Shown here one piece after another: positions 1 through 64,000 of a stretch of 64,000 nucleotides of DNA (its first letter is position 1; each line of letters begins with the position of its first letter). The notes beneath the pieces were generated by a model. It saw nothing but the letters and a program-made list of their open reading frames with translations. It made no database searches and was not told where the DNA came from. The stretch lies in the NCBI GenBank assembly GCA_040954595.2, contig CM082596.2, forward strand, positions 1-64,000. Direction: 5' to 3'. Position numbers and translations under genes: made by a program. Source of the DNA: Balanoglossus misakiensis (taxonomy: Eukaryota; Animalia; Hemichordata).

Positions 1-3000
1 ACAGCTTCCGGTGGCAACCCGGCGTCGAAGAAGGGGTTGGGTATCAGGTTGGCCTCCTACAGCTTCCCGGTGGCAACCCGGCGGTCGAAGAAGGGGTTGG
101 GTTCAGGTTGGCCTCCTACAGCTTCCGGTGGCAACCGGCGGTCGAAGAAGGGGTTGGGTATCAGGTTGGCCTCCTACAGCTTCCGGTGGCAACCCGGCGG
201 TCGAAGAAGGGGTTGGGTATCAGGTTGGCCTCCTACAGCTTCCGGTGGCAACCCGGCGGTCGAAGAAGGGGTTGGGTATCAGGTTGGCCTCCTACAGCTT
301 CCGGTGGCAACCCGGCGGTCGAAGAAGGGGTTGGGTATCAGGTTGGCCTCCTACAGCTTCCGGTGGCAACCCGGCGGTCGAAGAAGGGGTTGGGTATCAG
401 GTTGGCCTCCTACAGCTTCCGGTGGCAACCCGGCGGTCGAAGAAGGGGTTGGGTATCAGGTTGGCCTCCTACAGCTTCCGGTGGCAACCCGGCGGTCGAA
501 GAAGGGGTTGGGTATCAGGTTGGCCTCCTACAGCTTCCGGTGGCAACCCGGCGGTCGAAGAAGGGGTTGGGTATCAGGTTGGCCTCCTACAGCTTCCGGT
601 GGCAACCCGGCGGTCGAAGAAGGGGTTGGGTATCAGGTTGGCCTCCTACAGCTTCCGGTGGCAACCCGGCGGTCGAAGAAGGGGTTGGGTATCAGGTTGG
701 CCTCCTACAGCTTCCGGTGGCAACCCGGCGGTCGAAGAAGGGGTTGGGTATCAGGTTGGCCTCCTACAGCTTCCGGTGGCAACCCGGCGGTCGAAGAAGG
801 GGTTGGGTATCAGGTTGGCCTCCTACAGCTTCCGGTGGCAACCCGGCGGTCGAAGAAGGGGTTGGGTATCAGGTTGGCCTCCTACAGCTTCCGGTGGCAA
901 CCCGGCGGTCGAAGAAGGGGTTGGGTATCAGGTTGGCCTCCTACCGGTGGCAACCCGGCGGTCGAAGAAGGGGTTGGGTATCAGGTTGGCCTCCTACAGC
1001 TTCCGGTGGCAACCCGGCGGTCGAAGAAGGGGTTGGGTATCAGGTTGGCCTCCTACAGCTTCCGGTGGCAACCCGGCGGTCGAAGAAGGGGTTGGGTATC
1101 AGGTTGGCCTCCTACAGCTTCCGGTGGCAACCCGGCGGTCGAAGAAGGGGTTGGGTATCAGGTTGGCCTCCTACAGCTTCCGGTGGCAACCCGGCGGTCG
1201 AAGAAGGGGTTGGGTATCAGGTTGGCCTCCTACAGCTTCCGGTGGCAACCCGGCGGTCGAAGAAGGGGTTGGGTATCAGGTTGGCCTCCTACAGCTTCCG
1301 GTGGCAACCCGGCGGTCGAAGAAGGGGTTGGGTATCAGGTTGGCCTCCTACAGCTTCCGGTGGCAACCCGGCGGTCGAAGAAGGGGTTGGGTATCAGGTT
1401 GGCCTCCTACAGCTTCCGGTGGCAACCCGGCGGTCGAAGAAGGGGTTGGGTATCAGGTTGGCCTCCTACAGCTTCCGGTGGCAACCCGGCGGTCGAAGAA
1501 GGGGTTGGGTATCAGGTTGGCCTCCTACAGCTTCCGGTGGCAACCCGGCGGTCGAAGAAGGGGTTGGGTATCAGGTTGGCCTCCTACAGCTTCCGGTGGC
1601 AACCCGGCGGTCGAAGAAGGGGTTGGGTATCAGGTTGGCCTCCTACAGCTTCCGGTGGCAACCCGGCGGTCGAAGAAGGGGTTGGGTATCAGGTTGGCCT
1701 CCTACAGCTTCCGGTGGCAACCCGGCGGTCGAAGAAGGGGTTGGGTATCAGGTTGGCCTCCTACAGCTTCCGGTGGCAACCCGGCGGTCGAAGAAGGGGT
1801 TGGGTATCAGGTTGGCCTCCTACAGCTTCCGGTGGCAACCCGGCGGTCGAAGAAGGGGTTGGGTATCAGGTTGGCCTCCTACAGCTTCCGGTGGCAACCC
1901 GGCGGTCGAAGAAGGGGTTGGGTATCAGGTTGGCCTCCTACAGCTTCCGGTGGCAACCCGGCGGTCGAAGAAGGGGTTGGGTATCAGGTTGGCCTCCTAC
2001 AGCTTCCGGTGGCAACCCGGCGGTCGAAGAAGGGGTTGGGTATCAGGTTGGCCTCCTACAGCTTCCGGTGGCAACCCGGCGGTCGAAGAAGGGGTTGGGT
2101 ATCAGGTTGGCCTCCTACAGCTTCCGGTGGCAACCCGGCGGTCGAAGAAGGGGTTGGGTATCAGGTTGGCCTCCTACAGCTTCCGGTGGCAACCCGGCGG
2201 TCGAAGAAGGGGTTGGGTATCAGGTTGGCCTCCTACAGCTTCCGGTGGCAACCCGGCGGTCGAAGAAGGGGTTGGGTATCAGGTTGGCCTCCTACAGCTT
2301 CCGGTGGCAACCCGGCGGTCGAAGAAGGGGTTGGGTATCAGGTTGGCCTCCTACAGCTTCCGGTGGCAACCCGGCGGTCGAAGAAGGGGTTGGGTATCAG
2401 GTTGGCCTCCTACAGCTTCCGGTGGCAACCCGGCGGTCGAAGAAGGGGTTGGGTATCAGGTTGGCCTCCTACAGCTTCCGGTGGCAACCCGGCGGTCGAA
2501 GAAGGGGTTGGGTATCAGGTTGGCCTCCTACAGCTTCCGGTGGCAACCCGGCGGTCGAAGAAGGGGTTGGGTATCAGGTTGGCCTCCTACAGCTTCCGGT
2601 GGCAACCCGGCGGTCGAAGAAGGGGTTGGGTATCAGGTTGGCCTCCTACAGCTTCCGGTGGCAACCCGGCGGTCGAAGAAGGGGTTGGGTATCAGGTTGG
2701 CCTCCTACAGCTTCCGGTGGCAACCCGGCGGTCGAAGAAGGGGTTGGGTATCAGGTTGGCCTCCTACAGCTTCCGGTGGCAACCCGGCGGTCGAAGAAGG
2801 GGTTGGGTATCAGGTTGGCCTCCTACAGCTTCCGGTGGCAACCCGGCGGTCGAAGAAGGGGTTGGGTATCAGGTTGGCCTCCTACAGCTTCCGGTGGCAA
2901 CCCGGCGGTCGAAGAAGGGGTTGGGTATCAGGTTGGCCTCCTACAGCTTCCGGTGGCAACCCGGCGGTCGAAGAAGGGGTTGGGTATCAGGTTGGCCTCC

Positions 3001-3979
3001 TACAGCTTCCGGTGGCAACCCGGCGGTCGAAGAAGGGGTTGGGTATCAGGTTGGCCTCCTACAGCTTCCGGTGGCAACCCGGCGGTCGAAGAAGGGGTTG
3101 GGTATCAGGTTGGCCTCCTACAGCTTCCGGTGGCAACCCGGCGGTCGAAGAAGGGGTTGGGTATCAGGTTGGCCTCCTACAGCTTCCGGTGGCAACCCGG
3201 CGGTCGAAGAAGGGGTTGGGTATCAGGTTGGCCTCCTACAGCTTCCGGTGGCAACCCGGCGGTCGAAGAAGGGGTTGGGTATCAGGTTGGCCTCCTACAG
3301 CTTCCGGTGGCAACCCGGCGGTCGAAGAAGGGGTTGGGTATCAGGTTGGCCTCCTACAGCTTCCGGTGGCAACCCGGCGGTCGAAGAAGGGGTTGGGTAT
3401 CAGGTTGGCCTCCTACAGCTTCCGGTGGCAACCCGGCGGTCGAAGAAGGGGTTGGGTATCAGGTTGGCCTCCTACAGCTTCCGGTGGCAACCCGGCGGTC
3501 GAAGAAGGGGTTGGGTATCAGGTTGGCCTCCTACAGCTTCCGGTGGCAACCCGGCGGTCGAAGAAGGGGTTGGGTATCAGGTTGGCCTCCTACAGCTTCC
3601 GGTGGCAACCCGGCGGTCGAAGAAGGGGTTGGGTATCAGGTTGGCCTCCTACAGCTTCCGGTGGCAACCCGGCGGTCGAAGAAGGGGTTGGGTATCAGGT
3701 TGGCCTCCTACAGCTTCCGGTGGCAACCCGGCGGTCGAAGAAGGGGTTGGGTATCAGGTTGGCCTCCTACAGCTTCCGGTGGCAACCCGGCGGTCGAAGA
3801 AGGGGTTGGGTATCAGGTTGGCCTCCTACAGCTTCCGGTGGCAACCCGGCGGTCGAAGAAGGGGTTGGGTATCAGGTTGGCCTCCTACAGCTTCGGCAAC
3901 GTGGCGGTCGAAGAAGGGGTTGGGTATCAGGTTGGCCTCCTACAGCTTCCGGTGGCAACCCGGCGGTCGAAGAAGGGGT
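1..3979. repeat. 59-bp tandem satellite, ~67 near-identical copies
   Basis: Unit ACAGCTTCCGGTGGCAACCCGGCGGTCGAAGAAGGGGTTGGGTATCAGGTTGGCCTCCT. Register shifts 1 nt per 60-nt line. Only a few indels near 1-140, a 6-bp deletion at ~944 and a variant at ~3895. Confidence 0.98.
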
Positions 3980-6900
3980 GAATCTAGGCCAAATTGCCGG
4001 CGACTTCCTGTGAATCCGGGCCAAGTTGCGGCGACTTCCGGTCGTAACGGTGCGGTGAATCTGGGCCAAGTTGCCGGCGACTTCCGGTGGTAACGGTGCG
4101 GTGAATCTGGGCCAAGTTGATGGCGACTTCCTGTGAATCTGGGCCAAGTTGCCGGCGACTTCCGGTGGTAACAGCGCGGTGAAACTAGGCCAAGTTGCCG
4201 GCGACTTCCTGTCGTAACGTCGCGGTGAATATGGGCAAAGTTGCCGGCGACTTCCGGTCGTAACGGCGCGGTGAATCTGGGCCAAGTTGCCGTCGACTTC
4301 CGGTGGTAACGGCGCGGTGAATCTGGGCCAAGTTGCGGAGACTTCCGGTCGTAACGGCGCGGTGAATCCGGGCGAAGTTGCAGGCGACTTTCGGTCTTAA
4401 CGGCGCGGTGAATCTGGGCCAAGTTGCCGGCGACTTCCGGTCGTAACGGCGCGGTGAATCTAGGCCAAATGTCCGGCGACTTCCTGTGAATCCGGGCCAA
4501 GTTGCGGCGACTTCTGGTCGTAACGGTGCGGTGAATCTGGGCCAAGTTGCCGGCGACTTCCGGTGGTAACGGCGCGGTGGATCTGGGCAAAGTTGCCGGC
4601 GACTTCCTGTGAATCTGGGCCAAGTTGCCGTCGACTTCCGGTGGTAACGGCGCGGTGAATCTGGGCCAAGTTGCGGCGACTTCCGGTCGTAACGGCGCGG
4701 TGAATCCGGGCGAAGTTGCTGGCGACTTCCGGTCGTAACGGCGCGGTGAATCCCGGCCAAGTCGCCGGCAACTTCCGGTCGTAACGGTGCAGTGAATCTG
4801 GGCCAAGTTGCCGGCGACTTCCGGTGGTAACGGCGCGGTGGATCTGGGCCAAGTTGATGGCGACTTCCGGTGGTAACGGCGCGGTGAATCTGGGCCAAGT
4901 TGCGGCGACTTCCGGTCGTAACGGCGCGGTGAATCCGGGCGAAGTTGCTGGCGACATTCGGTCGTAACGGCGCGGTGAATCTGGGCCAAGTTGCCGGCGA
5001 CTTCCGGTCGTAATGGCGTGGTGAATCTGGGCCAAGTTGCCGGCGACTTCCTGTGGTAACGGCGCGGTGAATCTGGGCCAAGTTGATGGCGACTTCCTTT
5101 GAATCTGGGCCAAGTTGCCGGCGACTTCCTGTGAATCCGGGCCAAGTTGCGGGGACTTCCGGTCGTAACGGCGCGGTGAATCTGGGCCAAGTTGCTGGCG
5201 ACTTCCGGTGGTAACGGCGCGGTGAATCTGGGCCAAGTTGCCGGCGACTTCCTGTGGTAACGGCGCGGTGAATCTGGGCCAAGTTGATGGCGATTTCCTG
5301 TGAATCCGGGCCAAGTTGCCGGCGATTTCCGGTGGTAACGGCGCGGTGAAACGAGGCCAAGTTGCCGGCGACTTCCTGTCGTAACGGCGCGGTGAATATG
5401 GGCAGAGTTGCCGGCGACTTCCGATCGTAACGGCGCGGTGAATCTGGGCCAAGTTGCCGTCGAATTCCGGTGGTAACGGCGCGGTGAATCCGGGCCAAGT
5501 TGCGGCGACTTCCGGTCGTAACGGCGAGGTGAATCCGGGCGAAGTTGCTGGCGACTTTTGGTCGTAATGGCGTGGTGAATCTGGGCCAAGTTGCCGGCGA
5601 CTTCCTGTGGTAACGGCGCGGTGAATCTGGGCCAAGTTGATGGCGACTTCCTGTGAATCCGGGCCAAGTTGCGGCGACTTCCGGTCGTGATGGCGCGGTG
5701 AATCCGGGCCAAGTTGCCGGCGACTTCCGGTCGTAACGGCGCGGTGAATCCCGGCCAAGTCGCCGGCGACTTCCGGTCGTAACGGCGCGGTGAATCTGGG
5801 CCAAGTTGCCGGCGACTTCCTGTGAATCCGGGCCAAGTTGCGGCGACTTCCGGTCGTAACGGCGCGGTGAATCTGGGCCAAGTTGCCGGCGACTTCCGGT
5901 GTTAACGGCGCGGTGAATCTTGGCCAAGTTGCTGGCGACTTCCGGTCGTAACGGCGTGGTGAATCTGGGCCAAGTTGCCGGCGACTTCCGGTCGTAACGG
6001 CGTGGTGAATCTGGGCCAAGTTGCCGGCGACTTCCGGTCGTAACGGCGCGGTGAATCTGGGCCAAGTTGCCGGCGACTTCATGTGGCCGGCGACTTCTGG
6101 TCGTAACGGCGCGGTGAATCTGGGCCAAGTTGCCGGCGACTAACGGTCGTAACGGCGCGGTGAATCTGGGCCAAGTTGATGGCGACTTCCTGTGAATCCG
6201 GGCCAAGTTGCCGGCGTATTCCGGTCGTAACGGCGTGGTGAATCTGGGCCAAGTGGCCGGCGACTTCCGGTCGTAACGGCGCGGTGAATCTGGGCCAAGT
6301 TGATGGCGACTTCCTATCGTAACGGCGCGGTGAAACTGGGCCAAGTTGCCGGTGACTTCCGGTCGTAATGGCGTGGTTAATCTGGGCCAAGTTGCCGGCG
6401 ACTTCCTGTCGTAAAGGCGCGGTGAATCTGGTCCAAGTTGCCGGCGACTTCCTGTGGTAAAGGCGCGGTGAATCTGGGCCAAGTTGATGGCGACTTCCTG
6501 TGAATCCGGGCCAAGTTGCGGCGACTTCCGTTCGTAACGGCGCGGTGAATCTGGGCCAAGTTGCCGGCGACTTCCTGTGGTAAAGGCGCGGTGAATCTGG
6601 GCCAAGTTGATGGCGACTTCCTGTGAATCCGGGCCAAGTTGCGGCGACTTCCGTTCGTAACAGCGCGGTGAATCTGGGCCAAGTTGCCGGCAACTTCCTG
6701 TGGTAACGGCGCGGTGATTCTGGGCCAAGTTGATGGCGACTTCCTGTGAATCTGGTCCAAGTTGCGGCGACTTCCGGTCGTAACGGCGCGGTGAATCTGG
6801 GCCAAGTTGCCGGCGACTTCCTGTGGTAACGGCGCGGTGAATCTGGGCCAAGTTGATGGCGACTTCCTGTGAATCTGGTCCAAGTTGCCGTCGACTTCCG

Positions 6901-8395
6901 GTCGTAACAGCGCGGTGAATCTGGGCCAAGTTGCCGGCAACTTCCTGTGGTAACGGCGCGGTGATTCTGGGCCAAGTTGATGGCGACTTCCTGTGAATCT
7001 GGTCCAAGTTGCGGCGACTTCCGGTCGTAACGGCGCGGTGAATCTGGGCCAAGTTGCCGGCGACTTCCTGTGGTAAAGGCGCGGTGAATCTGGGCCAAGT
7101 TGATGGCGACTTCCTGTGAATCCGGGCCAAGTTGCCGGCGACTTCCGGTCGTAACAGCGTGGTGAATCTGGGCCAAGTTGCCGGCAACTTCCTGTGGTAA
7201 CGGCGCGGTGATTCTGGGCCAAGTTGCCGGCGACTTCCGGTGGTAACGGCGCGGTGAATCTGGGCCAAGTTGATGGCGACTTCCTGTGAATCTGGTCCAA
7301 GTTGCCGTCGACTTCCGGTCGTAACAGCGCGGTGAATCTGGGCCAAGTTGCCGGCAACTTCCTGTGGTAACGGCGCGGTGATTCTGGGCCAAGTTGATGG
7401 CGACTTCCTGTGAATCCGGGCCAAGTTGCCGGCGACTTCCGGACGTAACGGCGCGGTGAATCCCGGCCAAGTGGCCGGCGACTTCCGGTCGTAACGGCGC
7501 GGTGAATCTGGGCCAGGTTGCCGGTGACTTCCGGTCGTAACGGCGCGGTGAATCTGGGCCAAGTTGCCGGCGACTTCCTGTGAATCCGGGCCAAGTTGCT
7601 GCGACTTCCGGTCGTAACGGTGCGGTGAATCTGGGCCAAGTTGCCGGCGACTTCCGGTGGTAACGGCACGGTGATTCTGGGCCAAGTTGATGGCGACTTC
7701 CTGTGAATCCGGGCCAAGTTGCCGGCGACTTCCGGTGGTAACGGCGCGTTGAAACTAGGCCAAGTTGCCGGCGACTTCCTGTCGTAACGGCGCGGTGAAT
7801 ATGGGCAAAGTTGCCGGCGACTTCCGGTCGTAACGGCGCGGTGAATCTGTGCCAAGTTGCCGTCGACTTCCGGTGGTAACGGCGCTGTGAATCCGGGCCA
7901 AGTTGCGGCGACTTCCGGTCGTAACGGCGCGGAGAATCTGGGCCAAGTTGATGGCGACTTCCCGTGAATCCGGGCCAAGTTGCCGGCGACTTCCGGTCGT
8001 AACGGCGCGGTGAATCCGGGCCAAGTTGCTGGCGACTTCCGGTCGGAACGGCGCAGTGAATCCGGGCCAAGTTGCGGCGACTTCCGGTCGTAACGGCGCG
8101 GTGAATCCCGGCCAAGTCGCCGGCGACTTCCGGTCGTAACGGCGCGGTGAATCTGGGCCAAGTTGCCGGCGACTTCCTGTGAATCCGGGCCAAGTTGCGG
8201 CGACTTCCGGTCGTAACGGCGCGGTGAATCTGGGCCAAGTTGCCGGCGACTTCCGGTGTTAACGGCGCGGTGAATCTTGGCCAAGTTGCTGGCGACTTCC
8301 GGTGGTAACGGCGCGGTGAATCTGGGCCAAGCTGCCGGCGACTTCCTGTCGTAACGGCGCGGTGAATCTGGACCAAGTTGCCGGCGATTTCCTGT
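3978..8395. repeat. 46-bp satellite with interspersed 32-bp truncated units (array 1)
   Basis: Consensus GTGAATCTGGGCCAAGTTGCCGGCGACTTCCGGTCGTAACGGCGCG; short variant GTGAATCTGGGCCAAGTTGATGGCGACTTCCT; many point variants. Confidence 0.96.
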
Positions 8396-9178
8396 CGTAA
8401 CGTCGCGGTCGAAGGGGTTGGGCATCAGGTTGGCCTCCACCTCCGGTCGTAACGTCGCGGTCGAAGGGGTTGGGCATCAGGTTGGCCTCCACCTCCGGTC
8501 GTAACGTCGCGGTCGAAGGGGTTGGGCATCAGGTTGGCCTCCACTTCCGGTCGTAACGTCGCGGTCGAAGGGGTTGGGCATCAGGTTGGCCTCCACTTCC
8601 GGTCGTAACGTCGCGGTCGAAGGGGTTGGGCATCCGGTTGCCCTGCACTTCCGGTCGTAACGTCGCGGTCGAAGGGGTTGGGCATCAGGTTGCCCTGCAC
8701 TTCCGGTCGTAACGTCGCGGTCGAAGGGGTTGGGCATCAGGTTGCCCTGCACTTCCGGTCGTAACGTCGCGGTCGAAGGGGTTGGGCATCAGGTTGCCCT
8801 CCACCTCCGGTCGTAACGTCGCGGTCGAAGGGGTTGGGCATCAGGTTGGCCTCCACCTCCGGTCGTAACGTCGCGGTCGAAGGGGTTGGGCATCAGGTTG
8901 GCCTCCACCTCCGGTCGTAACGTCGCGGTCGAAGGGGTTGGGCATCAGGTTGGCCTCCACCTCCGGTCGTAACGTCGCGGTCGAAGGGGTTGGGCATCAG
9001 GTTGGCCTCCACCTCCGGTCGTAACGTCGCGGTCGAAGGGGTTGGGCATCAGGTTGGCCTCCACCTCCGGTCGTAACGTCGCGGTTGAAGGGGTTGGGCA
9101 TCAGGTTGGCCTCCACCTCCGGTCGTAACGTCGCGGTCGAAGGGGTTGGGCATCAGGTTGGCCTCCACTTCCGGTCGT
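8394..9178. repeat. 52-bp satellite (array 1, ~15 copies)
   Basis: Unit CGTAACGTCGCGGTCGAAGGGGTTGGGCATCAGGTTGGCCTCCACCTCCGGT. Confidence 0.96.
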
Positions 9179-9240
9179 TGGGGTCAAGTGTCTGAGGCAA
9201 CGGCGGGGTGTAACGGGGCAGGTTTGGGGTCAAATGTCTG

Positions 9241-10739
9241 CCAAGTGGCCGGCGACTTCCGGTCGTAACGGCGCGGTGAATCTGGGCCAAGTTGATGGCG
9301 ACTTCCTATCGTAACGGCGCGGTGAAACTGGGCCAAGTTGCCGGTGACTTCCGGTCGTAACAGCGTGGTGAATCTGGGCCAAGTTGCCGGCAACTTCCTG
9401 TGGTAACGGCGCGGTGAATCTGGGCCAAGTTGCCGGCGACTTCCTGTGGTAACGGCGCGGTGAATCTGGGCCATGTTGATGGCGACTTCCTGTGAATCCG
9501 GGCCAAGTTGCCGGCGACTTCCGGTGGTAACTGCGCGGTGAAACCAGGCCAAGTTGCCGGCGACTTCCTGTCGTATCGGCGCGGTGAATATGGGCAAAGT
9601 TGCCGGCGACTTCCGGTCGTAACGGCGCGGTGAATCTGGGCCAAGTTGCCGGCGACTAACGGTCGTAACGGCGCGGTGAATCTGGGCCAAGTTGATGGCG
9701 ACTTCCTGTGAATCCGGGCCAAGTTGCCGGCGACTTCCGGACGTAACGGCGCGGTGAATCCCGGCCAAGTGGCCGGCGACTTCCGGTCGTAACGGCGCGG
9801 TGAATCTGGGCCAGGTTGCCGGTGACTTCCGGTCGTAACGGCGCGGTGAATCTGGGCCAAGTTGCCGGCGACTTCCTGTGAATCCGGGCCAAGTTGCTGC
9901 GACTTCCGGTCGTAACGGTGCGGTGAATCTGGGCCAAGTTGCTGGCGACTTCCGGTGGTAACGGCACGGTGATTCTGGGCCAAGTTGATGGCGACTTCCT
10001 GTGAATCCGGGCCAAGTTGCCGGCGACTTCCGGTGGTAACGGCGCGGTGAAACTAGGCCAAGTTGCCGGCGACTTCCTGTCGTAACGGCGCGGTGAATAT
10101 GGGCAAAGTTGCCGGCGACTTCCGGTCGTAACGGCGCGGTGAATCTGTGCCAAGTTGCCGTCGACTTCCGGTGGTAACGGCGCTGTGAATCCGGGCCAAG
10201 TTGCGGCGACTTCCGGTCGTAACGGCGCGGAGAATCTGGGCCAAGTTGATGGCGACTTCCCGTGAATCCGGGCCAAGTTGCCGGCGACTTCCGGTCGTAA
10301 CGGCGCGGTGAATCCGGGCCAAGTTGCTGGCGACTTCCGGTCGGAACGGCGCAGTGAATCCGGGCCAAGTTGCGGCGACTTCCGGTCGTAACGGCGCGGT
10401 GAATCCCGGCCAAGTCGCCGGCGACTTCCGGTCGTAACGGCGCGGTGAATCTGGGCCAAGTTGCCGGCGACTTCCGGTCGTAACGGCGCGGTGAATCTGG
10501 GCCAAGTTGCCGGCGACTTCCTGTGAATCCGGGCCAAGTTGCGGCGACTTCCGGTCGTAACGGCGCGGTGAATCTGGGCCAAGTTGCCGGCGACTTCCGG
10601 TGTTAACGGCGCGGTGAATCTTGGCCAAGTTGCTGGCGACTTCCGGTGGTAACGTCGCGGTGAATCTGGGCCAAGCTGCCGGCGACTTCCTGTCGTAACG
10701 GCGCGGTGAATCTGGACCAAGTTGCCGGCGATTTCCTGT
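9241..10739. repeat. 46/32-bp satellite (array 2)
   Basis: Same unit as 3978-8395. Diagnostic variants recur in the same order as at 6249 onward and 7390-8395. Confidence 0.95.
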
Positions 10740-11782
10740 CGTAACGTCGCGGTCGAAGGGGTTGGGCATCAGGTTGGCCTCCACCTCCGGTCGTAACGTC
10801 GCGGTCGAAGGGGTTGGGCATCAGGTTGGCCTCCACCTCCGGTCGTAACGTCGCGGTCGAAGGGGTTGGGCATCAGGTTGGCCTCCACTTCCGGTCGTAA
10901 CGTCGCGGTCGAAGGGGTTGGGCATCAGGTTGGCCTCCACTTCCGGTCGTAACGTCGCGGTCGAAGGGGTTGGGCATCAGGTTGGCCTCCACTTCCGGTC
11001 GTAACGTCGCGGTCGAAGGGGTTGGGCATCCGGTTGCCCTGCACTTCCGGTCGTAACGTCGCGGTCGAAGGGGTTGGGCATCAGGTTGCCCTGCACTTCC
11101 GGTCGTAACGTCGCGGTCGAAGGGGTTGGGCATCAGGTTGCCCTGCACTTCCGGTCGTAACGTCGCGGTCGAAGGGGTTGGGCATCAGGTTGCCCTCCAC
11201 CTCCGGTCGTAACGTCGCGGTCGAAGGGGTTGGGCATCAGGTTGGCCTCCACCTCCGGTCGTAACGTCGCGGTCGAAGGGGTTGGGCATCAGGTTGGCCT
11301 CCACCTCCGGTCGTAACGTCGCGGTCGAAGGGGTTGGGCATCAGGTTGGCCTCCACCTCCGGTCGTAACGTCGCGGTCGAAGGGGTTGGGCATCAGGTTG
11401 CCCTGCACCTCCGGTCGTAACGTCGCGGTCGAAGGGGTTGGGCATCAGGTTGGCCTCCACCTCCGGTCGTAACGTCGCGGTCGAAGGGGTTGGGCATCAG
11501 GTTGGCCTCCACCTCCGGTCGTAACGTCGCGGTCGAAGGGGTTGGGCATCAGGTTGGCCTCCACCTCCGGTCGTAACGTCGCGGTCGAAGGGGTTGGGCA
11601 TCAGGTTGGCCTCCACCTCCGGTCGTAACGTCGCGGTCGAAGGGGTTGGGCATCAGGTTGGCCTCCACCTCCGGTCGTAACGTCGCGGTTGAAGGGGTTG
11701 GGCATCAGGTTGGCCTCCACCTCCGGTCGTAACGTCGCGGTCGAAGGGGTTGGGCATCAGGTTGGCCTCCACTTCCGGTCGT
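10738..11782. repeat. 52-bp satellite (array 2, ~20 copies)
   Basis: Same unit and same order of variants (e.g. GTTGCCCTGCAC block) as 8394-9178. Confidence 0.96.
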
Positions 11783-12020
11783 TGGGGTCAAGTGTCTGAG
11801 GCAACGGCGGGGTGTAACGGGGCAGGTTTGGGGTCAAATGTCTGCAGCAACGGCAGGGTGGAAGGGGGCAGGGTTGGGGTCAAGTGTCTGTCACAATGGC
11901 AGGGTGGAACGGGGCAGGGTTGGGGTCAAGTGTCTGCCGCAACGGCGGGGTGGAACAGGTCAGGGTTGGGGTCAAGTGTCTGCCGCAACAGCGGGGTGTA
12001 ACGGGTCAGGGTTGGGGTCA
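11783..12020. repeat. ~48-bp G-rich minisatellite (~5 copies; 1.3 copies also at 9179-9240)
   Basis: GGGGTCAAGTGTCTG..CAACGGCGGGGTGGAACGGGGCAGGGTT repeated. Confidence 0.9.
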
Positions 12021-12023
12021 TAA

Positions 12024-12850
12024 ATGCATACATAGAGGACATTTCTGTACCCATACAATTCAAATTTATTAATTTTCCTGACCTTCACTATCAGGTTTTG
12101 GGAATGACAGGTAATTGAATTGAATTAAAATACAATACATAAACATATTTTCATCTGTGAACTTTTAACTGGTGAACAAATTGGAGCCCATTATTAAAAA
12201 GAGTTTCCCTGAGCCTGTTTATACCATTCCAGCCTAAGTATTAGTTGTTAGGGTAAGGGTTAGGGTAAGGGTTAAGGTTAGGGTTAGAGTTAGGGTTAGG
12301 GTTAGTGTTTGAGTGTGCTGGCTGAAATGGCACAAACAATTTCACAGATTGAATCAATTTGCTTTGACTGCAAAATTCACTGAACAAAGTTTGCTCTGTG
12401 CAAACTTGTGATTCTAAGAAATACTGTATCTATGGACATTTAGGCTACAGTTAGATAAGTAATACTGTGTCCTAATCTGAATCCTTCCTTATCATAACAT
12501 ATAACCAGTGGGCTCAAGGGAACATGTAAGGAAAGTCAATGTCATAGTCCCCACAGGATAAATAGATTAAACAGCAACATTCTCTGTTTTTTATCTTTTA
12601 GAGATTAATTTTGTTTGATACAGAATGATGAAGTTAAAAATCATTATATTTTAACACAGAAATCTAATGCAAGTATTCAATGTATACTTGACAACATTCA
12701 AAGCTCAAAAAGAGAGATTGTGACACTTTAATAGAAAACTGGACAGAAGACAATCTATAAGTTTTCTCTTCATTCTCATTATAAACTCCTAAAATGCTGA
12801 CTGACAATCTATGTCTTCTCTTTATCTGGCATTCAGACTTCATCTGCCAA
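12024..12850. repeat. Diverged direct repeat, copy A (paralog of 17056-18030)
   Basis: Colinear matches such as AATTTTCCTGACCTTCACT, TTGAATCAATTTG.TTTGACTGCA, ATGGACATTTAGGCTACAGTTA, CTGTGTCCTAATCTGAATCCTTC and GAAAACTGGACAGAA. Confidence 0.85.
12248..12305 (+). repeat. Degenerate interstitial (TTAGGG)n tract
   Basis: TTAGGG TAAGGG TTAGGG TAAGGG TTAAGG TTAGGG TTAGAG TTAGGG TTAGGG TTAG. Confidence 0.85.
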
Positions 12851-15800
12851 GATGCAAGTATTTCATTGGGTTGCTGGTAGACCAAGTCCTTGTCCATTTC
12901 TACCATCATCATCATTTGGAAAATCACCAGTCTTCACACTTCAGCTTGAGCTAAAAAAGAAACAGAAAAAATAGATTCGCGTTTAATGAATGAAGTGGGG
13001 ACACGTTTTATAGCATTGATTCATTCAGCTTAAGTTAAATTTGGATGTGTTCCAATACTACACACACTCTTAAAATATTGACTACAAACCTTTATATTTT
13101 CTTCATTTGAAAACCACATATGTTCATCTGCCATCATGCAAATAGTTTATGGGGTGATTGCAAGACCAAGTCCTTGTCCACTTCTAACAATGGCAACATT
13201 CAGATACACAACATCAGCCTGCACTCTTCGCCATATTCAAACAAAACAACAGAAAAATGTTATCCATGATTAATGAACAAATTGGCGAAAGATTGTATAA
13301 ATTGATTCAATTAGTTAAATTTAGATTTGTTCCAATACTATATACACTCTTAAAATGTTGACTGCAAACCTGTATGTTTTCTTTATTTGAAATCCAAATA
13401 TCTTCATCTGCCATCATGCAGAGTTTATTGGGTGAAAGCAAGACCTAGCCCTTGTCCACTGCTACCAATGGCAACATTCAGATACACAACATCAGCCTGC
13501 ACTCTTTGCCATATTCTAACAAAACAACAGAAACAAAATTATTCATGATCAATGAACAAAGTGGTGACATATTTTATAAAATTGATTCAATGAGTTAAGT
13601 TTGGATTTGTTTCAACACTATATACACTCTTAAAATGTTGACTGCAAACCTGTATGTGTTCTTTATTTGACATCCAAATATCTTCATCTGCCATCATGCA
13701 AGTAGTTTATTGGGTGACTGGAAGACCATGTCCATGTCCACTTCTACCAATGGAAACATTCAGATACACAACATCAGCCTGCACTCTTCGCCATATTCTA
13801 ACAAAACAACGGAAAAAAAAATATTCATGATCAATGAACAAAGTGGTGACATATTTTGTAAAATTGATTCAACGAGTTAAGTTTGGATTTGTTCAAACAC
13901 TATATATACTCTTAAAATGTTGACTGCAAACCTGTATGTGTTCTTTATTTCACATCCAAATATCTTCATCTGACATCATTCAAGTAGTTTATTGGGTGAC
14001 TGGGAAACCATGTCCTTGTCCACTTCTACCAATGGCAACATTCAGGTACACAACATCAGCCTGCACTCTTCGCCATATTCTAACAAAACAACAGAAAAAA
14101 AAATTATTCATGATCAATGAACAAAGTGGTGACATATTTTATAAAATTGATTCAATGAGTTAAGTTTGGATTTGTTCCAACACTGTATACACTCTTAAAA
14201 TGTTGACTGCAAACCTGTATGTTTTCTTTATTTGACATCCAAACATCTTCATCTGCCATAATGCAGAGTTTATTGAGTGAAAGCAAGACCAAGTCCTTGT
14301 CCACTTCTACCAATGGCAATATTCAGATACACAACATCAGCCTGCACTCTTCGCCATATTCTAACAAAAGAACAGAAAAATATTATCCATGATTAATGAA
14401 CAAATTGGCGAAAGATTGTATAAATTGATTCGATGAGTTAAATTTGGATTTGTTCCAATAATATATACACTCTTAAAATGTTGACTACAAACCTGTATGT
14501 TTTCTTTATTTGACATCCAAATATCTTCATCTGCCATCATGCAGGATGTTTATTGGCTGACTGCAAGACCAAGTCCTTGTCCAGTTCTACCGTTGGCACC
14601 ATTTAGAAATTAAACATCAGTCTTTATGCTTGACCTTGCTTCATCTCCCATCATGCAAGTACTTTATTGGCTGACTGGAAGACCATGTCCTTGTCCACTT
14701 CTACCATTGGCAACATTCAGATACACAACATCACCCTGAACTCTTCGCCATATTCTAACTAAACAACATAAAAAAAATTATTCATGATCAATGAACAAAG
14801 TGGTGACATATTTTATAAAATTGATTCAATGAGTTAAGTTTTGATTTGTTCCAACACTATATACACTCTTAAAATGTTGACTGCAAACCTGTATGTGTTC
14901 TTTATTTGACATCCAAATATCTTCACCTGCCATCATGCAAGTAGTTTATTGGGTGACTGGTAGACCATGTCCATGTCCACTTCTACCAATGGCAACATTC
15001 AGATACACAACATCAGCCTGCACTCTTTGCCATATTCTAACAAAACAACAGAAAAAAAATTATTCATGATCAATGAACAAAGTGGTGACATATTTTATAA
15101 AATTGATTCAATGAGTTGAGTTTGGATTTGTTCCAACACTATATACACTCTTAAAATGTTGACTGCAAACCTGTATGTTTTCTTTATTTGACATCCAAAT
15201 ATCTTCATCTGCCATCATGCAGAGTTTATTGAGTGAAAGCAAGACCAAGTCTTTGTCCACTTCTACCAATGGCAACATTCAGATACACAACATCAGCCTG
15301 CACTCTTCGCCATATGCTAACAAAAGAACAGAAAAATATTATACATGATTAATGAACAAATTGGCGAAAGATTGTATAAATTGATTCGATGAGTTAAATT
15401 TGGATTTGTTCCAATAATATATACACTCTTAAAATGTTGACTACAAACCTGTATGTTTTCTTTATTTGACATCCAAATATCTTCATCTGCCATCATGCAG
15501 GTTGTTTCTTGGCTGACTGCAAGACCAAGTCCTTGTCCACTTCTACCGTTGGCACCATTTAGAAATTAAACATCAGTCTTCATGCTTGACCTTGCTTCAT
15601 CTGCCATCATGCAAGTACTTTATTGGCTGACTGGAAGACCATGTCCTTGTCCACTTCTACCATTGGCAACATTCAGATACACAACATCACCCTGCACTCT
15701 TCGCCATATTCTAACAAAACAACAGAAAAAAAAATAGTCATGATCAATGAAGAAAGTGGTGACATATTTTATAAAATTGATTCAATGAGTTAAGCTTGGA

Positions 15801-16640
15801 TTTGTTCCAACACTATATACACTCTTAAAATGTTGACTGCAAACCTGTATGTGTTCTTTATTTGACATCCAAATATCTTCATCTGCCATCATGCAAGTCG
15901 TTTATTAGGTGACTGGAAGACCATGTCCATGTCCACTTCTACCAATGGCAACATTCAGATACACAACATCAGCCTGAACTCTTTGCCATATTCTAACAAA
16001 ACAACAGAAAAAAAATTATTCATGATCAATGAACAAAGTGGTGACATATTTTATAAAATTGATTCAATGAGTTGAGTTTGGATTTGTTCCAACACTATAT
16101 ACACTCTTAAAATGTTGACTGCAAACCTGTATGTTTTCTTTATTTGACATCCAAATATCTTCATCTGCCATCATGCAAGTAGTTTATTGGGTGACTGGGA
16201 AACCAAGTCCTTGTCCACTTCTACCAATGGCAACATTCAGATACACAACATCAGCCTGCACTCTTCGCCATATTCTAACAAAACAACGGAAAAAACATGA
16301 TTCATGATCAATGAAGAAAGTGGTGACATATTTTATAAAATTGATTCAATGTGTTAAGTTTGGATTTGTTCCAATACTATAAACACTCTTAAAATGTTGA
16401 CTGCAAACCTGTATGTTTTCTTTATTTGATATCCAAATATCTTCATCTGCCATCATACAAGTAGTTTATTGGGTGACTGGGAAACCAAGTCCTTGTCCAC
16501 TTCTACCGTTGTTGGCACCATTTAGAAATTAACATCAGTCTTCATGCTTGAACTTGCTTCATCTGCCATCATGCAAGTACTTTATTGGCTGACTGGAAGA
16601 CCAAGTCCTTGTCCACTTCTACTATTGGCATCATTTGGAA
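12830..16640. repeat. ~281-bp AT-rich tandem array (~13 units) with ~957-bp higher-order period
   Basis: TCTTCATCTGCCATCATGC recurs at 13401, 13681 and onward. An extra ~115-bp sub-unit appears every third unit (~14640, ~15595, ~16555). Confidence 0.93.
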
Positions 16641-16845
16641 TTTTGTCGTCATCCTTCCTGCGTAACTTAAAGCATTTATACTTCAATATTGTTAGTTTCT
16701 GTTATATTATAGCACACTAGTAAACAATTACCAACAAATTTGCTTAACTTATCTACCATCACAGTTGGAAAGCTTCTCAACTATTGTAGACATTGGAAGA
16801 ACTTCATGACAAGATAAAATTCGGACAAGGATACAATAGGAATTC

Positions 16846-17063
16846 ACATACACATACATTACATGCATACATACATGCATACATTACATACATTACATAC
16901 ATGCATACATTACATACATGCATACATGCATACATACATACATACATACATGCATACATGCATACATGCATACATACATACATACATACATACATACATA
17001 CATACATACATACATACATACATACATACATACATACATACATACATACATACATACATACAT
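16846..17063. repeat. (TACA)n microsatellite
   Basis: Direct reading. Confidence 0.97.
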
Positions 17064-18030
17064 AGAGAACAATTCTGTACCCTAAAATTTGAAATGAGTA
17101 ATTTTCCTGACCTTCACTTTCAGATTTTGGGAAATACGGCTAATTTAAATTGAATTAGAATACAATTCTTAATTTTATCTGTATACTTCTAACTGGCTCA
17201 TTATGAAAAATAGAAATAGTCACAAGAATACAAGTTTCTCATAGCCTGCTTATACCACTCCAGCCAAAGTATTAGTTGTTATAGTTAGTTAATGGTGTGT
17301 TAGTACGTTAATATTGAAGTTAGAAAAATGGCTGAAATGGCAAAAACAGTTTTCTAGATTGAATCAATTTGATTTGACTGCACAATTCACTAAACAAAAT
17401 TTCCTCAATGAATACATTTAATTTTTAGAATTACTGAATCATATGGACATTTAGGCTACAGTTAAATAAGCGTAGTTGAGTTAAATGGTTACAGACTTGT
17501 TCTCTCTGTAATATTGTTTTAACACACATTAAACGCACATGTTCATGTATGTATGTGTATGAGAATTCATACTGTGTCCTAATCTGAATCCTTCTTGTCA
17601 TGAAGTTTTCCCAACGGCTGCAACAATTGGGAAGCTCTTCAACTGTGATAGTAAACAAGTGTGCTAATTAACATAATTCATATTCTGCACAAGTAACCAG
17701 TGTGATCAAGGGAACGCATACGGAAAGTCAATGTCAATGCCATAATCTTCACTGGATCAACAGATTAAGGAGCAAAATTCACTCATTTTTGACCGTTTAG
17801 AGATTGATTTTGTATGACAGAAAATGATGGTTACAAATCAACATCAATTTTTAACACAAACATAATACGAGTAATCAATGTATACTTGATATCTTTGAAA
17901 GGGCAAAAAGTGATTTTGTCGCTTTAAGAGAAAACTGGACAGAACGCAATCCATTCATAAACTCTTAAAATGCTGACTAAAAACCTGTGTCTTCTCTTCA
18001 TTTGGCATCCAGATATCTTCATCTGCGATC
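17056..18030. repeat. Diverged direct repeat, copy B (paralog of 12024-12850)
   Basis: See copy A. Copy B has extra internal segments at ~17470-17570 and ~17600-17690. Confidence 0.85.
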
Positions 18031-18869
18031 ATGGACCCTACATGGTCTATGATAAAACACACTCAAATTGAATACGGATCTATAAAAACATGCCTTAGTA
18101 GAATTGAAGAGTGGAGTCCATTACTGCAATGCCATGGAAACCTAAATGCCTGAAGTCGCGAATAAACATGTGTGATTTACGTACATCGTGAAATGCAACA
18201 CACCAGCTCGGCTGTATTCATGCACACTCTTGCAAACAGACCAACACACGTACGCATTAAAATGGTTGCGGTTTCATGACTTTGATATACATTGCACAAT
18301 TTGTTTGAACATCAAGGTTTGCAGCCAAGAATCGTGCTTCTAATGCGACAAATCATCGTAGAATGGAAGTTTTACAGAGATAACGATGCAGTTAGTGAAA
18401 TATACGAACGCGAAAAATTAATTGTCGCGTAACAGTCTCCTCTTTTGATATCGCGAAAATTTACTGTCGCGAAAAAAATCCTGAGTGTTTACAGTATATA
18501 CGGCAAAATTCTGTGTTAAATAGTTGACCAAATTTAACTTATAACAAAAAAAGCATTATTGTACTTAAGGTACGTTGCGGGCATCCGAATATTAAACAGC
18601 ACCCTCTATCGGTTGGATATGTAGAACTATATGCAATATTATAGTATAAACAACATTTTGTGGGTTTACAGGAAAACGGGTGTGGGGACCCCCGTTTTGT
18701 AAATGCATGTTACAGAACCTCCCTTTTTGGTTACATATATCACTTGTAATTAAAATTTGGATATTATATGGCATCTTTGAACTACAAAATGATCTTTTTG
18801 AAAATAATTATGGTGACGAAATTGTGATTTTAGGAAGATGTTTTTTTCATGCAGCTTTTCATGAACATT

Positions 18870-19030
18870 TTGATAACAGATAGAAAGCACAGCGTAGATA
18901 AAAACGAAAGGATTTGCTTGTTGTATGACAGTAACGAAAACGAAGATGAACATCATTTCCTATTGTGTTGTACTTTGTTCCAGTCACAGACTAAAATATA
19001 TTCTTACGATGTATTTCAACCCACTGACTA
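18870..19030 (+). mobile_element. Decayed non-LTR retrotransposon (LINE) ORF2 C-terminal fragment
   Basis: TDRKHSVDKNERICLLYDSNENEDEHHFLLCC resembles the LINE C-terminal zinc-knuckle pattern TGR..ERxCxxC...EDExHFLxxC. Confidence 0.6.
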
Positions 19031-19538
19031 AAGGAAAGTTTTTTTCCTTACGAATTCAAACGATGGTACCTTTCTACAGTGTTCAGCAGCGTTGCTTTTT
19101 TCATGCTATCATGGGAGTGGGAAAAGACAGAAGATTTTCAATTATGAAATAAGTTAAGTATTCCCGTCAGTTTTAATTTTGAAAGAAATGTCACCATATA
19201 ATAGAACCCACAAGAATACAGAGTAATATAATGTGACACCTAATATTAATACGCAAATGATTAAACAGTTTCAACACTAACCAATTGCCGCGCTGGTCGG
19301 AAGAGTCAAATCCAGTTCTGCGCGATGTTTTGAAACCAAAAAACTAGCGAAGTTTCGAAATTGAAGGCGGATTTTGATACACGCAAACATGCAGTAATAA
19401 ACGGGCTAGAAAATGTGCGCAAACTCCGAAAAATCTCCCCTAACATCATTTATTGAACTTGCCCCCAGCATTCCAACTTCAATCAATATTACCGCAACAG
19501 CTTCTAGTTTTCTCTCGACTACATACCACTTGTTCTCC

Positions 19539-20236
19539 AACCAGACAAAAAAAAACTAACGAAAAGGCGATTTATTTGGTGCAAGTTTTGAAAACCGAAA
19601 GCACTTGGGCGTCCGCGCCACGTTGCAAGCGGAAAATCATGTCGCAACTTGGAACAATAGCGAGTACTCCGACTACTCTCTCTCAAAAGATTGGCTAAAA
19701 TTATTACGGAGTTCTTCACCTTCCCCAACTAGGGTCGAAAAGTCACAGCGGTAATTGTAGAAAATACCGGCTGCTTACCTGGTAGATACTACGTTTTTTA
19801 TCTTGGGTTGCGGGCTGTAGAGATTCCCGTAGCTTGTCAGGCAAAATCATGTAGGCTGTTGTTCTTTTGATAGTCCGGGTCGTTCTGCGCTATTTGCGTT
19901 TAAACCCGTGGATGAGCTAGTAGCACAGGTGCTAACCAGAAAATATAACGAATAGGCGATTTATTTGGTGCAAGTGTTGAAAACCGAAAGCACTTGGGCG
20001 TCCGCGCCACGTTGCAAGCGGAAAATCATGTCGCAACTTGGAACAATAGCGAGTACTCCGACTACTCTCTCTCGAAAAATTGGCTAAAATTATTACGGAA
20101 GTCTTCACCTTTCCCAACTAGGGTCGAAAAGTCACAGCGGTAATCGTAGAAAATACCGGCTGCTTACCTGGTAGATACTACGTTTTTTATCTTGGGTTGC
20201 GGGCTGTAGAGATTCCCGTAGCTTGTCAGGCAAAAA
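19539..20236. repeat. Direct duplication of a ~300-bp CpG-rich segment (19539-19847 and 19934-20236)
   Basis: Near-identical copies offset by ~389 bp. Each contains a minus-strand donor CCAG|GTAAGC (exon ends 19779 and 20168). Confidence 0.92.
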
Positions 20237-20296
20237 CCTCTTAGTTGTTCTGCACGCTGTTGCTCTTGTAAGACTCTACGTTGGCATTGTGGGCCC

Positions 20297-20310
20297 TTTA
20301 TAATTTGCAT
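20297..20310 (-). promoter_or_regulatory. Candidate octamer + TATA core promoter
   Basis: Minus strand reads ATGCAAAT-TATAAA-GGG, ~130 nt upstream of the consensus donor at 20168. Confidence 0.45.
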
Positions 20311-22531
20311 ATTAGTCCTCAACATCTGTTTCTGAATATAAAAACTGGAACACGTTTGGAGTGAGTTGCCACTCTACAACTCTGACCGTCTCTGAGGCTG
20401 TCCAGATGCAGTGGCCCCTTAAATAAGTCACGGTTTAGCGAGGGTCCACTGTTTTTTATCCCGGAGCCAAAGAGGTTTTTGCATAACACAAAGTCATATA
20501 ACAAATATGAAAATGCTTACAGACCCACAATGGAAATTCGGAAGGTAGAAAAGTTGGCTAAATGTGAACTATTTGAAACACTTAGGCCTACAGAGTGTTC
20601 AAAGCAAAGAGGAATGCTCCTTCACAGATCTTGCAAAAGGTAAAACTGATGACGTGGCACAAACTGTTTTTAAATGACCCCAACATGAATAATAAATCAA
20701 ACACACCTGATCAAAAAGGACAGTTCACTTTTCGTATGAAACAAAATGTACCAAAAATGGCCAAGAGAGAGCGACTTTGTCACATGTAGAATTTTGAAAA
20801 AATACATTTTCCCCAATATTGTTACCCCCCCCCCCAACTAAAAATGTACAATGGGAACACCATTTTCTCGTTTTTAAATTTAAAATTGATTGATAAACAA
20901 TAGTCACAAAAATGTGATTTTTTTTTCAATTTAAAGTAGACCCCCACCTTAAAACCTCATATCTGCACCATGAATCAAAGACAAGTGTAACCACATGAGT
21001 TGCAAATACAGCCCAGCCAAGAAATGGTATCAGGTGATAACCGATTTATTATATGCTCAATCCAAGGACTTCTCAAAAAAAAGAAGATAAAATAAAGAAC
21101 ATTTTAATTTTAAAACTGTCCAGTTGATGGCAAATACCATTTTGGGTATATTTTTACTTGGTGAAATAAGTATTGATAGACAAACGTTTAACATAAACAG
21201 AATTGCCCTACCCATGGATTCGGGTCAAATTTGCCCATATAACGATATAAGGCTTCATAGAAAAAGTCTGATAGTAAAAAGACATGTTTGAATGAACCGC
21301 TATTACTACACGGAAACTGTGACTTCACATTAACGAAACCAGACGCGATCTAGCGTGAATTGGAGATGTGAAGCCTGGTTGTCGTAAGCGTCGGCATATT
21401 TTGGTGATTGTGTGAACAACTTGGTGATGAAAATTGTTGATACACGTGTACATTAGCTAGATGCATGTCTGCACATTTGTAACACTTACTGCACAAGTGA
21501 CATCACATTGTATGACATCACTTTTACGTTGCACTATTTGTGTTTATGAAAATATATGGGTATGTACCCATAAAATTTATTATTTCATTTATTTTACAAC
21601 TGACCAAGTCACTCATGAGTTATTTTATTTTGACAAGTAAAGTATTATACAAACAAAAGTTAGGACTTTTATGCTACAAAGTAAATTGTCATTATCATCA
21701 ACTGGGCAGCCTTGACAAAATACTTTATTTCACTTTGGCATTGATATTCCACTTATATTATGAATTGGATTCATTCATGACTCGCTATGCTTCCATTGAA
21801 ATATAGCTGTATTAGCATAGCGGTTATGTAAAATTATGAGGATGTGAATAATAGTTTGTTGGAGGAAGACAAAAGTTCTAAATTCATAATGCTGACAATG
21901 AGCAAATTGAAGCATTGTGGAACAATGAGAAGAGTAGAAAGAACAAATCAAGTTTTACTCATTCTGAAGCACAACACATTGAAATGAAGTCATATTTTGA
22001 GAAGCATTGCCAATTTTGGCCATACAGATTGCCATGTGTCTCAGGTAATGTGTTGGGCAAGGTTAATTTTCATAATTCCTTGATTTATAATCTTCATAAC
22101 ATCTTCTTTGCAGATGAATAATTATTAGTATATCTTCAAATGTCACCAAAAGTTCCAGGCAAGTGTCATTTAAGACACACAAAAGTCCTTGTATAAATTA
22201 TCTTTGTCTATAAAATAAAGCACTGCTGTTGACTCGGCATTGGAGCTAAGTCTCAAACTCATTACTAATGCTCTATATGAACATTTCAAAGGCTATTGAA
22301 TTAAATAATACGTAAAAATCCACTCAACATTGCAGTAAATGATACACTTTATGAACTATGATATAGTTGTGTTAAACAAATTTGCATTATGCCAGCAAAG
22401 TAACTAGATCATTAATTTTACAAGCAATTTGTTATTGGATCAAGTATAATAACTGGTATTTCATATCCTTTTGACTACCTTAACCATGGAGGTTAATAAA
22501 AGATGGTTACCTACACAGTGCCATCCAACTC

Positions 22532-22624
22532 TAAACCCTTTCACCCCAGTTCCCTCTATAGAGGTCCAACTTTACCATAAGGAACAATGGGTTTGGACTG
22601 AACCATGCTGGTGCAAAGGGTTAA
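22532..22624. mobile_element. ~92-bp piggyBac-like MITE, in the probable Trio 3'UTR
   Basis: TAAACCCTTTCACC...GGTGCAAAGGGTTAA; same family as 50369-50461 and 50767-50858. Confidence 0.75.
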
Positions 22625-23611
22625 ACCAAATTTGGTATAGACCCGAAAATCAGTGTTATCAAAACAGCAATTTATCAGCAATAACTGTATAAACTGTAGT
22701 GGTCAACAGTTTCAGTGATTGATAAAATTCATCACAAATATCTATTTTCTAAAGTTATTGACCAATGGATATAATCCTCTACAAAATATGAAATTGCCTG
22801 CTGAAGACAAAATATTTACCAGAGACAATCCATTTTATTACTCACCAGAATGTTGCAATTTCATGAAAATATATATACAAACTCCTTTCTTGTTTCATGT
22901 GATTGTTACTGTTTCAAATGATTGCAGCTGAAATGCAGATGACTATGAAATCACATGTTGGCACCACCAGAAATGTATCATACACACACATATAGATATC
23001 AAAAGCAATCATAACTTTAAGAAGAAAAATGTCTCATGCACAGATATTGTTCTTCCCCTTCAATTTATATCTAAAATGGCAGCACAATGAAAAATTAAGG
23101 TGCACATAAAATGTACTGAAAAAAAAATCTCTTGAAGACAACACATAGTCAGTTCACAGATAAATACACAAAAATCTTTTGCTTGGCCACAACAAAACTT
23201 GAAAATTTCAAAATAAGGAAATAAACAACTGTTTGTACACACTGACATAGCCATTGCAGTCACACAGAAATCCTTCTGTCCCTGGAGCAATGTAGCAGTT
23301 GTTTGTGATCTGTGTTTCAATGTACATGTAACTGGGTTCAAATAAAGCAGTCTTGACCTGTATTCGGTTCTTTCCCATTGATTGATTTTCCCAGAAAGTC
23401 ATAACACCAACCAAATATAATGGCTGGAAAATACATATTGAAGCATAAGGAATCATGTAGTAAGCTTCCAGAGAATACATCCTTAATAAGGGCACTCTGC
23501 ATGTACATGGCAGCAACAAATGCAACATACATCTTGAAAATTCAACAAAATACAGAACTTGGTATCATTGACAGCTCTTGCGTTCTTCACATAGAGATAT
23601 TATAGTTAGCT

Positions 23612-23677
23612 TCATATTCTGGACTGCATTCCAATCAAATAGAATGATTTCATTGGGCTGATAGGACGGATGTCATT
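23612..23677 (-). CDS. TRIO: Trio/kalirin last coding exon ([21 protein letters not shown])
   Basis: TTTAG acceptor; matches the Trio/kalirin NDVRPI C-terminus; TGA at 23612-23614. Confidence 0.9.
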   Translation of the reverse strand, partial: NDIRPISPMKSFYLIGMQSRI

Positions 23678-26600
23678 CTAAATGGAAACAAAATACAAAT
23701 GTATGTTAAAGCATCACAGACACTTTGATCATGTTTGCTCAGAATTCTTATATATATATTGGTTATATTTGGACTTACACTGATCTATTTCCAACACATA
23801 CCCACAAGGGCATCTCCAGCATCAGATATATATAATTTATAAGATAATACATGTAGATGTATTATTTTCACAGAATACATTCCAATAACCCCCAAAGCTA
23901 ACAGTCAGAGAGATTGGATGAGCAGACACAGTTGCCAAAAAGTGAATTATTTTCATAACATGTTCATACATAATCATGAGAATGCTCCAGGACCCTAAAA
24001 ACCAAATTGTAAGGAAATTGGACAAACCATTTCATTTTACCACTAATAGCCATGCTAAAACAGTATTTTACGATTGCAAGATTGAGCTCTTATCCAATCA
24101 GAATGCATGGTGGATGATGGCATGATATAATATAATATAATTTTTCATATTACGTTTTGTCTTTGGCATTTAATATGTATATATTCTATTTTTGTCATCT
24201 TTTCTTGCCCTTTAAAAAATCAACAACAAAAAGGGGTCAGGTACGGCCCGATTTCATGCCCATAAACCTGGGAAGACCACGTGATCATAAACAAGATGGA
24301 TGCCTCCAATGTCCGTACATCAGTCAAGATTTATCCAGGCAGTTTATTTTGTTTCGTTTGTTGTAAAGTTGGAAATCAAATGATAAACATTCATGGAGGT
24401 GAAGGAGAGAACGGGAAATGAGTATCTTACAACAACTTATAAACATAACAACTTAATGCTCGTATTTATTAACCAATGAGAGCCATGTTTACAATAGGTC
24501 GTGCCTGACACTTTCCCTTTAGCGTAGCGCAGCCAGAGTTGGGATTGGGGCAGGGAACCAGACTATTGAAATTTCTCCGAAGCATGCTTTATAGCAAATT
24601 TAGTCTTGATTTTACATGTATAAAGTAGTCTACCTGGGTTTTCCTTCTCTGTATGAAGGCTGTAAGTCTGATAGTGTCAAGTCTGGATAAGCTGGCAACA
24701 TCCGTTGACGTAGTACTAGCTGTCTGTATCCATGGGTTTTGAAGGCAACTTGTAGCAGATAGCCTTTCACTGTTGAAAAAAAAAGTAATTATCCAAGTGA
24801 AATGTCACAAAAAGATTTTATGCATGTACATATGTGTTTTAAACTGATGATTATTTGCTCATAGTATTCTCATACCACTTACATGGAGATTTCTCATTAA
24901 AAATTTAGGCAGCAGTATAAAAGGTATAAGATTACTCAAACTTAAAGTCAACATTCTACTTCAGCTGCTGTAACATTAGTTGCAGTTCAGTAGCTCTAGG
25001 GTTTTTTGCGTGTTGAGAAGCAAAACCAGAGCTACAGGTCCCACCAATCCAAATGTGTTTAGTTTGTCAAACATTAGGGAGCTAAATTCACGGCTGTCTT
25101 TGGTCGTTTTACAGCATATCTAATCTTTTTTATGTCAAGGATGCCAAGTTATATCATTGTTTTAAAAGTTTTCGTGGGTATGTGGTTGACCTCTCACCAA
25201 CTTACCTTTTTATTTATTTTATTTCATTTTTGATTCTAGCTGCATGTACACATAGTTTTATTTCTAAATGCACATGGGTGTGCTTATCAAAGATGCCCAT
25301 CAACTAGATGGAAGCCTGCAGTCGGGTAAAAATGTGAGAATATGACATCACCATTCAAACACAGCATCCACTACAGTTGGTGAGAAATCAACCATTGGCC
25401 TACAAAAACTTGTAAAACGACATTGAATTGGACTTTTAACCTGGCATTCTTGACAGGGTAGGTGCATAATTGGATCGGAAGGTGAACCAACATAAAAAAA
25501 GAAGGTAAGATTTGCAGGAGAATGTCCCCTGATGGCACCGACCTCCATGGCGTTCAGCCCACAGTGTATTTTCAGTTCAGTTGGTTCTGTAGCTCTGGTT
25601 TTGCCGTCGCAAACACAAACAAAACCAAAAGCTACTGAACTGCACCTACTACAACATATGCATTTCGTGTTCCTTTGACTCATAATTTGTTAACCTTTAC
25701 TATATTAATAAAATATGACCAGAAATAATTGTATCAGTTTCAGTGTTTATGTACGTAAAAGGCAAACAAGTTACTAATGATGTATCAACGAAATCTCAAC
25801 AAACCTTGGATCTTCTTTAAGCAGCGCTGATATGAAATTTCTGGCTTCTTGGCTGATATTGGTGAAGTATTCATGTGGAAAGCTGAAGTCAACCTTGGCA
25901 ATGTTGACACAGGTTTCTTCCACACTTTCATCAAGGAATGGTGAAACTCCACTCAGCCTATAATTATTAAGTTCATGTCAAATCATTTTACAAGAAATTG
26001 ATTGTTTCTTCATTTACAGGGAAAATTAATTGAGTGTCCGGTTTTGATTTCTGGGTTTGACAACTTTCTTTATCGCTGGCCAGTACAGAAGTCAAACATT
26101 GTAGCAAGTTGAATTCCAAAGGGAGCGTACGCATATTGTCTCTGCAATCCATCGCTTCACTGCACACGTACGCACAACCAGACTTCGCACGCAATTTGTT
26201 TTTAAACTTTCATGCTTTTTTAATAAACCTTCAAACGTTGAACAAGAAAATTCCAGTGGTAGTTCATGTTAAACAGTTGAGTTGTGACCGATAATAAACT
26301 GAGTATACAGACGCCATGAAAAGAAATGGAAGTTGAACTTCCACATTGTCCACCCGCATGACAAAGTACAACGCTTTCCAAACGCTGAACTCAAAACAAT
26401 CAACATGACTGAACTTTAAATCGTATCATGACTGCCGATGTTTCAGATTACTATTCATCTACTGTTATATAACCAGTGTTTCCGTCAAATATTTTGCTGT
26501 ATCTTGGGGCAAGTGATTTCCCTGACGTCATCATATACAGCGACAGACAGTGTGGCATGAAGGAGACCGCGAAATCGGTCTGCTTTCAAGAGTTTTTTTA

Positions 26601-29600
26601 CTTTACCGAAACAGTGTTCGACGGGGTTCAGATCGGGAGAATATGCCGGAGTGAAAGTGTTATCCATTCCAAGAGTTTCCAACCAGTTTGGGAGAATCAG
26701 TTCGCCTTCGTGGTGATGTATCGGAGCACTGTCAGCAATCACGATGTCACCTTGTTTCTTAAAGTCCTTCGTTCGCCTTTGGGCTTTCTTCATCCCGCAA
26801 ACCCAGTTTTGAACTGGGTGTTTGTAGTTTTGCAACGGCGTTCAGCAACATTCTCCGGTGAACATCACTAACTTTACACGTGAACTTCTCCAGATCTCTT
26901 GGTTTCAGAAATTTCATATGAGTTGTGTTCACAAAATCCAACCGACGAAAATTGCTGGCATATTTTTCAAGCATTGGATCAATATTTCGAAGAAAGTCTT
27001 CAACATCAACCGAACTTACTCTGGGTGTGTTCATTTTGCGGGAACTTGCAGGTACTGTTTACGCACGTCGCGGCCAACTTTCCAGTTTCCGCCTTCTTGG
27101 CACAATATTTGCATAAAAGTATCGACTTTTCTTCGCCAGAGATCGACTATTTTTTATGAGGGGTATGGGCCGCGAGCGTACATTCTCACACTTGCATTTG
27201 TTACTCATCTTGTCGGAAGAGTTTGCAAAATTTGGAGAACTAGTCAATATTTTCCAAAAATTCACCAAATATTAGGCCACCAAGATTACTCGCGTAATAT
27301 TGAACGTTTCAATGAAAGAAAAACGATGGGTATGGCTCTCTCTGCTGGTTTGGTTTCTTCCATTGCAGCATGTCCATGATTGCAGTCAACAATTCTGATG
27401 AGTGAGAGCGCCAAAATGTTTCAATCAAAGGTAGGCAATTTCAACATGGACATTCGTTGAGTAGAGATCTGCGAACACTTTTTTTGTCTGAACTTGAAGA
27501 AAATGGAGCAGACAAAAATACAGGATATATTCCAAGGGGTACTTTAGCATCTGTCAGCAAAAAGTTCAAGTTGGATGACCGAGGTATATTCTCTCTATCT
27601 GAACCCCGTCGAACACTGTCAGTAAAGTGAAAGACTCCTTCATGCCAACCTGTCTGTCGCTGTATATGATGCCGTCAGGGAAATCACTTGCCCCAAGATA
27701 CATGTACAGCAAAATATTTGACGGAAACTGGCTATATAATAGTAGATGAATAATCTGAAACATCGGCAGTCATGATACGATTTAAAGTTCAGTAATGTTG
27801 ATTGTTTTGAGTTCAGCGTTGTCTAACCCTGCGTACAGGTCTGTGTGTTCCCGGCGTTACACGGTGTAACGCCGGGAACACACAGACCTGTACGCAGAGC
27901 TATACTTTGTCATGCGGGTGGACAATGTGGAAGTTCAACTTCCATTTCTTTCCATGGCGTCTGTATACTCAGTTTATTATCAGTCACAAATTAACTATTT
28001 AACATGAACTACCACTGGAATTTTCTTGTTCAACGTTTGAAGGTTTATTTTAAAAAAAAGCATGAAAGTTTAAAAACAAATTGCGTGCGAAGTCTGGTTG
28101 TGCGTACGTGTGCAGTGAAGCGATGGATTGCAGAGACAATATGCGTACGCTCCCTTTGGAATTCAACTTGCTACAATGTTTGACTTCTGTACTGGCCAGC
28201 GATAAAGAAAGTTGTCAAACCCAGAAATCAAAACCGGACACTCAATTAATTTTCCCTGTAGCTTATTTTTTGTCAACGACTTCAAAGAATTCATAAGCTC
28301 AAAGTCTCTCCATTTCCGAAGAGTTTCCCCATTTTTCAATGGTTTTCGAAGAGTAATGAGTAATTGAGATCCTAAATGTCAATTTTATGATTGTGCAGTA
28401 AACATGCCAGCTGTAGTCAGCGAACTTCAAACAATTTAATAATAATTTGATGATTGCATTTTCATTTACCCATGATATAATTTTTTTGAAAATGTGTTCT
28501 CATTGCAAGGATTTTTTAAAAGAAATAACAAAACATTCCAAGAATATAAAAACTGTGTTCTTCATTCAAAGAATCTCAAAGGAATTAATTTTGGAGTCAG
28601 GCAACTGAATTCTATATCCAATTTACCAGTATCCCACATTTTTCAACAGTTCCAATAAGTCTTTTTTTTTGCAACAACATGTATCAACTATGCTAAGGTG
28701 AGTTCTAAATAAAATGGACTGACATGAATAAAAGATAGTACATTTAATACATACATGACATATGCCAAAACACCCAGGCTCCTATGGAAAAACAGTAAAG
28801 TAAGTCAGAATCAATTGAAAATCCAACAGTGATGGTTAAACATCAGGGCGGTAATAGAGCATCCACAACAGATAGTCTGGGTCACCGAGACTAAGTATTG
28901 GCTAATTTTGTTTTAGCGTTGTCAATCATTAATTAATGACCCTATTAAATATGTTTACAATATTATATCCAATGTACAATGCGTGATGAGCAGAATATTG
29001 ATATACTAATTTTGTTACACATTGTTGAAAACATCTGTGAACTTACCAGATATCTGTGTTAAGACATACTGGATGACCATTAACAAGTTCAGGTGCAGCA
29101 AATTCAGGGCTTCCTACCAAACTATGTACATACATCTTAGTGGTGATATGTACAGCATCACCAAAATCTATCAGTTTGACTCTGCAACTGACATTATTGG
29201 CTTCGATCATGAAATTTTCTGGCTGCAAATGAAAGAAAAACCAAGAGTACCTGAATATATATGTAACTGATCTTAGCTTGCTATCAGAAAATGGCAGAAA
29301 AAATCTACAATAACCTCAAAAGGCAAAATATATTTCAAGTCAACTCTGATGACTTAAAGTAAAAATACTAACCTTGATATCCAGATTTACAATTCTACAG
29401 TTATGAATATACTGCAGAGCCTGTACAATCTGCTGTAGGTACCCAACTGCCATGCTTTCCGTGAAAAGGGGCTGACTAACAATGTAATCAAACAGTCTGC
29501 CATTGGGAATCCTGCAAAATAGAAGAAAATACACTTTAAATATGTCTCTGATGTTACCTGCAGGAAAATATTCATTTTGTTTTTAGAACATCTCGCACCA

Positions 29601-32600
29601 CATGTAGGAAAAGGTAATGTCATTCTTTTCTTAAATCTGATCCATTTTCTGATTCGCAGAATATAATCCTGTGTAGCTTTTTCAAATTAATGTCACAAAA
29701 AATGTACATTTTCTGTACTGTTGTTGGTTAAACATTTGTATGATGGGTTTAGATTTAACTTACAGCTCTATTATGATGACAGAATTCAAGGCTGTGTCAA
29801 ATGCATCATAATATTCACAAATCTGAGGGTGTTGTAAACTTCTTAGAATTGTGATTTCCATCTCAACTTGGCTCTGTTGCATTAGTTTCTTACTGATGAA
29901 TTTAGCTGCAACTTCCCGCCCAGTAGTCAGCTGTACACACTTTTTCACCAAGGAGAATCTTCCCCTATAGAGATGGACAAAAAGACCGCATCAATATCAA
30001 TCACTCAACACTCACTCAGGACAGCATGGTACTCGGCTGTTTAAAGAGATGGTTTAAATTACATGTGAATACTTTTACAAAACCCATTTTCTGATTGGCT
30101 CTGTTTCGCCAGCCCTGGAACTGGCTGATGAATAATTATAAATATGCAAAAAATATCACAACCTCTTCTGGCAATGCACGGCTGTTCCATGGTGAGATCA
30201 CTGACATTTCATGACCATCTCATTCAAAATTTTCACAAACACACACACGCATACACACATACTATGTATAGATTGACAGCCAGACACACATGCACGGACA
30301 TTATAAGCCAATATGATCAGCTTCTTTTAGCATTTTCATGAATGCAAATAGCAGCTAAAAAATTACCCTTACCTTCCCATTTCCCCCAATTCTGAAAATA
30401 CAGAATCAAAGTTTTTCTGCCATTGCATTGATTGTGGTTGAACATCAGAACCATCTACAAAAATATAGAGAAAATTACATTGTTTGGGCCTCACTGTTCA
30501 ATTGTTATTTCTCAGTCATGTTTGGTCAGATGTAGTCAAGCATCTAGCCATGTTTTCTCCCTGCTTTGCTTCCTAGCCATATTTAGTCCGCTTCGCTACC
30601 AAAAGTAATGTCTGGAAATTGTGATGTAGCTAGCATCCCTTCGAAGTCAATCAAAGACTTTGGTTTTCCAAAGATTGAACTACCTACCAACTTTAGAAAT
30701 GGTGATCAGTTCTGATGGATCACTAGGAGGGCTTATACCAATTTCATTATGTGCACTGATTCGGAATCTGTAGGCAAATCCTGGATTGAGATCTTCCATC
30801 ATGAATTGGAGATCTATGGCTGCAACTACTGCTAATTGCCATTTACTGGGTCCTTTGCCTGCAAATAAGTCAACAATAGAAATGAAGTTGCTGTGTATAC
30901 ATGTAGCTCTCCAAGTACATTGGAGGTGGAAGTTCTAAAAGAGGAGACACATACATAAGATGAAACTTGTCTGTTAGAGACACACATAGTCAAAGTGCTA
31001 TGGAGATGCTAGCAGTGCATGGAAAGGCTCTCACAGATTGCTGGCTTGTATTCTCCATACCGTCACATCAGTACAGTAATGTATACATCAAACATTGCAC
31101 ACACAAGAAGATCATATCACTTTAACCCTTTCTGCTCTGACCTGCTGGTGACCTAGGATTCCATTCAGATGTTTTCTTCTTAGCCAGCTTCAATGGATTA
31201 CTTAGTTGTTCTTGATTTGAAGGACATACATGTACTTACCAGTTGCAGCTTGTTCCATGAATTCTATTGTATATGCTGTTACAGAGGAGTTACCGGTATG
31301 ATATGGGGGTTCCCACTGAACTAAAACACATCCACCAGGCTTCTCTCGAACTTTGGGTCTTCCTGGCAGACCAGGTTTACCTGTTAATGAATCAAACTTT
31401 CATCTTAAGATGATTTCACTGAGAAAGACAATCAATTTCTATATTTTAAACCCAAATAGCTTTATTTAGGTAATCTTAAACACACTACATTCACACACAT
31501 ATGAAATCACAACGAAAAAACCCTCAATTTTCTCAGAACTGTTACATTAGATCAGGTTATTACCTTATTCAAGATTAATTCAGTTCAAATACAAAGATAT
31601 GAGCACTTAGTTTTTGCAGTGACAAATGGATATACACAGAGACACATGCACAAGCCAAGGAAATTGCTAAAAGAAAAAAACTGGATTTATACTCTGGTTG
31701 TTTTACATCCACCAGTGAACATTGATGTTATCAAAATCTGTTGTTCATCTTTTAGATCATTTGTTTTGAAGATCAGGGAAAAAAAAGTGTATAAAATGAA
31801 AAACTTTTCAATCAAAATGCTAGTTTGTCTCTAAACTAATATCAGGCAAATGTCAGTGCAATGTCCCTGGTAACATCATGCTGTAGAGAGTTCAAATTAC
31901 CTTGCACTGTGAGCATACCAGTACTGGTCGTTGTCCCAACATCATTGGTTGCTGTACAGGTGTATTCTCCGATGTCTTTCCATGAACAACCAATGATTTC
32001 TAAAGTAGCTACACCTTGATCTGTGTATGACATATTCATCCTGGCATTGGGTGAGAGGAGAGTGGTGTCTGGTGCACGCCATTTGATGGTTGGTCTGGGT
32101 TTGCCACAGACTTTGCAGCTTAGAACTGTATTGTTACCATCTTTCACATACACATCTGTTAATGGTTCATTGAACTCAGGTGGCACTGTTCAAATGGAGA
32201 TAAGACCAGGAAATCATCTTCATTTTAAGTTCTATTCTAACTGTAGACCCACTATCAAAGGTTTCCTTAATTGAACCAATGCCTATAAAATCATACATAC
32301 ATACATACATACATACATACATACATACATACATACATACATACATACAGACATACATACATACATACATACAGACATACATACATACATACATACATAC
32401 ATACATACAGACATACATACATACAGACAGACAGATGCAACCATTCCCAGTAGCTAGGTCCCAATGGTAATATATACACATATCAAATGCAACCTAGAAC
32501 TCACCTTCATAGATGAAACCTGGATTAAGGAGCTGGTGGTCAAGAAAAAAGGAGTATTTTGTAAATGAATATTTATATTGATTGTATTTTGTAAATTTAT

Positions 32601-35600
32601 TTTCATTGTAAAAACAGTCTGCTTTGTGAATGGCTGACAACCATCTTATGCACATACATGTATGCGTAATTTCGTGTGTACAAACATTACGCCCAAGCCA
32701 CATGCTCTGCAAATTTTGCATTCAATGAATTAAATAAATAACTGAACAAGCACTTTCTGAGATTTTTATTGATTAACTGGCCTAAAAACAAACATAAGTT
32801 CAGTCAAAATCAGGTCCTATCTTGGGACCCATACAACAAATATTAAACCAATCAGATGAGTGTCAACTTCACTACTTCATTTCTTTTATTGTCCCATGAT
32901 TTGAACGCAACACAATCTATCACATGGTTTGACTGTAACCACTTGTTTTATCACCTAGTTTCCTTTTTGGTTAACTTACCTTAACTGTGACCTTTGACCC
33001 ATACAAACCATCTTTATCATCATATTTCCTTTCAAACAGACCATCGTCCATACTCCTTCCTTCTTTGCGTCCCTTGAAAAACTTCAGTCCTTTTGTCTTA
33101 GGTTTTCTGAAAGACAGACATAATAAAAATACTACAGCTTCCCAGTCACCAAAAATATCTTTCTAAACCCATAACCCAAAATATTCCCTAGTTACAGGAT
33201 TCAATGAAAAGCCGACTGCTTTCACAGAACTAGAAACACATTCCAAATGTGAATCTAGACAATACACTAAAATAGAAAAATTATTCCCTGCCAACCTGCC
33301 ATTTAAATGACCACCCTTACAGCATTGGAATGTACTTGTGTTCACTTCTAGTATTTGATCTATCAATGCAGTCACATTTATAATGATGAATTCAATATGA
33401 CTATTACACATGATATGTACGGTACATTAAGATTTAGAAATGAGAAAGGACAAACACTAGCAGATTTTTTGTATTTTACAACCCAAGGAAGGATCTTGTC
33501 TGCTTTTTCTTGGCTCTGACAAACAGACAGTTCAGCCTAGAAAAAACAGACCAGATATTCAGCTGGGATTGACACACATTTGGGTGATAAATGTGCTTTA
33601 AGTTTGATATCATGTGTCTCAAAAGAAGTTCTAACAAGACAATAGATTACAGCACAACCAGTGGAGCATGGAGGAGTCACCTACAATTGTGGACTTATTC
33701 ATGCATTTTTTTTCTCTCACATCACATCAATGAAGCACATATAAAACTAATAAGCAGTCAGTAACATCCATAGATGGGATGCATTGCAGTTGTATGACAT
33801 TGGAAACGGGAAAATGTAATTCAACATGTTTTCACTTTTAAAGCTGACAAGAAAGAGAGGAACTTATAAAATAAATGCTGTCGCTTTTTATTCCAGAGTA
33901 TGTGGTTGCAACCTCTTGTCACAAAATTCATCCTCCACCATACCGCTATCTATATTAAACAATTTCTGACAAACCCACAACATATAAAACAAATTAATGC
34001 ACCTTCTACCAATCAACCATCTAATTAGTCTCCATACCAACCAACCAATCATATACCTTTGTAACACGCAAACCCCTCTACTGACTAAATTCAAAATTCA
34101 CCACTGGTGGCAGTGGACTAATGAAACCAGTGCAACACTTGGACAATGCTACCAACAGTGAAAGATGGACCCTTCTCACAGCAACTGTCCCATTGTCACA
34201 ACAGCAAGTCTCATTGTTCCATGTGAAATCTCTCTAAGTTGGGAATGGCCATTACACCTACCACACTCCCAAAGACAAAACTGGAATTTTCAATGATGGT
34301 AAAAATAAAGAACCATAGAGAGACCTATTTTGTTTTCAACCGAATTAACAATTCAAATTTTCCATGAGGGTTGATCTGGATTATTTATCATTCTCCAAAG
34401 ATGGATGCTAACAAATATGACTTGCTGGTGTGTAAAATTATTAATAACTAAAATCAACTCCCTGGCAACAATAAACAGCAACACGTCATACAATTTGCGC
34501 ATTATGCAACATAACAGTGAGCTTTTTAAGAAGCTTATAGTTTGCCATCTGCAGTCCACTATTGTACCAGCACATTCAATTTCAATGCCACTAATCTGTG
34601 CAACCACTCTGCACCTTCATGGACTTCAGGTATTAAAATGTGAGGGATACATTGTAGAAAATTTGAATTGTGCCACTTTTGGTAACACCAACTGCTAGTA
34701 AGCAAATAAGGTTGATGTTAATTGGGTAAAAGAATGACTTTATGCTGTAAAGTGGTATGAGAAGGTAAGTATTAATGGATTAAATTAATACACAGAAAAT
34801 TTATGTTTGTCATGAAGAAATGATAATGAAAATGATATAATCACTTGTTTGCCAGTGTGATAATTTCAGTTATTATATAGTACATTTGCTGTTCACCAGG
34901 CAGGCAATACTACTTATCTATCCAAAATGTGCCATAATCTGATTTGCTAACTTTTTTATGAGCTTTGCAGTCGGCAACGTCAAAGTTAATGCATTAACAA
35001 GTATGCAGCATGGAGACAGTCTACTGTATAAAACATGCATCAGTAAGAAAAAGAACATTCATGGTAACTTAGATTATGAATAGTTGGACATGAGGTAATA
35101 CTAATGTCACACAACACAAGAGCAAATCATGGGACCCAAGGTCTCAGCTACCAACATTGTAGCATAGGCCATTGGATTTCCTCAAAGGTAACACAAACAA
35201 TGTGAATAGATTGTGACCTTGTCTGTTAAGGTAGTAATTATGATGCATTTTCATAACTGTGCATGAAGACATGCAATAAACAGGGTTCAGTTTTGCATGG
35301 TTCCATTGGCATGAAATGCATTCACATATATTGCCACAAAGGAGAACTAGAGCTGGAGGTAATAAATGAAAATAAATAAGATACCTGGCAACTAATAATC
35401 ATACTATTCACATGAATACCGTAGTAAATTGTCCTTTGTTACAATATAATATACATATACCGATAGTTATCTACTTCTTTATTTCAGTAAATATTCATTC
35501 ATCTGTATATTTATTATTATTAGGCACCAATATTAACATGGTACAGATAAGGTTTATTGTCATAGTGATCTGTCAGTATGTGAATGTGGTGCATTACGAA

Positions 35601-38600
35601 TTGAGGTGGTGCAAAAACAAGACAAATTACTGTGTGCACAGACATATTATGAAGCAACATTTGCCAGCTACATTCAACACACAAACACAATTAACACCTG
35701 TTTTGTGTTCTATACGGTTGCTTTAGAATATCTGGCACAAGAAAAATGCTACAATGGTTACAATTTGCAACTACCTACCTTAATGAGTTTGGATTGACAC
35801 CATTTAAGACCAATGTACCCATGGTTATGAGAAATTATGACTTACAACCAAAGAGGAAGACATCGGGGAGAAATGAACGTGGGTGTAAGATGTTAGAAAG
35901 AGAAAGAGGAGGACCAAAAGAAATATTACAGAAATAGTTTGAGAATGGAAATTGAGAGAATAGAAAAAGAGAATTGACCTCCATGCAATGCAGACATTTA
36001 ATGGGAGCACAGTCCCAAATAAAAAGAAAGCATACGCTAACATTAAATGTACTTCATATAAACAAAAATTATTGTCATTGCATTATGTATATGGGATGGT
36101 ACTGACCAGTTGGAAACAGGCCATATTGCTGGTTTTGACACAGATTCTGTTATCACACTTGCATTCTGTTTTTAACGTGGGTGCTTTTGCTTTTGTTAAA
36201 ACTGCACAGAGAAATATATGTGAGTGATTCAAAAATGTGATATGTCTGTTTTCCAACTGATCTACAGGTTGACAGTTTCTCACATCTCAAAATTTGGGAT
36301 GAATAAAAGTTGGTATTAAAAAGAAAATAGCAAAAACTCATTCACTGAACATGCAGATCCAGCATGCAAAATGGATAATGGAGGAAGAAACTTCAGCACA
36401 TGCTGTGAGTTCTGAAATTGTCATTTAAAAAACAAACTACAGATTTGAAGCAGTACTTGTCATGCAAAGCTGGGATTTGCAAACTGATAATATTAAATGA
36501 AAATAACAATTACTAAAGAGTTTCAGGTTAAAGTCTTCTTTCTACTGTCTGCCATCCCATAATATATCAGCCTTTCGGTCCTTCCATTTTCATACATAGC
36601 TGTCATTGATTGGCTATCAGTTGAAGAGCTCCTTCACATGACTTGATCTTCCATATCCATTTCACTCAGAGGCCTCTTTGGATGTGTTCAGATAATCACA
36701 CTGAAAATACTACTGCACAACTTATGCACATAATGCACAGATGACAGATGAAGGTTTTATGGAATTTTATTATTTCTGTTCTGAGACAGACAATTTTTGC
36801 AAAGGCAAGTTCAGTGCTGCCTGAATTTTTTTTTGATAAACTAACAATTTTAAATAGTTAATTAGTTTTCCAGCAATATCTTGAATCATCAGTACTTTTC
36901 CCCAAAACATCGTGAGTTTTGCATTTCCATTTCGTAAACATGGATGATCATTTTTAAATACATATTTTTAATTGTACATGTGAAATCACAGCACCATTTA
37001 AAACTACATTTTAAGTTGAAATGACAGCTTCCATGGTGCATGTTGATTTTTTTCTTTTTAATATTTTTTTGTTCGAATTTCATGACCATGTAGGCCTGTC
37101 AAGCTATCAAGTGAAACTTTTTTTGGCCGTGCAAAGTTTGTTGTGTCTCTCAGATCGCCAGTCATGAAAGATGTCACTTCTCAGCATGTTATCTGCCATC
37201 CTTGAACTCAGAAGAAAAAATGAACAAAAATATCTTGATAATTGAATATATACAATGAGAAATGTTGGGAACCCCAATCATGGAGCATAAGGATGGCAGA
37301 ATACTTTAAATACACAATATCTAATCCGGGATGATCTGACAGAAATTTACCATATTCGCATACCCCTTTTCTGTGCTAAACAGTGGTATGGCCTAAAATA
37401 TTTGAATGTCTGTGGACAGTAATATTTTACCTTGAGAGGGTGGAAAAAAGACGAGTGTTCAGCAATCAAAGACCATGGTTTGCCTTATTTCTGTATTTTA
37501 GAAATTGAATATATTCTTCTTTATCTTTGATGCAAATTTGGCGCGTAGCATGACACACACACACACACACAAAATACATAAACTTACAACAAAACTGTTT
37601 GTAAGAAATAGATCCTCTTGATTGTATGCAGTGATTTCTTCATACTGCTGTTGAAAGTCTCAACTAAATGTTGACAATTACAGGATACATGCAGCAACCA
37701 CAATCAAACTCCTCATTTTTATATTGTCAAAACATGACGATTTAGTTTTCTGCTGTACAAACATCAACTACTCCTACAATGCAAATATTATTTCAAACAA
37801 TTGCATTTGTCAGAACCTTATACCCCTAATTCCAAGTAAAATGGTATTATCTAATACATGGAAAATACAGTTTTAGTACAGAGAACAGGATAACCATTTG
37901 ACAGATAGTTGTTTTGAAAGAGAATCACAACAGAGGTTGGTACAAATTTCCTTCAATGTGAGTTGTACAAGTCTCCTTTGTGGGTAACCAGTTGATCCTC
38001 TCGTGAACATACATTTCTGTGTTTTCTACACATGTGTGTTGATGACAGTTTAACAAAGCCCTTCAAACAAGACAATGATCATTTTACAATTCAAACATTT
38101 CAAACCAACTTCACTTTTGCTGTAAAATTAATATAAAATTGCACAAAAATGTCTCAGCATGAGTGATCAAAAACGACACAACTATCACATAGTCTTAGTT
38201 GAAGGGTTCACACCAGTTGATGTGGAGAACTGTGCCACTAAAAGACATTTCAGTACTTCCCATACAAATTTAATGAACAGAAGTGTTTTAGTTTTGAACA
38301 AGGCAGAATTTTCTGTTCCCCTTTTGTCTGGGGACAGAGGTATGTTATGTTTGACATAGGACACAAATCAAGAGACTCATCATCTACGAATACTTAATGT
38401 AAACAATTCATTGGGTACTACAATTACGACACTCCAGGTCTATTTTGCAGGTATACAGCACCTGTGTTGAAGATAGAGATTGTCACTTTCTTGTTAGGAG
38501 CCATTGCTCTTTGTCACAAGGCACACAAAACACATGTACATGTGCATTCACACACACATACAAACACACACATCCCAACCCACACAATACAAGACCATGG

Positions 38601-41600
38601 CCATTTCTGATTGTCTTTGCATGGAGGTCAGTTGGAAAGAGATAGTATCATGTTAATAAAAGAGACAAAGAATGTGTGATTATGAAGACAATGACAGTGG
38701 ACACAAATAGTCTATTTGAATAGCACAGGTACAGACATGGCATTGGTTAGTCTGACACTCAGTTATCAGCTGTGCAGAAAATAGCAAAAATATTTACAGC
38801 ACTTCAGCGCTATTATCATTCAATTATATATTCAGTCTCCTTGAAAAACACAATATTAAATTCAGTTTTTTTCTTGTTTAAAGTTCTTACTTAAGAGTGC
38901 TGTTCATTTCGCCATCAAGTGGGACGTTTTCTTTTTCATGTCCAAGAACATATCCAGGGATCCATCCTTCGGCAGCTGGTGAGTCCTGATTGGCTGGTCT
39001 GTGCACTAAGTACATGCTATGTTGATTCGCTGCCAATATTTGTACAGTTTCACCCTTGAGCACAGTGATTTCATCTTCTTTGATGGCAGAATAGCTCATG
39101 ATAACACGGACGTATGTGGCATTGGGTTCACCCTGCAAAATAGACATGCATATATAATATAAATAGGCTTTATATTTGGTCTGTGTGTGTGTGTGTTGGC
39201 AATCATGCATTGAGTTGTCGGGCAGTCTCTTGACAAGATACTTCAAAAGAGTATTTTCACAGAAACTATACAATGCCATCAGGCTACATATTATTGATAG
39301 CTCTCAGAAATAGCCATGAAAAATATACTAAAATCTCGGTCCCCTGATAGTCCAAGCATGACAGAATGTTCCTTCTAGTAATGACTATTGCTTGCCTGTG
39401 TTGCTATACTCACTGTAGTGATATCTTCTTGTTCTGTACTGGAAGTGGATGTGTAACTGAGTCTATTTTCAAATGATGCACTGCTATGTCTCTTGACATC
39501 GTCATGTTCATGAGTCCTTATCCTCACTGGTGACGATTCAATCGAACTTCTTCCTGTTGGCTTTGGTGAGGAATCCCGTGGCACTGGCGATGGACATGGG
39601 CTCTCATTTTTAGGTTTCCTAAAGGACTGCATAATTCCATCAAAAAATTTCCTTTTAACAGTCGGTGAACTTGATGTTTTCTCCATTTGCAATGAGTTCT
39701 TTCTCACTTCACTACCTACTTTCAGTTTATCACTTCTACCAACTTTTTGATCCTCTGATGGCACAGACTTGCGTCCTTCTGCAAACTTTTTCCCCGAACC
39801 TGATGGTGGCAAAACTCCACTGTCTTTCAGTTCACTTATTGTAATTCCGGCTGGCATTGTCTGGTGCCGCCTGTGTTCCTTTTGTTTGTCCAGCTTACCA
39901 GTCCTTGCCGGTGATCCCTTTTTGTGCTGTTTTTTAGTTGCTCCTGATGAATGTGATTCTGTTTTCCTCAAGGCCCCAGTCTGTGTTGCAGGATGGGATT
40001 GTGACCTTGAATGTGACACCTGGGGCATTTCCAATCTGGAATAACATCAAAAACAACATCAATACATTTTTTGTACACTCTTCATACGCTGGAACAAGAA
40101 CAGTTTGCTTATGAGTGTAGAAATCGGTAAGTGGGAACACACACACACACACATGCACATACAAGTTATAAATTTTCCCATTTTTACCTAAATACACCAA
40201 TCACTTATACTCTGACATATTTCCGACTGCCAGACAACACCTTTGTGTATTCGATCAATCAATGAAGTGTACATAGCACCAAAATCCAAAACAATTGTTT
40301 TGCTCTATGACATGCAATTTGTTAAACCCCGGTGCGGGGTATAAAAGACCCCCCAAATCAGTGGCGAATCTTAATGCCGTTTGACTGACAACAGACAACA
40401 CCAACGATCTTGGCTCTATGAAAATCGACCCAAACAGGTCCAAGCATAAAGAATTACACCACACAACGACAGTAGTTGGCATTATAAACACACACAACAT
40501 AAAGTTATCGACGAAAAAGTACACGAGCTTTTGAAACAACGATGATTTTGGCAGAAATCTGGTTTGAGTGCTTTTCAGAAGCGTCCCTGGGAAACAATAA
40601 CCACGCCTTTCAAACAGCTGTCAATCGCGTAAAGTGTTCAATTATTTTCTATGTACATGAGATCAATTACACAGTCATTATGCACGACGACCACTCCCAA
40701 ATAAACAACTATACAAACACACTTTGGAACAGTATTTTTGAAACAGTGCGACGTTTCGATCCGACTACAACGGAGCTTGATCACGCAATGGTGTTAATTA
40801 TTCAGCGTTGATGTCTCAGCAACAGGCGGAATAATATGTCCGTAAATAGATGGTAGTTGGTATCCTTGGTCTCTGTTCATGATTGGCCTCCGTTGTTTGA
40901 TATAGATGGATTCTTTCACTTTTCGTTTCAACCAGTCCTGTTCCCTGGCTAGAACCTTGGTATTACGCCAGGAAACACTATGGCCGGTGGCGTTGCAGTG
41001 CTCCCCAATTCCAGTAGTCTTTTCCTTGTTGGTGTGTTCTTTGAAACGGACGCATAGTGGACGTTTGGACTCGCCGATGTATGCGTGACTACTGTCCTAG
41101 TCACAGGTGATGTGGTATATAGTACCACAAAGTTGTTCCTTGGGTGTTTTGTCCTTAGAGTGCACCAGGATGTTGCGCATGGTATTACTAGGCTGGTGGT
41201 ACATGTTGACGCCATATAACCGGAATACCCTGTGAAGTTGTTCTAATTAACACCATTGCGTGATCAAGCTCCGTTGTAGTCGGATTGAAACGTCGCACTG
41301 TTTCAAAAATACTGTTCCAAAGTGACTATATTTCACAATCTACTTCGATTCTTGGAACCATGAACAATATATTTTCCATACAAACACACGTTAATCCGAA
41401 CCCTGGTACTTTCCGCACCGGAGTTTAAACCAAACAGTATGCTCTGGTGAACACTAGGGTTTTTAGTTTTCTTTTGAAGATTCTAAATTTGTAGATTCAA
41501 TAATGTCAAGTGATAACACATTCCACCGTTTAGTATACAGTATATTTCACATACACACACAGAACCTTACCCAAGTCCCCAGCTGTTCCTACTTCCGCCT

Positions 41601-44600
41601 TCAAGTTCTTTCTGATATTCTATGGGTGACTGCAGGGCTATGGGTAAAAAGTGCAAGAAATATATGCTATGCACTCTTTAGTTGAAAAAAAATTAAGTAC
41701 ATTGCAAGACAGTTTGTTTTTATCTAAATCCACCTGAATACAAAATTGCATTACCAAATCTTATCATGGCATTCTTGAAGGCAATAGGTAGTGATGGCTG
41801 TCATTTCAGTAACTATCATGGTGATATTTTCATATTTCATGATGTTATCAAATAATGACTTCAAGTAGCAAGAAGTCACCTACCCCTACTAGAAGCAACT
41901 TTGTCAGTACATGCAGTTGACACGCAGTTAAATCAACACTAATTCATTGCTAATTGTAACACACGTCATCCGCAGACTGTGTTCTCATTCGTCAATTACT
42001 AGTCACGTGGTGTGCAATCTTTATGTGCTGTTGCCCGCCGGGCATCAGTTCCGAAAAATGATGCCCACTCACTTTGTGTATGGTGAGTTCTTATGCATGG
42101 CTACGGATGATGGGTGTGTTACAAAACACATATTTACTGGCTTTTCGGGCAACAGCATACATATCTTACCCTTCGAGACTGTGAGTCACCCGCCAAAACA
42201 GACTGTTTCACTCGGCCTTCGGCCCTGGGAAACAGTCTGTTTTGAGGGGTGACTCACAATCTCTTGGGTTACAGACGTATGCTGTTGCCCTCATGGCCAG
42301 TCAATATGTGTATACTGTCCTCCTACCTCTGAGAAAATTCTGCTGTTTATCTAGGAGTTCCCCAACTTCTTTTAACCATTGTTGTTTGCTCTCTTCAGAC
42401 ACACATTGCACAACAAATGTTTCTGAACCGTTCTTTGTGCGTGCTGTAAGACGAAATTTAAGTGGGTCTTCTTTGATGTCCTGAAGAGACATAGTGTTCA
42501 CCTACAACACAAAAGAACACAACACAATTTAACACATGTTAGCTGACCAGGTAAAATTCACCGTTGCCCACCATTGTCCTGTACATCCCCTGATTCACTA
42601 AAACATTGCTGTCTCCTCTTGCTACAAACATGGGGATGCAAGCATACTTGATCATGCATAAAATGTAAACAAAGTAGTTGTGCACAGCTAAATGGTGTTC
42701 AAGAAAGGGGAAGTTTTATCAATTCGCTATATTTAACTTCGTTTTAATTCATTATAGTCCCTGTCTCATGGGGACTAAATATAATCAGCTATTCAAAGAA
42801 AATATTTTAAACATTTTGAAAGTGGTAAAAAGTCTTGTGTGTCAATATTACAAAGTCTACATCTGGTGTAATCTTACCTTGGCACTGTTTTTATAAACAA
42901 AGCCTGGATGGTACATAGAACCTTTCTTCTTCTCCAGCTCCTCACTAAATAATATCATCTGTTCAAACAAGAAAACTCGTCTCTCTTTGCCTCTGAAGTG
43001 TTGAAGGCTGGCAATACCCTCTGACACCAGAAGAGTATCTTGCCGTAGAAGTTTTCCCTGGGCAGTTATTTTACCCTTTAACAAAGGAAAATTAGAGCTC
43101 AGTTGAATGATTGATCAATTTGTTGCTGTGTTCAAAACTCATGACATTTGGTAAATAAATCAAAGTAGGTTTTAACATACACTACAAAATTAACCAAACT
43201 GGTTCTAAGCAGCTGATTTCAGAACCACTTTGAGAACACCACTTAATTTTGACATAAAAAAGTAGATTTCATTTCATGGGGTTGTAAGTTGCTGATTTCA
43301 GTGGTAGACTTACTTCCTTGTGTGTGTGTGCGTGTGTGCATGCGTGCGTGCATGCATGCGTGTATGTGTGCAAGTGTGCGTATGTGTACAGATTCATCTT
43401 GAAGAGAACTTACATCCCAGCCTTGCAATCTCCCTAAGGCCATCATATCATTGGCCCGCTTGGGTACAATACACATGATGTCCATTGCTTTCTCCATATC
43501 TTTAGTGTCCACTCCCATCTTTATACTCTGCTTCAAAAAGTCCTGAAACATAGAACATTTTCAAAATTCAACTGTTGGAGATTCCACACTGGCCCAAGCT
43601 GTATCAACATTTCTAAAACTTCAATCTATCACAAAGTGTGCATTTTGTCTTTTCACTATTGTCTGGACCATTTCCATCGTCTTTCATGCAGGACACAGCT
43701 ACATAACATACATCAGATATGTTAACAAACTTGAATAAGTTGTATTCCCTGGTGCTAATTTTGTTTTAACAGAAACATTTCTTTGTTACTTACCTTTATT
43801 AAAAGCTGATATTTCATGATTCTTTGTACAGGTTTGATTAAAAGGTCCGATAATGCTAACTTGTGTCCTAGCTTGAGTTTTAAATCCTGACAACAGAAAA
43901 AATACAATTGTAACTATGTACCACAACAGTACCACATTTTATCTGTTTATTTTCCACCTAGAACTTGATTACAATAACAACAACAAAATTTACTCACATC
44001 AAAGAAAGATTCATATTCTGAAGTAATATATTCTGACTTTGGTTTGTTTTGGCAGTAAACAACATACATTTGAAGTCGCCTCTCCTGCAAAGGAAAGAAT
44101 GCAAAAGGTTCAACTTTATTTAACCACCATCCATGCTAAGTAACACTAACCTGTTCACATGACGACAATATATGATGCAGTTTCTGACAATTTAAATATA
44201 ATGATATCATCACTAATGGGGATAGGTGTTTAAAAATTAAATACTGCAATTTCATTAAATGTAAATTTATTTTTAAGGTATATAATAATCAATATCTTCT
44301 TGTATAGGTAAAAAAAGATGAAGGGATTATATAATGAGAACAATATAGCAATATAACTTACATATTTGAGGAATATACGGGCCAACTTCTCAGGATTTTC
44401 TAAACATCCTGCAATTTCCTTTGACAGTGTCCTACAATGAAGAGTAAACCATTGTGTCATAATTTTCATAAAGCAAAATCACATGACATGATGTCATCTA
44501 TAAACCGAAGACATTTTCTGATGTCCATATTATATGCAACTGGGAGCTAAAAAAAACTTACTCTTTATGCCAATCATAAATCTGGTGTATGTTACCAAAC

Positions 44601-47600
44601 ACCATTTTATCTCTACCATCTTCTAGACCAGGCGGCAATGGATCCTCCTTCATCTTCTTCATGTAACCCTGAAAATTTCAACAAACTAACATGTTTGACT
44701 ACTTTCTATTTAGGCAAATATTTATCATACAGAACTGGTTAGAAACTAGCAAGGTAATCTTATAAATCTGACCTCAAATTAAGGTCAGACATTAAAAGTA
44801 CGTTGACATTTTTTGGTTTTTGTCTTCTTTTCTCAACATCTGCATTGAAGTCTACTTGGAGGATTAGTAAGTGTGTGTTAAACTTACTTCAACAACTTTA
44901 CCAAGATCAGCCACGTAATCTGTCTCTGTTTCAACTAATTCATGTAAAATAAACCTGAAAGATGAGGAGTACAGACGACCATAGGTCAGCAAAAGGTGAA
45001 CATTGTAAGCAAAATCTTCTGACATGGAGGATTACATTGTTGTCAACGGTGTGTAGTATGTAGTCTTGCTGTTAACGTATATTCTTGAAAAAAAATTGTG
45101 GACTAAAAAGTCCATGCCAGATGATGTCAAAAATCGCAACAAAATCTAACATAAAGTTGGATTTCAGTCATGAATGGTCAGCAGCAATTTGCTACGGTAG
45201 AACAGATCAATTACAGAATGTAATGTAGACATTTAACCGTACACTTAATATATATCAATATCATGAAAAGGGACAGTCAACTGTGGCGATGTGATATCAA
45301 AAAATCACTGATAACACAGTGAATGTACTGAAACAGAATAATTCAAATGACATTTTCAAGCTAGAACTAGAATTTCCTATAAAACACTGCATAATTTAAA
45401 CTTCCTCAAAAACATACTTTCTCTTGACTTCTGCATCTTTTTTCTTCTTTTCAGCGGCATCTTCTGCATCTTCTTCTGTTGCCTCTGGTGGTCCCTCCAG
45501 TTGTTCTGTTGGTGGTTCCTCCTTCCCGTTTTCTTTCACTTCTTCAGCTGCTTCAGTTTCCTGCTTTTCAATCTCAACTGGATTCTCGAGACATACCTCT
45601 TCTGTGTTTTCTACATTTGCTGTGGCTCCTTCTTGCTTTTCATCATGTTCTGTACTTTCTTCCTGGAGTGCAGACAGCAAAAAGATGCATCTAATTTTGT
45701 ATGGAAATCTTGTTCATTCAAGAAGAATTTTAAGAAGACTGAACCAGGAACTGTGGTTGATAGACAACTAATTGACTTTTCAATGAATGCAAGTCTGATG
45801 TTCAGATCCCACCTATCAATATCAAACCTGTCTCTGAGTTTTTTTCATGGCAATCTACAGCATTGACTACCCTAGGGTATACTTCTATAAATGAAGATCT
45901 TGACCAACCATTCTCACTAATCAAACATGTCTTGACTTCTGAATCTCATTTACCACACTTCGAAGTGGTTAGATTCCAATGGGATAAAATGTATCTTTGA
46001 AGTTAATTTTCTCACATTTGTCAAGACACAAAAAGTAAAAGAATTGTTGATGAAATACTGTGATAAAGCCAACATTCCATTCTGACATGATCACTGCAAA
46101 AGTGTGCATATACACACATATACATATCTATATACACACACACACACACACACACACAGATAAGACATTTTCAACAATGTACAGAAAGAAGATATTGCCA
46201 ATTGTGAAGGACAAAGAAATAGTTTTGTGTAAAAACAATGGTAAGAAACTTCTCTCAGGTTTTCTTTACTACAAAAAAAAAGATTTACACTATTACACTG
46301 TGTTGATAATATTTATAGTATTATCTAGATGTAGTAGTACAAGATAATATTTCTATATTGTACAATTGATAAAGTCATGCTTGAAGTATGATTATAATAC
46401 ACATGCTATAAATGCTGTATCACTTTCATGCAATAAGTATGATATAACATGCACATAGTAAGCTACGGATAGTATGAGTTCAATATGAAATGATGCCATG
46501 ACCATGCAGATTTTAAAGGGTAAGTATTCTTGCCATTCCATCTTTGAGTTTAAAGGTCATGTAAGTTCTCTGTCAAAAACAAATGATTAGTGATAAAATC
46601 TGACACAAACATTACTTTTATTCTGAGACAATTTCCTGTCTTGTACATGATGTCTTGCATTATTTTTCTTTCGACTTTAATCAATTACCCTGTTTCCAGA
46701 GAGAATTTTTTTTTGTGACATTAATCTGGTTACTTGTATTTCATGTGGTAAGTTAATAATATGTTATTCTGCGAAATAAGACTTAATGTTCACACATTGC
46801 TTGTTTGTATTACACAAGAGTTCTATATTTCAAAATCATTGTGTCAAAAGACTTCATATTAAGTTTTAATTGACATGAAGTATTAGTACATATTATAGAC
46901 ACACATTCAGTTAATTTCATTGAGCAGGAGTGAAATAACTTATCACCTGATGAAAATGACTAAAATAATATTGAAAGGTAGCGACTTCATCCTTAATTTC
47001 CAAGAAGAGTTAACAGGAATATTTGTGTTAAAGAACTTTAAAATGAATTTGGAGGAGTACTGGTAAACGGTGACATGGCACATTCATTAGTGGTAAAGGG
47101 AAAAGATGATGCATGAAGGAATACATCCTTCATCAAGTACATGCAGCTAATAAATCCCTACCGATAGAGACAAAATGGGATTATGTAAATGAAATGGTCT
47201 ATAGAGCATGCTCAGTGGACACATACCATTCTCTGCCTGACTATTTGTTCAATCTCAGTTGCCAAGTCTGTGGAGCTTTCCAAATTGGAGTCACTTGATT
47301 TGACAGAAAGCATGGACTGCGTACAAGTATCAGTTACAGGAGAGAGGTTGGGGTTGCAAAAGGGAGGAAAAATTAATGAAATTTAGCATGTCAGCAAAAT
47401 TTATGAATGAAATATTGAAACAAAATGAAGGAGTACAAATATGTGATAGTAGGTGAAACAATGGAATATGGGAAAGGGTTAAAGTATATACAAATGTGCA
47501 GGGTTTTTTTTGTAACACATAGTTGTGGTGAGTCTAATATAAAGTGTATACTATATTCTTAAGGTAGAAAAATGATATTGCCAACAATGTCTATCAGTTT

Positions 47601-50600
47601 TAGACTGATGAATCTGAGAGCCAGAGATGTTGCAAAAACAATCTATTTTCCTATATTTGTTGAACTTGTTCACACGTGACAGTTGTTTGACAGAATCACG
47701 TCAATTAAGACTTTTCACTTAAAAATGCTAGTCTGTTGTGAATAAGTATCTGTGATTATGAAAATGAGAAAATTCTACCTAACATCATCATGTAATGACA
47801 AATGCTTTAGCTGCCTCTCAAAATAATTTTGACCATTTACCACCACACACTGAAAACTAATTACCGGTAGATTTTGTTCTGTGATAAAGTATTAAAATTC
47901 TACAGGAAATTAATGCTCACAAGTCGGTTGGCGTCTTTGTTGCCTTCTTCCTGTGGTAGCTGCTGTGTAAATTGTAAACTCTGTATTTCCATGGGTGGAG
48001 GCAATGGTGTTTCTGTCTCGTAACCGTCTTCTTCCTCCCCGTTCTGATCTGGGACTTTTTCTGCAGCTATTTCCGGGGAGAGGTCTTCATGACTACTGGA
48101 AACTCTTTCCTGTAGAAATTGAAAGAAAAGAAGGTTGGAGAAGATTTCATGGTAGAGCGATTCACATTCTTATGACTTTATAACCTGGTCTCTGGTACAC
48201 CTTCACAGTAGAACACCATGTGTAAAAAGGAGAAGCAACAGCATGCTGATGTGCTGGAGCCTTCTGTTTATTATCAGGATGGATTCTTGATTATTACAAT
48301 GGTGGGGAATCTTGCAATAGAAATGAGTTTAACCGTGTCAGGGTGAAGTATACTCAGAGGGGCATAAAATGATTTAAGCAATCATTCAGAAATGTACATG
48401 TCCCAATGGTACATTTCCCTTGCATTAATAATGTTTTGTTCATGTATTATAAGCAATTACATTAAATGAAGCAGGAATGTAAAAATGACAAACATAAAGT
48501 TTTCAATTGAAATGTGTATACAGAGGGTTTCATGGTAATTTTACACTTTCATACGTTATTAAATCTAAAATCCGTGATGATTAAATCATGTTGTCTTTTG
48601 AGCAGTAGTTTCCAATCTGTGTGATTTACTGCTCCTGATTTTCATAGAATGAATGCAAATACAGTATTTCATGTGTTGAGTGGGAACAATGGTTTCACTA
48701 AAGAGGTGTCTTTGATTTCTGTCTATGATTTTTATTTGAATCCTTAAAGAGATGTATCAAAACATGTTTAGTATCATTAACTTGTCATTTTGATATTAAA
48801 AACAAGCAATTTCCCTGAGTACTATTACAAGTATGTCTAATATCCACATTGCTAGACATACAATAGGTAAATTTATTATATTGCTGCATCTTGGAAAAAT
48901 ATAAGTGGGGACATTGAACGGTTCACAAATAATCATTCCAGTATGTGTTAGATGATTAAATGCATGAAAATTGCTTTTTGGTTGTCTTATAAATCTATTG
49001 AGGAAATCCTACCCAATGCATACAATGTAATTGGAGAAATGCTATAACGAATACTGCATACAGAGATTTGTCCAATTTTCTGTTTTCAATTTTCTTGTCA
49101 CTATTTTCATAATTGGAATCATAGTTGCCCAAGGTCTTTGTTGTTACTTTTTTATGTCAAAACATCTGAGGGTATAATTAAGTATATCAATTTCAATTAT
49201 GCTTCTACTAAAAAATCAGAATGGAGGTACTACAGAAGGTAGTCCACCTTCGCGTTTTAATTGTCTTTCTATAACAAACAGTCAATATTGAATAGAATTA
49301 TTTTCATTTACCTTTTCCTGTTAAAACAGTGTCAAGGACACTGTAATCATTTCATCAGATTTGATATATTCTCTGTGCCAGATATACTCCATCAATGATA
49401 TTTTGGTCCAATACTGATTAATTTTAAATGCAAACCCAATCTACAAGAATGCCTTCACATTCATTATATATGTGCATACATCCTGACATAATCTGATGGG
49501 AACATCCCATTCAAAGCTATTGGGTTCCACATTTTGAAGGGGGGAAAAAGATTTTTTGAGCAAATTGACCAAAAAAATAATAATTTTATAGTTTTCCTCA
49601 AATCTGCAGAACATCACCATGAGGCCATCAAAGGGACTCAGCAAACCAAATCTTAATGGAATTGGGAGAGTTTTCCAAGGATATTTCTTTCCATCCAAAA
49701 ATATCTATATCAAAACCGGGTAACATAGGCTTTCAACATCAACATATCTTCCATTGTTAACAAGATGTCGCGTTCAGAGTGCATGAAAAAAAGGAACACT
49801 TTGTATGAAACAGTAACTTTTCAGAATTTGAAGCACACACCCATGTGAACCTCACAAGCAATAATAAGTATCATGCAATCTAACTTCAGCATGGTTTGTT
49901 AAAAATACAAAGTATATCTTATTCAATTACCCGACAAGTGTTTCTGAATTAGTACAGATCATGCTTAAATGAAATATGGGCATATTACATTTGCAATAAT
50001 TAAGTAACAAATCTGCATAACATTTTATGGCCAATACATATACTTTCTATTAGGTTTGTTAAAAATACAAAGTATATTTTATTCACTTACCCGACAAGTG
50101 TTTCTGAATTAGTACAGATCATGCTTAAATGAAATATGGGCATATTACATTTGCAATAATTAAGTAACAAATCTGCATAACGTTTTATGGCCAATACATA
50201 TATTTTCTATTATTTGTTCAAATAATTACAACATATAAATTCCATATGAAGACGGCAGCGGGCACCCAAACCTCAAAATCTGTACATTAACTCCAAAATG
50301 CTCTTTTGGTTTGCTAATTTTTTGCACAGGCAAGTGAATAGCTGCATTTGCATAGCCATGGATGTCATTTTACCCTTTCACCCCCAGTTACCTCTTTAGC
50401 GGTCCAACCTTACCATAGAAAACAATGGGTTTAGACTGAACCAAGCTGGTGAAAGGGTTAAACATTATTTGCTCATGGAATTAGCCTCCAAACTAATTCT
50501 GTACATAGACAAATTTCACTGGGCGATAGTCCTTTTTTAATCAAACTCTAGACAGAATATGCATACAGGAAACAATGGCCAGGAATCTGGGCATATTTAA

Positions 50601-53600
50601 ATTCTCATTTTTTATTTTCCTCTGGCCATTCCATATCAGATCATGCTCAGACATGAAGTACAATTGACATGCAAATGACATGACTATCCATGCCAATTAC
50701 TCAGAAAAGATCAAAGTGGTCTGCAGTATATTTCGAGTGATCTGCATTATTATATCATTTTAGACATCAACCCTTTCACCACCATGGTTCAGGCCAAATC
50801 CAATGTTTTCTATGGGAAGGTTGGACCTCTTTAGAGGGAACAGGGGTGAAATGATTAAAAAGCACTTCAGAACAGCACAGAATACAAATCTATTTATTAT
50901 TTTGCTGGTTAAAGTGAAGGCTCAGCATGACTGATTTTTACACATCTGCTAGCCATGGGTTCTGAAAATTAGGAAATGTCACTTTTGCTATAACTTGTGC
51001 AATTTTTTTTACAATAACAGACAAAAATAGTAGCAGAAGTTATATATCTAGGGCTTTATCAACATTTTATGACAATCTTAGTTTGATGTTTTGATTCTCA
51101 TGACGACAGACAGACATCTTTCTTAACTTTTCTATAAATTACAGGAATGTCAACATCAATAACCTCAGTTATGTAATGATAATTCTTACACACAACACCT
51201 TGAATGGTCATACCATAAAGCATTGTATTGAAAAACAAAGTAAAACACTAAATCTAACAGGGATAATACTCTACAATAGCAGGTTATGAACCACACCACA
51301 ATTAGCCGAGCATTGTGATTCTGTTACATAGCTTGTAAAATATTACCTTGCAATATGTTATGCCTAGCAAAATCACACCTGAATAACAGTAGAGAGAGAT
51401 CTTCACAAACACAAATATACTCAACAAATTTGGAAAGACAATGTTATTGAGGTAGTCAAACTATACATTGAAACAAAAATACCTGGTAATTTGATGAAAT
51501 GTTATATAAGTGCCACCTTTAAGCCTCCACTGCCCTACCTTATTTTCAACAATATAGACATGATGTTAACAGGGAGAACGAAATCTCCATACAAACATGT
51601 TAACATTTATCTGAGAATTGTATTACTTTTCAGGTCAGACATAACCTGTTGTATATATAAATCCTGTTTTACATGTTCAAGAAATTTGTTTCTCGTTCAT
51701 CACCTCATACAGACTAAAAAATAACCATGACAACCAGAACTTTAACTTTAAAAACCTTACAGTATTTATCATACAGATGCTTGCTTGTATCTAATGAACT
51801 GGGATTCTAAAATTTGACCTTGGCCACCCTTTCTCTGTAAGAATTTTACAAAAGCACATATTTTTTTAACCTAGGCGAAAAAATGAGCCACACATTGTAT
51901 GAAATTTGATTGAATACAGCTGTTACTGATATGAAAATGTCCACTCACTCAACAGATCATGAAACTGACGATACCTTTTGACATTCACAAAAATGTAACA
52001 ATCACTGCACCTTACCACCAAGTATTTTCCTTTGGCTCCGCTAAGCTTTTTAAAAACCCGCAAACCAGACATGAAGCTCCGGTCTTTTTCAGTCCGACGA
52101 CGATTAAAACGTCTCTCAAAAACGGATATCAGTGAAAAGGTTCAGGAAATGAGTTCCCTTTTAGATGTGTTTCTGGTAATTATGACAGTCTTAAGCAGAG
52201 TACGTGTGCCAGCATAACTGGTTAATGATAAAATGGACTGCTATTATATTTGCTATGCACCTGGCAGACACACAGACACCTGATTTGCATAATGGAGAGC
52301 ACAGCTGGGTCTGAAGAGATATGACTGAAGGGGAGGAGAGTTCGCAGCACCATGGCAACATATGCTTCATCATCATCATCATTATAATCCTCATCATCTA
52401 TGAAAGGGTGCCAACATTCAACATCAATTTCACAACATTTGATAGAAGGTCAAGTCATCCTTTAATTAATGTAGAAACAGCAACTGTAAATTTCTGGCAC
52501 ACCACATTGTCATTCAGCACAAGTTAGCAGTTGGACTACATCAATCACAAGAGGGCATTTTTAGAGAATTGAATGTATAAGCAGTCCTTATCAACCTAAG
52601 TGGCAATGAGCACCGGTTTCCGTCTCTGAAGCCTCATTGTTGTTTGCTACCTGGCAACCATTTCCAAATTAGCAATGAGCTTGACAATCATGCTATCATG
52701 TCAACATCACTAATGCCCCACTCATACCCTCCCCCTCTCTTTCCCCTTTTCTCTATCCCTGTCTTTCTTTCTCAAACCACCCATACATCCCCCACTGCAT
52801 TAGAAATGCACTCATCTAACCATGGCATTTCCCTAATCACATGGAATGGCTTTCCTTTTAAGGCAAGACAGCCTCAACTCTACGAGTCTGGCAGCTAGTT
52901 TCAGCATTAAACATGCGTAAGCCCGAACACATGTATTATTCATGCCAACTCCTGTATTATACTGCTTACGAAAACAAGTCTTGCTTTGCTGCATAATCAA
53001 TATACATATTACCAATACCATCAACAAATTAATCAAGAAAATATAACACAAGAGTTTAAATTTCTGATGTAAATTATGATCTGCAGAATAACATCAAATT
53101 AAATACAATAATTACTTCTATCACGTTTTTATGGTATCTCTTTTTGACAAATGTCAAAGATATTCTTTTTCATACAAGTATAAAATTCTGCTTAAGTCTT
53201 AGTGTACATTTTGGCAACTCAATAAGTTTCTAGCAAGGAAAACATAAACATATTTATTTGATCCATCATGAGAGTGGTTTGCTTTGATACTATCAGAAGG
53301 TTTTGCTTGCAAACCTGGATGTGTGACTGTTATTTTTTTTTTTCATTTCTTTTCTATAAAAATAATTTACATGTTATGTAAATTGCTGAGTGTTAAAATA
53401 TTTCAAAATTTTATGCAATTAATAACCCTGGTATTTTTCATTGTACCATGTGGTTTAGTTTAGTAATGACAACAATATGGCTTGCATAACACCAATCGTA
53501 ATTATGAATATCATTTTTCCTCAATGCTTTCAGGGAGTCTTTGTCTCAATTTTCTTACATACAATATAATACAGCACAAAAATAACATGGACACTGTCAC

Positions 53601-56600
53601 TTCAAATATTTTTTGACATACTGCAAGAACAGTATGTAGTAACTAGTTGAAAGAAGCACCATGATTTAACCGGCCCAAATCCTTTATTTATGAGCCCATA
53701 TTATTGTACCACACAGTCTTATGCAATGTTCTCACTAGTGCACATCCCTGGCCAGGGAAATGCCCGAAGAAACAGTCTCCATCCAGCAACTATTGATTGC
53801 AACCCTGGTCATCTAAGTTCTTGTGCTGTATACAATGGTAGAATTCAATATCTGGACCACATATCTAAACACTGATCAACTTGTTCTATCTTGCTGAACA
53901 AAATTATTCAAAAAACATGCCATTAACTGCTTAACTAAATTTATCAGTCTGTTGAATTGGCTAACAACTGATAGTGCCTATCACAAAATGAAACCACTGT
54001 GCTACTAGTTTGAGAAAACATATATTAACATTACTTGTATTTTGCTTAGCTGCACTGAGTATGGTGGATAATTCTCTCACTATATTATCTCCTATCTTGA
54101 ACAATCTTATCACTTCGCTGATAAATAGCATTGTAGAGACGTGTTTATAAATTATAAATTATGAGTATTGCAGAGATATATCTAAACTCACATCAGATGT
54201 GATTTCAATGAAATCCATACAATTATGTAGTTTTGAATGAAGATATCAATTTTATAGTATTCCATCATTTTAGTAAAATCTTGAATTTATGGGTTGCAGT
54301 GGGGCTAATAAAAGAAAGGACTTTTAGTTTCATCAGAAGCCTGTATTTCTAGAAATTTACAGAGAATGACAATGAATGGAAAAACACTGAAATTTGAGAA
54401 CAGTTGTTTTTCTCCTGGATTAATGTTCTGACTATAATATTATTATTATTAAAAAGTACAATGTCACATATATAATAAATGAACAATTGCATTACTTACT
54501 ATTTGATATTTCTTTTCACTCTTACATGGAAATCTTTGACAGTTTAAAAACATTCACTTGGGTAAGAACTTGAATTATGTTCAAGCCCTTTAAACTTGCA
54601 ATTGAAAATTAAACAGCAACATTTTCTATGTTAGTATTTGAATGACCTAAATACTGGGGCAAATTTGATGAATATATCTGACCTTGACCTAAACATGGTT
54701 TTATATTCTGTCTGTGAATTCTCACTATTTATAATCTTACAAAATGCCTCTTTTCTGCAATTATCTCATCAGCAATTAAAGAAACGTTAATATTACACTA
54801 CTATACCAGAAAACCTAAAATACATAAATGTTGATACTCAGTGACCTGAAAGAAAAACCACAGCCATATAATAAAATCTATATGCACGCATATAAATTCC
54901 TTTTCTGCTGTTTTTGGTGCAAAGACGACAAAACTGCAAGACTCCTTTACACGTGAAATAGAAAAAACACTGTCTAATATTGGTTTATTTCAGTGAAAAA
55001 ATGTTTAAGTGTAATTTTAATATGCAAATTGTCTCTATTACCCGAAACCATCTCTTTGTCAACCGCACCCATTTTGTGTTATAAAATGAGCATTCAGTTT
55101 CACCAGCAGCAATTTCTATGAATATATAGAATATGAATTGTCTTGCCTGAGGGCAGTAAACAGCATCTGTACCATATGTTGAGGTTTTTTTAGATGCAGG
55201 ATAGTAAAAAATGTTTTTATGAGTCATCAGAAAGTATCTGCACCCTGCATATAAATGTATCTATAATAGTATATGGTGTGTCTATGTGTGTCTGCACATC
55301 TGTGTGTCTGTAATTATAGTGGATGGAGTCTTCTTCTATTTTGTCTATAATGAATCTACCAGTAATGGTAAACCAGCGTGATTCCCCTAACTGTGGGACC
55401 AGCAATGGAACTACCTGGCAAAAAACATGTTAGATTGTGACAGATATCACAAACAAGCTGAACTGGAGTCAACTTGACAAATCAGCAATGTCTTTGCCAA
55501 ATCCGATCATGAACTTGAAGGTGTAAACATGGGCAACCTGTGAGTCGCAATCAGAAAGGGTACAGACAAATGCCGCTAAAAAATCTTTGAATCCACTGAA
55601 CCATGGTATAAATTTCATATTATATGTAAAAATAGTTGTATTTTTCATACAGTAATGACCCCCTTCCTGAATTCTATCACTAATAATTGGCTCATCTAAC
55701 CAAAGGTGCAATTATTCAAACTAGCAGTGGCCTGGTTTAACATTCTGTGATGACCTGAGAGGATTTTACTGATTGTCACACAGTGGCTTGCCTGAAACCA
55801 TCACCACCAGTTATGATACCATTTTATCTGAATTAAGTTTGCATTTGAACAGTCTATCAATGTAAAAGCTGAACTCCATACATTGTGATGTTCAAAGGTT
55901 AGAGTTCAATACCATAGCAACATATACATGTAATACAGCTTATATTTGAAGCACCAATTTGAACTGTCATCACATCTTCAAATCCTATACTTTATCATTT
56001 GAAATCTCATTTTCATTGGTCTGATGTTTCCATATCTCATTTTTCTCACAATTTTCAATTCAGGAAGAATTCATGAGGGGGTTTCCTGCATCTGAATATT
56101 TAATGTCTCATTCTTTCATGCTCTGATGACTACTCGGACCTGCCACTAATCTATTACCTGCGTTCAGTTATGAATTGTAATGTCTTGCAATGTTACTGTA
56201 TTACACACAAATGTAACTGCGTCATTTCGCTAACTGCAGTATTATCTACCTCAGGCTTTCCACATGATATCTCCACAAGCATGAAAATCTTTGTGGTCAT
56301 CCCCAAACCACAATGGAATATTCTGGTACACTCAGCTATATCATAGGAAGATTCCAAGTCATGTCCAAACAATAATTATATAGGTGTGAAGCCCTCTCCA
56401 CTGTTAGTCCTGCCAATTGAGCAAAGTCAATTCACAAAAGCTAGTTTTATAATATCAGTGTCCTTGAAAGGGAATGCACACAACCTGTCTTCGTTCTAAA
56501 TTTCAAATGTGTTTTTCTCAAGTTTAATTATAAAAATTATTTGTTATTATAATGGATGAAACACACTCTCAGCAAAACTTAAAACCATAAAAAAAAGATG

Positions 56601-57929
56601 AGGAACTGCTGCTGTTCAGTGGAATTCAGAAACAACTGTGTACCTACTTCTATATTCTCAGCACAAAAAGAAAGCAAGTACTGTTAGACGTACTTGGATC
56701 AGGTTGGTATGCCATGTAATGACGTCAGTAGCTGACACACACAGAGTGGGGACAATAAAGCTAGAGGGATTAACTAGGAGTTTGTCTGAAGACATTGTGA
56801 CAGGAATAGTAACACAGGTGTTTTTTCTTCCAAATATGGAATTCATCAACATTCTCATTGATCCTTTCCAAAATAAGAAAAATTCTATGGATTTTTTCTG
56901 ATGCTCAACAGCCGTTCAGATTATTATATGTATAAGGTAAACTGGTTGCAAATTCAAAACAGACCATGGAATACACAGCTTATTTTTTTTAAATGTTCAC
57001 AGTGTAGTACATTTTGAAAAATAAAATTATTTTTAATCATCAAGGAATGAATTGGTAAGAATGTTGACACTTACAAATGTAATTTTCCTTCATTAATGTC
57101 TCATAACATGTTTTATGTCACATGACTGCCATAAGGCCTTAATAATATCCATTGAAAAAGCTGTATTGTATTGTAATATAAGTTTTAAGTGAAAATTTTG
57201 AAGAAAACAAATGCATCATGTGTGATTTATCATGACGTGGACTGGTATCAACATGAATGTTTACAATAATACTGAATCATCTTTAGCTTATGATGTCACT
57301 GTCTATGTAACAAATGGAATTATTGAAAAACCTGTACACACGGGATCTTGGGATGTGGTAATGACACTCAATCAACATTGGATATATACACTAGGACTGT
57401 AGAGACACAATGCAACCACCAGATAGGGTTTTGGCATGGGCAGGGGTAGGGTTTGAGTTGAAGGATCTTACCTCTTCTGCTAGGTCTTCTGGCTGTGCTA
57501 ATGGTGGCTCATAGATAGGGTTTTGGCATGGGCAGGGGTAGGGTTTGAGTTGAATGATCTTACCTCTTCTGCTAGGTCTTCTGGCTGTGCTAATGGTGGC
57601 TCATAGATAGGGTTTTGGCATGGGCAGGGGTAGGGTTTGAGTTGAAGGATCTTACCTCTTCTGCTAGGTCTTCTGGCTGTGCTAATGGTGGCTCATAGAT
57701 AGGGTTTTGGCATGGGCAGGGGTAGGGTTTGAGTTGAAGGATCTTACCTCTTCTGCTAGGTCTTCTGGCTGTGCTAATGGTGGCTCATAGATAGGGTTTT
57801 GGCATGGGCAGGGGTAGGGTTTGAGTTGAAGGATCTTACCTCTTCTGCTAGGTCTTCTGGCTGTGCTAACGGTGGCTCATCCCTTGCAATAGCTGAACCC
57901 ATCTCATTTGTGCCAGCACCAAGAAGTTG
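23612..57929 (-). CDS. TRIO: Trio/kalirin-family RhoGEF-kinase, 3' half (28 exons, 4203 nt, ~1400 aa: DH2-PH2-SH3-Ig-FN3-Ser/Thr kinase); 5' part lies beyond the window
   Basis: All traced exons have GT-AG boundaries and join in frame. Family motifs: [97 protein letters not shown]. The FN3 domain is a kalirin-like trait, consistent with a single pre-vertebrate Trio/kalirin ortholog. Confidence 0.95.
24634..24769 (-). CDS. TRIO: Trio/kalirin exon, kinase end ([13 protein letters not shown]...RRKTQ)
   Basis: CAG/GTAGAC boundaries; phase 2-0. Confidence 0.92.
24977..25648. mobile_element. ~670-bp TA-flanked MITE in a Trio intron
   Basis: Imperfect ~60-bp TIRs: TAGTTGCAGTTCAGTAGCT...CAAAACCAGAGCTACA versus TGTAGCTCTGGTTTTG...AGCTACTGAACTGCACCTA. 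Confidence 0.75.
25805..25957 (-). CDS. TRIO: Trio/kalirin kinase exon ([19 protein letters not shown]...KEDP)
   Basis: TAG/GTTTGT; phase 2-2. Confidence 0.95.
26485..26770 (-). pseudogene. Transposase C-terminal catalytic fragment in the left arm of the element
   Basis: [14 protein letters not shown]...[24 protein letters not shown]; apparently frameshifted near the C-terminus. Confidence 0.88.
26759..27034 (-). CDS. Transposon ORF2, SAM (sterile alpha motif) domain protein, probably 3'-truncated
   Basis: [60 protein letters not shown] fits the SAM pattern V.dWL..i.l..Y...F.......L..L...DL......gHR..il.ai..L. Good start context CAAAATGA. Confidence 0.78.
   Translation of the reverse strand: MNTPRVSSVDVEDFLRNIDPMLEKYASNFRRLDFVNTTHMKFLKPRDLEKFTCKVSDVHRRMLLNAVAKLQTPSSKLGLRDEESPKANEGL
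27398..27760 (+). pseudogene. Transposase gene remnant: paired-like HTH N-terminus joined by deletion to a degenerate C-terminus
   Basis: ATG at 27398 with an inferred 2-nt AG slip gives [61 protein letters not shown], resembling the start of a Pax/Tc1 paired domain. After ~27583 another frame reads [12 protein letters not shown]. Confidence 0.75.
27824..27902. mobile_element. 79-bp palindromic mini-element inserted in the right TIR
   Basis: Perfect 34-bp arms CTGCGTACAGGTCTGTGTGTTCCCGGCGTTACAC-G-GTGTAACG...CGCAG; TA ends; absent from the left TIR. Confidence 0.85.
28755..28781 (-). CDS. TRIO: Trio/kalirin 27-nt kinase microexon ([10 protein letters not shown])
   Basis: TTTTTCCATAG/GTATGT; supplies the missing part of the alphaF helix between DIW and LSGVSPF. 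Confidence 0.92.
29047..29222 (-). CDS. TRIO: Trio/kalirin kinase exon (PEN...DFG...APE...DIW)
   Basis: CAG/GTAAGT; phase 0-2. Confidence 0.96.
29373..29511 (-). CDS. TRIO: Trio/kalirin kinase exon (IPNGRLFDY...IVNLDIK)
   Basis: CAG/GTTAGT; phase 2-0. Confidence 0.95.
29764..29964 (-). CDS. TRIO: Trio/kalirin kinase exon (GRFSLVKKC...VAAK...IIIEL)
   Basis: TAG/GTAAGT; phase 2-2. Confidence 0.95.
30373..30454 (-). CDS. TRIO: Trio/kalirin exon, linker to kinase ([17 protein letters not shown])
   Basis: TAG/GTAAGG; phase 1-2. Confidence 0.92.
30688..30858 (-). CDS. TRIO: Trio/kalirin FN3 exon 2 ([24 protein letters not shown])
   Basis: CAG/GTAGGT; phase 1-1. Confidence 0.93.
31240..31380 (-). 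CDS. TRIO: Trio/kalirin FN3 exon 1 (KPGLPGRP...VQWEPP...YTIE)
   Basis: CAG/GTAAGT; phase 1-1. Confidence 0.93.
31901..32185 (-). CDS. TRIO: Trio/kalirin Ig (I-set) exon
   Basis: PPEFNEPL...[15 protein letters not shown]...[14 protein letters not shown]; CAG/GTAATT. Confidence 0.96.
32293..32434. repeat. (CATA/CAGA)n microsatellite
   Basis: Direct reading. Confidence 0.96.
32505..32532 (-). CDS. TRIO: Trio/kalirin 28-nt microexon (LLNPGFIYE)
   Basis: CAG/GTGAGT; equivalent to Trio LLNPNYIYD. Confidence 0.9.
32980..33106 (-). CDS. TRIO: Trio/kalirin exon ([10 protein letters not shown]...SKVTVK)
   Basis: TTTCAG/GTAAGT; phase 2-0. Confidence 0.88.
35779..35822 (-). CDS. Candidate alternative first coding exon ([15 protein letters not shown]) for an Ig-FN3-kinase-only isoform
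   Basis: AACCATGG Kozak; AG|GTAGGT donor; phase 2 matches the exon starting at 33106. Confidence 0.5.
38891..39132 (-). CDS. TRIO: Trio/kalirin SH3-2 exon
   Basis: [20 protein letters not shown]...[12 protein letters not shown]; CAG/GTAAGA. Confidence 0.95.
39414..40035 (-). CDS. TRIO: Trio/kalirin large Ser/Pro/Lys-rich linker exon
   Basis: CAG/GTGAGT; phase 2-0; open for 622 nt. Confidence 0.88.
40723..41377. mobile_element. Penelope-like retroelement fragment (GIY-YIG endonuclease, inverted pseudo-LTR)
   Basis: Minus frame 41243-40794: [42 protein letters not shown]...GIGEH...GH...RKVKESIYI...MNRDQG. Inverted ~80-bp repeat 40720-40800 / 41244-41324. Apparent 12-bp TSD ATACAAACACAC at 40711 and 41378. 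Confidence 0.92.
40747..40787 (-). ncRNA. Minimal hammerhead-ribozyme-like motif in the PLE pseudo-LTR (second copy 41257-41297, + strand)
   Basis: TGCG-TGATCAAG-CTCCG-TTGTAGT-CGGATC-GAAACGTC-GCA; the core deviates from CUGANGA. Confidence 0.55.
41571..41637 (-). CDS. TRIO: Trio/kalirin exon after PH2 ([11 protein letters not shown]...)
   Basis: TAG/GTAAGG; phase 1-2. Confidence 0.92.
42129..42308. mobile_element. ~180-bp imperfect palindrome, foldback end of a non-autonomous element
   Basis: Arms GGGCAACAGCATAC...GTGAGTCACCC..CAAAACAGACTGTTTC around CTCGGCCTTCGGCC. Confidence 0.7.
42327..42501 (-). CDS. TRIO: Trio/kalirin PH2 exon
   Basis: VNTMSL...[20 protein letters not shown]; TAG/GTAGGA. 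Confidence 0.94.
42878..43075 (-). CDS. TRIO: Trio/kalirin PH2 exon
   Basis: [13 protein letters not shown]...ERRVFLFEQ...YKNSAK. Confidence 0.95.
43414..43542 (-). CDS. TRIO: Trio/kalirin DH2 end exon
   Basis: DFLK...[21 protein letters not shown]. Confidence 0.95.
43794..43886 (-). CDS. TRIO: Trio/kalirin DH2 exon
   Basis: [26 protein letters not shown]. Confidence 0.96.
43998..44084 (-). CDS. TRIO: Trio/kalirin DH2 exon
   Basis: [20 protein letters not shown]...FFD. Confidence 0.96.
44362..44431 (-). CDS. TRIO: Trio/kalirin DH2 exon
   Basis: [23 protein letters not shown]. Confidence 0.93.
44562..44668 (-). CDS. TRIO: Trio/kalirin DH2 exon
   Basis: GYMKKM...[14 protein letters not shown]. 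Confidence 0.95.
44888..44954 (-). CDS. TRIO: Trio/kalirin DH2 start exon
   Basis: [22 protein letters not shown]. Confidence 0.95.
45418..45662 (-). CDS. TRIO: Trio/kalirin Glu-rich linker exon
   Basis: CAG/GTATGT; phase 0-2; leads into DH2. Confidence 0.9.
47227..47316 (-). CDS. TRIO: Trio/kalirin linker exon (SMLSVK...[14 protein letters not shown])
   Basis: CAG/GTATGT; resembles Trio ELVSAIEELVKSKM. Confidence 0.88.
47921..48109 (-). CDS. TRIO: Trio/kalirin linker exon (…[11 protein letters not shown]…)
   Basis: CAG/GTGAGC; conserved LPPPM motif. Confidence 0.9.
49893..50212. repeat. Tandem duplication of 160 bp (2 copies)
   Basis: GGTTTGTTAAAAATACAAAG at 49893 and 50053; near identical. 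Confidence 0.93.
50369..50858. mobile_element. Two ~92-bp piggyBac-like MITEs in opposite orientation (50369-50461, 50767-50858)
   Basis: ACCCTTTCACC...GGTGAAAGGGTTAA ends; internal sequences are reverse complements. Confidence 0.75.
52016..52072 (-). CDS. Candidate alternative first coding exon ([19 protein letters not shown]), Duet-like isoform
   Basis: ATG with an upstream in-frame stop; GTG|GTAAGG donor; phase 0 fits exon 48109; local CpG enrichment. Confidence 0.55.
55217..55414 (-). CDS. Candidate alternative terminal exon (VVPLLVPQ...LSDDS*)
   Basis: TTTTTTGCCAG acceptor; 65 open codons in phase 0; AATAAA ~230 nt downstream (~54985). Confidence 0.35.
   Translation of the reverse strand, partial: VVPLLVPQLGESRWFTITGRFIIDKIEEDSIHYNYRHTDVQTHIDTPYTIIDTFICRVQILSDDS
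57421..57880. repeat. 92-bp VNTR (5 copies) overlapping an exon-intron junction
   Basis: AGATAGGGTTTTGGCATG... starts at 57421, 57513, 57605, 57697 and 57789. Confidence 0.97.
57840..57929 (-). CDS. TRIO: Probable Trio/kalirin exon ([30 protein letters not shown])
   Basis: Pyrimidine tract + TAG; GAG|GTAAGA; 90 nt open in phase 0-0; no family motif recognised. Confidence 0.7.
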
Positions 57930-60900
57930 CTATAGAAACAAGGATAAAGAAAGGCCACCATTAGAAATGACCTGAAAGTAAACATTGGAAAGTTTGCGAC
58001 TGAATTTTTGTCGAATCTATGAAGATAAAACAAAGGCAATTATTTTTTAAAGGAAATTGCTTTTCTTGTAAGTTAGTTATCTGGTAACCATCCTATGAAT
58101 GTTCCTCAAATTTGGAAGTTAATGATAATGTCAGGAAATTCCCAATAATGAACCATACCCAAGATAAATGTGACAAACTTAATTAAAAAGAAGTATAGCA
58201 AGAAAATGCTGGTTCTAGCCTTAGTGGGGTCAGTTACACTTATTTTCAGTTCTTATAATAAACAGATACATTTACATAACAATACATCTGGCAAATAAAT
58301 AGAAAAGTTGCCACTGAGGGCAATCTTCATGTGTTACAATGAGGGCTGGAGTAGTGCAGTGATATGTTAGCCATGTTTGTTCATATGTCAAACACTGGGC
58401 ATTGTGACAACTTGGTTCTTCTGTTACAGGAAATTCAATATACAAAGGACAGTATATGCCTCGTCACTCCAACATAAGCATGCAAAAAAGGAAAGCACAG
58501 TGGCTCTAACACTGAAATGCCCTGGCACACAAAAGATATCCTGGTCATGTAATTCATGACAGACTGGTACATCCCTAACTATTTATGAAACTAGTAGAGC
58601 ATGAACAGTCTACACATCTCTGTTGAGATTAACCCAGATTAGTATACACATACTGCCATAACCTAGGGTGCTGAATCATAAAATAACTTTCCGTATTTGT
58701 ATAGTACATGGAGTCCCAATATGGATGACATGGATATAGGTTTGGTCTATTTGACCTTTCATCTGCCGAATGTGTACAAACAAATTTATGGTTTAATAAT
58801 TCTGGTATAGAATTCGCCTGCAAATACCCAAAAGTCTTGGGGTACTTTGAGTGTATCCTCCTAACAACACATACAAAGTTAATTTTCTGTATCATTTTAT
58901 AGCTCCAGCCTAATAGTGACATCTGTAAAAATTAATTTATATCCCTACCCTGGGAAAACCTTTCACCTCCACTAAATATACAAAACACTTCCCATCTGGT
59001 GAATCCACGTAGCATGAGTCTCCCACTCAGAGTATAGGTTGGGTTTTTTCCAGTTACCCAACAAATTACACCTTTACAGGAAAAAAGCAGTATTAACTGC
59101 ATCTTTCTGTATGATTTTTCTGCTCAGAAAATGTTATCCCTGATATTAAATGCTTACTACAACTGTATCAACATTTATGATGTACATTTTCTTTACACAA
59201 ATCTAATTGTACTGCACCAACATATTCAAACTTTTTTTCCCTTGACATTCACAGCATGATTCATCAAAACCCCTCCATCACTACCTGTGGTAAAAACCAT
59301 AGTGTTTCATGGCAGGTTTGAGTCCTTACATTTCAATCATTTCTAGTTGAAAAGGAAAATTTAAAATGTTACATCCTGGTTCAATTTACAGATAAATAAC
59401 ATCATGATTAAACTTACAGATAGATACTTTCAACATCTGGGGAATTAGAATTTGAAATTTTTATAACTGAATTTGAAGTTTTATATACTATGCAAGTACA
59501 AGCAACTGGTAAATATACCAACTGTTATAGAATTATTATTTTCATGATTATGTAATGTTATTAATAAAATACCTTTATGTTATCTAAAAGCCATCTAGTG
59601 TGTGTTATTCCTAGAATCACTAGGCCAACTAGACTGTTATCGCACAAGTCACAAGCCAGCTTGTCTGTCACCCCACAAGGCACTAAGCCAGCTTGTCTGA
59701 TATTAGTCAAGTGATTAAGCTAGCTGCTAGTATGTTATCTTACAAGTCACTAAGCCATCTAGTGTATCAGCTATAGTGTCATGAAATTGAAATTTTAGGG
59801 TTTCATTAATATAAAAATAATGTAAAAACACATTTTAAATCAGGGTTAAATGTGCAAATGTGAGCACACAGACATTTATGGAGACTTAAACTCCAAAGTA
59901 TCCAAATGATATTTTCACTCAGTAATCTTTCAGGATGAATCAGCATATTTAAATGTGGCACTTGAAGATAATTACAGTACATTAGAGGAAACATACATGT
60001 AGATACCCATAGTTCGACTGCTTTGAGTGAGTGACAAAATATCTATGCAGTTGGAAGTGCTTCAGTGTTTATGTAGCTTCATCCAAAATATCGTTTTCGG
60101 GTTTGGGGTTATAACACGACATGGTTGAACACATTGAATACTATGTACAAACCCAGTTTGGATAATGAAACAAATAAGGTGGTTGTTGCTGTTTTTTTAA
60201 ACCTGACAGATATCACACCTGAACTTCCGATCAAGTTTTCATTTGCTAAGACTATCTCGGTAAAACACTCTGTTATATAAATGCAATTGTCACATCTCAT
60301 GAGAGAAGAAGGTCACCATATGACTAACATAACAAAGGTCACTGGAAGAGATTACACCTACATGTATGTCAAGGTTGATGGAAATATGACACTGTTTTTC
60401 CATATCAATTGACTGATTACCATGGTAACTAAATTAGCTGGAAGATGTTACGAAGGTGAGAACCAGCAAAAAACCTGTAATTTGCATTATTTCTCCATTT
60501 CTGTAAATTTTAGGTAACATACATCATTAAAAGGTGATACATTTCATTAAAAACATTGGTTGTGAAAGAAAGCAACAGCAACAGTGAGAAATGGGTCTGA
60601 TTTAAAACATTTGACCTTATCAAGTTTGTACACGAAATGCTTTCAAAATTGTTTAACAGTCAAGATGTATTCACTTTCCACTCAAACAGAAAGGCATGTT
60701 TACTGGTTTTACTCCTTTGAATATCATCTTTTTATAAATTTAAACTTTGTAACACACAAAAACATATACTGAACTCTTCTATCCAAGCAATATGCATGAT
60801 AGATATATACCGGTGAACATAAATAATTTATTTGATCTTAGTTATGTATTATGTTTCTTGTTGTAGAATGGTGGTACTCTAGATATGCCACTACCACTTT

Positions 60901-61242
60901 CCATCCATCTAATCACAATGGCATTATTGGTTTAACATGATCACATCACAACTGCATAACTGTGATCCTTTAAAACTGGTCAACCTGATACTCATATCAA
61001 CTTTGTCACAGTAAAAGTCAAGGTCACCATGCCATAGGTATCAGACTATTTTTGTTATTTAGATTGATGAATACGTACAGTGGGTATACACAGACTGCTA
61101 TGCACATACACAATATATACACAGATGTAGCAGCAATGATTGTCACGGGTGCTGCTAGGTTGACTGGTGTGTTCGCAGCCCTACCGCTACAAGGCCCTCC
61201 GTGTTACACAGATGTAGAAAACACACATTCACACATACATCT

Positions 61243-61503
<261 letters not shown>

Positions 61504-64000
61504 GGGAAAACTAAGTGATAGACACAGCTGACAAGCTACAGCTGAGAGGTTGCAGACCTAGACGAGGTTTCACAGACAGAAGCATCACCTAAAACAAGGC
61601 CCCAGTTGTGATCATAGTCAGACATCATGGACATCATCTGTATTCCACTGTGAATTGCTCTCACAGGCATGGAAGGCAAGGTGTTGTCCTTTTTAATCAA
61701 GATTTCTTAGCATTGATAACTATCTCACTTTTTATTGATGAGCATCAAACTGACACAGAATTTATTATTAGAAACGCCATCAAATAAATGAGGGTATATT
61801 GAACAGTTATTGTACATTAATATGGTTGGTTCTATCTTTCATATGGTGCATGTGTTCAAATAACATCATCAGTAGCATGTGGGAGGTATTGACACATACA
61901 CAGACACTGAGACTATTTCAATCTCTAAAGTTGATATACCAAAATCATTGAAAACAATTTAACTTGAGTTTAATGAAAGGGATACTGCAAAAAAATGCCA
62001 TCTCTTAAATTTTTATGACACCAAATGTACTCCTTTTGTGGAAACTATTTTAAGAGATGTGCATTATTAGCGTAAAATTGCAGGTCTTTGCAAGATTTCC
62101 ATGGAAATCTATGTTAATAAGCTTTCTAAGAAGCAACTTCAACCCCGTGAAAGATAATCAATAATTACTCCGCCTCAAATTTGATCATTTATCCAATGAA
62201 CTCTACCTGGTAATTAATGACAACATGTTTGTTCATTTTATTGACAAGAAAAGTGTACAATTTTAAAGCAATTTACATTACTCCTGAAGTTGTTACAGCA
62301 AATCTGAAGGACCATTAAACTCTACATTGAATTTAATTAGCTTATTAGATGATTAACAGCAGAACTGGTTTAAGTGGCTATCATGTCAATCATGGCATGA
62401 CAGGATAAATGACAATCCATTATGGGATTCTTGAGTATCAATAGATGATGCTGTTATAAATAGATGATGATGATGATGATGAAGATGATGATGTCAGTGA
62501 AATTATGACGATGAAAATAAAAGTTATAAAATACACAATCTCAGTCTGAATGTTTCTATTTTAAAATACTGAAAACTTTGGTTTGCTATATTTTTGTATA
62601 TTCTAAAAATATTTTGAATAGATTAATTAAAGTATTCAACCATGTTGATAAATGACCTGACCTTTTCGTATTCATATATGAGAAATAGTTTTATTTCTAA
62701 GCTGATATGAAACCAGGCTGACACAAATAGTTGACTCAGAAGATGAACACAGATAACAATGATATGTAGCTTGAGGTTTAGGAGAGGAATCAGCTATGAT
62801 TGCTAGACATTGCTCTCCTGCTAAAACACAACACTGATGTCCAATGTATTTTACGGAAAGGATCTATATACTAACATCAACACGACATGTCGACAATGTG
62901 CGGGATTGGATAATATACCCGTTGCCATGACAATGATGGTAAGGCTAACGTCAGTCGATTGAGATAAAACAATTCCCCCCCCCCCCCCCCCCCCCCCAGA
63001 AAATGAAGCAGCTGGTGAAGTAGAGGGGAAATATTGTAATAAAATAAAATGACTAAAATGTTTTGTTTGTGTGGGAGAAAGATTGTTAATGTGATATGAA
63101 GAAGTAATGAATGCATCTTGCTGATTCTGCTGAGGCTATGGGGTCCTGAGTGACAGGTGGCAATGCCATGAAAGGTTGCATACATCAGTAAATACTGGGG
63201 CCCCATTCACTATATACATTTGAACACAAGACTTATCAACATGTGTATAGAGTATGCAATGATGCCGGTACACTCCATGAGCACTCACCATCAACTGCAC
63301 TTGCTGGATGGCCCACTCTTGCAGATATACAGTAATACGGAGCCGTTTCTTGCGCGACATTCTGACAATTTTCCAGCTAGGCATTTTGCTATGACGACAA
63401 TGGCAACAGGCTGGGCATTGTTGGAGCCGATCTCTAAGTCCAACACATAGACTAGCTACTGCTTGGCTACTACATGCTGTGAACTTGTTGCTATGTATGA
63501 GTGGTATCTGTCCAGTCTGATAATACACAACACGTTCTACCAGTGAATCCAGGTTTCAGCGGCTACTTGTCTCATTGTAGGTGTTCCCAATACACTACAA
63601 TTCTCCCCGGTAGACCAAGCTTTCAAATCCTTTCAACAACCTCTCACAAACAACAAAAAATCTGTCAGCTAAAAGAGACATCCACAGGCACGTCTGACCT
63701 ACTGTTAACAATGTATACGCCACCTTGCTGACACTTACGTATTGGGCTCTCCTTACAAAAACATGGCTGGGTGATACCATTTGTGTTACAGTACAGGGAA
63801 AGACAGGATGCTTACAAACCAGCTGATTTTGTCATCATTAAAACATCACTTATTTATAAATCGCACACAATTTCTTGCAAAAATTCTGAAAGACTGGTTT
63901 GAATAATTTTTTTCAAAACTGCATCATATTGAAAAATCTACTGATGGAGATTCTGAGTCGGTTTTTCTTGTTTTACGATATAGTCGAGCGTCAGCCGAGC

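What the first reader, a model, noticed from the sequence alone, without database searches (positions are those of the whole stretch)
26017..28258. Tc1/mariner-superfamily (D37E) transposon carrying a divergent SAM-domain cargo gene
Seen: TA duplication, CAGGG termini and two head-to-head genes ~360 bp apart. A transposase remnant runs on + from 27398 (paired-like HTH start, large deletion, then LNPVEH). ORF2 runs on - from 27034, and its first ~70 aa fit a SAM domain. The catalytic spacing D(37)E is read from the fragment in the left arm. Established: typical Tc1/mariner elements encode only a transposase, and SAM domains polymerise (Polyhomeotic, TEL) or bind RNA (Smaug/Vts1). From memory, two-ORF long-TIR DD37E elements (L31) have been reported in marine invertebrates, so novelty must be checked. 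Inference: ORF2 is an accessory factor acting in anti-silencing, chromatin targeting or transpososome oligomerisation, co-expressed from a bidirectional promoter.
Basis: partly seen in the sequence, partly recalled or inferred. Interest (0 to 1): 0.85.

Follow-up and report, generated by a model that had tools for sequence, protein, structure and literature searches.

The report
Broken two-gene transposon with SAM helper
A broken, repeated jumping gene in an animal intron carries the front end of a second gene with a SAM domain, whose full-length relatives in bivalves add a predicted coiled coil and zinc-binding tip; it is likely a member of the published two-gene L31 family, and the second protein likely helps the element stay active, which is untested.

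Summary
The feature is real. A 2242-bp element (26017-28258) with TA duplication and CAGGG ends lies in an intron of a Trio/Kalirin-type gene. It holds a DDE transposase piece with D(37)E spacing and a head-to-head ORF2 that passes Pfam SAM_2. (1) ORF2 is cut at codon 91: another contig of the same species continues it, and relatives are 375-489 aa (SAM, predicted coiled-coil hairpin with a Cys/His tip, helical tail, often a basic NLS-like motif). (2) The long left arm is likely an inverted copy of the right end, which replaced ORF2's 3' part, rather than a native long repeat. This derivative is repeated in the genome and cannot encode a working transposase. Named ORF2 relatives are from Pinctada, Pecten and Mytilus, multi-copy in two of them, overlapping the published host list of DD37E(L31). 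L31 membership is likely (about 75%) but was not tested by phylogeny; the two-ORF L31 papers are recalled only and not held. ORF2 was not shown beside a transposase in any other genome. ORF2's role is inferred. Verdict: likely a new member of a known kind, with a useful domain anatomy for its helper.

The parts
26015..26016 (.). left TA target-site duplication
26017..28258 (.). whole non-autonomous element, 2242 bp, ends CAGGG...CCCTG
   Evidence: joined to both flanks in run X1 contigs
26017..26484 (-). non-coding part of the left arm; inverted counterpart of the right end (outer 205 bp identical)
26485..26761 (-). 3' piece of the transposase inside the left arm: second D (26733-26731), E (26619-26617), stop at 26487-26485; first D absent
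   Evidence: DDE_3 E 6.4e-11; spacing 37; IS630 family model E 3.4e-11, below its cut-off
26759..27034 (-). ORF2, truncated at 26762; 91 codons, stop made by the junction
26822..27016 (-). SAM domain of ORF2 (residues 7-71)
   Evidence: Pfam SAM_2 above cut-off; SAM fold in the model of relative P0015
27035..27397 (.). 363-bp spacer between the two ATGs; inferred bidirectional promoter
   Evidence: geometry only; activity not tested
27398..27582 (+). 5' remnant of the transposase, about 60 codons, out of frame in this copy
   Evidence: no profile hit, so identity is inferred from position and from its join to the 3' piece
27583..28258 (+). right arm: decayed last part of the transposase (from the [12 protein letters not shown] motif) plus the non-coding end
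27821..27905 (.). separate 85-bp hairpin inserted in the right arm, a very high-copy repeat
   Evidence: inverted repeat I5; absent from the left arm; depth 57,588 and 206,945 with many different loose ends in X1 and X2
28259..28260 (.). right TA target-site duplication
25958..28754 (-). host intron in the kinase region of a Trio/Kalirin-type gene; 553 bp without the element
   Evidence: GT and AG ends and an in-frame join read; gene identity

Best explanation
This is a deleted, repeated copy of a two-gene cut-and-paste transposon of the IS630/Tc1/mariner group, likely the L31 family, that has no intact transposase and is likely moved by the enzyme of an intact partner elsewhere. The ancestor likely had ORF2 and the transposase pointing away from one shared promoter. 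In this lineage an inverted copy of the right end likely replaced the left end and the last three quarters of ORF2, and a deletion removed the middle of the transposase; two matching ends are all that such a copy would need. Full-length ORF2 is predicted to be a nuclear protein with an N-terminal SAM domain, a flexible linker, an antiparallel coiled-coil hairpin tipped by an eight-residue Cys/His (likely two-zinc) module, and a helical tail. My committed mechanism, about even odds, is that ORF2 self-associates through SAM and uses the zinc tip to hold the element's own DNA or RNA, building a scaffold that keeps the element expressed or helps assemble the transposition complex. The SAM-only stub in this copy is most likely a leftover.
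For: Shown: TSD, ends, DDE_3 and SAM_2 hits, D(37)E. Repeated: interior contig depth 366-430 against 59-64 for flank contigs in X1, and 1053-1763 against 175-190 in X2; contigs with other flanks joined to the ends (records 7 and 11). The ORF2/transposase junction and the internal deletion are bridged by these deep contigs. One X1 contig (471 bp, depth 22) matches 26762-26809 with no difference and then runs on in ORF2's frame into the start of the family's linker motif (translated by hand; motif in 31 of 92 stored family proteins). Family: 61 of 63 hits; 25 of 25 stored members of 250 aa or more carry the Cys/His module and 12 of 25 a basic NLS-like motif (some are cluster mates). Transposon-like copy pattern: Pinctada has three accessions, two identical and one 374 of 375 identical; Pecten has two at 460 of 468 plus a third at 207 of 430; one cluster has 14 members at 92-100% identity, 8 of them under 330 aa. 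The 4 of 30 clusters with a species name are all pteriomorph bivalves; the DD37E(L31) host list includes Pinctada, Mytilus and the scallop Mizuhopecten. Fold: SAM at Z 10.7, rmsd 2.2 A over 64 residues; two long helices flank the Cys/His module.
Against: No other locus with ORF2 next to a transposase was obtained, so the two-gene design is shown for this family only. No intact transposase was seen in X1 or X2 (2 loose ends were not shown and contigs drop rare variants). L31 placement has no tree behind it. The long-ORF2 contig overlaps the window by only 48 bp and only 30 further letters were shown. Depth is not a copy number, and X1/X2 are one sample that may be the window's source. ENA cluster mates may be alleles from different samples. 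Foldseek E-values for SAM were weak (0.068 at best) and the coiled-coil matches are generic. No expression or binding evidence.
Confidence: 0.7

Rival explanations
1. It is a two-gene DD37E lineage separate from L31 and not yet described; the 37 spacing is shared by chance with L31.
For: At least four separate ITm groups have DD37E (10.1101/656579), so spacing does not assign a family. No held paper mentions an ORF2 in L31.
Against: Named ORF2 relatives come from genera or families on the L31 host list. The fragment resembles IS630 (37% to ISRm2011-2), fitting L31's place among the minor basal families beside Tec. By recall, 2024 papers report ORF2 in nearly all full-length L31 elements.
Confidence: 0.15
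2. ORF2 is a host SAM gene, or a piece of one, captured by this one transposon family and carried as dead cargo.
For: Linkage to a transposase was not shown in other species. In the deep contigs ORF2 differences are not biased to silent ones: 2 of 6 in X1 (one is a stop at codon 83) and 1 of 4 in X2.
Against: Near-identical copies at several loci, many broken members and several divergent lineages per species are not what a host gene looks like. No Pfam family other than SAM describes the long members and no solved host protein shares the whole architecture. Lack of selection in a truncated derivative is expected under either reading.
Confidence: 0.08
3. ORF2 or its SAM-only stub restrains transposition, like the KP repressor made by deleted P elements (recalled): the stub would cap or poison oligomers of full-length ORF2.
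For: The derivative that spread keeps the start codon, the whole SAM domain and the spacer; the stop seen in X1 contigs lies after the SAM domain.
Against: One deletion fixed these borders before the spread, so their retention needs no selection; substitutions show no constraint (few sites); no evidence of expression.
Confidence: 0.1
4. The 630-bp arms are the element's native long TIRs, as in ciliate Tec elements, with gene ends inside them.
For: Tec, the sister group of L31, has TIRs of about 700 bp. The arms are shared by the repeated copies. How much of the 468 non-coding bases is native TIR is not known.
Against: The left arm holds 92 codons of transposase and cuts ORF2 in its linker, where another copy continues.
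Confidence: 0.07

Closest known systems
DD37E(L31) family of IS630/Tc1/mariner transposons (Puzakov et al. 2018 as cited in PMC7325037 and 10.1101/656579; 2024 papers on bivalve and hexacoral L31 recalled only)
   Same: D(37)E spacing, TA duplication, IS630-like catalytic region; ORF2 relatives in Pinctada, Mytilus and a scallop; by recall a second ORF of unknown function in nearly all full-length elements.
   Different: This copy is a fold-back derivative with a truncated ORF2. The host may be outside the listed range (unchecked note). Whether the L31 papers already name SAM and Cys/His modules in ORF2 could not be seen.
Tec and TBE elements of ciliates (PMC7325037, passage)
   Same: Multi-gene ITm elements in the same basal region of the tree; Tec has long TIRs; TBE has a zinc finger protein.
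   Different: DD34E, three ORFs; no SAM protein mentioned in the passage read.
Dici elements of Diutina and Mucor (PMC13469147, sections 8, 14, 15)
   Same: ITm elements with extra coding sequences; FUN-MUPI-2 has long inverted arms that contain transposase genes, a precedent for this fold-back shape.
   Different: DD34E, fungal, short TIRs, three CDSs with the transposase central.
DD37E/Mosquito, TRT and L18 (PMC10379824, passages)
   Same: 37-residue spacing, TA duplication.
   Different: Mosquito elements are about 1.3 kb with one ORF; TRT and L18 lie in or near Tc1; no second gene is described in the passages read.
Accessory proteins of other DNA transposons: VANC of VANDAL, Myb/SANT-like partner of Harbinger, TnpA of CACTA, KP of P elements (recalled)
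   Same: A second element-encoded protein that binds its own element or modulates the transposase; a model for how ORF2 may work.
   Different: No sequence or fold relation shown; none is recalled to use a SAM domain.

Membership tests
IS630/Tc1/mariner (ITm) | TA target-site duplication and terminal inverted repeats | tested here: met
IS630/Tc1/mariner (ITm) | DDE/D catalytic domain of the ITm type | tested here: met
   DDE_3 42.7 bits against cut-off 28.6; only the second D and the E survive
IS630/Tc1/mariner (ITm) | N-terminal PAIRED helix-turn-helix region | tested here: inconclusive
   58-aa remnant has no Pfam or NCBIfam hit and no meaningful PDB sequence hit
DD37E(L31) | 37 residues between the second D and E | tested here: met
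   shared with three other groups, so not sufficient
DD37E(L31) | transposase falls in the L31 clade, sister to Tec | not testable with these tools
   the alignment files of PMC7325037 cannot be read here; no full-length relative was retrieved
DD37E(L31) | second ORF of the L31 ORF2 kind in full-length elements (feature recalled, not read) | tested here: inconclusive
   a second ORF is present; no published ORF2 sequence to compare with
DD37E(L31) | hosts mainly bivalves and hexacorals | tested here: inconclusive
   4 of 30 ORF2 clusters have a species name, all bivalves, overlapping the list; this window's host is not established
DD37E/Mosquito (MS) | about 1.3 kb, one ORF, TIRs 19-203 bp | tested here: not met
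   two genes head to head against the description
DD37E/TRT and L18 | placement within or beside Tc1 | not tested
   no tree; only a weak match to Sleeping Beauty (19.6 bits) and a stronger one to IS630, from different searches
Tec / TBE / Dici | DD34E spacing | tested here: not met
   37 here against 34
SAM domain | profile score above the curated cut-off | tested here: met
   SAM_2 23 bits against 20.5; 19 of 63 hits match a SAM family at E 0.01 or better, 9 above a cut-off
SAM domain | five-helix SAM fold | tested here: met
   model of relative P0015 (49% identical in alignment A1): helices 18-77, pLDDT over 90; Z 10.7 to SAMD5; the window's own protein was not folded
Polymer-forming SAM (Polyhomeotic, TEL) or RNA-binding SAM (Smaug, Vts1) | head-to-tail polymer or RNA binding | not tested
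   no complex prediction was obtained; needs experiment

The most novel reading that the evidence does not exclude
A lineage of animal Tc1/mariner-type transposons has for a very long time carried its own SAM-polymer protein with a zinc-tipped coiled-coil arm that coats the element and blocks or mimics host SAM-based (Polycomb-type) silencing, and deleted copies like this one spread a SAM-only stub that caps those polymers, a built-in brake. Neither the anatomy nor the mechanism was found in the held literature.
Probability: 0.12. Interest if true: 0.8.

Novelty: new member of a known kind. Interest (0 to 1): 0.45.

Why it matters
Tc1/mariner elements are the textbook one-gene transposons, so a conserved second gene needs explaining. 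If this is L31, the second gene is already reported (recall) but its function is open. The anatomy found here (SAM, coiled-coil hairpin with a Cys/His tip, NLS-like tail) gives direct tests: oligomerisation, zinc and nucleic-acid binding, and transposition with and without ORF2, using near-identical full-length ORF2 genes in Pinctada. If the host is a hemichordate the family's range would extend to deuterostomes. The copy itself would also put a long perfect hairpin into a Trio/Kalirin pre-mRNA, a possible source of small RNAs against its own family.

Tried and rejected
No whole genome is held, so no genome-wide consensus or dN/dS. Word-indexed searches for longer relatives of ORF2 and of the transposase piece were blank; the HMMER search found the family, so those blanks were lack of sensitivity. 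From I dropped P0050 and P0053 (repeat proteins, DUF11 and SEA). Searches for DNA context: alignment A1 too diverse; ORF2 alignments blank in metagenome, viral and prokaryote collections; transposase piece blank in metagenomes and two short chance matches elsewhere, with no ORF2 near them. No motif-level scan of public collections for D(37)E transposases was made, which leaves linkage in other species open. ORF2 has no match in plasmids or among predicted viral structures. The C-terminal part has no specific fold match; this does not show a new fold, as the coiled coil fills the lists. Atlas searches: SAM-like clusters below 0.9, generic DDE_3 clusters; leads only. The SAM tree (68 rows, 88 columns; P0055 dropped as short, P0071-P0094 not given) leaves the window's ORF2 in no well-supported group and has no host SAM outgroup. 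No RNA holder listed; not evidence on expression. Runs X3 and X4 (another organism) hold only 157 bp of the end at depth 4.5; not taken as horizontal transfer. The sigma-70 scan of the spacer is not meaningful for an animal. The complex-prediction queue was full, so self-association has no verdict. The TACAGGG at 63792 is not another end. CpG observed/expected is near 1 in most of the element against 0.36 in the flanks; I read this as recent arrival, not as evidence of anti-silencing.
Full report
What is there. The element runs from 26017 to 28258 between two TA dinucleotides and begins and ends with CAGGG/CCCTG. The outer 205 bp of the arms are identical; further in they match at 144 of 151, 174 of 180 and 45 of 51 aligned bases, out to 26647 and 27583. 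No other copy lies in the window. It sits in an intron (25958-28754, minus strand) of a Trio/Kalirin-type gene: a DH exon matches Trio and Kalirin at E 1e-12, SH3_KALRN and I-set exons follow, and kinase-like exons lie on both sides and join in frame across the intron.

Coding pieces. On the minus strand, 26759-27034 encodes 91 aa with Pfam SAM_2 at residues 7-71 above the curated cut-off. Directly after it, 26761-26485 encodes the last 92 residues of a transposase (DDE_3, E 6.4e-11) with 37 residues between D and E; the first D is missing. The piece is IS630-like: NF033545 E 3.4e-11 but below that model's cut-off, 37% identical to ISRm2011-2 transposase in plasmids, and weakly like Sleeping Beauty. 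On the plus strand an ATG at 27398, 363 bp from ORF2's ATG, starts about 60 codons that then jump to a decayed copy of the same 3' end.

Other copies. No genome is held, but two runs of one sample of organism A (X1, X2) match both flanks almost perfectly and run into the element's ends; they may be the window's source and are not independent. Contigs over the interior are about six times deeper than flank contigs (366-430 against 59-64; 1053-1763 against 175-190), and two contigs join diverged ends to other flanks. Depth is not a copy number, but several copies are indicated. The deep contigs bridge both the ORF2/transposase junction and the internal deletion, so this rearranged form is what spread. 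They carry 7 bases after 27420 that this copy lacks. One X1 contig of 471 bp at depth 22 matches 26762-26809 exactly and then leaves the window's sequence; the 30 letters shown read on in ORF2's frame without a stop and end in L-K-P-R-Q, the start of the linker motif that follows SAM in 31 of 92 stored relatives (read by hand). So ORF2 is cut at 26762, its stop is a product of the junction, and the left arm is most simply an inverted copy of the right end. No contig continuing the transposase across its deletion was listed (2 loose ends not shown).

The ORF2 family. HMMER against 1.84 billion representatives gave 63 hits; 61 share the N-terminal SAM region and 2 were dropped as unrelated repeat proteins. 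A profile search added four more. Long members are 375-489 aa. All 25 stored members of 250 aa or more have a C-x2-C-H...H...C...C...C...H module, and 12 of the 25 have a basic NLS-like motif near the end (ten of the 25 belong to one 90% cluster). AlphaFold2 models of P0015 and P0074 give SAM, a disordered linker, two long helices flanking the Cys/His module, and a small helical tail. The SAM part aligns with SAMD5 at Z 10.7, rmsd 2.2 A over 64 residues; nearly all the Foldseek rows listed are named SAM-domain entries but none reaches E 0.001. The helices match antiparallel coiled coils generically and the tail has no specific match. Zinc binding is inferred from the residues.

Is the family transposon-borne? 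Of 30 clusters looked up, 4 have a species name: Pinctada imbricata, Pecten maximus (two clusters) and Mytilus coruscus. Pinctada has three accessions, two identical and one differing at 1 of 375 residues; Pecten has two at 460 of 468 on contigs of different length and a third at 207 of 430. One unnamed cluster has 14 members at 92-100% identity, 8 of them short. This is the pattern of a mobile gene, though unnamed members could be alleles. The direct test failed for lack of data: no locus with DNA context was recovered. Linkage of ORF2 to a transposase is therefore shown only for this family.

How it likely works. Shown: ends, TSD, repetition, truncation, domains. Inferred from established ITm biology: with no intact transposase, the copy is moved in trans by an enzyme that binds its two matching ends. 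Inferred from anatomy: full ORF2 is nuclear, self-associates through SAM and contacts nucleic acid through the Cys/His tip, acting as a scaffold that favours expression or transposition of its element. I give that role about even odds against a repressor role or none. The stub here shows no sign of constraint (2 of 6 differences silent in X1, 1 of 4 in X2; few sites). In the host pre-mRNA the arms are predicted to form 581 pairs with a 206-bp unbroken helix, which could feed editing or small-RNA pathways; not tested.

Comparison with what is known. PMC7325037 (passages; supplement list and passages of two files; the alignment files could not be read and bear on membership) lists DD37E(L31) as a minor family sister to Tec, with hosts Pinctada, Crassostrea, Modiolus, Mytilus, Bathymodiolus, Mizuhopecten, Exaiptasia, Acropora and Steinernema; it does not mention ORF2. 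10.1101/656579 (one passage) names four DD37E groups. PMC10379824 (passages) describes Mosquito as one-ORF. PMC13469147 (abstract, passages, sections 8, 14, 15) describes multi-CDS Dici elements and one with transposase genes inside long inverted arms. I recall 2024 papers by Puzakov, Puzakova and colleagues reporting an ORF2 of unknown function in nearly all full-length L31 elements of bivalves and hexacorals; they and the 2018 paper are not held, so I cannot say whether they name the SAM domain. Ten searches (listings only unless named above) showed no paper on a SAM protein in an ITm element; subscription journals are mostly missing from the library. Earlier notes from this scan describe fungal two-gene Tc1 elements with a Cys/His motif and SAM-like tail and suggest an acorn-worm host for this genome; both unchecked.

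Verdict. Real, correctly spotted, and probably L31 (about 75%). No defining L31 feature failed, but the decisive one, phylogeny, was not testable. The copy is a dead derivative; the value lies in the anatomy of the helper protein and the tests it suggests. Interest 0.45.

Noticed in passing
window 1-12020, 12247-12309, 12838-16507: GC-rich satellite blocks (59-bp unit x67.6 at 99% matches; 46- and 52-bp units), then 10.5 TTAGGG-type repeats, then a 282-bp satellite; looks subtelomeric.
   Followed up: no
window 24592-45713 (-): Exons of a Trio/Kalirin-type gene: DH, SH3, Ig, FN3-like and kinase.
   Followed up: partly
window 27821-27905: 85-bp hairpin repeat at extreme depth in runs X1 and X2 with many different flanks; likely a tiny MITE-like element.
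   Followed up: partly
window 24977-25648: Nested inverted repeats (I6, I8, I11) in the next intron; possibly another small element.
   Followed up: no
window 40797-41096 (-): Reading frame resembling the GIY-YIG end of a Penelope-type retroelement (recalled likeness; no Pfam hit).
   Followed up: partly
window 19522-20275 (-): Two similar stretches about 400 bp apart, seen as near-duplicate translations.
   Followed up: no
window 26015-26171: Runs X3 and X4 of another organism hold these 157 bp with no difference but at depth 4.5 and nothing else of the element; contamination or mixed sample is the simplest reading.
   Followed up: no
window 27089-27177: An X2 contig skips 87 bp of the spacer: a sub-variant of the family with a shorter putative promoter.
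   Followed up: no
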